A model generated the notes under the pieces. That model worked only from the letters and a program-made list of their open reading frames with translations. It was not told where the DNA came from and ran no database searches. A DNA stretch of 63,773 bases, filler included, from Folioceros fuciformis (taxonomy: Eukaryota): the NCBI GenBank assembly GCA_049999805.1. It is 13 parts of 13 records of this genome, joined end to end, with 100 filler letters (N's around TTAATTAATTAA, not from the genome) between each part and the next. Parts side by side here need not be neighbours in the genome. Positions count along the whole stretch, not along the records: positions 42,089 to 47,298 come from JBNGIO010003004.1; 12 more parts are not named here. The stretch is one strand, 5' to 3'. Numbering within the stretch: the stretch's first letter is position 1; the number at the start of each line of letters is the position of its first letter. Positions 1 through 63,773 of this stretch are shown in pieces. A program made the position numbers and the translations under genes.

Positions 1-208
1 GGTGGAGGTAGCGGGAGAAGCAAGTAGAGCTGGGAATGGAAGCTCCCATCTACACCTGGTCCTCCTTCCGCCACATCTTCCTTGAGCACTTCTTGCCTGT
101 TAATCACCGCAGGGAACTCTATCATCAGTTCTGGAAGATCAACCAGCAATGTATAGTCCAAGACTATTGCGAGAAGTTTTTACAACTAACCTTGGATATG
201 CCGCACTC
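1..208 (+). mobile_element. Ty3/gypsy-type gag fragment
   Basis: TWSSFRHIFLEHFLP...LYHQFWKINQ..VQDYCEKF resembles the Retrotrans_gag motif; cut off at about 208 by an antisense copia RNase H. Confidence 0.55.
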
Positions 209-2664
209 GGATCATCGGTATTTTCATAAGCCACTACCACCACTCCTCGCGAAGTAACATCATATATATAATGGTGATATAGCTCAATGTTCTTAGTACG
301 AGTATGATAACGAGGATTAGCGACTAAAGCTATAGCTGACATGTTATCACAATTGAGCAATGTAGGCTGAGGCTGGGGCCATTTTATATCACTTAGAAGT
401 GAACGCTCCCACTCAACCTCTTTACCTGCTTCAGTAAGAGCTTTATACTCCGCCTCTGCCGAACTCAAGGCGAGACTTGTTTGCTTCTTACATCTCCAGC
501 TTACGGAGGCGACAGCTAACATAAAACAATATGCGGAAATACTTTTCCGCGTGTCGGCGTCAGAGGCCTAATTGGCATCTACATATCCAGATAGCTTGAA
601 CTCTTTTCGACTTGTAGAAGTGTAGCAGATGCCATATGTTGAGGTACCACTCACATACCTCAAGATCCTCTTTACTACTATCCAGTGCTTCCTACCCGAA
701 TTCTGAAGGTTTTGCGTAGTAGCATTAATAACATGCATGATATCGGGCGTAGTCCAATTAGCCAAATAGAGGAGACAACCCACACAAGCAGCATAAGGGA
801 TGGTAAGCATATCCTCACCTCAACATCAGGTTGTGGGCAATCCTCATAAGGTAACCAAATACCTATTGCCCTTGGAGTAGATACAGGCCTTGCTGTTTGC
901 ATATTAAAACGGGTTGAGATTTCTCTCACATATTTTTGTTGATGCATAAATATTCGGCCATTAGGTCGGTCTTGAAGAATCTGAATCCCAAGACACCATT
1001 GAAGAACCCTAGTATCCTTCATATCAAATTCGGCCCGAAGCATATCCTTAACAGAGTTAATTAACTTCATACTAGTGCGAAACATACATATCTCATCAAC
1101 ATATAAAGCTAAAATGATAAAGTTGGAGCCATCATCTAGATAATAAACATTACTATCAGCATGGCTTTGAGTAAAGCCAATAAGCTTAAGACGACCATCA
1201 CACTTATAAAAACCATTTGTTAGCACTTTGTTTTAAACCATAAAGGCACTTTAGCAGCTTACAAACTAACTCCGCATTAACATCTTCATAACCCTCAGGT
1301 TGTCGCATATGTATTTCCTCCTCAAGTTCTCCATACAAGAATGCGGTGCAAACATCCATCTGATGGATTTCTAAGTTGAACTCTGCGGATAAAGCTAAAA
1401 GGCCCCTTAAAGATTGGGTCTTCACTACCGGCGAGAAAGTCTCTTGGTAATTGACGCTAGCTACCTGGCTATAGCCCTTAGCAACTAGCTTACCTTTACA
1501 ACGTTCAATAGAACCATCAGCATTTAATTTAGTTTTAAAGACCCATTTGCAAAGGATGGGTTTACGACCAAGAGGAAGTGGTACTAAATCCCATGTATGG
1601 TTTTTAAGCAAAGAATCATACTCCCTTTCTATTGCAGCTTTCCACTCAGCACCATTGGGTCCATCCAATGCCTCACGAAATGTAGCCGATTCACCATCAA
1701 CCGTGAGTAGAGCATGTGCAAGGAGGGCCCTGGGATCAGTTGAAGTAGAATTAGTAAAAGCAGAAAAATCAGCATTAATGGAATTATCAACCATATTGTC
1801 TTCAGCAGGAATTGCATTATCGGGCAAATTTCCTGTGCTGGTATCTGCCAAAATATCTGTAAGTGCCCGTGTACGTATACGGGATTTAGATACGGGGGGC
1901 TCAAGTGACCAACGAACGGGAGCCTGACGCTCCCGTGTGGATGGGCAATGTTGAGGGATCGGGCCTGCATCCTGCTGCATGCCGAAGCAGGATGTTCCAC
2001 CTTGTGCCGGCGCAAAGAGGTCATGTGCAGTTTGCTCAGCGCAATCCCTAGCGCGAGGGCTGGCAAGTGCAGCCGGTGGTGACCCAGACCCGTTTCCAGT
2101 GCGCCCCGTCTGCTCATGTGAGGGTCGCTGCACCCACGCTCTCTAGCTTTGATCTGGTTTGCCCATGTCCTGTGCACCCTGACTACCATGTTCGGGTGCT
2201 ACAGATTCTCCTGCCACACGCGCAGTGCTGAGAGGATCAGCAACGTGTTCATCTGCATGTTGTCCCGGTCCTGGGTTGAGGGGGCGGATAGGGGCCTGCC
2301 CTTCATCGCGACGACCTCCCTGTCCGTGAGGCATGGGTGCAAGGGACAAATGTGGCAATGCCACGCTGTCTTGCAGCTCCTCCTCAGCATTGGCATATTT
2401 TGCCGGTTCATGGGCAAGGGGATACAAGCCAAAATTTTGGTGAGCCCGATCACCGCTGTGATTAATGAAGGCCGGTTGAAAACCAGAGAAAACACCTGGA
2501 GTGGGTAGTTGGAATCCAGCACTGGGATCGGGGTTGTTATCATCATCATCGGGATTATCGTCATCAGAATATGTGTGAGAATCCGAACTTTCTCCTCCCA
2601 TGAATGAATCTGGTTCTGTAGTGATAAATTCCCATGATGGCTGTTGGCTCAAGTCTCCATTGTT
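209..2664 (-). mobile_element. Degenerate Ty1/copia (family A): post-integrase linker, RT, RNase H
   Basis: CKWVFKTK, RCKGKLVAKGYSQ, QMDVCTAFLYG, LYVDE, SSAEAEY, CDNMSAI, RTKNIE motifs across frameshifted ORFs. Confidence 0.92.
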
Positions 2665-4125
2665 GGCGCCTCGACTGGAGTTGGTTGCACTCTCTCCTCT
2701 TGTACAAGTGGAGGAACTTGTTCCTGCACATCACGACGTTCAACCTGCGCAGGACAGTCAAGTCCATCTTCTTAGAAGACCACCTGTCGCACCTCCATAG
2801 TTGGAGTAGGCTTCTTCTGCATCTTGGTCTCATTGAAGAACACGTCATTGCTGTGAACCATCCCCTTGGCTTCTAGATCCTATAGACGGTATCCCATCTC
2901 ACCAGATTCACCATAGCCAAGAAAAATACATTTCTTGGACTTGGGTGCCAACTTGTCCCGAAACTCCTTCGGAACATGGTAGTATGCCTCGCAGCCAAAC
3001 ACTCGTAGATGCTTGTATGACGGCTTCTTTCCAGACCACAGCTCCTCTGGAACCTGTTCATCCACAGCCTTATTAGGAGATCTGTTAATAAGATGCACCG
3101 TAGTAACCATTGCTTCTGCCCAAAATCCGTTAGGCAATCCAGAGTTTGACAATAAACTACGCATCCTCTCCTGGATGGTCCTATTCATCCGTTCAGCCAC
3201 ACCATTCTGGGGAGGAGTATATGACGCAGTCAATTCTGTCCTGATTCCATTGGAATCACAGAATGACTGGAAAGCCTTCGAGACATACTCTCCCCCATTG
3301 TCTGTCCTTAGACACTTCAGTCGGAGGCCAGACTGATTCTCCACAAGGGTGACGAATTTTCGAAACGATGTCAGAACATCATCCTTTTTCCTCAAAGGAT
3401 AAACCCACACCTTGCGTGAGAAGTCATCAATGAAAGTGACAAAATGAGATGCACCGCCTAACGATACAGTGGGCATAGGTCCACAAACGTCACTGTGAAC
3501 CAACTCAAGAGGTTTACTTTTGTGTTTACCTCTTGCTCCATGTGGTGACTTCGTTTGTTTCCCATACAAACAGTGCTCACACACGGAGAAATCGGAGAAG
3601 TCAAAAGCAGGGACGTAACCAAAATGAGATAAGATCTTCATTTCTTTTTGAGACATATGTCCTAACCGACTATGCTATAAGGAAACACTTGGCTGCTCCA
3701 TTACACAAATCACATGATCCTTGACAGTGGTTACATGAAGTGAGTACAAAGTGCCACACTTCGATCCACGAGCTAACGCAAGAGAACCTTTGGAGACCTT
3801 CCAAGAATTATCTCCAAACCAACAGTGGTAGCCAGCGTCATCCAACTGCCCTGCCCTAATCATGCTTTTTGTCAACTTCGGAACATGCCTAACATCCTTC
3901 AATGTGAATGAAGATCCGTTGTGGAACTTCAGCTGCACATCACCAACGCATGCAGTCTCGCTTGCGTAGTTAGTTCCAAGCCATACATATCCTTTCCTAG
4001 TAGCGTCATACGTGCTAAACCATTCCCTATGCGAAGTAACATGGAAAGATGCTCCAGAGTCAATTATCCAATTAGAGAATAAGTGACTCTCCACGGCTGT
4101 CAGTTGGCAGAATCAAAGGAAGAAG
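2665..4125 (-). mobile_element. Ty1/copia family B: protease, GAG-pre-integrase, integrase
   Basis: WIIDSGASFH, LVHSDVCGP, FIDDFSR, RTDNGGEY, QNGVAERMNRT; closely similar to about 52980-54440. Confidence 0.92.
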
Positions 4126-4129
4126 AGAT

Positions 4130-4256
4130 AGAAGAAGAAGCCCACAGGAAGCTGCATAAGAAGCTTCCTACAGATTAGCTTAAGCTAAACTAAACTAATG
4201 ATACTTAACTAGACACTAATCTTAGACTAAGCACATTGGGCTTTAATAACCCTACA
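4130..4256 (-). repeat. 5' part of family B LTR, joined to protease by an internal deletion
   Basis: Matches about 37470-37603 (aagcttcctaca...ctttaataaccctaca); starts TGTAGGG on the minus strand. Confidence 0.75.
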
Positions 4257-4299
4257 ATACTTAATTAACCTAAACCTGCCCTAACTACCTACTTTCTAT

Positions 4300-6050
4300 C
4301 ATCGCCGTTGCCATTGCTTGTGCCCAAAAATATTTTGGCAGCCTGCTTTCCGCTTGCATACTCCTAGCACCATTGCAGATGGTACGATTCTTCCGCTCGG
4401 CGATCCCTACCTATTGCGGCATGTACCTTGTTGTCAACTACCTCTCAATTCCGGCCACTGTGCATTCATCCTTGAAGAGTTTACTCAAATACTCTCCTCC
4501 CCCATCAGCTCGAAGTTTCTTCAACTTCTTTCCGGTTTGTTTCTTCGTAGTCGCCCTAAACATCTAAAATGCTTGGAGATCATCACTCTTTTTGCGCAGG
4601 AAGTACACCGCTGTTCTCCTACTGTAGTCGTCGATAAACGAAATATAATATTTCGCCTGTATCATCCTTGCTTACACTTGCATTGGTCCACAAAGATCAG
4701 AGTGGACAAGTTCCAAGACTTCTTTTGCTCTCTTCGTGATTGAAACATAAGATCTTCGGGGATGCTTGCCTTTCATGCAAGCATCACACAAACCAAGTTC
4801 TACCTTCTGGAGCTCCATTTCTGTCACAAGCTTCTTCCGCTCCATCTCCAGGAGAAACTTTAAGTTGGTATGCCCAAACCGTCTATGCCACAGTAAGGCA
4901 TTTCCACCTTTCTCCGATACTGTAAGAACCTCTTGGTCGTTAGGAACCTCCATCTGGTACAAGTTCCCTATACGGTGGCCTTTTGCCACCACATTGCCGT
5001 GCATTTGTCCATTCTTCAGAAACAAAACTTCCTTCTTCGTAAAAAGGACCTGCAGACTTGCATCAGTCAATGATGCCACGAACATAACATTTCTACGTAG
5101 GTGCGGTACAAACAGCGCTTTCTCCATTGCCTTGATCTCACCGTCGAGCAATTTGAGCCTGTACTCCCCCACACCCTCGACGCCTATCTCGCTATCGTTC
5201 CCTAGGCGCACAAATGTCTTCTCCCTCATGTAGTCTTGAATGAGCTCCTTATTCTTTACCATAAAGGATGTACATGCAGAATCTATTGTCAAGTATATTT
5301 TGCTTATGTATTGTAGCACGCGTTCGATACTTCTTCTATGAGCGTTGCCTCCACAACCTCACCTTTACTCTCACCCTCCGTGAGATGTGCGGTCTTCCGA
5401 TCTTTGCAATCCTTCTCATAATGACCATACTTGAAGCATTTCCCCCACTGTCCCCCCTTCACTATTCTCTTGTCCTTTTGTCCCTGCGAGAACTCCCTCT
5501 GCTTGTCCTTGTTCCGGTTGTTCCGTCCCTTCCCCTTCATGAACATCGCATGCTCTGAACCAGTTGAAGATCCTGCCATTGCGTCCAATTGGCGAGTCTC
5601 CTTTGCCAACATCTTCGACGTGACCTCCTCCCATGTGAGAGTGTCTTGAGCTATTAAGAAATCTATGAACCCTGACCAAGCTGCGGGCATAGAACGATAA
5701 AGAAACATCTTCTGTATGTCCTCTTGCATAGCAAAGCGCTCGTTAGTTGATGCTAGCGCTGTAAATAGTTCGTGAAAGGTGTTGATGTGCTTTCGCAAAT
5801 CGCCTTTGTCTGAATACTTCAATGTTGTTACACGACAAAACAAGTGAAATACTTCACGTGCTCCCTTCTGCCCATATTTCTCATCGAGAAGATTTCAAAT
5901 GTACTCCGTGCCCTTGTCTGGTTCTCCGACCTTCAGCTGGACTGCCGTAGAGAGATTCATATATAGGAGAGCTATACCCTTAAGGTCTCTCTGCATCCAT
6001 TCTCTCTGCTCTCTCCCCTCATCTTTTGGTTTCGGTATAATTAAATCTAT
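4300..6050 (-). mobile_element. Degenerate Ty1/copia (family C): gag, protease, partial integrase
   Basis: Zn knuckle CFKYGHYEKDC, IDSACTSFM, LWHRRFGH, LVHSDLCGPM; several stops. Confidence 0.88.
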
Positions 6051-6084
6051 GCTTGGTGCCATATTAATAGTTTTGACTACATCT

Positions 6085-6556
6085 TTTCTTGGTGAAATCT
6101 GGCAGTATCGAACAAGGTTTGGCTACAACATCAAACAAGGACTACTCTTGTGATGGGCTGCCACATATCTATAATGTATAGTTTAAAACTTTGAAATATG
6201 TTTAGTGGGAGGCTACAGCTTTCTAATTGTTTACCTAGGTTGGCTCCATGCTCTTTTAATTGACTGTACTAGCAAAAGAATCGGGCACTACGATTGCAAG
6301 TATTTGCGAGTATTTGCGTGACGCTGGCTTATTTAGTCCTTAAACAATATTACCATGTGATGGAGCACAAATAATGAGAAAGCCAAATGTGGGCTAGCTC
6401 AAACCTCTCTAAGCTCATTCACAAAAGTTGAAAGACTTAGCATTCGATTGGTGGCCACTCAGCCATGGCTAAAATGGAAGGATTGATTGTGAAACAAGTT
6501 GTAGAGTAGTTATAGTGTAGAAGACTTCATTTGCATGTTTTCCATCCTTTGTTTGA
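6085..6556 (+). mobile_element. Possible highly decayed LINE RT C-terminal remnant
   Basis: Weak: LGEIWQYRTRFGYNIKQ followed by IVYLG resembles the LINE SGL.IN..KS / YLG region; many stops. Confidence 0.25.
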
Positions 6557-6656
6557 NNNNNNNNNNNNNNNNNNNNNNNNNNNNNNNNNNNNNNNNNNNN
6601 TTAATTAATTAANNNNNNNNNNNNNNNNNNNNNNNNNNNNNNNNNNNNNNNNNNNN
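6557..6656. other. Artificial contig spacer N44-TTAATTAATTAA-N44 (first of 12)
   Basis: Identical 100-nt spacers also start at 17459, 26093, 32683, 36833, 41989, 47299, 52234, 56011, 59243, 61197 and 62445; the 12-mer gives stops in all six frames. Confidence 0.98.
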
Positions 6657-7057
6657 AACGAACGAATTTCACAGCCGTGGGTTGCAAGCAGCTATGCAGC
6701 CATGGTAGGTCTTACAGGTTGCAGCAATGCAACCACGGTTAGCCTATCCGCCGGTTGCAGGGTGGAAGTATATACATGGGGCCTGTTGGAAGAGATTTTC
6801 CAGCTGGGAGGATACCACATATAGACGTGCTCCGGGATTTGCAGACAGTGCGCACCGTGCTCCATAGTATTTAAGGGGTGCAAAGACACACCTCAATTAT
6901 GCTGTACCTTTTGACCCGTGCCTCTTTTGTCACTGCTCGTCATTGCTACTGTGCTCTCACAGCATCCCTCACTGTGCCTCTTTTGTCACTGCTCGTCATT
7001 GCTGCTGTGCTCTCACAGCATCCTTCACTTCGTGTGTGCTATGGCTTCGCTTCTTCA

Positions 7058-7070
7058 TGTTATGGGCCCA
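7058..7070 (+). promoter_or_regulatory. Half-molecule tRNA-iMet type primer binding site
   Basis: TGTTATGGGCCCA directly after the LTR-terminal CA; resembles the GGTTATGGGCCCAG PBS of Drosophila copia. Confidence 0.7.
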
Positions 7071-8801
7071 CAAGATAAGCAGCGGTGACGATTGATAAAC
7101 TATGCATCGTCAAGAAGTTCAACGGAACAAACTACCAGATGTGGAAGTTCAAAATGCAAATCTTACTGGAAGAGAAGGAAGTCTGGGACGTGGTAAATGA
7201 GAAGGAGAAGTCGCCAAATGTGTAGGACACAACCGGAACGACAAAATGGAAACAGCGGGATCGCAAAGCATTCGTCACGACCTGTCTGAACCTCCGAGAC
7301 ACTCAACTTCAAATGGTGTGCACGGCAGAAACCTCAAAGGACGTTTGGGACCGATTGAGGGAGCGCTACGAGACGGGTAGTCTCGTGAGCAAGGTATTCC
7401 TAGTCAAACGTCTGGTCACGCTGCGAATGGAGGAAGAAGACAGCATGGAAGAGCACTTGGCGAAGGTGGAGACCCTACACGAGCAGCTGGAAGCTGTCGG
7501 AGCCGGCTTCAAGGAGAAAGTCCTCATCATCTTGCTTCTAGCCAGCCTCCCACTCTCTTACGAGACATTAACGGTCATGTTAGAGTCACGAGGCGACACA
7601 CTGACCAAAGAACTTGTTTGGTCAAGACTGTTGCAGGAGGCAACCCGATGCAAGGAGAAAGGGAAGGAGCAAGCTGATGAGAAGACTCAGCATTCGCCGC
7701 TCATGGAAACTCCAGGAGTAGCGGCAAAACATGAGGCGACGGGAGGACCATAGCCTCGGGATCGAGTCCATCCATATTCAAGTGCTTCTACTGTGACGAG
7801 GATGGTCATAGAGTTCGAGACTGTTGAAAAAAGGCAGCAAATATCAAGGCAAGAAAGGGAAACAAAGTATTTGATTCCCACGAGGCAAAGGTGGCTACCA
7901 CCGAGGAGGGGGAGGGCCATGTCGAAGGCGCCTTCATGGCGACAGTGGAGAGCTTGGAAGGCTGGGAGGACAGCGACGAACAAGCATTAGCGCACACAAG
8001 CGCAATGGGAGTGCACAGGGAGGATGCTCGGTTCACCGACTCCACTACAACATCACACATGTCACCAAGAAAAGAGTGGTTTACATCGCTAAGCAAAATC
8101 GCACCAAAGCGAGTTCACATGGGGGACGATTTCATCCAACTCGCCATCGCAGTGGGGGCTGTACGGATTATGCTACCCCCTGTCCAAGGAACACCCCCAT
8201 CAAGGACTGTGATATGGGGAGTGTTGTTCGTCCCGGGGCTCACCAAAAGCTTACTATCCGTGCGCAGGCTCACAGCTGCAGGCTTAGAAGTGGCATTCAA
8301 GGGGTGAAGTTGCGTGATCAAGAACCTGCGCAGCAAAACAGTTGCCGAACCCACCCTTGGGGATGACAACCGGCTATCTTGCAGCGCCCCTGAGACCAGA
8401 AGCAAGAGCGAGGAGGGGCTTGCAAGAGAAAGGGCCAATCTAGCCAAAACCGAGGCTGTAAACGAATCAATTCAATTGTGGCATGAGAGATTTGGGCACC
8501 TAGGAGACCGTGACCTATGATTGTTGGCGAATCGCATGATGGTCCATTGGATCACACTCCAAAGTGACACCGAGTTGGAGTTTTGCGAACGGTGTGTGCC
8601 GGGGAAGCACCACAAGGCTCCCTTCGCACGGGGAGGAACTGCCCGAGTGCAAGCAGAGCACCACTTGGACCTGGTGCACAGCGACTTATGCAGCCCCATG
8701 AAGACCTGATCACTTGGAGGGGCACGGTACGTTCTAACATTCGATGACGACCACACAACACGGACATGAGTATACTTCTTGAAGTCGAAGGATGAAACAC
8801 T

Positions 8802-8863
8802 TTTAGGGTTTAGGGTTTAGGGTTTAGGGTTTAGGGTTTAGGGTTTAGGGTTTAGGGTTTAGG
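8802..8863 (+). repeat. Interstitial telomeric array (TTTAGGG)8 + TTTAGG
   Basis: Eight perfect plant telomere units inside the integrase coding region. Confidence 0.97.
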
Positions 8864-11717
8864 ACTCTTTCGAGAAATTCAAGGCGTTGGTTGAAAAGGA
8901 TTGCGAATGACTCATCAAAATCCTTTTATTAGACGGCGGTGGAGAGTACACATTGAAAGCATTCAAAGGATACCTGGCGGAACACGGGATTCAACATCAA
9001 ATTGTCGCCCCGATCGAAACAAAACTCTATTGTGGAGAGGATGCATCGGACAATCATCGAGCGAGCTAGAAGCATGTTGCACGCTCGGAAGCTACACAAT
9101 CAATTCTGGGCAGAAGCAATTGTAACAGCGACATACGTTCGGAATCGCAGCCCGACAAAAGCATTGAAGGACTAAGGCATCACCCCAGAAGAAGCGTGGA
9201 CACGGCACAAGCCATCCGTGAAGCATTTGAGGGTCTTTGGTTGCAAGGCATACGTACACATTCCGAGAGACGAACGGAGCAAGATGGATGCCAAGTCCAT
9301 CGAATGTATCTTTCTCGGCTATTGCCCAGGTAACATGGCATACCGGCTGTACAACCCACGGATCAAGCGGATCATTTGGATCAAAGATGTCATCTTCGAT
9401 GAACGGGAACACAACCAGGAGAATTGCAGCCCCCATCACTCTTACCAAGTAGGGAACTACCACAAGGCACACTCGAAGAGAACCCATCGGAGCACATCAA
9501 CCCCGTACCAACAGGAGATCACGCAAGAGGAGCAGACCTAGAGACCGGAGGAGATCCAGACACATCGGTCCCAGGTGATAACCAGAGCGATGAAGAGGAT
9601 CCTCGCGACACGGATACCCACAAAGAAGTTGCACCCCACACCAGCAGAAGCACAAGAGAACAGCACGGTCAGGCTACACAACCCGCCCACACAAGCTTGG
9701 CCACAGGACGGGAGAGATGATCTTGGAAGCCGTCCTTAAAGATGCTAGAAAGCATGGACTCGGCATTGAAGTGCATGGTGGAGGAAGAGCCCTCAACCCT
9801 GAAGGAGGCTTTGGAAACAGAAGATAGGGAGAAATGGCTAAAGGCCATACACGCCGAGTATGATGCAATGATCAAGAACAGAACTTGGGACTTAACCGAG
9901 CTCCCTCCCGGGCAAAGCCCAATTGGCAGCAAGTGGACTTTCAAGCTGAAGCACAAGGGAGACGGGAGCATTGGGCAGTACAAAGCACGATTGGTGGCAA
10001 AGGACTATGACCAACAGTATGGGGAAGACTACAGCGAGATGTTCTCACCCGTCGTAAACTTCACATTGATCTGATGCATGCTTGCACTGGCAGCGATCGA
10101 AGACATGGAGATCCATCACATGGACGTCTGCAATGCTTTCCTCAATGGCGACCTGGAGGAAGCAATCTTCATGACACCGCCTAAAGGGTTTGAGAAGCGT
10201 GGGAAAGAGCACCTAGTCTGCAAGTAGAGGAAGGCTCTTTACAGCCTGAAGCAGGCCGCAAAAGGTGGTACTTCAAGCTCAACACTCTTCTAAAGGCCCT
10301 AGGCTTCAAACGGAGCGAGGCGGATCATGGAGTATACATGCTCAGAGACGGAGACTCGCGGGTGTGGATTGCTGTGTATGTTGACGATCTACTGATAATC
10401 AGCAATTCCCTTACCTTGATGCACCAAGTTAAGTGGGAGTTGTGCCAAGCCTTCGAGATGGTTGATCTCGGAGAAGCCGATTTCATAGTAGGAGTGAGGA
10501 TCACCCGCGATCGACCAAACAGGACGTTGTCGCTAGACCAGAGCACATACATCAAGAAAACTTTGGAGGAGCTTCACATGGCAAACTGTAAGGTAGTGAC
10601 AACACCACTCGAGTTGGGAACACAACTGGTGCGGAAAGCAGAGGGCAACAAAGCTGAAGGAGACACCATCTCCAAGCCACTCTACGAAAAGGTGGTGGGG
10701 AAACTCTTGTACGCCCTAAAGACGAGACCTGACATTGCTTACGCAGCACGATTAGTGGCCAAGGTCTCGGCAAACCCCGGGATGCAGCATTGGACTTGTG
10801 TCAAGAGGATCCTTCGCTACTTGCAAGGGACCAAGGAGTACAACCTATGCCTTGGTGGAAGGCAAGCAAATTCCCGACCCACAGCTCTGGAGGGTTACAG
10901 TGATGCAGACTATGGAGGGAGCTTGGACGACCACCGCTCAACCACCGATATGGTGTTCCTGCTAGGAGGCTCGCCCGTGAGCTGGTCATCCACCAGGCAG
11001 CCATGTGTGGCCACCTCCACAATAGAATCGGAGTACATGGCACTTGCGGAGGCAACCAAGGAAGTCATATAGCTTAAGTACTTGCTGGGAAGTTTGGGCT
11101 ATGATAGAGATGGGGCCACAATCATCTACACCGACAATCAGAGCAGCATGGCCCTGGCTAAGAATTCGTAACATCACAAGAGAACCAAACATATCGACAT
11201 TCGATTTCACTTCATCCGAGAGCGCCTCGGGACAGAGGTGGGGATGAGGTTTTGCAGCACCGAAAACATGTTAGCCGATATCCTCACAAAGGGCCTTGGG
11301 AAAGAGCGTCATGGTACGTTGAGGACAGCCCTGCGCCTCACAAGAGGCAAACCACTGATTGGGCCTCACATAGGTTTGGGCAGTACACTCATGCACTTCA
11401 TCATCTGCACTGAGTGGGAGTGTTGGAGGAAATTTTCCAGCTGCAGATGACGCCCTCAATCACGGCGCAATTCAGCAGCAGAAGTTTAGCCGCATGCAAT
11501 GCGACACATGGCATGCTTCTTCAGGGCTGTCATATATGTGGTAAGAGTCTGTTGCGGTTGGAGGTATGCAGCCATTGTAAAATCATGGTATGATATTGCA
11601 AGCCATCTGTCGCATTGCATGTATGCAGCTATAGTAAGGGTGATTAAGATCGAGGTTGCAAACTGTGCAGCAAATAGGAAATGTAGCATCAGAGGTATGC
11701 AGCAGCCATGGTAAAGA

Positions 11718-11802
11718 TAAGGGTAAGGGTAAGGATAAGGATAAGGGTAAGGGTAAGGGTAAGGGTAAGGGTAAGGGTAAGGGTTTAAGGTTTAGGGTTT
11801 AG
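11718..11802 (+). repeat. (TAAGGG)11 telomere-variant array grading into TTTAGGG
   Basis: 11 hexamers (two are TAAGGA), then TTTAAGG TTTAGGG TTTAG. Confidence 0.9.
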
Positions 11803-12052
11803 AATAATGGTAAAGGTAATGATAATAGTAATAATAATAGTAATAATAATAGTAATGGTAATAATAATAGTAATAATAATAATAATGATAATAATAATAA
11901 TGGTAATAATAATAGTAATAATAATAGTAATGATAATAATAATAGTAATGGTAATGATAATAACCAATAGTAATAATAATAATAATAGTAATAATAATAG
12001 TAATAATAATAATAATAGTAATAATAATAATAATAGTAATAATAATAATAAC
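11803..12052 (+). repeat. Imperfect (AAT)n microsatellite with AGT/GGT/GAT variants
   Basis: Direct reading of the sequence. Confidence 0.95.
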
Positions 12053-14779
12053 TTAGCTCAAAATATTAAGGTCATTACAACTCCATGTTTTTTAAGAGGT
12101 TTTGCCTGAGACACACATCTTATTTCCAAAGGCAGCAAGAAGCATACTTATTTCTTCATAAGATAGTTCTAAATTTAATTTTTATTTTTTATCTTTATTT
12201 TTTACTTTAAATTTTTACTTTATTTTACTTATACCATTACTAACTGTGTATATGTTGGGTGGTTTGGCATGGTGTAGGAAGGGAAGGGCGGGTATGCGGG
12301 ATGGTTGGTTTTTATATCTTAGTGGGTGTTTAAAGGAGTGTGTAGATATCTACAGTGGTTTTGGACGTGGCGTCGGGGGTTGGATGTGTTGTGCAAGTCT
12401 TGATTTGGAGAGGAAAGGATGTGTGCATGTCTTTATTGTGGTTGGCTAACCGGGCGTGGCGCTATGTAGGCCTCAATCGGGAGGCAGCTTGGGGTCAGGT
12501 CAAGATGATATTATTCCAGGAGGCAGTGGTGGCGTCTCCTCCTCTTTCACCATATAGGATTCCGGATTCAGAAGAGAAGACAAGAAGAAGAACCCATTCC
12601 TGCTTCCCCGTTATTGTCCTTGCTCCTCCTCCACACCTTTTCTGCATCGATTACCTCCTCCTCATGCCCCCTGCTGCTTAATGAGCAGCTGACCGTAGAA
12701 TCCCTCTACCATCCAGCCCAGCATGACCTGGCCCCTTGTCATTTGCTACTATCTTATGACCTTCCAGCAGATCCTCCGTCCCAGTATATGACCCCCATCC
12801 CAGTTTCCATGGTGCTGGCAGGAGCGGCGGCATTCACTAAAAGTGCCAGAGTCCTTTCTGGAGCCCAATCTTAACCCCACCGCCTCGGGCTCCCCTCAGG
12901 CCGTCACCCCGGAGCCGAGCCCACGACCTATGCCAACCGATGCCACATGTGCAACTTACTCTACCTCTAGTCCGACGTCCAAGACGTCCCTGGCCTAGCT
13001 TGAAGTTGGGTCAGTTGGGCCAGATGGTGAGATCACTTTCCCTTTGACTTCCAATGTCTGAGCCTCTTCCCCATATTCGCCGCTCCCATCATTACATTCC
13101 TCGCATCCACAGCATTCCCGACATTCCCCATATTCCGTGCCAAGTTCCACTTCCACATAGACTCAGTTGTTGCATTCCGCCCTCTTCGCCCAATCCAACA
13201 CCAGCAGCGTCACCCAGTTATCCCAAATCCCAAAATAATGGAGTGGAGCTTGATGTTGGCGATGGCAAGCATCCCGTTCCCTGCCCTAGCCAGCTGTGAG
13301 TGTGCCTGTCCAGGCCTTTCCATTCCCCAAGGAGGAAAGTATTCACCAGCCTAAGCCCTCAGCACGTTCAGTTTGAAGTGATGAGAGGACGGTCTATTCG
13401 GTTTGTCCAGGACTTTCGGTTCATGTGGTGTTGCCCAGCAGCCCAGTCCCAACCACCATGGCGATTCCCTCTCCTCTTGCATGCTTTGCCCTCCACCACT
13501 CATCTCTTCTCTTCTCCATACCATTCTTCTTGCATGCGTTCTTCTCCACCACGCATCCTTTTCCTTCTCTATACCATGATCGCACGGCCACTTTGGCGCC
13601 AACATCCAGCTCCATTTATAAGCTGGACGGGAGTGGCTTCTCTCACTTGCCATGATTCTGTGATCCGGGAGCGGATTTAGGGTGCCGCCCAGCGGGACCT
13701 CGTCGTAAGTGTTGATACAGTCCCCCCAGTCACATTTCAGTCCTGCGTTTTCTGACAATTGTTAACGTTGCTTCGTGCGTATGTACCTCATTCCTCCATT
13801 CAAATTTTAAATAGTCCCGTGAGTTCTCATGCGTGATGTACCAGCACGTGTCCATGTCCGTGTCCATATAACTCCATCTTCCCCGAGTCCTTATGTTCCG
13901 CTCCGTCATTGATGTCTTGTGTCTTCTGACAGTCTTACATGTAACCTGACTGCTACTGGCCATGTCTTAGCGGCAGAGGGCGCAAGCTGAATTCGTCAGG
14001 ACCGCCTTGCTCTACAGCTCCATCCTCGAGGTGAAGGAGCTTGTTCAGGAGGTTATGCACCCTATGTCGCCAGGTTAACTCGGCCACGCGCACACAGGGG
14101 GAATAGACCCCGCTTTGCAAAACACACACAACACTCATATGCTCAAGGCATCTAACGATTACGAACTCCTTGCGGCCGTAGCTATCTGCGAGCAGTATCT
14201 GCTGCGGATTTTGGGACCGGAAACCGTCCTCAGGATCCAGGAGGCTGCCAAAAACGCCAAGTGCCTTGTTCTCGAAGATGGCCGTTGTGGATCCTCTGGC
14301 CTGGCCGACTTCAACAAGACCTGGAGCTCCGAAACGTTTACCCGATGAGGTTCCTGGAAATTTACCACGCTCCCGGCGTTGTCCCTGCGGCTCCTCCTGC
14401 AGGGGTAGCCGGTCCCCCGGCTCATGGCCCATGCTCCCGTTCCAGGTACGTCCCACGGTCGTTTTTCAGCTCAGTATGAGCAGGGGTTTGCGCGGGAAAA
14501 TTCCATACATGTGCAAACTGACTGTGCTTTTGGCTTTCGACTCTCTTCAGGCATGGACAGAGGCATCCCATAGAGAAACTTTCAGCAACCGGTAACATCA
14601 GAGCTCTGGGCTGCAGCTCTCTCCACCGCCAGCAGGTACATAGATCTCTAGCCAGACCGAGGTCTTCACTCGAGACTGCTAGGCTATTTCCTGCAGCACC
14701 TGTGATGAGTTGCCATTCAATGAATCGTTCACGTGGAACTGGTAACTGGAACCCCAGGAAACGCTTCCACGTCCACTCC

Positions 14780-17050
14780 ATGGCCAGGCGAACAGGGTTA
14801 AATTGGAGATTGCCTTCTCGCAGGTTGCACTCAGGTTTGGCACATGGTATGGGTGGGTTTCGATTTCTCCTTGTGCAACATTTGTTTTTTTGCGTACAAT
14901 GGTATATTGCAACATTTTCCACTGCAGGCGTCGGGATAGACTCCAGGGGGAACAAGGGAGAAGTCACTCTTAAAATTGACAAGGTTCTGGAGCTTTTTCG
15001 ATCCCAGCCGGTTGTGCCTAGGTCAGGCACTTTGGGGAACCGGTCCTCTTATTTGGCACGTTTGACGGATGAGTTCCGAATTCTTATTGTGCGAGATTTT
15101 TCACTGCAGTTATGCGGATTCAGACTCAAAGGGTGAAGGCACTCCTCAAATCAACAAGGTTCTGGAGCTTCCAGGATCTCAGCCAGTTGTGCCTAGGTCT
15201 GGCACTTGGAGGGACGGGTCCTCCTCTGCTTTGGCACGTTTGGTGGATGGGTTCCGAATTCTCATTGTGAGATATTCTCCACTGTAGAGATGCGGACCAG
15301 ACTCCAGAGGTAATGGGGGAGAAGGCGCTCTTGAAATCAACAAGGTTCTGGACCTTCTTCGATCTCAGCCAGATGTGCCTAAGTTTGGCACTTCGGGGGA
15401 CTGATCCTCTTCTGCTTTAGCACATTCGGTAGATGGTTCCGGATCTTATTGTGCGTTCTTCTCCACTGTAAGCAAGGATGCGGACCAGACTCCAGGGGTG
15501 AAGGGAGATAAGGAACTATTGAAATTGACGAGGTTCTGGAGCTTGCTCGATCTCAGCAGTTGTGCGTAGGTCTGTCAGTTCGGGGCCAGTTCCTCGCCTT
15601 AGAGAGAACCAGGCGTTTGAAAGGTCGCAGCACATAGGAGCTGTCTTCAATCTGGTGTTGATGCTGGAAGGGGCAAAAACAATAGATGCCATCCAGAAAA
15701 ATTCTCAATGACAAGGCCTCAAGTTGCTCGGCCAGTGGGACGGGCCATGGTTTTCTCTGTTCGATGCTTTGCAGAAGGATTCTAAACCACGTTTGATGAT
15801 GGAGATACTTCGAAAGCTGTGCGTTGTATTCAATGATAGGGGGTGTATCTGCAATTAGGAGCATCTGTCTCACCCTGTCAATCCTCTGCGCTAGTATTCA
15901 ACTGGAGGAGGAGTCAACTGGATAGGAAACCTGATGCCAAGGAGTATTCGAAGATGATTTCCTGTGCTGGAAAATTGAACCAGCTGGACATTGGTTAAGG
16001 CTGTTGCTTTGTTTAAGGAGACGATGGGAACAGAGAAATCTAATCCAACTCTCATCACAGACAACACCCTCCTGATCGACATGTACAGCAGAGACACAAT
16101 TGTAGATGAAGTGGATAAAGTATTTCAGGCATGTAATGCTGCAGGCTTCAGTCCAGACAGACATGCCTACAATGCCTTCACATGGGGTTTCATGAGGGTT
16201 GGGCAGGATGCCAAAATGGAAGCTGTGTACCAAGAATTGGTCGACGGTGAATTCAGACCTGATGTCATCGCGTTCAATGCCCTCTTCTTAGCTTATTGCA
16301 GGATGGAGGCTTAGGACACGCTGAAGGGGCCATTCAAGTCGATGCAGGAGGTGGTAATTCTCATAAATGCTATGGTCGGAGAGCTGTTGGTAGAGGCGTG
16401 CGACAAGAAAGGGTACTACACATAGATGGAAGGAATAACTAGGATTGTGGATGACACGCCAAAAGTGGAGCACGGAGCCCGAGAGTGTGTACAGATAGAG
16501 GCTTATGCTGCAGCGGTGGGGAGGGGGTGTTGGATGACATGGAACGATCACCTGAGAAAGTCCTTTTAGCAAGAAATCTCTTCGCCATGTCCAAAGCTCT
16601 GGTCGCCGTTAGCACAGCGTTCTCGAATAATCGTTCCTATAACAGACGGCGAAAGGCAGTAGGCAGTAGACAGAGTGAAGGTAAGTGGGTGGGTCATGTC
16701 CAGCAATCTTCAATACACTAATATTTTCCACCTCAATGCAGATCTGATTAGCAGACGGGCCACCACTACCAGGTGGCCGAGCAGGCCACCCTACCTGGCC
16801 TGCTCGGCAACATGGAGGATGCCTTCGAGCAGATGAAAGCCTCAGGTGCTTAGCTCCACCCTAAAACCTTCCAGATTATGTATGACGCCTTCGAGAGAGT
16901 GAAGGATGGACGTGGAATGTGAAGTACTCGGGAAAGGACGACAGAAGTAGGATTCGATCCGCCCTCAGACTTAGACTTGCAAGTGGCCCGTGTCTACAGC
17001 GATGAGGATATATTTGGAGGTTGGCAGAGGCGTATGAGGACCACCCGATG
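14780..17050 (+). pseudogene. Decayed P-class PPR gene with organellar transit-peptide-like start
   Basis: MARRTGLNWRLPSRRLHS start; WFSLFDALQKDSKPRLMMEI; PPR motifs PTLITDNTLLIDMY, GFSPDRHAYNAF, FRPDVIAFNALFLAY, AFEQMKASG; many stops and frameshifts. Confidence 0.7.
14915..15585 (+). repeat. About 3.5 tandem copies of a 175-188 bp unit
   Basis: Marker aggttctgga...cagcc.gttgtgcctaggt recurs at about 14981, 15156, 15342 and 15530. Confidence 0.85.
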
Positions 17051-17558
17051 ATGGATGCACCAAATTAAGATCCCACATTTTGCTGGACTGTAATCGAACT
17101 ATTGTAGTCGACCTAAGCATTTTTTAACGTCAGAAAAGAAGACGGATGGCTTAATTGACTATGTTATCAAAGGTGCGAGAAGCGCGTGGCGCGGAGTTGC
17201 CTCACACCCTCGGGGGAGTTGCCAGGTAATGCGAGAAGTCCCAGCCTTCACGACACAGCACAAACTGGCGTGAGCGTGTCTCCCTGTCGCTTTTAAACCA
17301 AGCACGCCTCGAAGTCGACATGTCACTCATACTGCTTGAACCAATCTCGACTCCCTCTCCCCCGCTTCCTTCCCGTCCGACCTGAGCGCGGGAGCTATCC
17401 AGCATCCCAAGCTTGTTGTGCCGCTGCGGCTGCAAACCCGCAATCAGGAATCATGAGCNNNNNNNNNNNNNNNNNNNNNNNNNNNNNNNNNNNNNNNNNN
17501 NNTTAATTAATTAANNNNNNNNNNNNNNNNNNNNNNNNNNNNNNNNNNNNNNNNNNNN

Positions 17559-20500
17559 ACCACTTATCATCTGTCACTGCCTCAGCAAACTTGGTTGGCT
17601 CCTTACAAGCTGTGACCCTTGTCATATACGCATAATGTTGCGCATTGTAGCTTGTATAGGTGTATCTGTAAAATGGGTTTCCTAACCCTCTCAGATCTCC
17701 TTGGTCTTGGTTCATTTTGAACCTACCTTGTATATTGTTGCTCCTTAGCACCTGGCGTTTCCACAGACGGAATGCCAAACTCACTGTCAATGCTCTCACT
17801 ACTTGAGGATTCATATCCCTCATTTCCAGTTTTGCTGCTTTCTACTCTCCCCCTCACTGACATATCCAGGTCAGAGGTCTTTGGTTTACCATTCCGCAGT
17901 CTTCCAGACCATGGATTCACCGTTGGTGATCCACCATTGGTCACATCCTCACTCTTTGCTGGAGTACTCTTAACAGTACTCTCCCTTGTGGGTTCGTCAT
18001 AGGGTAGTGCAACTGAGTTGCTATACCAGGAGGCTAACTCATCAAATACCACATCCCTGCTTATCAGGATCTCATGTGTGGATGGCACATAACACTTATA
18101 TGCCTTCCTATTTCGTGCATACCCCAGAAAAACACTCGTCACTGCTTTAGGATCCAACTTGCTATGCTTCTCATCAGGTACATGCACATATGCAATGCAC
18201 CCAAACACTTTCAAGTGCCTAATATCCGGCTTATAGCCATACAGTCTCTCAATTGGTGTAGCATCATGAATTCCTGCCGTAGGAGTTCGATTCAGTACAT
18301 ACACTACTGTCATCACTGCTTCTGCCCAATAATCATTAGGTCAGCACTTCTCATTCAGCATTGCCCTTGCTGTTTCCATGACTACCTTGTTCTTCCTCTC
18401 TGCAACACCATTCTGCTGTGGTGTGTATCTGCAAGTCAGCTGTCTTCGTATACCATGATCTGCAAGATACCTGTCAAACTCATTTGAGACATATTCTCCC
18501 CCTCCATCTAATCTTAGACAAGAGATGGAGCAGCTGAATTCATTTTCAGCATGCTTTTTGAAGTCCTTGAAAGACTCGAACACTTCATCCGTATGCTTCA
18601 GTATGTACAGCCACGTGTACTTGCTGAAATCATCAATGAAGGAGACATAGTAGTGGGCTCCTCCAAACAATGCATTCTGTGAAGGACCCCATACATCAGA
18701 GTGTATCAATTGCAAAGGTCTTGAGCTGTTCTGCACGTGTCGCACAAATGGAAACCTTGATTGTTTTCCAAATTGACATGCAGAACACACATGACCAAGA
18801 TCAGCATACTTGAACTTGGGCAATCCTTCCACCACGCTTTTCTGTTGCATAGATTTCAGCTTCTCTATGTTCACATGCCCAATCCTCTTATGCCATATTT
18901 CAACATCACGTATGGCACCTGCATCATTTGCAAACATTGCTGCATTTAGCTCTGAAATGGATGCATCCAGAGTGAACATCCGTCCATTCCTACTACCTTT
19001 AGCAATCAGTTTGCGCCCTTTGTCATATTCTTCAATAAAGCATCCATCTTTATTAAATCGAACTTGTAGATTTTGTTGAGCCATCTGCCCAACAGACAAC
19101 AGGTTCTTCGTAATGGTTGGAACATGCAACACATCTTGCAGACTCTTCTGCTGACCATTTGGCATCCTAAGAGGGACAATTCCTCTGTGCTTTATGTCAT
19201 GTTGTGTGTCATCTTCTGTACACACATGACCATGGGGACCTGCATCCATCTTGTTAAACCACTCGCCATGCGGAGTCATATGGTTTGATGCTCCTGAATT
19301 AATGTACCATCTCTCATCATTCTGCCCATCCTGTTCAGAGAGATGTTGCATGGCAAACAACCTATCCTAGTCATCTCCAACATTACTAGAGGAGGCATAG
19401 TTCCCATGCTGCCTTCCTTTTCCTCTCATGTCTGCTTGCTGCTTATAGCAGTCCTTAGCAATATGACCAACCTTAGCACAATAGTAACACTCCTTGTCTC
19501 TATTGGAATGGTCATGAGATTGAAAAGAACCATCTCTTCCTCTTGTGGCTCTACCTGCGCCTCTAAAACTTCCAGATTCTCTCTGGCCTTGCGCATTTCC
19601 TCCACGCCAATTGTCTTGCTGATTTTGCATGTTCCGAGCATCACCCCGTCCTCGGAATGAACCACGACCTCTGTGGCCTCTCCCACGCTGGTTAGAAAAC
19701 AAAACAGTGTCTCTCCCTTCAAATATACCTGAACCTTTGTTCAGACCAAGCTTAACTTCCTCATGCAGCAACAAAGCAACCAATTCATCCCAACTTGGGA
19801 ACTCAACTCTCACAGATATTGATATGTCAAAGGACTTGTACTCCTTGCCAAGTCCGTTCAGAGTAATTGCAACCATGTCATCTTTCGTCACACTTGCACC
19901 GATTGTAGTAAGCTGATCAGCTATGGTCTTCACCTCTGTTGTATACACGAGTATGGATCTGCTACCTCGTGACAAGTTGTTGAACTGTTGCTTCAATTGG
20001 ATTTTCCTAGCATGTGTGACATTTCCATAGTTCCTCATGAGTATGTCCCATGCATCCTTCGGAGACTCACATCCCGTGATCTGTATGACCATAGCATCTG
20101 AAATGCTTAAGGAGAGCTAGTGTAACACTTTACATGCTCTCTCAGTCCAATGCTTGTGAGCAGTCTTTTGCTCTTGTGATGGAGTACGATCCATCTCTGG
20201 TTCACTCTCATCACCTGTGCAGAGGTCCCAATAGCCTCTACCTACCAAGAAGTTCTTCATCCTGAACTTCCACAAAGCAAAATTCTTGTTATCCAACTTC
20301 TCTCCCACGACCTGAGAGATATTGTCTGATCCCTGCACATTAGCCATGATTCAAGCTCCTTTACGCACCAACACTTGTCCAACAACTCCCTGCACTACTG
20401 TAGAGCTCCATCACTCCACAAGCCTCAATCAAATCTCAACAATTCCTGAATGTGTAGTTGACTCTTCGCTAAGCAAAAACAGCCTTTGCTCAAGCTTTCA

Positions 20501-21038
20501 AAAAACAAAAAAAACAAAACACTGTTTGCCAAGTTCAGGCCTTCTTCCTCGCAAATCCTGGGCCTGCTGTGGCTTCCACGGCCTGGTTGCCTCCAATAGT
20601 TGTTGTTCCTCCTGAGTCTCTCTCCCTCTCGCGCCTCTCGTGCGCTCTTGCGCCTATAGCTCCAGTTGCGGCTTCCTACGCCACCTACGCCGCTGCGCCT
20701 CTCAATGGCTTGCGTTGCCAGCCACCTTCACGCTCACGGCCATAGCCTCAAACCCCCGCCATAGCCACCGGTGGCACCGGCACTCTCTCTGGCTCTGATA
20801 CCATGTTGAAATAGCACCACAGGCATAGAAGGACTCCACGGTTCCTTCCTTATGGTGCACAGGATGCTACATATATAGCCTTTAGGCGGGGCAACCCTCG
20901 ATAAGGTAAGCCTTAGTCTCGAGGGTGCAATATCCTAGTATATCCTGATATATCCTGATAACACTTAGGTGATAGATAACTACGAGTTCAATATGGGATA
21001 ATCTACACTATCCTAAGTGTTGTATGCTCTTAATAACA
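17559..21038 (-). mobile_element. Ty1/copia family D: 5' LTR, PBS, gag, PR, INT, start of RT
   Basis: LTR 20804-21038 (TGTT..AACA); PBS TGGTATCAGAGCC 20791-20803; gag EKLDNKNFALWK, CYYCAKVGHIAKDC, WYINSGASNH, HSDVWGP, QQNGVAERKN. Confidence 0.94.
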
Positions 21039-24000
21039 ATTCAGTTAGAGCTTGATTTCTAATAGTGGACAGTCCTTCCAGCCCAACTCAAACTCCTCTT
21101 CATCAACCAACCCTGGTAACTGCAATTACTGCAACAAACCAGGACATTGGGCTAAAGATTGTAGGAAGAGGATCAAAGACGAAGCAGCTAAAGGTAAGCA
21201 CACATCATAATAAATATAGCCAGAGCAAGCACTCCTAGTCTACTGGTGGCGTGCCTTACCTCATCAAAGAAAGGATGTCGGAAGTGGTTCCTTGATAGTG
21301 GTGTCTCAAACCACATGTGCTCAAAGAGAAAGTCATTTCTTACTTATGAGTCTTCCCTCGTTTGCCAGCAAACTGCAGTAGTATTGGGAGATGATTCTAT
21401 AATACCCATCAGGGGTTCTAGAACTATATAGAGTACCTTGAAGGATGGCAGTTTCCTATTCTTAGAAAATGTTCTACGTGTTCCAGCAATTGCTAAGAAT
21501 TTGGTTAGTACAATGGCACTTGGAAAGACGAATCAATACAAGATAACTTTCGAAAGCACAAAATGTTACATTTTGAGGCTGTCAGCTCCAACTGTTCCCA
21601 TTGCACGAGGAAAGCCACTCTTTGGTCTCTATCTTATGGATTTTATATCAGATGTACCTCCAGTGTCTGCAACTGCATCAAGTGCATCAACTCCAGACAA
21701 GTTAGCTACGAGTGCCTTTAAGTGGCACTGTAGGTTGGGGCATCCAAATATCCAAGCTATGCGAAGACTGCTGAAAGAGAAAATGGTAACCGGATTTAGT
21801 GAAGCTAAGTTACGTGACCTTGATCTGTGCGTTGCTTGTGTATGTGGTAAACAATCCAAATCACATTTTGGAAGTGGAAAACCTTGCAAGGCAACTCAGC
21901 TGTTAGATTTGGTCCACACAGATATTTGCGGACCAATGTCAGTTAACTCATGAGGAGGAGCAAGGTATTTTGTAGTGTTTGAAGATGACGGGTCTCACTT
22001 TACTATCACTGAAATTCTTCATCAAAAGAGTCAGGTCTTCGATAGCTTCAAAAGATACCTAGCATATGCAGAGAGGCAGACTAGACTGAAGCTAAAATGT
22101 ATACGTTCTGATAATGCAACGGAGTACTTATCTAAGGCCTTCCAGGAATTTTGTCAGGAGAGGGGGATCACTCGTCAACTCACCATACCATATCATTCAG
22201 ACATGAATGGACGTGTAGAAAGGAGACACAGGACTGCTCAAGATTCTGCTAGGGCACTTCTCTTTCAAGGGAGGTTACCAATCCGCTTCTGGGCAGAAGC
22301 TGTACAAGCAGCAACGTACCTACAGAATAGGATAGCTGTCTCCTCTCTTCAAGGTTGTACTCCATTTGAAGCCTGGACTGGCAGTAAGCCTGATCTGTCG
22401 CACCTTCGTGTCTTTGGTAGTACAGCCTATGCACATATCCCAGACAAGCTAAGTCAGAAGTTTTCCTTTAAGTCCAAGAGACATATCTTCATAGGGTACA
22501 CTCCTCGAATACATGGTTATAAGTTGTTTGAACCCTATAAACATTGAGTCATTCATGCTCGTACTGTAGCCTTTGATGAACGCCCTTTCCTTGAGCCCCA
22601 TACACATACCTTTGCTGATTCTGTAGACCTTGAGCCTGTAGAACCCGCTCAACCTACTGACATGGGTGTCAATGGTCTCATTGAAGGTGTGAATGACTTG
22701 GATGTTGTGCAGTTTCCTGATTACGACTTGTCCTCCTTCTTCCTGATTTACTTGAAGGCTCTCATCCATAGCAGCAACTGTTACCTACAAAACAAGAATC
22801 AATCAGAACCAAATACAGAACTTTCACTGCCTAACCATCCAGCCGGTGCCAATGATGATCAGCCTGCTATTTCAGTACCTGTTGTTCCTATTGTTCCTGA
22901 CCTTTCAATGCAGGCTGATCCTCCAGTTGAGATGTTCGTAGATGATCCAGTCGAATATGTGATGCCAGTTCCTTCGACTGAATCTTCTTGACGATCTTTA
23001 CGAGTTCGTTGACCTCCTTATCAGTGGCGGGAGCCCCCCTATCGAATTGTTGATTTTCGTCAGGATCCAAGCTCTCGAGGTTCTGATGCTGCTAGAGTTG
23101 CTGTGGACAGAGCTCGTGTGATTACCAATCTAGGATATGAGCCTTCCACCTATCATGAAGGAGTCACTGGATCAAAAGCTAAACACTGGAAAGAAGTTAT
23201 CCAATCCGAGTATGACTCGCAGGTGCAAAACCATACTTGGGAACTTTGCTCCCTACCTGAGGGGAGGAAGATTGTCACATCCAAGTGGGTGATTGTCGCC
23301 TTGTTGCTCGCGGTTTTCCCCAAGTCCTAGGCTTGGACTATCACGATACTTTTTCCCCAGTTGTCAAGTCTTAGTCTCTTTGAGTGTTGTTCTCCATGTT
23401 TGCTTTCTATGGGCTGCACATCCATCAGATGGATGTCAAGACCGCCTTCCTGCATGGTAAGTTAGAAGAGGAAATATTCATATAGCAGCCAGAGGGATTT
23501 GAAGTTGCAGGAAAAGAAAGCTGGGTTTGTAAGTTACTCAAGACCATTTATGGTCTAAAGCAGAATCCACGTGCTTGGTATGAGTGTATCGATGAGTTTC
23601 TCCTTGGACTTGGCTTTCTTAAGAGCACTGCAGATACTAATGTGTACTTCCTACAACAGCAAACGTGCTATGTTATTCTGGCTCTGTATGTGGACGATTG
23701 TATTCTACTTGGAACCAATCTAGAGGGAATCACCAAAGTTAAGGCCTTGTTGTCAAGTCGGTTTGATATGGTCAACGTTGGGGAGTTGTCTTATTGTCTT
23801 GGCACTCAACTCCAGCGTGACCCTGCAAACGGGACATTGATCATACATCAAGAGAAGTATATCTATGACATGCTATTCAAGTACAAGTTGTTAGATGCCA
23901 AGCCTGCACTTACCCCCTTGGAGACAGGGTGTAAACTTACTAGTTCTCAGTCCCCTAAAGGAGATGCTGAGAAAGCTAAGATGGAGCTGGTCCCTTATCC

Positions 24001-24560
24001 TCAAGCTGTCGGCTCTCTTATCTTCTGCTCTAACAATAGTAGGCGTGATGTAGCTCTCCCGGTTTGTATGGTTTCTCAGCATTTGAAACGACCTGGAAGA
24101 GCACATTGGACAGTAGTGAAAAGGATACTTCGATATCTGAAGGGAACTAGTGGACATGGAATACATTACACAAAATGAGGCCATGATGAGGAAGAGCTTA
24201 CCCTTGTTGGATACTGTGATGCAGGCTGGGCAGCAAACCCAGACACTAGGAGGTCTGTCTCTGCTTATGCCTTTTTGCTTGCAGGTGGAGCTGTGACTTG
24301 GTCTTCCAAAAAGCAATCAATAGTGTCACTGTCTTCCACTGAGGCGGAGTACTCAGCCCTAACTCAAGCAGCAACAGAGGCTGTGTGGCTGCGAAGTCTA
24401 CTCACAGATTTAGGTCAGCCACAAAACAATCCAAGTATGATATATTGTGACAATCAGTCAGCCTTAGCCCTAGCACAAAATCTAGTATTCCATGCAAGAA
24501 CCAAACATATTGAGGTACACCATCACTTTGTGAGACATGCAGTGGAAACTAAACAAATGT
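21039..24560 (+). mobile_element. Ty1/copia family E: gag C-terminus to RNase H, bounded by LTRs of D and F
   Basis: CNYCNKPGHWAKDC, WFLDSGVSNH, HTDICGP, RSDNATEY, LYVDDC, SSTEAEY, RTKHIEVHHHF. Confidence 0.93.
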
Positions 24561-24572
24561 AGAGGAAAAAAA

Positions 24573-26092
24573 TGTGAAAAAATTGTGCAAAAACGATTGT
24601 TGCCAAAGCTGAATGAACAAAAATAATCAATTATGAAATGTTTACAAAACATGTGTTTAAATACTCATGACCTGGAGTCATGTTGTTTCACTTTAACTAA
24701 ATATATTTAATCTAAATTAAATACATACAACCCTAAGTGTGACAGGGCTTGTTATCTTAACACTCCCTCTCAAGCTTCACGCTTAGGTAACAACTGGTCT
24801 AGAACAATCTCCACAGAAATGAAGCAAGGCAAATAGTCCACCAGCGGGCAATGATTCTCCACACATGAGGCGTCCCCCACTTTGTGGTAGAAAACACATG
24901 TGCTGGCGGTGTAGCAGCAGCAGTTTTGAAATTGAAGAAAGCTCATAAAGAAAAATGGAGATAAATAACCCACAACTAGTTGTCTGCTTGTGGCTTCATC
25001 TATTGAGTCGTTCACTCCCTCTGTAGGTCTAATCCTACACTATGTGTCATTCACAGAAGCTGAGTAATTACCCAACCCTAAGCTATCCATATGCTGATAG
25101 TGTTTTGGCTTAGAAAGTGCTTTGGTTAGAATGTCGGCCACATTGTCATCTGTTCCAACATAACTAACCTTCGTTACCCCTCTATCCACGGCATCCCTGA
25201 TGTAATGATGGGATATCTCTATATGCTTGGTGCGTGCATGGAATCGAGGGTTAGCAACCAGGGCAAGCGCTGACATGTTGTCACAAAGTATGGGGGTAGG
25301 GTCCTGTTGTATCTGCCTCAAGTCTTGAAAAAACCTCCTCTCCCATTCAGCCTCCTTGGTGGCTTCAATGAGAGATGTATACTCTGCCTCCGTTGAAGAC
25401 AAAGATATAGAGGGTTGCTTCTTGCAACTCCAATTAATGGCAGCTCTTGCAAGAAGAAAGCAATATGTGGAGTTGCTGCGACGGGAGTCAGCATCAAACG
25501 CCCAATCACTATTTGTAAAACCTTGTAGAATGAGTTTAGCCTTGCCACTACGCTTGTATATGAGCCCATGTGTCATTGTACCTTTTAAGTATCTGAAGAT
25601 ACGCTTGACGGCAACCCAATGAGCCCTAGGGACCAGGGTGTTCTAAGAACTGCGACATTGTACTAACTGCATACTGGATGTCAGGTCGGGTCCATTTCGC
25701 CACAAAAAAGAGACTTTCCGACTGCGTGTCTATATGGAACATCTTGCATATCCAACTGCTCTTCTGGGGTTTGCGCACATTGAAGACTAGTGAGCTTCAC
25801 ACCCATAGTAGCTGGGGTAGTGGCTGGTTGTGCCTCGTCCATATGAAACTTAGTCAAATTTCCTTGATGTACTTGTTTTGATGTATGGCCATCACCCCAT
25901 CAGCTCTCACCAACTGGATCCCTAAACAAAACTTCAAGCCACCAATATCCTTCATTTCAAATTTGTTAGATTAAAGCTGCTTGACATGTTCTAAAAGGGT
26001 CTTGTCATTTGTGGCTAATATCACGTCATCAACATATAAAGCCAAAATGACGTATGAGGAGCCTTGGGTAAGCATATATATATTGGAATCAG
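24573..26092 (-). mobile_element. Ty1/copia family F: RT/RNase H, PPT, 3' LTR
   Basis: LTR 24573-24762 preceded on the minus strand by PPT GAGAGGGAG; SSTEAEY, CDNMSAL, VADILTK; LTR resembles 37023-37208. Confidence 0.92.
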
Positions 26093-26789
26093 NNNNNNNN
26101 NNNNNNNNNNNNNNNNNNNNNNNNNNNNNNNNNNNNTTAATTAATTAANNNNNNNNNNNNNNNNNNNNNNNNNNNNNNNNNNNNNNNNNNNNCTCACACT
26201 CACCCCCCCTGGCATTCTCAAATGCAGCAGTACCATCTATTTCTTCTTTCTCATGCTTAACGGCTGGTTAATCCAGGATATTGGACTATATTTACGAGAT
26301 GGAGAGTCAGCTTCATTTTCTGAGCTAACAGAGAGGGCCAATTCTCGAAATGAAGTTGCTATAGGATATGGACAGGGTGACAACACGGTAAGTCGTCCAG
26401 ACTGAATTTTGCATGCAGCCAAGCCACAGCCAGTACCTAATTTCATCCTCTTCATGCATCAGGTGCTCAATCCATGCAATAAAAGAGACCCACTAACCTT
26501 CAAACAAGGAGATTCCCTTGTCGTCATATCTGAGTTTGAGTAAGCTGTTGTACACCACCAAAAGGCTACCCATCTCCTCACAGACCACATTACGTGCTAC
26601 ATGGCTTTAGTCGAAAGTCCTGCTCATGACACCGCCAGGATTCCTGGAATCCGGAGTACTGTCAAACAGTGCCAATTCTTGGCTGAACTACTCCAGGCAA
26701 GATTCAGGTGGGACAACATTGGCAGACATTTTCAAAGGTTGTACCTCTCCATGGCTCACAGCTTGGTTCAACACTTGGTTCTTGCTATT

Positions 26790-29186
26790 TCAGCAAGTCA
26801 AGCCAGACGTTGTTCCATCTGCCTGTGGATTGCCCGTCATGTGCCTCTGCTTCATTTTGTCAAAAAGCCTTGCAGCTTCAGCCATCCTGCCAACTTTCGC
26901 AAGACCTTTGATCACCGTACTGTAAGCAATCAGATCAGGTCCGGACCCTAACTTTTGCATGTCATCAAAGACCTTGAGGGCCTCATCAACGTCACCTGCA
27001 TTGCAATGGGAATCCAAGAGGACATTACAGCTGAGCAGATCTGGCACCAGACCCTCTTGCAGCATTTTTTCAAACAAGCCAACTACCTCAGACACGTAGC
27101 CTGCTTTTCCAAAAGCATCAAGCATGCAAGTGTATGTAATCACGTTTGGTTCGCAGCCATACTGCCTCATTTCATTGAAAAGTTTAAATGCTTCCTCCAC
27201 CTGTCCAGACTTCCCAAACATATCAATAAGCGTGCTGTAGCAAACCACATCAGGGATGAAACCCATTTGTTTCATCTGTACGAAGAGCTCGTATGCTTCC
27301 TTGATGCGCTCAGCTTTGCCCAGCAAATGTGTCATCGCAGTGTATGTGCATGCATCTGGGGGAGGACCCCGACTCTTCATCTGATCAAAGAGTGCCAGAG
27401 CTTCAGTGATCCGGCCTGCCTTCCCAAACCCAGAGATGAGACTATTATGTGTGATCAAATCTGGTACCACACCAGTCCTGCACATCTCTCGACAAAGCTT
27501 GAGGGCTTCATCAAATTGTTCTGACTGGAGCAGTCCTTTGATCAGCACATTATATGTGTTGACATTGGGCCCCTGCTGCTCTTTTTTCATATCTTCGAAT
27601 GTCTTCCGTGCCAGATCCATTCTTCCTGCCATGACAAGGGAGGAAATAAGTGAAGTGTATGTAACGACGTTCGGAAGGCAGCCTCTGCTCTTCATTTCTC
27701 CAATTAATTCTGCAGCCCTATCAACATCTCCCTTTCTTCCGAGTCCATCTATGACTATGGTGTATGTTACAACATTAGGGGTACATCCCTCAGCCTGCAT
27801 TTCACCGAAATACTGTTCAGCTGCTGCCCACCTCTCAGCTTTGGCAAGACCAGAAATGATTGCACTGTATGTGAAGACGTTTGGTCTGTTAACCCCCATC
27901 TTCATTCGCGAAAAAAGTGTACAGGCCTTGTCCACCTTGCCGGCCTTACAAAGTGCATCAATGAGCACGGTGTACGTGATGACATCAGGCATCACAGTCA
28001 TCTCTACTAATCTTGCAGCAAGCGACTCGGCCTCGCAAAATTTACCAGCTTCACGTGCTAAATCGATAAGGTCTGAGTACGACAACCCTTTGACACTCTC
28101 ATCGGATAAAATCAGTGTACATCCCAACTTAGCAACGTAAGACAAATCCACAGCTGATTTAAGCCTCTCATTTACACTCATAGTTTTGAAGACTTTGCAA
28201 GCCTCGTCCAAGCAGCCTGCTTTAGCGAGTCCCTTGATTACCATGTTGTAAGTGTTCACGTTTGGAAGGCAACCTTCCCTTTCCATGTCATGGAAAAGCA
28301 TTTGAACTTCCTGAATATCGTACCCTCCTTTAACCAATAATCCGATGACGCAATTATATGTAACCGTGGTGTGCTTGAAGCCAGCATCACGAATCCTGCG
28401 GAAAGCTTTAACTGAGAAGTTGAGGCAACCTCCCTTGCCAAATTTCGTTAGGACTGTCGTCACAGTGAAGTCTGATATCCTACAGGCATCGCTAATCATC
28501 TGCTCTAGTTGGTCCCACATAAGCTCAAACAGCCGCTCATCTCCAAGTCTTCTGAGCATGAGAGTATACGTGGACGAGTCATGCCTATAATCTGGCAGGG
28601 TTGTGGCCCAGTTGAAAAAGCTCAAAGCGACCTTAACGTTGTCGTGCAATCGGATTATGCGTCTCACATGATACGTCTCGATCCTGAAATCCAGCTGGTA
28701 AAGGGCTTCGTCTCGAAAGCCGTCCTTACATGTCCTGTTCAGGATACCCAAAAGAGTGTCTGCCTGGAGATTCTTCAACAGAAACGGTGTCGGTAACAAT
28801 GGCCTTACTTCCTGCTCCAACACATCGTTGCCCCTCCGAAACTGCACAACAACATCTCTGCAGCAAAACGTCTTTCCCTGCATCCTCTTCCTCAATCGTT
28901 GCTGCTCTTTGGTTTCCTCTGTTAATGCTCGACTCCCCGAAACCTTCCTGTAGCCATAAATCCATGGACCAACTTCGAACACCGTCACAACATTCAACAC
29001 GTCTGCAATCCAACCAATACCCTTATCACCAGAGCACTACATCCCGCACGTAGCACGGAAACAGTTCATGCAGAGTAGAGAACCTCCCGTACCTCTCGGA
29101 AGCCATCCCACTGCTCTACCACTGAAACGTGATGCCCTCGATACCGTCTCAGGACATCTTGCTGGCAACAGAGGGTCGCTTGCCAT
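26790..29186 (-). CDS. P-class pentatricopeptide repeat protein, about 768 aa (exons 29186-29093, 29002-26790)
   Basis: 736-codon open frame with about 15 35-aa repeats (PNVVTYT, PDVVCYS, PDLITHN); no E/DYW domain. A phase-compatible 90-nt GT-AG intron links an upstream ATG exon (exon 1 is inferred). Confidence 0.92.
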
Positions 29187-29437
29187 ACAAATCGCCGGCT
29201 GCTGTAGCCCGCCGGATTCCCATGAAGCCCCGGATTTGAGCTGCACGGAGTGTTGCAAGAGTTTAACCAAAATAAAAATGCCTGATCACCAACAACCTGT
29301 TTTCTTCGCCTACCTTCGGCCCGGCCGTGCTGCCACCAAACGACGCAATGCCTGCAACAACAATCCGAGCCCCTCCGATCGCCAAACCCTACCGCTCCCC
29401 CACAAGCCCTAGGGAAGCAAGCATCGCCAGACGGATC

Positions 29438-30448
29438 ATGGACCCAGAACGCGATTGGGCCGTGGTGCAGGAAGAATTGCTCTTCGAAGTCGGGAAAGCG
29501 CCGTTTGGCAGCTGTCATGCCTCCAGCATCGTGCAGCTGGAGGCGGACAGCTTCCTGGTGGCCTATTTCGGAGGCTCTTGGGAGGGCCAGGCGGACGTGG
29601 CCATCTGGACGTCGCGGCTCGAAGGGGGGAGATGGCTGGACCCCGAGAAGGCGGACGACGAACCGGGAGTGGCGATGTGGAACCCGGTGCTATGGAAAAT
29701 GCTCAACGGCGAGCTCCTGCTTTTCTACAAGATCGGGCCGGAGGTCCAGAAATGGAGTGGGTTCCTGAAACGATCAGGCGACAACGGCCGAAGCTGGTCC
29801 CCGCGAGAGGCACTGCCGCCCGGGATTCTGGGTCCAGTCAAGAACAAGCCCCTAGTGCTTGGCGACGGTAGCCTGCTGTGCGGCTCGTCCGTGGAGAGCT
29901 GGAACGCATGGGGATCCTGGATGGACGCCACCTCGGATGGGGGTCGGAGCTGGGTCAAGCACGGCCCGATCTATGTCCAAGACGGGCCGGGCGGGGTCAT
30001 TCAGCCCGTCCCGTTTCTGTGCCGGGACGGGACTGTGCGCGCTTTGATGCGCCCATCAGACGAGATTCGCAAGATTTGCATCGCCTCGTCGCCAGACGGA
30101 AGGAATTCCTGGACTTCCGCCGTGCCCACCTCGCTGGACAATCCCAACTGCGGCTTCGACGGGGTCCGGCTGCAGGACGGCCGCCTCCTGCTCGTATACA
30201 ACACCTTATCCCGGGGTGTGCTGGTGGCCGCCGTGTCGAGCGACGACGGGGACTCCTGGACCCAGGTCCTCACCCTGGAGGAAGAGACGGAGAAGACCGA
30301 CGCCGAGTTCTCCTATGCCGCCGTCATTCAGAGCTCCGACGGGCTTGTGCATGTCAGTTACACCTACCACAGGTTCTCCATTAAGCATGTGGTCCTGAAG
30401 CCCGAGCAGCTCCGGCTGGCAAGCGGGTGGCAGATAGCAAGCAGGTGA
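29438..30448 (+). CDS. BNR/Asp-box repeat (sialidase-fold) protein, intronless, similar to Arabidopsis At5g57700
   Basis: SCHASSIV, WNPVL, FYKIGPEVQKWSG, LPPGILGPVKNKP, Asp boxes SGDNGRSW, TSDGGRSW, SSDDGDSW; alternative in-frame ATG at 29348. Confidence 0.92.
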   Translation: MDPERDWAVVQEELLFEVGKAPFGSCHASSIVQLEADSFLVAYFGGSWEGQADVAIWTSRLEGGRWLDPEKADDEPGVAMWNPVLWKMLNGELLLFYKIGPEVQKWSGFLKRSGDNGRSWSPREALPPGILGPVKNKPLVLGDGSLLCGSSVESWNAWGSWMDATSDGGRSWVKHGPIYVQDGPGGVIQPVPFLCRDGTVRALMRPSDEIRKICIASSPDGRNSWTSAVPTSLDNPNCGFDGVRLQDGRLLLVYNTLSRGVLVAAVSSDDGDSWTQVLTLEEETEKTDAEFSYAAVIQSSDGLVHVSYTYHRFSIKHVVLKPEQLRLASGWQIASR

Positions 30449-30608
30449 CCGCAGCACCGCAGCATTGCACTTGTTACCATTTCTGTGCAGCACCTGGAAT
30501 AAAGGGAGAGGCTTTTAGGTCTGAGTCGAGCCTGAAACACACTTGGGACTGGTGCCTGCTGCATGTGAATTCGTGTGAGTGTGTGGAGGCCGTGAAGCTG
30601 TGCAAGGC

Positions 30609-31670
30609 ATGGGGAACAGCTCCTCCACCCTGACGCAGTACGACATCGAGGAGGTCCAGGCTCACTGCTCGCAGATCTGTAAGCCTCCTGCTTGGCTGCG
30701 GTTGAGATTGCGGTTTTACCATGGCGGTGGCCCTGATGGATTTCTCTTGTGGGCTGTGCAGTTTCGCAGCGCGAGATCGTGTCGCTCTATGCCAGGTTCT
30801 GCGCGCTGGACCGGAACGGAAAGGGCTTTATTTTAGCAGATGAGTTCATGGCAGTTCCGGAATTTGCCTTGAATCCTTTGTCGCAGGTGGGAAGCTGTAA
30901 TGTGGTTGTGGTTGGAGCAGCAGTAGCCACCAGCCCCATGTTGTGGCGACGTGAAGTCATGTAAAAGGTTCCCCCTGCCGGTGGATGCAGAGATTGCTGA
31001 GCATGTTGGAAGGTCTTAATTTCAAGGAGTTTGTTGCGCTGTTATCAGCATTTAGCCCGAATGCCAGCTCCAAACATAAAGTGGAATGTACGGGAGAATC
31101 ATTTTGCTGCAACGTGGTTGCCAGCCTCTTTGCGGGGGGCCTGAGTCTGTTCTGTTGTTGATGGGTTTGCAGTCATTTTCAAGGTGTACGACAGAAACGG
31201 GAAGGGCAAGGTTTCTGCTGAGGATATTTTGCAAGTTCTTCGAGACCTGTCCGGGAAGTATCTTACGGAAGAGCAACGGAAGGTTGGTTCCAATTGTTGT
31301 CACTTCCGTTTCATTCCTCCAGTTTCGTGACGTCGCGTCCTCCCTCTTTCTGCCGTTGGGCTGTGGTCTGTTGAACCTGGAGCAGGTGATTGACAGGTAT
31401 GCTTTGTTTCGTGCATCTCGCAGCAAGTTGTCGTCCAAGCACTAGAGGATTCTGGATTCTCCAAGGATAGTACGCTGAGCTTGCAGGACTTCATCAAGGT
31501 CTGCCCCTGGCAATGAGCTTCCAACCCACCGTTCCGATTCTTCGTTTAGAAATATTGGGTGCTGAATTTTCCTGGTACCGTATTGCTCACACCAGAATTT
31601 CCCCATGCTCTGAGTGCAGGTTCTTGGCGATTCTCGGATGACGATGGAGGTCGACGTTCCCGTGGACTGA
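30609..31670 (+). CDS. Calcineurin B-like EF-hand protein (At3g18430-like), 175 aa, 6 exons: 30609-30678, 30762-30886, 30991-31087, 31173-31282, 31424-31498, 31620-31670
   Basis: Spliced MGNSSSTLTQYDIEEVQ...FCALDRNGKGFI..EF..VPEFALNPLSQRLL...FKVYDRNGKGKVS...MEVDVPVD*; all introns GT-AG with consistent phases; MG myristoylation-type start. Confidence 0.93.
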
Positions 31671-31750
31671 CAACGAGGGAGCTTGGCTTTCGCATCTGGT
31701 GTCACAACTTGTAACCTCTCGCCAGCGGCTCAAAGCTAACAATCTTACAC

Positions 31751-31868
31751 AACCCTTTTCACTTCTGCCCACGAGTGATGGGTCTCCGGATGCGAACTGG
31801 AATTTGCCTAACCCCTTTCATTTCTGCCCACGAATGATGGGTTTCCGGATGCGAACTGGAATTCGCCT
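31751..31868 (+). repeat. 59-bp direct duplication downstream of the CNB-like gene
   Basis: aaccc.tttca.ttctgcccacga.tgatgggt.tccggatgcgaactggaatt.gcct twice. Confidence 0.9.
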
Positions 31869-32428
31869 AACTTTACGACAGTTGACAGACTGAGACAAGC
31901 CGGCACTTCTCCTTAACATCATAGCATTTAGATATTCAACTGTGATGTCGGTTCTCTATCGTACTAGTCGCAAGGCAAAGACAGAGAGACTTAAGAATTC
32001 AATCGTTATAACGCATCAACACCAATTGCACATCGTTCAAAATTGCACCGAAATTATCCGTCTCTGCTGCTCTCCAAATTGCAGAGCCGCAAAACAGAAC
32101 AGAGTGCTTATGCCACCAGGACACAGACGTCCCTTCGAGGGGCACGCAAGGAAGTTCAGTCCAACTGAACAGATAAGAGTATCTGTGAAAATTTTAGACC
32201 TAATCCCTGGACGCGAATCGCAATACCACGACACGGCATTCCCTTCCGCCCAAATCAAGGTCCAACATCCTGGTAACTTAATCCCTAGTTGCTCCCCGTT
32301 TCCAGACAATCTGTCACGACGCTGAGACTACTTCTACACCCTGTCTCCAGACTAAGGTGCCCCACGGCACCAACTCCTACACCCATCGAGTTGCGCACCT
32401 GTAGATACCTAGCCCTAGAAACTAGAGC

Positions 32429-32682
32429 CTACTTTGATCTTTGCCTCATCTTTCTGCGCTTGCGCTTGAGGCGGCGCATGCGTTTTTTCTTCCACTGCGG
32501 GCGGCAACATCAAGGTTAAGGTTTCTCCAAGCCAACACAAGAAAGCACAAAGCAGCACGCAGAGAAAAACATCCACTCCCGCAACCTACACAAGAACGAA
32601 ACAAGGCAGCCAAGAGCAAGCACACCACCACAAACCAACGTCCCTACCACCAAGATGTTAGGAGAGGCGACAAACCTTAGCC
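32429..32682 (-). CDS. RPL41: 60S ribosomal protein L41 (eL41); exon 2 32494-32429, exon 1 remnant 32682-32676, start codon lost in the gap
   Basis: G GCT AAG|gt...ag|TGG AAG AAA AAA CGC ATG... gives (MR)[23 protein letters not shown], the plant eL41 sequence; 181-nt intron. Confidence 0.97.
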
Positions 32683-32782
32683 NNNNNNNNNNNNNNNNNN
32701 NNNNNNNNNNNNNNNNNNNNNNNNNNTTAATTAATTAANNNNNNNNNNNNNNNNNNNNNNNNNNNNNNNNNNNNNNNNNNNN

Positions 32783-33155
32783 TGCTTGGTAGGAGTCTCC
32801 TCTCCTGAACTATCCCCGCCTTCCGACTCCCAGCTGCTGGAGTCTGCTTCCTCTGGCTCGGCAGGCTTCCACTTCACGTCCCTTATCGGCCTCCACATGT
32901 GCAGCGAGGCGAGTATCTCCAGTTCAGACATAAGGTTAGCGTAGCAATAAATGTGTACCAGGAATGGGGAGATCATCGAAGGTCGAGGAGAAGGCAGGGT
33001 CAAATTCTGCCTCTCCTCGTCCGTCCTGGCGTACAAAATTTTCCCCCAGTCCACCTTACTCCCCTTGACGACCTCATGCACGAACAGGAGCATTTGGTCC
33101 AATAGGTAGTCTTGCTTGGGAATTTGCAGGAAGCTCAGAAACCACATAACCAGAC
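32783..33155 (-). mobile_element. Fragment of transposon-associated accessory ORF (family X)
   Basis: DYLLDQMLLFVHEVVKGSKVDWGKIL...ISPFLVHIY is homologous to about 57820-58160; interrupted by a TGTG-starting repeat at 33156. Confidence 0.7.
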
Positions 33156-35985
33156 TGTGGGGGAAAATATTGCACCCGGGGGTGCTACGAGGTCCACACA
33201 AACCCTCTTTGTCGTTATAGCACCGGAATTCGATCCCAAGGGAATGATTTGTGCCAAGTAACACAGGTTTCTTCTAAAAGTCAGTTACTACCTAAGACGG
33301 ACTTTAACTACCCCAGCTCCACAACCTGCTGGTTCAACTACCCCTACCTCCTTCGCAACTCGGCTACGTCGACCCTAGACTACCTGACGGACCTACTCGG
33401 CTACCGAGGTGGGAGTCTCTACAACTACCGACCCTTCAACTACTGAGATAGGGTCTCAACTACCAGTAGTGGATTCCACTACCTCCGTGTGGAGTGATTC
33501 TTACACCCAAGAACCACCAAAGAGGCCACATTTCCCCTTGTTGTCGTTGCAGTCTTATGATTTGCTCCCAAGGGAGTGAACTAGTGTCACGATTACCTAC
33601 ATCTCCCTAATCTCACCCTATCTATCAGCCGATACCTAGTGCTACAATAATAGGTCAGAATTCCCGGTCCTATCTTCAGCTCCTACCACAACACGAACCC
33701 CAGCCTCAACTAAATAAGAACTCCAACATTGTCTTCAGCCCCCGTTTCCAGCTCCAAGTATCAATCACTTCAGTGCTGAAAGGAGACTCCAGCCCTAGGT
33801 TCGGCCTCCAACTCTCAGCTTCAAGACGGCCCTCTCGCCGGTTGAGAGGAAGCTTCGGCTCCGACCTCGGCCTCCACTCTCAACCCAAGCTCTGGCCACC
33901 TCTGCAGCTGAAAGGAGACTCCAGCACCCGCCGGCCTCCAACTCTCAGCACCTAGTGTTAACTACCTTAGCAGCTGAACAGAACCCTCAAACTCAGCAAG
34001 CTCCTCACTCCAGCTTCAGCACCCCACTCCACCACTTCAGCACTTCACTTCAGCATTTCAGTCCTCACTCCAGCACCTCACTTCACCCTCCAACACCTCA
34101 CTCTAGCTCCACTCCTCACCTCAACACTTCCACTCCCAAAATCTGCAACTCAACCCTTCTCTCCTGGAATTTGGAACACGACAGCCTTCCCCCGTGCAAC
34201 CTTCAGGCAGAGGGGAGGCCTAGGGCTAAATAGCCTCCTTGGCTCACGGCCCTGCAACCTCACCTTAGCCAGCATGCAAGGAGGTCAGCCATTGCGGATC
34301 CGGCCACATGGATCTCGGTAGTCTTGGGATCCACCACGTCCCCCTAATGGCAAAGGGGATCAAGCTCTTGGTTAGCCTCATACCGGATCAGCCACTCTAA
34401 TCCGATAGCCTGCACACAAGGTCAAGGGGAATCACACCGTAAGACTACCCCCTCCTCAATGGCAGGTCTGGCCTCTTATACTACCTTAGCCCAAACCTCC
34501 ATCTCTGTCTACTAGGGTTAGCCTCAGTCCACCGCCCAACAATCTCTCTTTGACCTAAGTCGCCCCTAACTTTGACCTAACCTAACTGTGACCTAACCTA
34601 ACTGTGACCTAACCTAACTGTGACCTAACCTAACTGTGACCTAAACCTAGCTTTGCCCTAATCCTAACCCTAATTCTGACCTAACCTAACCCCGATTCCG
34701 AGCTAACCTAACCCCGACCTAAGAGGGGTTGTGTCCCTTTGACACCACTGGGTACCCTTACCAAAATTGACAAGCCTCTCACGACTACCAAAAATCATTA
34801 GTGCCTCTCAACACTCTCCTCTCCTCCCTCAGATCATCCCTTTCCCTCGAATCATCCTGCAACCCTTCAAAGCCTCCACCTTCCTCTAGTCGTCTACTCC
34901 CCATCCTGATGGCCAAGGAGGCCCCATGGCCCAGCCCAGTTACCCCGTCTGATGCCCTTGAGGAGCAGCCTTGTTCACACCACCTGCAAGCAGCACGTCT
35001 GTATTCTGACCTTCCGCCTACGAGCAGCCAGACGTGCTGGCCGATTTGAAGGCCTAAGAAAGGAGCAAACAAGGAGGAACAAGAAGGTGGTGTGGGTGTC
35101 GGAGCCGAATCCGCGAGTTTGGAGTGGAAGGGGTTCCTCTTCCCTTAGCTCCGGTACCTCACCATTCCTCAATGTTCATGGGAGCCCAGAAGAGGTATTG
35201 CTGAGAAAGAAGACGGAGGACCGGATAAAGAAGAAGCGCGAGGGTGCGCGTGTGTGAGAAAGAGGAGAAGCGAGTAACCAGAGACGAGGAGAACATACAC
35301 AGAGAACTGGTGAGTGGAGAACGAAGCAGGGGAAACCCTGGAGGCGAGGTGAGTAATGTGTAACAAGACGTGGTGTGTATGAGTGACTGGTCGCAATGAG
35401 ACTAAAGAGACTGTGAAAAAGTTGAATTGAGACCGCAGAGGGTGTATCCAAGGTGTGAGATCACACGGGTGGAAGGCGACCGGTAGATTGTTGCTGTTCA
35501 TGTGTGCGTGCGTTTGATCCTGGAGTGTGAGAGGCGATTTTGTGGAGAACCAAGGAAGGGAAGCGCAGAAGGGAATGCGCGAGAAAACAGTCGGGTAGGG
35601 ACGACTCGGAGAGAGAGAAAATTCTAGAGAGAGAAAGAGAGAGAGTGGGACCCACGAGTAGTAGCCCGAAAGACGACAGTAGTAGTCTATTGGGGAACGG
35701 AGGGTAGTTCGGTGGGCCACCAAGAGTAGTCCAGGGGGAGGTAGTCCCTGGAGTGACTGGGTGGTAGGAGAGTCGTCTGGTGGGAGAAGTAAGGGGGCTG
35801 GATAAGGTTCGAGCACTGGGCGTGTGTGCGTGGGTCAGTCGAGTTTAGGTGCTAATTGACTTTAGAAGCTAACTTATGTAGTTTAGCACGAATCATTTCC
35901 TTGGGATCGAATCCCAGAGCTACAACGACATAGAGGGCTTGTGTGGACCTCGCGGTACCCCCGGGTACCATATTTTAATCCCACA
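33156..35985. mobile_element. Non-coding LTR-like repeat block (family J) bounded by inverted related termini
   Basis: TGTGGGGGAAAATAT... at 33156 and TGTGGGATTAAAATAT... on the minus strand from 35985; internal parts match 55965-56155 and 62858-63505 in reverse. Confidence 0.65.
34573..34640 (+). repeat. 16-bp minisatellite (TGACCTAACCTAACTG)x4
   Basis: Direct reading; CCTAA-rich flanks. Confidence 0.9.
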
Positions 35986-36116
35986 AAGCTCATCATTGTT
36001 ACTCCCAGCAATTAGCATATCATCCACATAGAGGACCAGAATGAGCAAGCTTCCATCCTTAGCTTGCTTCATATAGAGGCAATAATCCTCATCGCTACGT
36101 TTGTAGCCTTGAGAAA
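35986..36116 (-). mobile_element. 131-bp family B RT fragment between two TG..CA termini
   Basis: [18 protein letters not shown]; near-identical to about 38560-38690. Confidence 0.85.
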
Positions 36117-36832
36117 TGTGAACCTCCAAAGTTTGGGCTGGTAGTTTGTTTTGGATGAAAAAGGGTTAATAGTGGTATGGTTTGGTTTTCTTTTTCAACT
36201 TATTTTCCCTAATTTTCCTTGATTTTCTGGTTATTTTTCCTATTTTTCTTTGTGCTAATTAGGTTAATTGACCAGGAAATAGTTGGTTTGGTTATAAGAG
36301 TGGGTATAGGTTTGGTCCCAGACCTGGGAAGGTTTAGGTTCGGTACCAGGCCATAGGGTTGGGAAAGTTTGAGTCTAGGTCTGGTGATTAGTTTAATATT
36401 AATTAAAGATATATAATATTAAATAATTAAATGATAATATAATAATAATAGAATAAGGGTTTGAATATAGGAACGGGTATCTGTCAGTGTCAGGGGTCAG
36501 GGTCTGACGATAGGCTGGCTGATTGCTTGGCTGGCATGAATGGCCATGGAGGCCATGCCTTAGCTAGAGCTAGAGCCAGGGGTTGCGGCCGCCCCCATCC
36601 CCCTCCCCCTCTCTCCCTTTCTCTCTTCCCAACTTTTTGTGCCTCTTCTTTGGATCTAGATTGCAGGCAGGAGGAGGGATCGAGGGTGATGGGATCGAAT
36701 GTGTGTAGGAGAGGAGGCTGAGGCGAGCTGCAGGATCCGGCCGATTCCCGGCCGGGCTTGCTTTCTTCTTCTTTCCGCTGATTTCCTGTCCCGTTTTCCT
36801 CCTCAATCTACAGTCCCGCTGCCGGTGTTGCC
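36117..36832 (+). mobile_element. LTR-like repeat (family G) start
   Basis: Starts TGTGAACCTCCAAAGTTTGGG; the same terminus occurs reversed at 37209-37239. Confidence 0.55.
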
Positions 36833-36932
36833 NNNNNNNNNNNNNNNNNNNNNNNNNNNNNNNNNNNNNNNNNNNNTTAATTAATTAANNNNNNNNNNNN
36901 NNNNNNNNNNNNNNNNNNNNNNNNNNNNNNNN

Positions 36933-37208
36933 AAGCGAGCCCCGTTAGGCCTTTATTCAGAGTCTTCATTCTCAACATCGCGTGACCATGGCATCGCTCA
37001 CCACCTAGGCTCTCTGATACCATGTGAAAGTTGAGCAAACGATTGTTGCTAAAACTGAATGAATAAAATAATCAATACAAAATATTTACAAAACATGTGT
37101 TTAAATATTCATGACCTAGAGTCATGTTGTTTCACTTTAACTAAACAAAAATTTAATCTAAATTAAATACATACAACCCTAAGTGAGACAGGGCTTGTTA
37201 TCTTAACA
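36933..37208 (-). mobile_element. Family F 5' LTR (37023-37208) with tRNA-iMet PBS
   Basis: TGGTATCAGAG at 37012-37022 abuts the LTR CA; LTR similar to 24573-24762. Confidence 0.88.
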
Positions 37209-37239
37209 AAACCACTACCCCAAACTTTGGAGGTTCACA

Positions 37240-39462
37240 GGACGTGTGACAAGGAAGGTTCATAAGTACGTTGTTATGTAGCACGGTCACGCTTTTATCC
37301 TGCTTGCTCTTTGTAGGATCGCTCTAGGAGCTACATGGTGAAGGAGGAGAAGAGGAGACAAGAAGGAGAGGAGAAAGAGAGGTCACACTGTCACAATGAG
37401 TCTCTCAATAGCAAGGGAGCTGAAAGGGGTATTTATACCTCTAGAAGAGCTCCCTAGGAAGCTTCACAAGAACTGCACAGAAAGCTGCGCAAGAAGCTTC
37501 CTACATATTAGCTTAAGCTAATCTAAACTAATGATACTTAATTAGACACTAATCTTAGACTAAACGCATTAGTCTAAGCACATTGGGCTTTAATAACCCT
37601 ACAACCTCCCCCTTAAAGGCCAATTTACCTTCATAGGAGAGCGGTCTACCTCATGCTCATGAGTGTCCGAGCTTGTGCGAATTGCTCCGAAGAGAGCCCC
37701 TTGGTAAGAACATCTGCAGGGTTCTGACTAGTGTGAACTTTCACAAGTTGTACCCTCTTGTCTTCCACCACCTCTCGAATGAAGTGATACGTCACTTTCA
37801 CATCTTTGGTCTTCGCATGAAACACTGGATTCTTCGCCAATTGGATAGCACTCTCGCTATCACGATGCAAAACTGGCAGCTCAACCTTGATTTCCAAACC
37901 TCCCACTAAACGAGCAAGCCACATGGCTTCCTTGCAAGCCTCAGTCGCTGCAACATACTCGGCCTCTGTGGTAGATTGCGCTATGCACGATTGCAAACGA
38001 GATCGCCATGAGACTGCCTTTCCAGTGCACATGAAGACATAACCTGATGTGGACCTCCTTTTGTCCATATCCCCTGCATAATCAGCATCCGTATATCCCA
38101 CTACAAATGCATCTTCACTACCAAAACATAAGCACCAAGCTTTCGTACCATTCAAGTACCTCATAACTCCTTTCACTGCCTCCCAATGCTTCCTACCACG
38201 GTTTGACATAAACCTGCTAACCACTCCCACTGCAAAGGCAATGTCAGGACGTGTAGCAATCATTGCATACATCAAACTCCCTACAGCTGATGAGTATGGA
38301 ACCTTCTCTATTTCAGCTTTGTCCTCTGTAGAACTTGGGCAATCCTTGCTCGACAGTTTCACACATGGAGGCAACGCAGTACTCAATATCTTCCCCTTCT
38401 TCATATTGAAACGTTGAAGCACCTTGTTAATGTATTCATCTGAGACAAGTAAAGCACATGCTTCTGTTTGTCTCGACGAATACGCATGCCAAAAATATGG
38501 CTTGCCTCTCCCAAGTCTGTCATGTCAAAGCGACCATTCAACTTTGACTTCAACACTGAAATCTCATTACTGTTAGTCCCAACAATTAGCATATCATCCA
38601 CATAGAGGACCAGAATGAGCAAGCTTCCATCCTTAGCTTGCTTCGTATAGAGGCAATGATCCTGATCGCTACACTTGTAGCCTTGAAAAAGCATAAATGA
38701 GTGGAACTTGAAATACCACTCCCTGGTGCCTGCTTCAAACCATAAAGGCTCTTCTTTAACCTGCACACCATATTCTCTTTCCCCTTCTCAATGAAACCCT
38801 TTGGTTGCTGCATGTATACCTCTTCCTGGAGATCACCATGCAGAAATGCCGACTTCACATCCATTTGGACAAGTTCCATGTCGTTCCTTGCAACTAGACC
38901 AAGAACACATCGCAAGGTGGTCATTTTGACAACTGGTGAGAAAATCTCATCAAAGTCAATACCTTGCTGTTGCTTAAAACCCTTAGCAACCAATCGTGCC
39001 TTGTACTTGGGTTTGCCATAATGGGGTATGTCCTTCATCTTATACACTCATTTGCATGGCAACGCCGTCTTGCTCTTAGGCAACCGAACCAACTCCCAAG
39101 TTTGGTTCTTGTGGAGCGAATCCATGTGCGACTGCATCGCCTTCTCCTACTTTTCCTTGTCAGTCACTGACATGGCCTCTTGGTAACAAGAGGGCTCCCC
39201 ACAATCCGTCAGCATGATATAATCAAGAGATGCAACATACCTGTCAGGAGGACGTGAAGATCCTTCCTGACCTACGAAGCACTGGCGCCTCGACCGGAGC
39301 TGGTTGCACTCTCTCCACTTGTATAAGTGGAGGAACTTGTTCCTGCACATCACGATGTTCAACCTGCGCGGGGCAGTCAAATCCATCTTCTTGAAAGACC
39401 ACCTGTCGCACCTCCACAGTTGGAGTAGGCTTCTTGTGCATCTTGGTCTCATTGAAGAACAC
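37240..39462 (-). mobile_element. Family B 3' half: integrase tail, RT, RNase H, PPT, 3' LTR
   Basis: [59 protein letters not shown] then LTR starting at 37603. Confidence 0.93.
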
Positions 39463-40674
39463 CCTTGTGGGTGGACGAATCGGTGGCTGCAAGCCCAGGC
39501 AAGATTCAACAGGCCAGGTGACCGTAGGGCGGCTTCTGGGAGGCTGGGTTGTGGTGGCAAGGCAGCCGAATCTAGCCAACCAGCAGACGGGGTGGCTGGT
39601 CGAGGATGGGCTAGGGGCTGGCTGGGCAGGAAGCAGCCTGCCCGAGACGGCGGCTGGCAGTCCTGTTCGGCTTCAGGCAGGCAAGTAGCCGCTGCAAGCG
39701 CCAAACCTGACCAGGCAACAACAAGACAGTGGGAGCTGGATCAGCGACTGTTGTGGGGGGAACAGCTAGCCCGGCTTGCTGGCGGCTGGTCGGCCGGGCC
39801 AGCAGCAGCCGGGTGGGGGACAGTAGGTAGGCTGCCGGGGTCAGGCGATCCAGGAGCCGGGCCGATCCACAGGGGTAGACCGGGACGAAGGCAGGCGGGC
39901 CAGCAAGCTGGTTGCCTGGATGGGACGGTCATGGCAGGTGGCCGGCCAGATTCGGGAGGGCAGGCCAGCCTGGAGGGTGGCTGGGCTAGTGGAGGCCTGG
40001 CAATGCGACCAGCTGGGCTGACCAGCTGGATGCGGCTGCGGGCGAACTAGTGGTGGGCAGATCCGACCAAGCAGCCAACCCGGCCCAGCAGCAGCAAGGC
40101 CGGGGGAGGACTGATAGCTAGATCTCGAGGCCGAAGACCAGCTAGCGGTCTCTCGCCAGTCGGCCTGGGCAAGTAGGTGACTGCCAGAGGAATCGAGCAA
40201 GCGGGCAGGCTGGTTGGGGGACGGCTGGAGGCAGGCAGCCTGGTCCGGCGCAGGTAGGCAGCTCGGACCGGCCTACCAGCTGCAGGCTGCCAGCAGCACG
40301 GACAGCGACATGCGGCCTGGCCGGTAGGTGAATCCGATAAGGCTATCGGGCGTGAGTCGGGGGCAATCGGCGGGGGGCTCTCAGCAGCCCAGCAGTGGCA
40401 CCGGATCCAGGCCAGGGAGCGGTGTTAGATCCGGACGGCCGGGGCCGGATCCGAAAGCTAGCCCTAGGTAGGCATGGTGGGTTGGATTTAGCCAGCCTGG
40501 CTCCAGCTAGAGTCGGCCAGACAGGCAGCTAGAGGCGGCGCTGGGTCCAAGCCAGGCGAGCCTCGGGCTGATCCAGGCCGTGCTGGCTGGCAGGTGAGGC
40601 TTAGGTGAGGCGGCGGCTGGCCGGAGGGGGGCATGGCCGGCTGGTGGAGGCCTTGCAAGCGGATCCAGGCCAAG
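39463..40674. repeat. GC-rich low-complexity repeat, probably LTR-element interior
   Basis: gcagccgg/ggctgg/gatcc-rich tract of similar composition to 61600-62444; its ORFs are not protein-like. Confidence 0.5.
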
Positions 40675-41988
40675 TGTGAGGCAAAACCTCGGGCACTGAT
40701 TGCCAACGGGTTCCACCTTTAGTAGCCACACTTATTTCACTATCGTTGAGATATTGGGTTTCGTTCCCACAAAGGAGCGATGGGGTTCCTTGTTGCTGTG
40801 GATGGAGGATCGGACTTGATCGACTCGATGATGGATTTGAGGGCTCCCCTCTAGCTCCGATCAGGAGTAGGACAGGCCTCGCTGTCCGGGGGTCAGCTGC
40901 ACCTCTCTCGGTGCCCACAAACTCACTCCAGTCACAACAATGACCCTAACCTCTTAGATCTGCGACTTCCCTCACTCACTTCACTCACTCTCTCACTCCA
41001 GCACCAACACCAGCAACTAACAATGACACCACTACCTTCTACACTTCCCTGCTGACTCCTCCTACTCGGCAAGAGTCACTAGACTAATCCCAAAGAAAAG
41101 AAAGAAGGGAACACACTCCCCTCTTGGATATCTCCCCCCTACAACCTTACCAGACGCCATGAAACATGGCCGGCCTACAACACTTGTCCAAGCAAGGAAC
41201 AAGAGTGGACAGGTCGAGAGAAACACACATCCTTTACAATCAAGAGCTTGGGGCAAGCCCCTTCACCCTGGTCATTACACCTTGTGATCCTACGAGACAC
41301 TATACAACAGGCAACACGCTGCCCGCGATCCTACCAGACACTCTACAGCCGGCAACATGCGGCTTGCGATCCTACCAGACGTTGCACAGCCGGCAACACA
41401 CTGCAGGTCCTAAACCAAGCAGGGACAAACCACAAGAGCTCATGAAGAGAGGACCTCCAAGAGCTCACGAAGGGATAGACTGACTCCCAAAGTGAATGAC
41501 TCCCTCCTCCTAAAGGCTCACCTGATCTTATAGGAGCCTCTCTCTCTCTCTGACTTCACCTCTCTCTAACTTGAGAAATATTATTTTAATAGCTTAGCCG
41601 GCTATCACCAGCCACTTATTTAGACTTCTAGCAAATCCTGCCACCAATGAGCTCCTGGCCCTACCACCACAAGGATCTACCACCTCTTAGACTATCCTGA
41701 GACTTCGGAGGATGTATGATCTTCAAAGATCTGCGGACGCCGCCTCTTCCTTGCTGGGTGGCCACCCGCTAAGTCTTCCCCTGCAATTGTTCACCCTTGG
41801 TGGCTGAGCCAGCCTCCAGGGGAGGAGTATGAGAAGTGGGAAAGATAGAGAGGAGGTGGGAGGCAATGGGATCAGCAGCTGAAACCTGGCCTGAAAACGG
41901 TAGCTTATTTAGTGGGATCAGCTTCCAGCCGAAATGGTTCCTCGGCCATGGAAGACTGACCCCGAGGTGCTGGAATAGGCCCCGAACT
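40675..41988 (+). mobile_element. LTR-like repeat (family H)
   Basis: Starts TGTGAGGCAAAACC; the first 310 bp match 52334-52645 in reverse. Confidence 0.7.
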
Positions 41989-42088
41989 NNNNNNNNNNNN
42001 NNNNNNNNNNNNNNNNNNNNNNNNNNNNNNNNTTAATTAATTAANNNNNNNNNNNNNNNNNNNNNNNNNNNNNNNNNNNNNNNNNNNN

Positions 42089-43233
42089 CGACGGTCTCGA
42101 ATTGTCCGCCGCCACCAGCTCATCAGCAACTTCTACGAGCTTCTGGCTGCCTAAAGCGATGTCCACGTTCTGCGAAGTGATGGCCTCTTCTTGAGCCCAG
42201 ATCTGGGTGCCGGCGAGGGTGAGCAAGAAGGCTGCTTGCGTGTTGCTCGGAGACCCAGCGAGCAGCTTGTTGGCAACCTGCCGCACACACCAAGTTATAT
42301 CAGACGAGCATTCACTACTGCTCCAACACAGTGGCAGAAGAGGAACCGCGGCGTACCGAGATAATCCGCGCTCGGGCTTGTGAGATTGTCTTCAGAGTCG
42401 TGAGAGCACTCAACACTCTCTTCTCCAAATCCTTGGCAATATGGGAGAATTCCTTCAAGGTCCCGGCCTTGCTCCCGATTGCCTGGCTCAGTGCCCCGGC
42501 CTGGATGGTCGCTGCCTTTACCTTCTCGGGTAGGGGACTGACCAGGCTTTGCAAAGACGCCAGCGCCTCGGAAATGTTGGCAACCGCGTAAGCAAGAGTC
42601 TTGGCGTCCTTCCCGACGAGGCCTCCACTCACTGTCTTCACCTGTGCAACGGCCTGCGAGATGGGCCCGTCTGGACTAACCGTGGAGCACAATGAGCGCG
42701 CTGCAGAACAGATTTTCTGTAGGCTGGCCTGGATCAACGCCACTCCCTGAGAAGCTATCGGGCCCAACACCTGCACGAGATCACCCACTCCAAGTCGTCA
42801 ATCGACATGCTGGCAACGGAAACTAGAAAACAGAAGCCTATCTCGCCGCTCAGGGTCTCACTGACCGAACCCGGCTTGGTTGCAATCTCACCACTGAGAC
42901 ATCTGGAATTCACCCACACTGTACCTGGAATCCCGAATTGACGACAGTGACATTGGCGCCCTGGGTGGGCGTCGGGGCCTCTGCCAGGGTGTAGTTGGCA
43001 AAGATGCAGACCAAACCGGACTCGGTGCCTAGCTTGAACCTGGCCGTGCTGCCAACCTCGTACCACTTGCCGACGTACGCAGAGAGGTCGAAGTTCCGCA
43101 CGGTCGGGGGATTCGGGCACGTAGTGGCCTTGTATGAGGCCGAACAGCTTGCGGTGGCATAGCCTCCCCCAGGTGCAACCGATAGCACCAGGAACGCGAG
43201 GACCGGCCACCAGGCAGCCTGTGTACTCGCCAT
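42089..43233 (-). CDS. Secreted ApoD-like lipocalin with long helical segment; exons 43233-42925, 42770-42357, 42277-<42089; 3' end in gap
   Basis: Hydrophobic signal peptide; CPNPPTVRNFDLSAYVGKWYEV (SCR1); CIFANY; NVTVVN; two phase-0 GT-AG introns keep 304 codons open to the gap. Confidence 0.82.
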
Positions 43234-43828
43234 CGTTTAGATCTCCAGTTGTTTTGCGAGGCAGCTGCACTCCCTTTATGCGAATGGACACGCCATCGTG
43301 GGACCACATCTCCGAACGGGAAGTTGCTGCGACGGTTCCCTTTCGGTTTCCTGCAGGCTGCTGCCATTCGTCGAGCTCGTCCGGAGACGTTGCCAGAAAC
43401 GACGCGTGACGAAGTTTGGGACTCGGGAATCGGGAGGCCCACAACTGTAATGTGAACAGATATAAATTGCAGCCATTTGCCGGCGCTCTCTCTGGAAGAA
43501 GCGGTGGTGCGTCTTTTTAGTTGTTGAGGTGCATACGTTGGCCTCGGTGGACAACGACGAAGTCTTGTCTGTCCTTAAAACGGACACGAATCAGGCACGT
43601 CATGTCCTCGTCCGTCCGCCGCAAACGGCGGTGATACACACCAAAAGCACAGTCTGTCATACTAGAAGGCTTCAAGATAACGGGGTGCTTAATATTGTGT
43701 TTTGGCGAGGAGAAAGGTTTGATGTTCGAGACCCTGACTGGGGCTGGGGCTGGGGCTGCGGCTGCTGCAGGGCCTGGGGCTCCGTGTGATGATCGCATCC
43801 AGCCTCCAACGGGGCTGAGCTCTGGATC

Positions 43829-46018
43829 ATGGCGGCATCTGAGATTGCCGCATCGTTTCTCAAGTCGGTAGAGAATGCAGGGGAAGTGCAAAGCAAGCTG
43901 CTGGAGAGTCTGCTCCGCAAGAACGCGGACTGCGAGTACCTCCGAAGGCACGGGCTTAATGGCAGAACGGACTTGGAGTCCTTCCGCTCTTGTATTCCGG
44001 TGATCAATTACGATGCTGTAGCTGAAGACATTGAGCGGCTGATGCAAGATCACACTGCTCACATTCTTTGTTGCGAGCAGACTACTGAATTTTTTGTCAG
44101 GTGTGGGACTGCTCTTGAGCAAAGAGAGTGCGCAGGAGTCCTAGCCAGTGTTTCCATGTCCTTCTTGTTGAGGAAAGCATTTCCGGTAGCTCGTGCCTGA
44201 AGTAACGAATCTCTTGGTTACTGGTGTCACTGAGCAGTTCGGGAACATCCGCAGGCAAGCGCAAGACCTTCCCGGTTACTGCGTCTCAGCTCGAGGCCAT
44301 CGACCGTTACCTTTCCTACCTTGAAGTTTTTGAGCAGTAAGCTGTGACACCGAACCTTGCAACCTTGTACCTGGAGATATTATATTTCGGTTGAGGATAC
44401 ACATATTGTAGGGCTGGCTGGCTAGTAATTGCAACCCCGGCCTAGGATTGCAACTTGCTTGTGACGAAGAATGATGCATGCCGTGACATAACCGCATATC
44501 CTATTGTAAATGTGGCTCAGACAGGCAGATCGAGAAAGCGCAGTGATGGCTTCGGGCCCGCGAATGATGTTATATTCGGTTGCCAGACAGGCAAGCACTC
44601 CAGGTGGGCTGAAAGTAGAGACAGCAATATCTTCCCTTCTTAAAAGGAGATTTGGCAACGTATCAACGGACCTAGACTTGTCCAAGGAAATCACAAGTCC
44701 GATCGAGGTTATCCTGTGCGACGACTACGAACAGGCAACCTACTGTCATCTTGTCTGCGGATTGATCCGCTTCGCGCAGGTGAGTAGAATAAGTGTGCCA
44801 TTTGCTTCAGGACTGGCCAATATCTTCGGCAACTTCAAGCAGTGGTGGGAAGAAATATGCAGTGACATCGAACAAGGCAAGCTGAGCAGCCGTATCAAAG
44901 ATGCTGCCCTGCATGCATCCGTGTCTAAGCTGCTGGTGAACGTCGATAAAGATGTTGCTCGCTCTATCAGAAGGGAATGCAGTAAGGAGTCGTGGGAGGG
45001 CATCATACCTCGGATCTGGCCAAATGTGAGGCTGGTGACTTGCGCTACCACGGGCTCCATGGAGCAATACGTCGACCACATAGAGTTCCTCACTGGGGGT
45101 CAGATCCAAATTTTGTCGCAAATATATGCTGCATCAGAGGCCTACATGGGAATCAATACCAATTTCAATGTTCCTCCGAGGGAGGTCGCCTATACTCTAA
45201 TGGCGGACGTTGCTTACTTCGAGTTCCTTGATCTGGACGAGGAGCAGTCTGTGCAGAGTGTCCTCCAACCTATTGAGCTCGCAGCTGTGAAGGAGGGACG
45301 ACAGTATGAATTGGTGGTCACCAATTTCGCTGGTGAGTGAACGGTAAGGCTAACGATTCAGTCCTTCTCCGCCCCGTGAGCAGTGACTAAAGCATCTGCT
45401 TATCATCCATGGTTTCCATTGACCTCTGGTGCAGGATTGTGGAGATCCAGGATTGGGGACATCGTGAAATGCGTGGGATTTTACCACTCTACTCCCGTGG
45501 TCAGGATTATGGGTAGAAAGAACGTGATTCTGAGTATCAGCACGGACAAAACAGAGGAATTAGAGCTTATGCACGTGCTGATTGCTGCCGCCAAGCAGGA
45601 ACTCCCACCAGATGTCCAGCTGGTTGACTACAGCAGTGCGGCAAGCGTGGCCTCCGTCCCTGGCCATTACATTATTTTTTGGGAACTTATCCAGCCAGAT
45701 GGCCAGGCCGTGAGCATTGCCCAACTGGAGAAATGCTGCAAAGCAATCGAAGCGGGGCTGAGTGAGCCATACAGGAGAGGACGGAATATCGGGACAATTG
45801 CTCCTTTGGAGCTGCACCTTGTGGAGTCTGGATGCTTCCGGAAGCTGGCAGAGCGGATAGGGGCCACGCCGGGAGCGTCTACGTACCAGTACAAGACTCC
45901 CAGATGTGTGAAGGGAGGTACCCCTGTGTTGCAATTCCTGGAGGCGGCTGTTGTGCAAGTAGCATGGAGCCGGCACAATCCTCCACACCCTTATCTCAAT
46001 CCTGAGCGTACTGGTTGA
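43829..46018 (+). CDS. GH3: GH3 acyl-acid amido synthetase, 588 aa; exons 43829-44100, 44238-44336, 44521-45332, 45435-46018
   Basis: SSGTSAGKRK, TPGGL, TTGSMEQY, YAASE, YFEFL, TNFAGLWRSRIGD, PGHYIIFWE, QYKTPRCV; all splice phases consistent. Confidence 0.95.
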
Positions 46019-47026
46019 TTCTCTGGGACAACTCACGTCGAATCTAGGGACGCGTCCTCTTTGAGATGGTATTGTTGACAGAAGTCACCGAGCATATTCC
46101 GCAGGCGATGCGACCTGCTATCTGCTGACACTAAAGCCCAAATGTGGCACAAATCGTATGGGACACCTGAGTTGCACGTGGAACAAATCCTCTCCAGTAG
46201 TAGATATTACTTGAGTCCACACGAAAATTTTCAAAAATGCCTCAATTCCACGATTCACTATCTGACATCACAAAGCCCAAAATCACAATTCACCTGAGGT
46301 GCGTGGCAGAGCAGCATAACGCCGAGCTTGAACTGAGCTTGCCAAGCAAGATGAAAGAAGACGACAACCTCCCACGCAGATAACCAACTCTGACCCCTGC
46401 TTTTCCCCGTGACCTCTGTAGGCTTATCCATCCACTGACCTGGCATCGCCATCATAAAACGTATATATGTACTGGTTATTTAGATATTCTTAAACTTCAG
46501 AGGTTCACATCTCCATCGACTATGGCTCCGTATTGCCCCACATGTCATCACCAAAAGCAAAACTGCCTTCCTCCACTATGTTGCCTTGGTCGCTTTCGTG
46601 TATGAAGGTTCTCAGGGTCAGTGTAAGTATCACAGGTCTTATAAGGAGACCTACGGTAGGTGTCCCTACCTTAGGAGTCGGTGTCAATCTATTTGTCAAT
46701 CTACTTATTGTAAATCTACCTTCAACAAGTAGCCCTACCATAGGTCTTATTGTTACACCTATGGTAGGTCTCCCTGCTATAGGATTGGTCTAGGTTTTTC
46801 ACTCTGGATATCATGAATCTATAGTTTTGAATTTAATTAAAATATAATTATTTTCTATTATTGAAAAAGAGAAGTCCCATCTACTCCAAAGATTGGAGGA
46901 ACCCACCCTTGGATTAATTCTATTCTAATAGCCTACCTATCACTAGTGTCGAAGAAGCTACTTGATTTATGTTTATTGCTATTCTAAAAACTGCATTGAC
47001 CAATTCTCTTTGCAAAGTCATGGATG

Positions 47027-47256
47027 TGCATTGTCGAACAAAGGCCATGACAAAGAAAGAAAGAGACCACCATTTCTATGACTTTGATAAACTTTGGTGC
47101 TATTGAGAGCGAGTCTCAAGAACAAAGGGATAAAAATATGCATTGTTGAACGAAACCTTATGACAAAGAAAGAAAGAGAATACCATTTCTATGACTTTGA
47201 TAAACTGTGGTGCAACTATCTAGAGCGAGTCTCAAGATCAAGGGGATAAAAATATG
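47027..47256 (+). repeat. About 112-118 bp direct duplication
   Basis: tgcattgt.gaac...atgacaaagaaagaaagaga..ccatttctatgactttgataaact...gagcgagtctcaaga...ggataaaaata twice. Confidence 0.88.
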
Positions 47257-47398
47257 TTTGTCAGAGGATTTAATATGCCCATTTAATCTACATGGAGGNN
47301 NNNNNNNNNNNNNNNNNNNNNNNNNNNNNNNNNNNNNNNNNNTTAATTAATTAANNNNNNNNNNNNNNNNNNNNNNNNNNNNNNNNNNNNNNNNNNNN

Positions 47399-47726
47399 AG
47401 GAGAGATGCGCTGTATGACCAGATAGTTGACCTTCAGCAAAGGGTTCCCTGAAGGGCCTACATCCGTATCTGCCCCTAGAAGATGCGCATCTCGGCATGA
47501 TTCCAGAATTCCTCTAGGTGCATCAGCATGGCTCTGATACCATGTATAAGATGTGATCTAGGGAGTAGAATACAAATTAAATACTTTTGTTCACATGAGA
47601 ATGTCTTGCAATAATGATAAATGCCATCAACCACCCTTATTAAATAACTGCCTACTTGTCACGCGAAACGGTCTACCATCCACGCCGTTCTGCCGGCTGC
47701 ATCGTTTCATTTGGGTTTAATTAACA
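47399..47726 (-). mobile_element. 5' LTR (about 47543-47726) and tRNA-iMet PBS of another copia (K)
   Basis: TGGTATCAGAGCC at 47530-47542 abutting CA; outer LTR boundary uncertain. Confidence 0.7.
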
Positions 47727-47754
47727 TATTATATTTATGCCTAAATGCATTATA

Positions 47755-50700
47755 TATCGTGACAGAGCAAAAGCCTTGGAGCCAAAAACTCTGAGGTGTA
47801 ATAGACTAGGCTTACGATGCCATAATGCTTCGTATGGTGTCTTCAAGGTAAGAGAACTAGGTATTAATCTGTTTAGTATGTAAGTCGCAGAAACTATGGC
47901 TTCTGCCAAAAAAGTTTGTGGTAAACCTGCCCATAGTAACATGCTTCTTGTCATGGACAGGAGAGTTTGGTTCTTTCGTTCAACAACTCCGTTTTGTTGT
48001 GGGGTATGCGAAACAGTAAGTTGACGTTAGATTCCTCTTTCCTCTAGGAAGGAGTCAAAAACATGGTTCACAAATTTGGAACCATTATCAGTGCGAACAC
48101 ATTTCAGTTGCTTGCCAGTCTAGCGTTCAATCATCTGGAGCCATTCCTAAAAAATGGTAAAAGTATCACTTTTCAGGTGAATTGGGTACGTGCATGTATA
48201 TATGGAGAAATCATATGCGAAGCAAAGGTAATATATTGCTCCCCCTAATGAAGCAACTTGTATTTTGCCGGAAATGTCAGCATGGACTAATTCCAGGACT
48301 TCTGTAGCACAAGGAGATGCTGTCTGAGGAATGGGCAATTCCTTCTGCTTAGCCATAATACAAGCTTCACAAGGAGGTAGCTCCTTGAATACTTGAAAAA
48401 GACTTTCTTCGTGGCAATCCTCCAGAGACATGTCAAGTAACTTACGTTTGTTGACGTGCCCTAATCTTACATGCCATAGGACAGCAAGCTTCATTGATGG
48501 TTTTGTAACAACAGATACACTATGCTGTACAGCATAAATATCCAGTTTATACAATCCATGTTCTATCACACCTCTGAACACAGTGAATCAAGGTTTGTTT
48601 TTGTGATAGAACATAAAAATTCGGTTTGCAGCTTGCATCTCATACTGACTTGTTTGCATAAGTTTGCTTACGGAGAATAGGTTCTTAGCCATGGACGAGA
48701 CATATAGTACGTCCTCCATTGTAAGAATGGATCCATTATGTAAAATAAATTTACATGAACCACTCCCTTGTACAGATAGACTAGTTCTGTTGGTTTCATC
48801 ACCTAACAGAACTCTTTCATTATTATATGCAGCATTATACTCATAAAATTGTTTTTTATTCCTGAAGATATGTGAAGTTGCTCCAGAGTCCAGATACCAA
48901 ATATCCTCTGGAGGAAAGGTTCGGGCCAAGCATACTGTAAGGATCTTCATGGCTGGTTTAGTGTCACCTTAATTCTTCTGCTTGGCTGTTACTGCTGCAA
49001 CTGTCTTCTGTACACGCTAGGGCTCACCTGCCTTCTTTCTTCTACAGGCTCTTGTCCAATGCCCCGCAATCCCACAGTAGTGGCAACTACCAAGGTGTTT
49101 AACCGATTGAAGGGGCCTCATATTTTTGTTCATGGGCATTTTGGCCTTCCCCTTGAATGTCCTTTGGTTCATTGCTAGTATCCTCTCAGACTTACTATTA
49201 GGAGTGCCCTGAGAGAATACACGGCTTTGTTCCTCCTGATATAAAGCTCCAATCACGTTCTCTAACATGATTGTGCTTGTGCTCCCAGATGTTGTTGCCA
49301 TACTGGCTTGGCGAATTGGGCCATTTTGACTAGTTACAAATGATTGATAAGATGGAGGAAGTCTTGTCAGCAACTCGGCCACAGCATCAACTTCAGGCAT
49401 TGAGATGCCTGTTAATGAAGTTATCTGTGCCTTCAGAGTCCTGAATTTGCTGGTATATACAGCAACTTTGTCTCCTTCTTTCGTTCGTAAATTATAAAAT
49501 TCATGTTTGAGAGCACACAGCGTAAAGGACATTCTTAACCTGATATGCCTTCTCTAACTGATCCCATATCTCAAATACTTGTGTCATGAACTCAACTTCA
49601 GGAACCAAATCAGCATCTAGCCCAGCTATAAGAAGAGTGATTGCAATACCATTCAGCTTGTCCCATTCTGCTATCTTTTCAGCTGTTGGAGCTGGTATTG
49701 CATTCGGGTTTGGTTTCTTTACCGTACCATCTACTATACTCCAGACGTGTCTAGCGATTAGAGTTGCCCTCATACGTATCCGCCAAACAGGGTATTTTGT
49801 ACCATTAAAACGATCTTTTTCTTTCAGTTCTGAAGTATAGGTTGCTTTAGTTGGTATTGTGCTAGCCATACTAACATATGCTATTGGGTTCAAAGACAAG
49901 GTTTGTAAACTATGTATAATTGAATCCAACGCATTGACCAAACCAGTGGTCATAAATAGCTTCGGATGGGTAGTTCCCAGAATTATGTATCTAGCTACTT
50001 CGATAAGTAGGTTCTTTGGATCTAAGTTCTATTAGGTGATCTATCGAAAGGAGGCTCGAGAATAGCCAGGTAAGGTTGATGTTCAAAGGAGCTTCTATCT
50101 CATTTTTTTGTTTCTGTTATCAAGTTTCTTTCTTAAAGATTCACCATAAACGTGTAGGGTAACATGAAATAGGGTGTCGTTTCGTGAATAAACCCTAACT
50201 TCCTTACCATTTCGTGCAGGTTAGCAAGAGGAGATTTGGCTAAGTGGACCAATCAAAACAAAAAACGACACGAAGAGACTGAAGAGACCCAAAGGTATTT
50301 GTGTCACTTCAGATTTGACTTTTCAAAACTGTTGTTGTTGTCTACATCACCTGGTTCTTCCTGACCTGCCTGCATGGTTAGATCCTGTAATTGTATTATA
50401 ATTTCATTTAAATCACTTCGAATTTCGCAAGATTCAACATATATAAATTTCTCCACACAATTCCTAATATCTTGTATTCTGTTTTGAGTAATAGCAACTT
50501 GTGATATTAATTGTGATTGAAATTGTTGAATTCAATTTAGTTGTGAAAACAACACTGAAAATTGACCATATCCTCTTTTGTTGTGTGAGGTGATTGGTTA
50601 ATCCCTCCATACTCAGGGGATCTATTATGGGTCTTCAATCTATTGTATGGCTCATGGCTAGAGATGCCTTTTGCTGTCGTCGGGGTTTTCCTATCCCTTT

Positions 50701-51039
50701 TTAGATAATTTTCTTTTCTCTAGATGATATTGAAAATCTAGATTTGATACAGAGGGTATTCTCTGTTTGTATTCTGGGTAGTCATGTCTATTTGGATGTA
50801 GTGAAAAATATGGAGTCATCTTGTGACTCTGGTTCTTTGAGTTTCTATCATCCTGATAATTAATCATGACTACCCAGATGCATTATTAAATTTTGCTGCT
50901 CTGATACCATGACAAATTCTAATAATGCATTCATTATTTATTTGATTTATATTGTTTATAAAATAATCAATCTATTGTTTGATATATACATCTACATATC
51001 TATATATGTTCCATCTGTAATTATTATTATCTAATGACA
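47755..51039 (-). mobile_element. Ty1/copia family I: 130-bp LTR, PBS, 1-kb leader, gag, PR, INT
   Basis: LTR 50910-51039 (TG..CA); PBS 50898-50909; DRFNGTKYPVW, CHYCGIAGHWTRAC, WYLDSGATSH, LWHVRLGH, LVHADISG. Confidence 0.92.
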
Positions 51040-52333
51040 AGTGTGCCACGACTTAAATACAAAACTAGGCTATATGCCGAAAAGACACACCTCTTGGCTT
51101 AACCCAGCGAGTTAGGGTTTATCCAAAATGCTCTCACACCTCTCCGTCGGTTACAACCTTGTAGCCGATGTTTTTCCTGGAAGCGAAGACGTGATTACCA
51201 AACGCGGTAGCTGCTTATCAAGACGGCCACGGGATCGTGATCGTCTGGACAGGACGACATCAAATGCTGGTGATGGTGTGAGCAGCTGGTCTGCTGATTT
51301 TGGCGAGGACGGTAAGGAGCGGTCTGCCTTTCAATTGGAAGGCAAACAGGAGGGCCTTGGGATTGCTTCTAATAGGGTGGAGCAGTGGGAGCCTGCCTCC
51401 AAACAGGACAGCTCCTCCTTTGCTCAAGCTTCGGCCCACCGCCCCACCGATGAAGCGGCTGGTTTACTGTTGGCTAGAATGCTTGGAGGTGCTCCACACA
51501 CCTCCTCCAAGAGGGGAAGACACATGGAAGGAAGTCACGTGGAGGTTCCTGAATCCAAGGGCAGAAGAAGGCGAGGTTCGCAACGGGGTGGTGGGGCAGA
51601 TGGTGGAAAACCGGGATCGAGTCGGATCCACGTCTCGTGCCTGGAATTGAAGGGATCCCATGGACCGGCGGGGGGAGGAACTCCTGAGGGTGGCGGCCGT
51701 GCTGAGCTGTCCTATGGCTGCGGTGAGACGGAACGACCCTTGGGATGCAATCCCAATGGCAAGAGTGTAGAGGAACCACAGAAAGTGCTCTAGCCGAAAG
51801 CTCTGTGGTCCCCATCCCGCCATAGGGCGATAATCGGTGCTTGTGCATCTGCTTCAGGCCGACCAGATTGTAGAATGGGCAAGTCTACTACGTTGGGTGA
51901 CAAGGAGGTCACCATGAAGACTGTGGGTCAGCCACAGGAGCGTTGGTGTGATCGTTCAAATAAAGCAGGTGAACTGCAGGAGGACAGACCGGCCGACGTT
52001 TTGCTGGAGTACACAGTCCCAAGCTGCTTGGTTGGCAAAGATGGTAGATTTCTTAAAGAGGCAAGTCGGTGCAGCAATGGAGGGGCCCTCCTAACCGCAG
52101 GAGGCTCTGAGGCACCTACTGGTGCTCGGGGTCTGGAGGTTGATTACTCGTCTCGGAAGAGAATGGAGAAGGGAGAGCAACATGAATGTTAAGCATGATT
52201 AACGTTGATATTAATTAGTGCTAATCCAGCTTANNNNNNNNNNNNNNNNNNNNNNNNNNNNNNNNNNNNNNNNNNNNTTAATTAATTAANNNNNNNNNNN
52301 NNNNNNNNNNNNNNNNNNNNNNNNNNNNNNNNN

Positions 52334-52645
52334 GAGTGAGTGAGTGAGGGAAGTCGTAGATCTAAGAGGTCAGGGTCGTTGTAGTGACTTGAGTGAGATT
52401 GTGGGCACAAAGAGAGGTGCAGCTGACCGCTGGACAGCGAGGCCTGTCCTACGCCTGATCGGAGCTGGAGGAGAGCCCTCAAATCCTTCATCAAGTCGAT
52501 TGAGTCCGACCCTCCATCCACAGCAGCAAGGAACCCCATCGCTCCTTCGTGGGAACGGAACCCAATGTCTCAACGACAGTGGGATAAGTGTGGCCACTAA
52601 AGGTGGAACCCGTCGGCAATTAGTGCCCGGGGTTTTGCCTCCACA
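52334..52645 (-). mobile_element. Family H LTR-like terminus inserted in family B RT
   Basis: TGTGGAGGCAAAACC begins directly after the codons for KQQQGID. Confidence 0.75.
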
Positions 52646-55400
52646 TCAATACCTTGCTGTTGCTTAAAACCCTTAGCAACCAATCGTGCCTTGTACTTGG
52701 GTTTGCCATAATGGGGTATGTCCTTCATCTTATACACCCATTTGCATGGCAACGCCTTCTTGCCCCTAGGCAACCGAACCAACTCCCAAGTTTGGTTCTT
52801 ATGGAGCGAATCCATCTGCGACTGCATCGCCTTCTCCCACTTGTCCTTGTCAGTTATAAACATGGCCTCTTGGTAACAAGAGGGCTCCCCACAATCCGTC
52901 AGCATGACATAATCAAGAGATGCAACACACCTATCATGAGGACGTGAAATCCTTCCTGCAGGAACCTACGAAGCACAGGCGCCTCGACCGGAGCTGGTTG
53001 CACTCTCTCTTCTTCTACAAGTACAGGAACTGGTTCCTGCACATCACGACGTTTAACCTGTGCAGGACGGTGGAGTCCATCTTCTTGGAAGACCACCTGT
53101 CGCACCTCCACAATTGCAATAGGCTTCTTGTGCATCTTGGTCTCATCGCAGAACACGTCATTGCTATGAATAACCCTCTTGGCCTCTAGATCCCATAGAC
53201 GGTATCCCATCTCACGAGATTCACCATAGCCAAGAAAAATACATATTCTTGACTTGGGAGCCAACTTGTCCCGAAACTCCTTTGGAACATGGTAGTATGC
53301 CTCGTAGCCAAACACTCGTAGATGCTTGTATGAAGGCTTCTTTTCAGACCACATCTCCTCTGGAACCTGCTCATCCACAGCCTTATTAGGAGATCTGTTA
53401 ATAAGATGCACTGCAGTAGCAACTGCTTCTGCCCAAAATCTGTTACGCAATCCAGAGTTTGATAACAAACTACGCATCCTCTCCTGGATGGTCCTGTTCA
53501 TCCTTCAGCCACACCATTCTGGGGAGGAGTATACGGGGCAGTCAATTCTCTCTTGATTCCCTTGGAATCACAGAATGATTGGAAAGCCTTCGAAACATAC
53601 TCTCCTACATTGTCTGTCCTTAGACACTTCAGTCGGAGGCCACACTGATTCTCCACAAGGGTGACAAATTTCCGAAACACTGTTAGAACATCATCCTTTT
53701 CCCTCAAAGGATAAACCCACACCTTGCGTGAGAAATCATCTATGAAAGTGACAAAATAGGATGCACCGCCTAATGATATAGTGGGCACATGTCCACACAC
53801 GTCACTGTGAACCAATTCAACAGGTTTCTTTTTGTGTTTACCTCTTGTTCCATGTGGTGACTTCGTCTGTTTCCCATATAAATAGTACTCGCACACGGAG
53901 AAATTGGAGAAGTCAAAAGCAGGGACGTAACCAAAACGAGATAGGATCTTCATTCCTTTTTGAGACATATGTCCTAACTAACAATGCCACAAGGAAACAC
54001 TTGGTTGTTCCATTACTCAAATCACATGATCCTTGATAGTGGTTACCTGAAGTGAGTACAAAATGCCACACTTCGATCCATGAGCTAACACAAAAGAACC
54101 TTTGGAGATCTTCCAAGAATGATCCCCAAACCAATAGTGGTACCCAGTGTCATCCAACTGCCCTGCGCTAATCATACTTTTTGTCAACTTCGGAACATGC
54201 CTAACATCCTTCAGTATGAATGAAGATCCGTTGTCGAACTTTAGCTGCACATCATCAACGCCTGCAATCTTGCATGCGTAGTTATTTCCAAGCCGAACAC
54301 ATCCTTTCCTAGTAGCATCATAGTTGCTAAACCACTCCCTATGCGGAGTAACATGGAAAGACGCTCCAGAGTCAATTATCCAATTAGAGAATAAATGACT
54401 ATCCACGGCTGTCAATTGTGCAAAATCAAAGGAAGACAAGATAAGAACATCTCCATCGTCAACAGAATTCACCTCGCCAGGCTTGATACTCGGACTTACC
54501 TTGTTGTTGCTCTGCTTCTTCTCCTTTCCTTTGTCCTTCTTGAACTTCTCGCAGTCCCTTCTGATGTGACCCTTTTTATAACAATGGTAACACTCAACAT
54601 TGTTACGACTACGAGATTTGCTACGGGAAAGACTTCGCTCCTTGTACTTCCCCTTTGAAGTGGACCTTCCTCTCACCCTTGGACCCTTTCGAAGGTTCCA
54701 TATTCTTTTCATGTTCACCTCTTCTGTTAGCAGGCTTCCTTCTCCATTTACAATGGTAAGGCCACTGGCAGGAGCGGAATTACTCAGAGCTGCACGAAAA
54801 GTGTTCCAACTTTCTGCTAATGTGACCAACAAAAACATAGCTCTCATGGAATCTGGGGACGAGATACCTTGAGTTGAGAGCTGGCTGAAAATGGTATTGA
54901 ACTCATTCAAATGATAGGACATCCTCCTCCCTTCCTTCATCTTCAAGTCCACCAGCTGTTTCAACCAGTACACCTGAGAAGCCGCACCTTGCTTCTCATA
55001 CAGGTCACACAACTTCTATCATAGCTCCTACCTTCTGGTCTTGTCTTTCACATTGAAGTAGACCGACTTCGACAATGTTAGCATGATGGTAGACCTAACA
55101 AGCTCATCTAGATCTTGCCACTCATCCTGAGTCATGCTAACAGGTTTCACTCCTAGCAACTTTATGGGCTTGCTCTACTTCTTCTGCACTAGAACATTAT
55201 ACACTTGTTCTTTCCAGAACGGAAGTTAGTACCATCTAACTTCTCGATATTGAATATGACATTTTTTGAGGACGTCATGATTCAAAATTGATACAAATCA
55301 AGCAAAAGGCTAGTTAGAAACTATCGAAATGTAATGTAGATTCTTAAAGTTACCCTCACAACTCATTCCGAATCGGCTGTCCACAATTCAGGCCTCAATC
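52646..55400 (-). mobile_element. Family B: gag, PR, INT, RT start
   Basis: IEKLDGTNF near 55250, CYHCYKKGHIRRDC, WIIDSGASFH, FIDDFSRK, PCKWVYK. Confidence 0.93.
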
Positions 55401-56495
55401 GCTCATAACTAGAGTGCCCCGACCTCCAATCCAAATTTGGCTGCCTCGCGGCCAAGATCTTGGCTGCCCCACATCTGCGTCGCCCGTGCCCAGCACCTGT
55501 GGTCGCGTCGCCCACACTTGCGTTTCTTTGCGTCACCCGCTCCTCGACTACCGCGGCGCCACAGCGCCCACTCCTGGCGGCCGAATTTGATGCCCGCCGG
55601 CGCCGCTGGCATCCTGGCTCCTACGACCGAGCCGGGCTAGCGCCCTGGCACCCTGGCGCCCCCGCGGGCTGGGCTCCCGGGAGGTTAGCACCCCGGGGTG
55701 GCGTCCCTAGCTGGCCTGGGTGCCCACGGCCTGGGAGGCCCGCAGCGTGGGTGCCCCTGGCGCCCCGCCCGGGGCCTGGCAGTGCCCTTAGGGCAAGGGG
55801 CTCGAGGGGGCCTGACTGCCGGGGGGTTGGCGCTGGCCCGAGCTGGCGCCTGCAGGCTGAGAGCCTGGTGCCCCAGTTACCCGATGGCCCGGGGCTTGGC
55901 TGCCTTGCAGTGCCTCTGCTCCTATGGCGCCTGTGTGTCCGCAGCACCTATGGCACCTATGGCACCATAGGACTGCAACGACAATAGGGGAATGTGTGGC
56001 CCCTTGGGTGNNNNNNNNNNNNNNNNNNNNNNNNNNNNNNNNNNNNNNNNNNNNTTAATTAATTAANNNNNNNNNNNNNNNNNNNNNNNNNNNNNNNNNN
56101 NNNNNNNNNNTGTGGCCCCTTGGTGGTTCTTGGGTGTGCAAGAAATCACTCCACAGCAGTCAAGCGCTCTTAATTGGGAGCGGCATCAAGTCCAAGAAAG
56201 CATCTTCAGCAGATCTTAACTAAATATTATTTTAAGACGCAATGAATTCTGGCCTATCTTATCACCGTGCTTGTCTCCTATCTGTCCTTCACGTTCTCCT
56301 TCCTCGGCCACCAAATCTCTGAGCTCTCCTCTCTCTTCGCTAGTCAGTTAGATCCTCTCATAAAACCTCCGCCTCACTCTCACTGTCGCCTAACTTCTCC
56401 TGTTGAGGCGTAGGTGGGGTCTGCTGGGGGGTCCTTCCCCTTCCTTCCGGTCGTCTGTTGCTAAGGACTATTACAGGTTCTTGCTCCATCCAGGC

Positions 56496-59110
56496 CTACA
56501 CTTCCTCTTCTGTGAGTTCCTCCAGGACCACCTCTGAGTAATAGGGAGTCAGCCCCCATACCCGGAAGCAATGGGAGAAGCATCCCCTGCGGATCCTCAA
56601 TTGCAAGTAATAGGCCCTGGTCCCTCCTATTTCCACACGCACATGGAAATTAAGGTTAAGTACACGGTCCCCATTCACATAGAGGCTAGGAATATAAGAT
56701 TCCTCATCCAAGTGCTGTAATACAATCTGGCCTTCTACTATAGATGAGGTGCTTACCCCCTCTCCTGTGGGCTACCCTTGATTGTCTGTCTTATGCTTTC
56801 TAAGGGTGCTGGGGAGTCCTCTGTCCCTCTGGCTGCCGTTGTCCCTAGTCCAGCCCTCCTAGTACGGGTGGTCATCCCAACCACCCTAGTTGTGGGTTCT
56901 GCGACTGTTGCTGCTTCCTTAACCTCAATGGGGCTTTCCTCTATTGGCGTGGTTTCTCTCTAACCGATAGCGGCTTCCGCTACCTCGATCGTGGACCTGC
57001 TGCTCCGTTTGACCTTCCCTTTCCCCTTGACTTGGCTTCAGGCCTCATCCTGTTCCCATTTGTCACGGTCCACGAGCTTCTGGACCTTCTCCACTGCAGC
57101 TGTTTCCTGCTCCTGCGCCCTCATCAGTTCTTGTTGCATTTCCTAATTCGCTTCATGGACTTCCTTGACTTGAGTCAGGAGCAGTTCCTGCTGATTCTTC
57201 ATCGCCTGTACTTCTTCCCGAGCCCGGCGTACTTCCTCCTGTGCTTGCGCCTTCATTGCACTCAGGGCCTATCGGTCTTCCTCCAGTTGTTCTTGCCTTG
57301 CTTCTGCTTCAGATAGCTTGGCCTGCACCTCCTCTTCTCGCTGTCCGTGCATACTCAACCAGCTGAGCACCAGTGCAGCCTGATCCAATATATCCGCTTG
57401 CGCACGGACCATGGTCCTGTCAGGCTCGGCAAATCCACTTGTTGAGGGGCACCTCCCGTAGCCATTCCTGTGTCCAGAATCCCCTTTCCCAACAGGGTGT
57501 GCACCCTTGCCAATTTAGATTCGCCACCAAAGAGGTGCCCTTAAGGATCTCTTCCCATCATGGAAATAGTTCTGCCACCAGAGTCAGCCCTAATTTCCTT
57601 GCCACCTCAACAAGTTTTTCCTCCTCGGTTTGCGTCGGCTCATCAGGTTCGGTTGAGGAAGTGGTCGACTGCCTGGCTCCTGTTTTCCTGGCATACTCCT
57701 GTAGCGCCAGATTCGCTGTGGATTTGGTGATGCGCGTGCTCACTTTCTTCCTCTTCGCGGGAGTCTTCCTCTTGGCTCCCGCTTTCCGTTTTCTGCTGGC
57801 CGGAACCTCTTCTTCAGAGCTTCCTGTTGCCCCAGATTCCCAAATGCTGGACTTTGCCTCCTCCTTGGGCTCCTTTGGCTTCCACTTGATCTCTTTGACA
57901 GGCTTCCACATATGCAAAGAAGCCACAATATCTAGCTCTGGTAGACTGTTAGCATGAGAATACAAGTGAACTAAAAAGGGTGAAATCAAGGACGGTCGGG
58001 GGGTGGGAGAGGTCAGGTTCTGCTTCTCTTCATTCAGCCGATTGAAAATGATTTTTCCCCAGTCGATCTTGCTTCCCTTGACGACCTCATGTAGGAGCAG
58101 CAGCATGTGATCCGACAAATAGTCCTACTTCCTGTGCTGCAAAAAACGCAAGAGCCATTTGGCCAGACCCATGAGCTGAGCGGACGCCATCTCCTGTGCT
58201 AGCCAGCCATTGGCCTCCCTTCCTATTCCTGACTTAAACAGGGCTACTGCCGCTACCATTGTGCTACGCTTCTTCAAAGACTCGATCACGAGTCCGCCAG
58301 CCTCTTCCTGGCTATGCCCATACACCGTCCTGACCAACTCCACAACCCAGTCCTGGGGTCTTCCCCTGGCGCCTTCCACTCGCATCCTGCCTTGCAGCTG
58401 TTGTGCGCACTCCTATACTAGGATGGGGGTCATGTGGTTCCACCGTTTCGCCATGAACCCGAGTCCTAACTCTTTCACCAGCCCTCCTGCCCGGGCCTTC
58501 CAATGGTCCATGTTGGGCCAAAGCGCTACCTCAACTTGTGGCAAGTACCCTGGTGCGGCGTCCCTACACAATTCCACCGGCGTTAGATCACTAGTTGTTC
58601 CCTCCATCCTCTTCTGCTCCGAGGTCCACCTGGGCGCCGCCACCACTCCTAGTACCACACCGCCTCGCACTTCCCTGAGCTTGCCATGGAAATCACTACG
58701 CTCACGCTCCCCTTCTGTTCGCTGCGTTTGCCTGTACGCTGCTCCTTGTCTGCCGAGTTCGCTCCTCGACGCCGCTTTCGCTGTGGTTGCACTCCACTTT
58801 GAAAGTACCCTTGCTACCACACCGCCTCGCACTTCCTTGAGCTTGCCAGGGAAATCGCTACGCTCACGCTCTCCTTCTGTTCGCTGCGTCTGCCTGTACG
58901 CTGCGCCTTGTCCACCGAGTTCACTCCCCGACGTCGCCTCCGCTATTGTTGCACTCCACTTTGAAAGTACCCCTGAACACTTGGGTCCCTACTTAGGGTT
59001 TCCATTCGTCTTCGACGCTCTGGTTTCCACAACCACTCCGGGATCTTCACTACCTGTTGCCCCTTCCACGACGATTGCCCATCTTCCACAACCATCGCCG
59101 GGTCTCATCT
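56496..59110 (-). pseudogene. Decayed accessory ORF (family X), about 850 codons: conserved core, basic patch, coiled coil
   Basis: Consecutive frames broken by stops: RGRPQDW..VY..NGW..IDWGKIIF..ISPFLVHLY, KRKAGAKRK, E/Q-rich coiled coil; TATA-like TATATAAGG near 59190. Confidence 0.65.
58653..58972. repeat. 162-bp in-frame tandem duplication
   Basis: taccacaccgcctcgcac...gaaagtaccc at 58653 and 58815. Confidence 0.9.
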
Positions 59111-59450
59111 ACATTTCTTCTCAACCTAAGTACACAGTTCTTCCCCCGAGCTAATCACTCCTAGCTCTATAGATATGGGGAGGCCCTCCTTATATAGGCT
59201 TTTTTGGACTTGTTCAAAGGTCGAAGGCCAAGGAACAAGTAGNNNNNNNNNNNNNNNNNNNNNNNNNNNNNNNNNNNNNNNNNNNNTTAATTAATTAANN
59301 NNNNNNNNNNNNNNNNNNNNNNNNNNNNNNNNNNNNNNNNNNTCGTGACAACTAATGGCGGCAACTGAAGTGCCTCCACGAGGAAACGCGGTGCTAGCTG
59401 GAGCTCGTGTGAGTAGTCCTTCAGTCCTTTATTTTTAACCATCGCAGGTT

Positions 59451-59817
59451 AAGAGGGAGTGTTAGGATTAGTCAGTAACTAATCAATTTAACCTGCTTAG
59501 GTTAGAAATAACCAAGGGTCACACCCTTTCGGGTTACTCAACAAACAAAGTACTTTATACAAGTTGCCTAAAACTTTTTATTATTACAACAACAGCATTG
59601 TTTTGCTTTGTCTGTCCAAGCCTTCCGCTGATAAACAAACATCGCCCTCACACGCCCGACTTAGGGTTCCACACACGCCGGCACCCCTCTCCACGGGCAC
59701 ACCCCACCCACTACTTCGCGTTTTCCACGGCCACGGGTTAGCTAGATGATTGTTGACTTTCTGAACTGCACCACCAATATCCCCTGATCAGCCTATCTAA
59801 TATAGTCCTATCTAACA
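59451..59817 (+). mobile_element. PPT and 358-bp 3' LTR
   Basis: AAGAGGGAG then TGTTAG(59460)...CTAACA(59817). Confidence 0.75.
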
Positions 59818-59904
59818 TAATTTCCTAATTGTCTTTCCAAGGAATTCTATCAAAACTCCAAAAAAAAAAAAATACTACCAATTTTCTAAGAGACCTATCT
59901 ACCA

Positions 59905-61101
59905 TATGGACTCCACAACATGCCTAGCGATTCAGGTAGCCCTCATGCGTATTCGCCAGATAGGGTATTTAGTACCGTTAAAGCGGTCCTTTTCTTTAAA
60001 AACTGAAGTATAGGTTGCTTTAGGTGGTATTATGCTTGTCATACTTACTGACGCTATTGGGTTCAAAGACAAGGTTTGCAAACTATGTATAACAGAATCC
60101 AACGTATTTACCAAACCAATGGTCATAAATAACTCGAGACGGGTATTTGCAGGAACTATGTATCTACCTACAAAGGTAAGTAGGTTATGTAGATCTAATT
60201 CTTTTAGGTGACTATCAAGGGAAGATTCGAGAACAGTCAGGTAAGGTTGATGTTCAAAGGAACTTCAGTCTTATCTTTCTAGGTCTATTATCGAATTTCT
60301 CTCTTAAGGATTCACCGCATACGTGTAAGGCAATTTTAAAACAGGGTGTCATTTCGTGAAGAAACCCTAACTTCCTTCCGTTTTGTGCAGGACATTGAAA
60401 AGAATTGGTTAGGTGGACCAATGAAAAAAAAATCGACACAACAGACTGAAGGGACAAAAAAACCTTTGTGTCACTTCAAATCTGACTTGCCAAAGATGCT
60501 CTCGTTGTCTACATCGCCATGTTCTACTTGAGCCGTCTGCATGGTCAGATCCTGTAATTGTATTAGAATCTCGTTTAAATTGCCTCGAATTTTGCAAGAT
60601 TCAACATGTATTAATTTTTCCACACAATTCTTGATATCTTGTATTCTGTTTTGAGTAATAGCAATTTGAGATATCAATTGTGATTGAAATTTTTGAATTC
60701 GTTTTAATTGTATAAACAGCGCTGAAATTTCGACCACCAGTTGTCCTCTATTGTGTGCGAGGTGATTGATAAATTCCTCCAGAATCAGATAATCTATCAT
60801 AGGTCTCCGGCCTAATACATTGCATACGGCTGGGCGATGCCTTCTATTATTGTTGGGGTTTTCTTATCCCTTTCTTATAGTATTTTCCTTTGTCTAGATG
60901 GTTCAGAAAATCTAGATTTGATACAAAGGGTATTCTTTGATTGTATTCTGGGTAGTCATGTCTATCTAGATGTACTAAAAAATATGGTGTCATTTTGTGA
61001 CTCTGATTCTTTCAGTTTCTATCATTCTGATGATCATACGTGACTACCTAGAGGCATTATTAAATTTTGCTGCTCTGTTACCATGACAAATTCTAATAAT
61101 G
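59905..61101 (-). mobile_element. Second, diverged family I copy: LTR stub, PBS, leader, gag start
   Basis: Collinear with about 49740-50927; PBS TGGTAACAGAGC; KEKDRFNGTKYPIW. Confidence 0.9.
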
Positions 61102-61296
61102 AAAGAACGTGTCGCTTAGAACGGTCACGATGGTATGAAACGTTGTGATGTTTCATACCTTGAATATTTTGCCTATTTAAATTCTAAACTAAGGCTNNNN
61201 NNNNNNNNNNNNNNNNNNNNNNNNNNNNNNNNNNNNNNNNTTAATTAATTAANNNNNNNNNNNNNNNNNNNNNNNNNNNNNNNNNNNNNNNNNNNN

Positions 61297-62444
61297 TGTG
61301 GACTCCACATGCTGAACAGACCCCTGGGAAATGATAGGTTTTCCTTTTTTTTGGATTATTTTCCTTTTTTTTTGGATTTGTGAGTGAGTGTTGTAGAGGA
61401 GAGGTTGGAAGGTTAGGTTAGAATAGTAGCTAGATTGATGGTGAGTCGATAGGGTAGGTAGGTTGTGTGGTAGATAGGACACGGGCTCTGGTTCCTCGGG
61501 GTAAGGTAACGGAGGAACAGGAAACCTGGGACGTCGTGGAAAGCGAGCTAGGGGTCCTCTAGATGTTGCTGGTGGAAGTTGGGGATAGAGATGGAGGTGT
61601 CGGGACGCTGCCCTGGTGCATCGGGTGGATAGGGATCACCAGAGCACAGGTGGCCAAATTAGCAGACTGGCGGGATCAGGGCGGTGGCCTAGATCTGGCC
61701 GGATTCAGAAGGCAGGAGCCAGGTTGCGGCCTCTGGGCAAGCGGCCGGCAGTAGGCTGGCAGGAGGGTGGGCTGGCAGATCTAGCCGGCCAGGAGGCCAG
61801 ATCGACAAACAGTCCTAGGTGGATCAGCGGGGCGGCTTGGCGACGGATCCGAACTGGCAGACTAGGTAGTCGGTGGGCTAGGCTGCTTGGATCCAGGCTG
61901 GCCGGCTGCAGCAGCAGACCAGCCAGATGCAGGCAGGCAGCTGCTGCAAGCGGCAGCCCCGACCAGCGGTTGAATCCAGCAGGCAGCCAGGTCGAGTAGG
62001 TTGGCTGCCTGGTTGGATCTGGAGGCTAGAGGTCGGCTAGTGGCCTCTGGCCAGTTGGCCAAGCTGTAGGCGAGGAAAGCGGGCTGGATCGCGATCAGGG
62101 GCAGGGCACTTCGGCGGGCTGTGGTAGTGCCAGAGCCATGCAGCCAAGCGGCTGGCGAGTGGACGTCCAAGTGGGAGGGTGCCGAACCAGATTGGTAGCG
62201 GCAGCCGGATTTGGGATGTGGTCAGGCTTGGCAGGCGGGAGGCCGGGGTGGATCTAAGCCAGGCCGGTGCCTAGAGGAGGGCCGGGCCAGCAGTGGCCCG
62301 GCTACGGAGAGCAGGGGTTGCAGAGGAGCGCTTGCAAGGGCTGGGCAAGCAGCACGGACACCCGGCTACGGGGAGGCAGCCTAGCCTGGCTGCAGGTAGG
62401 CAACCTGGTAGCTGGCGGGTGGGTGACCTAGTAGGCACGGCGTC
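61297..62444. repeat. GC-rich LTR-like repeat similar in composition to 39463-40674
   Basis: Shared motif composition; no convincing ORF. Confidence 0.45.
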
Positions 62445-62636
62445 NNNNNNNNNNNNNNNNNNNNNNNNNNNNNNNNNNNNNNNNNNNNTTAATTAATTAA
62501 NNNNNNNNNNNNNNNNNNNNNNNNNNNNNNNNNNNNNNNNNNNNCAATGGTTATGTGGGGCGTGGAATAGTCAACCTTGGCAGATCCCAATGCACTCGAG
62601 AGCCTTGCAACGCAACCCCTGCACTGATTGGGGCCT

Positions 62637-62738
62637 GAGCAGCCAGCAGGCGGACCCCTCCTACGAGCAGCCAGCAGGCAGACCCCTCCTACGAGCAGCC
62701 AGCAGGCGGACCCCTCCTACGAGCAGCCAGCAGGCGGA
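62637..62738 (+). repeat. 28-bp minisatellite x3.6
   Basis: GAGCAGCCAGCAGGCGGACCCCTCCTAC repeated. Confidence 0.9.
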
Positions 62739-62857
62739 AGGTTTGAATACAGACGTGCTGCTCGCAGGCGGGGAGCCAGATGGTGGGATGTCACTTTCAA
62801 GTACGAGGCCCCTTAAGGGCACCAGACCAGCAATGTGGGGGCTGAACGAACCTGAAG

Positions 62858-63505
62858 GGGTGGAGGCTCTGAAGGGTTGCAGGATGCTATGAAGGGAAGG
62901 GATGGAATGATCTGAGAGAAGAAGGAGAGTGTTGAGAGGCACTAACCATTTTGGTAGTCTTGAGAGGTTGGTTAATTTTGGTAAGGGTTTAGGGCACCTA
63001 GTGGTATCCAAGGGACACAACCCCTATGAGGTCAGAGCTAGGTTTAGGTCAAAGTTAGGAGCGGCTTAGGATAGAGAGAGATTGTGGGCGGGTGACTAAG
63101 GCTAACCCTAGTAGACAGAGATGGAGGTTTGGGCCAAGGTAGTATAAGAGGCGAGACTTGTTATTAAGGAGGGGGGTCTACGGTGTGATTTTCCTTAACC
63201 TTGTGTGTAGACTCCCAGCCTAGAGGCTGAGCCGGTTGAGATTGAACCAAGGGCTTGATTCCCCTTGCCACTAGGGGGATGTGGTGGATCCTAAGGCTGC
63301 CGAGATCCGTGTGGCCAGATCTGCACTGGCTGAATATTTTGCAAGCTGGCTGAGGTGAAGTGACAGGGCCATGAGCTAGGATGGCTATCCAGTCCTAGTT
63401 TCCACACCCGTGCTTGAAGATTGCAAGAAGCGAGGCTGTTGTGTCCTAAATTCCAGGGGTGAGCTGAATCAAAGTGAGGAAGTGTTGGAGTGAAGTGACG
63501 TGAAC
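62858..63505 (-). mobile_element. Family J repeat copy
   Basis: Reverse complement aligns with about 34125-34880, lacking the 16-bp minisatellite expansion. Confidence 0.78.
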
Positions 63506-63773
63506 TGTGAGCTATTGGAGTGCAAGAGTGTGAACGAAAAAAAACTTTCGGAACCCCCATTTTGAGCGACGAAATGAGCAGGTTGTGATTTTTTTTGTGA
63601 AGGGACAGGCGAATCGGCTTAGTAGGTAAATAAGACCAGGGCGTTTATGCCCAAAGTCCCTCTTGGGCTTTGGGGTTTGGGGTGTACTGAAGACCAGGAC
63701 AAGGAGGAGGAATGAGCGAGAGCCTCCTAAAGGAATAGAACTTTTACCTACTAATAGGTTAAGTTAATTACAC

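Follow-up and report, generated by a model that had tools for sequence, protein, structure and literature searches.

A spliced gene of Folioceros fuciformis with a lipocalin-like start followed by a probable coiled-coil region

Gene content of the window and the transcribed locus

We analyzed a window of 63,773 nucleotides (the whole stretch of DNA considered here, filler included) from Folioceros fuciformis (assembly GCA_049999805.1), in which 12 identical linkers chain 13 small contigs (Table 1). Because of this construction, adjacency across a linker is meaningless and any "gap" here is the end of a contig. The lipocalin-like gene belongs to a contig of 5.2 kb (JBNGIO010003004.1). The original prediction had given the right coordinates for this gene, which lies on the minus strand, and had described its third exon as open to a gap. 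That gap turned out to be one of the 12 inter-contig linkers and the gene runs off its own contig; hence, the sequence at 41988 and below is unrelated to it. The contig stops within exon 3, and the 3' end of the gene is absent from the assembly.

The same contig also carries a GH3-family gene in divergent orientation, the start codons of the two genes being approximately 600 bases apart. Pfam recognized the N-terminal GH3 domain (E 2.4e-48) as well as the central and the C-terminal one. A single frame on its own small contig, with a higher GC content (0.53), matched the full length of BNR_2 (sialidase-like beta-propeller, E 3.8e-71). Another frame matched PPR_2 (E 7.5e-162, 13 stretches) and resembles a P-type PPR gene that has no introns. 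Most of the other contigs are dominated by Ty1-copia-like Gag, integrase and reverse transcriptase frames, according to a reading by eye.

Table 1. Features annotated in the window; positions count along the whole stretch.
Feature	Position	Strand	Details
Contig JBNGIO010003004.1	42089-47298		5.2 kb; carries the lipocalin-like gene and the GH3-family gene
5' untranslated region	43234-43383	-	Upstream limit approximate; X2 contig record 16 spans 43227-43383, depth 2.7 (low)
Exon 1	42925-43233	-	103 codons, phase 0; from translation: leader, CPNPP, SCR1 (GKWYEV), strand B with Cys (CIFANY), strand C (NVTVVNSGF)
Probable signal peptide	43156-43233	-	About 26 residues, cleavage site approximate; by hydropathy only
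Intron 1	42771-42924	-	154 bases, GT..AG, phase 0; X2 joint, 2 contigs, depth 220
Exon 2	42357-42770	-	138 codons; heptad-repeat helical region (predicted), two Cys seven residues apart, conserved LSQA.G motif
Intron 2	42278-42356	-	79 bases, GT..AG, phase 0; X2 joint, 2 contigs, depth 331
Exon 3, partial	42089-42277	-	62 codons + 2 bases; helical (predicted), open frame cut by the contig end
Artificial linker	41989-42088	.	N44, 12-base all-frame stop word, N44; separates contigs
Linkers, 100 bases each (identical N44/12-base/N44)	6557-6656, 17459-17558, 26093-26192, 32683-32782, 36833-36932, 41989-42088, 47299-47398, 52234-52333, 56011-56110, 59243-59342, 61197-61296, 62445-62544		
GH3-family gene	43830-46018	+	Same contig as the lipocalin-like gene
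PPR frame	26790-29036	-	748 aa
BNR_2 frame	29276-30448	+	390 aa, single frame
Ty1-copia-like frames	139-5894, 7226-11072, 17723-20116, 21432-25642, 37646-39047, 48147-50028, 52597-55015		By eye

Two sequencing runs were compared over positions 42089-43600. Run X1 is of DNA type, and run X2, from a different study of the same organism, is probably RNA; this label is a guess, and X2 was treated as RNA because its contigs skip the introns. Indeed, X2 contigs lack exactly 154 and 79 bases (joints 42925 to 42770 and 42357 to 42277, each in two contigs), and the skipped stretches have CT..AC ends on the plus strand, which correspond to GT..AG on the strand of the gene. The depth of X2 was zero inside both introns (42803-42904 and 42293-42343), while the DNA run X1 had depth in 30 of 30 bins, introns included, and contained neither the 154-base nor the 79-base joint. 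The original prediction depended on the splicing of exon 1 to position 42770, which is confirmed by the X2 joints and their absence from X1. At the 5' side, the main X2 depth begins in the bin 43211-43261.

At the other side of the gene, X2 depth is unbroken down to 42089. An X2 contig of 350 bases (record 10) matched 42089-42240 with 0 differences and extended 198 bases past 42089, and the contig of record 9, from a copy that has diverged (22 differences over 163 bases), extended 621 bases past the contig end. Since both contigs overrun this end, the message continues beyond the part of the gene visible here. Record 1 of X1, a DNA contig, exceeds the contig end by exactly 198 bases, as does the RNA contig of X2 record 10. 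This equal overhang hints that exon 3 is intron-free over that stretch and that both assemblies halt at one branch point.

Lipocalin-like start and relatives of the gene

As listed in the original prediction, exon 1 contains the motifs CPNPP, GKWYEV, CIFANY and NVTVVN. When exon 1 was compared with all PDB chains using phmmer, human ApoD (2hzq) came first (E 8.8e-07, query residues 38-85), followed by Blc-type lipocalins (E 4.8e-05 to 1.4e-03) and then by insecticyanin and bilin-binding protein (E of approximately 0.01). In the alignment with ApoD, CPNPP is identical, G-x-W-Y-E is shared and the strand-B cysteine is followed by A-N-Y. The resemblance to ApoD proposed earlier was therefore borne out by the best PDB match, and the first two ApoD motifs that had been put forward lie in this alignment, while the third (strand C) falls beyond its limits. 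The SCR1 motif that opens strand A, G-x-W-[YF]-E, is represented by GKWYEV, aligned to the motif of both ApoD and Blc. The Pfam family Lipocalin_2 (PF08212) matched exon 1 with 14.5 bits (E 0.035) over profile positions 1-35 of 146, below the 24-bit cut-off, as expected because the match is a fragment. Judged from these comparisons, the predicted likeness of exon 1 to lipocalins exceeds chance. The leader is hydrophobic, with a maximum of 3.1 at residues 11-19 in a Kyte-Doolittle plot (window of 9), in agreement with the signal-peptide-like leader assigned before, which is predicted only. Exon 1 also carries two N-x-S/T sequons.

The cysteines of exon 1 include residues 30, 39 and 76, and residues 39 and 76 are the two ApoD-type cysteines of the N-terminal half. 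In ApoD, the N-terminal and strand-B cysteines form disulfide bonds with cysteines of the C-terminal barrel half; here, their partners may lie on the missing 3' part or be two cysteines of the helical region. In lipocalins, the basic residue of SCR3 packs on the tryptophan of SCR1. The lipocalin fold is an antiparallel barrel of eight strands (A-H) with a helix at its C-terminal end, and only strands A-C could be assigned in the visible protein. With ApoD/Lazarillo-type lipocalins, the gene shares a predicted secretory leader, the Cys-Pro-Asn-Pro-Pro sequence, SCR1 and the strand-B cysteine. However, the barrel of ApoD is complete, with eight strands in approximately 170 residues, whereas the match of the gene stops after strand B/C and is followed by at least 200 residues of heptad repeat. 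The likeness to the Blc and TIL proteins lies in Lipocalin_2, the sole Pfam family touched by exon 1, and in the A-R-F that Blc chains share with it after SCR1. These proteins differ in being single complete barrels, and the exon 1 score is below the Pfam cut-off. Blc is described as a lipoprotein and TIL as having no leader in the part of the literature consulted (PMC4441748).

A HMMER search with exon 2 against 1.84 billion representative proteins retrieved two relatives at E ≤0.001, named here P0004 (E 6.1e-07, 36% identity to exon 2) and P0005 (E 2.1e-05, 31% identity). A search with P0005 then found P0006, which is 81% identical to it. All three come from short Logan or JGI contigs. Both P0005 (228 aa) and P0006 (216 aa) carry, in one open frame, the helical region preceded by SCR1, the cysteine motif of strand B and strand C, and they align gap-free across the junction of exons 1 and 2. 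A tblastn comparison of P0005 with the window showed 46% identity for exon 1 and 32% for exon 2. Among the positions that do not vary are the first helix cysteine and an L-S-Q-A-x-G motif. The sequences of P0005 and P0006 part exactly at the end of exon 2, where the match of P0004 stops as well, which points to a shared position of intron 2. On the basis of these alignments, the predicted architecture of a lipocalin start followed by a helical region is conserved in two homologues. No lipocalin signal downstream of strand C was present in any of the four sequences (the gene of the window and P0004 to P0006); no relative displays a downstream barrel because all of them end at the same intron.

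Other searches added no relatives. A word-index protein search with exon 1 against longer proteins returned 228 candidates, none at E ≤0.01, and the same type of search with P0005 recovered only itself and P0006. With exon 3, for which the query was the frame read through the intron, no match was obtained when residues 39-100 were scored against candidates of 55-175 aa. Pattern scans of JGI metagenomes matched 163 and 224 stretches, none of which was confirmed, and tblastn of all parts against the window revealed no second copy and no missing exons. The homologues had generic helical matches only in Pfam, all sub-threshold. In runs X5 and X6, from other organisms, only about 40 bases around SCR1 were covered, with a likeness below 90%.

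Secreted lipocalins of non-seed plants have been described recently. A 2025 preprint defines the Seedless plants-specific lipocalins (SLLs) of charophytes and bryophytes as a third group of plant lipocalins (bioRxiv 10.1101/2025.03.13.638958). According to the portion of this source that we drew on, SLLs have a predicted signal peptide and an extracellular location, mostly consist of one Blc-like domain, and have functions that remain unclear (10.1101/2025.03.13.638958). The statement in the original prediction that described plant lipocalins lack such a secreted arrangement is thus out of date, the SLLs being signal-peptide-bearing, although as single domains. Like the SLLs, the gene studied here encodes a lipocalin-like protein with a predicted leader, and the occurrence of SLLs in non-seed streptophytes agrees with its plant-type neighbors in the window (GH3, PPR). 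Unlike the SLLs, it continues after strand C with at least 200 heptad residues, and the text of the preprint consulted mentions no helical module; the word "coiled" occurs 0 times in its main text, supplements aside (10.1101/2025.03.13.638958).

The existence of such secreted SLLs in charophytes and bryophytes, as reported in the consulted part of the same preprint, would fit an ordinary single-domain lipocalin of SLL type, with its true downstream exons elsewhere and the helical exons belonging to another gene. We regard this as hardly credible. The RNA contigs join exon 1 straight to 42770, and no X2 contig has an alternative joint leaving exon 1. Moreover, exon 2 has no methionine and so cannot begin a protein alone, and P0005 and P0006 hold both parts in one frame.

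The helical region and constraint on the coding sequence

No lipocalin motif was detected in exons 2 and 3, and none of strands D-H, SCR2 or SCR3 was seen in the 303 visible residues. Exon 2 had no Pfam family. A Pfam match of exon 3 was dismissed as chance-level (E 0.02, 15.1 bits for a cut-off of 27). A PDB search by sequence with the helical exons gave nothing better than E 0.62 and no lipocalin match. The region comprises at least 200 residues, is poor in charge, and has two cysteines at exon 2 positions 21 and 28 that would lie on one face of helix 1.

We analyzed the periodicity of hydrophobic residues by power spectrum. At a period of 3.5 residues, z reached 9.6 for exon 2, 13.2 for P0005, 14.6 for P0006 and 5.7 for P0004, and the beta part of exon 1, used as a negative control, had z -1.0. 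At periods of 3.6 and 3.67 there was no signal (z ≤0.8; exon 2 at 3.67, z 0.1). None of 1,000 shuffles reached the observed 3.5 power for exon 2 residues 43-138, and the same was found for P0005 residues 57-196. From exon 2 residue 43 onward, the phase stays constant through the splice junction and the whole visible part of exon 3. Exon 3 contains a zone of weak heptads, after which the phase resumes at the same value. In total, the register is constant over approximately 155 residues, and the phase of P0005 is nearly constant over residues 57-196. When the sequence was laid out in rows of seven, two columns were filled by Leu, Ile, Val and Ala. The region has the long heptad repeat and coherent a/d register of a coiled coil, which is a structural class and not a homology family.

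These results uphold the earlier view that exons 2 and 3 are of helical type and without lipocalin motifs (z 9.6 at period 3.5, no lipocalin match in Pfam or PDB). They do not support the apolipoprotein-like bundle that had been proposed for them, since the period is 3.5 and not 3.6 or 3.67. From its periodicity, the region is best classified as a predicted coiled-coil-type heptad repeat and not as an 11-residue amphipathic repeat of apolipoprotein type. Exchangeable apolipoproteins and apolipophorin III also have Ala/Leu/Ser/Gln-rich helices, and P0005 had a weak ApoLp-III match (E 0.011, 16.3 bits). However, this score is below the cut-off of 36.3 bits, the exons of the window had no ApoLp-III match, and their period is not 3.6-3.67. 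A PDB profile search returned designed antiparallel coiled coils, a chemoreceptor, reovirus sigma-1 and tropomyosin, all at E ≥0.0018, which we read as compositional.

AlphaFold2 modeled exon 2 as all-helical with low confidence (pLDDT 60.0, pTM 0.43). The helical part of P0005 was also all-helical, in a model with a pLDDT of 47.7 (beta part below 50) that is of no use for packing. Foldseek of the pLDDT-60 model of exon 2 against the PDB gave 0 matches at E ≤0.001. The pectin methylesterase inhibitor was considered for its Cys-x-Cys helix start and set aside, as it ranked 35th in Foldseek with an E-value of 0.44. ESM Atlas scores of 0.82 are under the level of evidence. A complex prediction with three copies of exon 2, run without alignment and without controls, had a score of 0.00 and bears neither way.

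Constraint on the coding sequence was examined using variant contigs, which represent paralogues or alleles and are present in both X1 and X2. Their occurrence in X2 implies that these paralogues or alleles are expressed. Among the 129 differences between the window copy and these contigs, 40 were listed, of which 36 fall in exons. Third codon positions accounted for 11 of 15 listed differences in exon 3, 11 of 17 in exon 1 and 1 of 4 in exon 2, proportions that could shift with the 89 further differences. Two length variants were also seen. One RNA contig lacks 166 bases within 42278-42445 (the last 29 codons of exon 2 and intron 2) and has non-canonical ends, while one variant, seen in DNA and RNA runs, lacks 173 bases within 43176-43350, upstream of and into the leader. 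These variants suggest a small paralogue family of varying length.

Could the gene be a decaying or non-functional chimera, such as a transcribed pseudogene or a young fusion without selected function? It has very few relatives in large protein collections, two thirds of the protein are without a known family, and the gene sits on a small unplaced contig of a repeat-rich assembly. On the other hand, the three exons are open and their canonical splice sites are used in RNA, 22 of the 32 differences listed for exons 1 and 3 affect third codon positions, the architecture and intron position are common to homologues of only about 32% identity, and the heptad pattern is intact. With these observations, we consider decay improbable. 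The gene is real and expressed, and belongs to a small family of lineage-restricted distribution.

Possible architectures of the complete protein

We are confident that the gene encodes a real, spliced and conserved architecture in which a lipocalin start is followed by a predicted coiled coil. A literature search on lipocalins with a coiled coil or helical insertion, on bryophyte lipocalins and on secreted plant lipocalins, with supplements outside its scope, did not find this architecture, in line with the lack of a prior description supposed in the original prediction. Secreted plant lipocalins are no longer new, but the combination of a lipocalin start and a coiled coil is one for which no description was found. 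As to what the complete protein looks like, the original prediction had offered two options, a split lipocalin with an inserted helical bundle or a half barrel fused to one. The lipocalin start running into at least 200 aa of helix was retained by our analysis, whereas the type of bundle was not.

Our preferred reading, to which we assign a probability of about 0.45, is that the architecture described above is completed by strands D-H on the missing 3' part, so that the barrel is split by a coiled-coil insertion. The predicted hydrophobic leader would take the protein into the secretory pathway. The mature protein begins as an ApoD/Blc-type lipocalin, with Cys-Pro-Asn-Pro-Pro, SCR1, strands A, B and C and the strand-B cysteine, and directly after strand C comes the helical heptad repeat with its two conserved cysteines on one helix face. 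This module may form an elongated rod, by associating with itself or by packing against a helix that returns, and the rod would occupy the position of the C-D loop. In lipocalins, the C-D loop borders the open end of the calyx, where ligands enter. With strands D-H following on the missing part, the insertion might gate, oligomerize or anchor an extracellular binder of small hydrophobic ligands. Completion of the barrel is favored because SCR1, also retained in P0005 and P0006, is strictly kept even though the helices share only about 32% identity, and because both ApoD-type cysteines are kept. Also in its favor, the 621 further bases of the paralogue suffice for a returning helix and strands D-H. 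Against it stand the lack of any D-H strand, SCR2 or SCR3 motif in the 303 visible residues and the scarcity of relatives of the helical part.

The constant register over some 155 residues can be read differently, as it suggests that a straight rod points away from the beta strands, from which the return to the barrel would be long. Such a straight rod resembles what would be expected of a half barrel fused to a coiled coil, in which an exon encoding the leader and strands A-C was shuffled onto a heptad-repeat protein and no further strands follow. The three-strand piece would then pack on the first helix, perhaps via two disulfides, or meet its counterparts from other chains at the end of an oligomeric rod. 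The introns flanking the helical exon are in phase 0 and compatible with shuffling, and the lack of lipocalin signal past strand C in four sequences agrees with the absence of further strands. Furthermore, the mature part has four relevant cysteines, two from the lipocalin part and two from helix 1 (exon 2 positions 21 and 28), making two internal disulfides possible; the helix cysteines could pair with the lipocalin cysteines, which speaks against insertion and fits a self-contained half barrel. However, the fifth cysteine at residue 30 makes the count odd, and the transcript continues at least 198 bases, and that of the paralogue 621, past the visible part. It is also hard to explain without a barrel why SCR1 and the strand-B motif are best conserved in distant homologues (46% against 32%). 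Overall, the half barrel is a serious contender, held at somewhat less than an even chance. The structure models, with pLDDT values of 47.7 and 60.0, cannot decide between insertion and half barrel. A special case, in which further strands are lacking and three-strand pieces contributed by several chains would build a common barrel at the end of an oligomeric coiled coil, seems quite unlikely to us.

Lipocalins are regarded as compact single-domain barrels. To our knowledge, the known multi-domain lipocalins place their modules before or after a complete barrel, as in alpha-1-microglobulin/bikunin and violaxanthin de-epoxidase. Tentatively, and at odds a little short of even, this could be the first lipocalin with an interrupted calyx, in which a rod of 150-250 residues leaves the C-D loop and returns to strands D-H, with the cup mounted, gated or oligomerized by it. 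If the insertion is true, the gene would represent a rare natural domain insertion in a lipocalin loop at the ligand entrance. If the half barrel is true instead, the gene would be evidence that a three-strand lipocalin fragment can stay under selection in a new structural setting. The gene family would also be an unexpected addition to the secreted lipocalins of non-seed plants.
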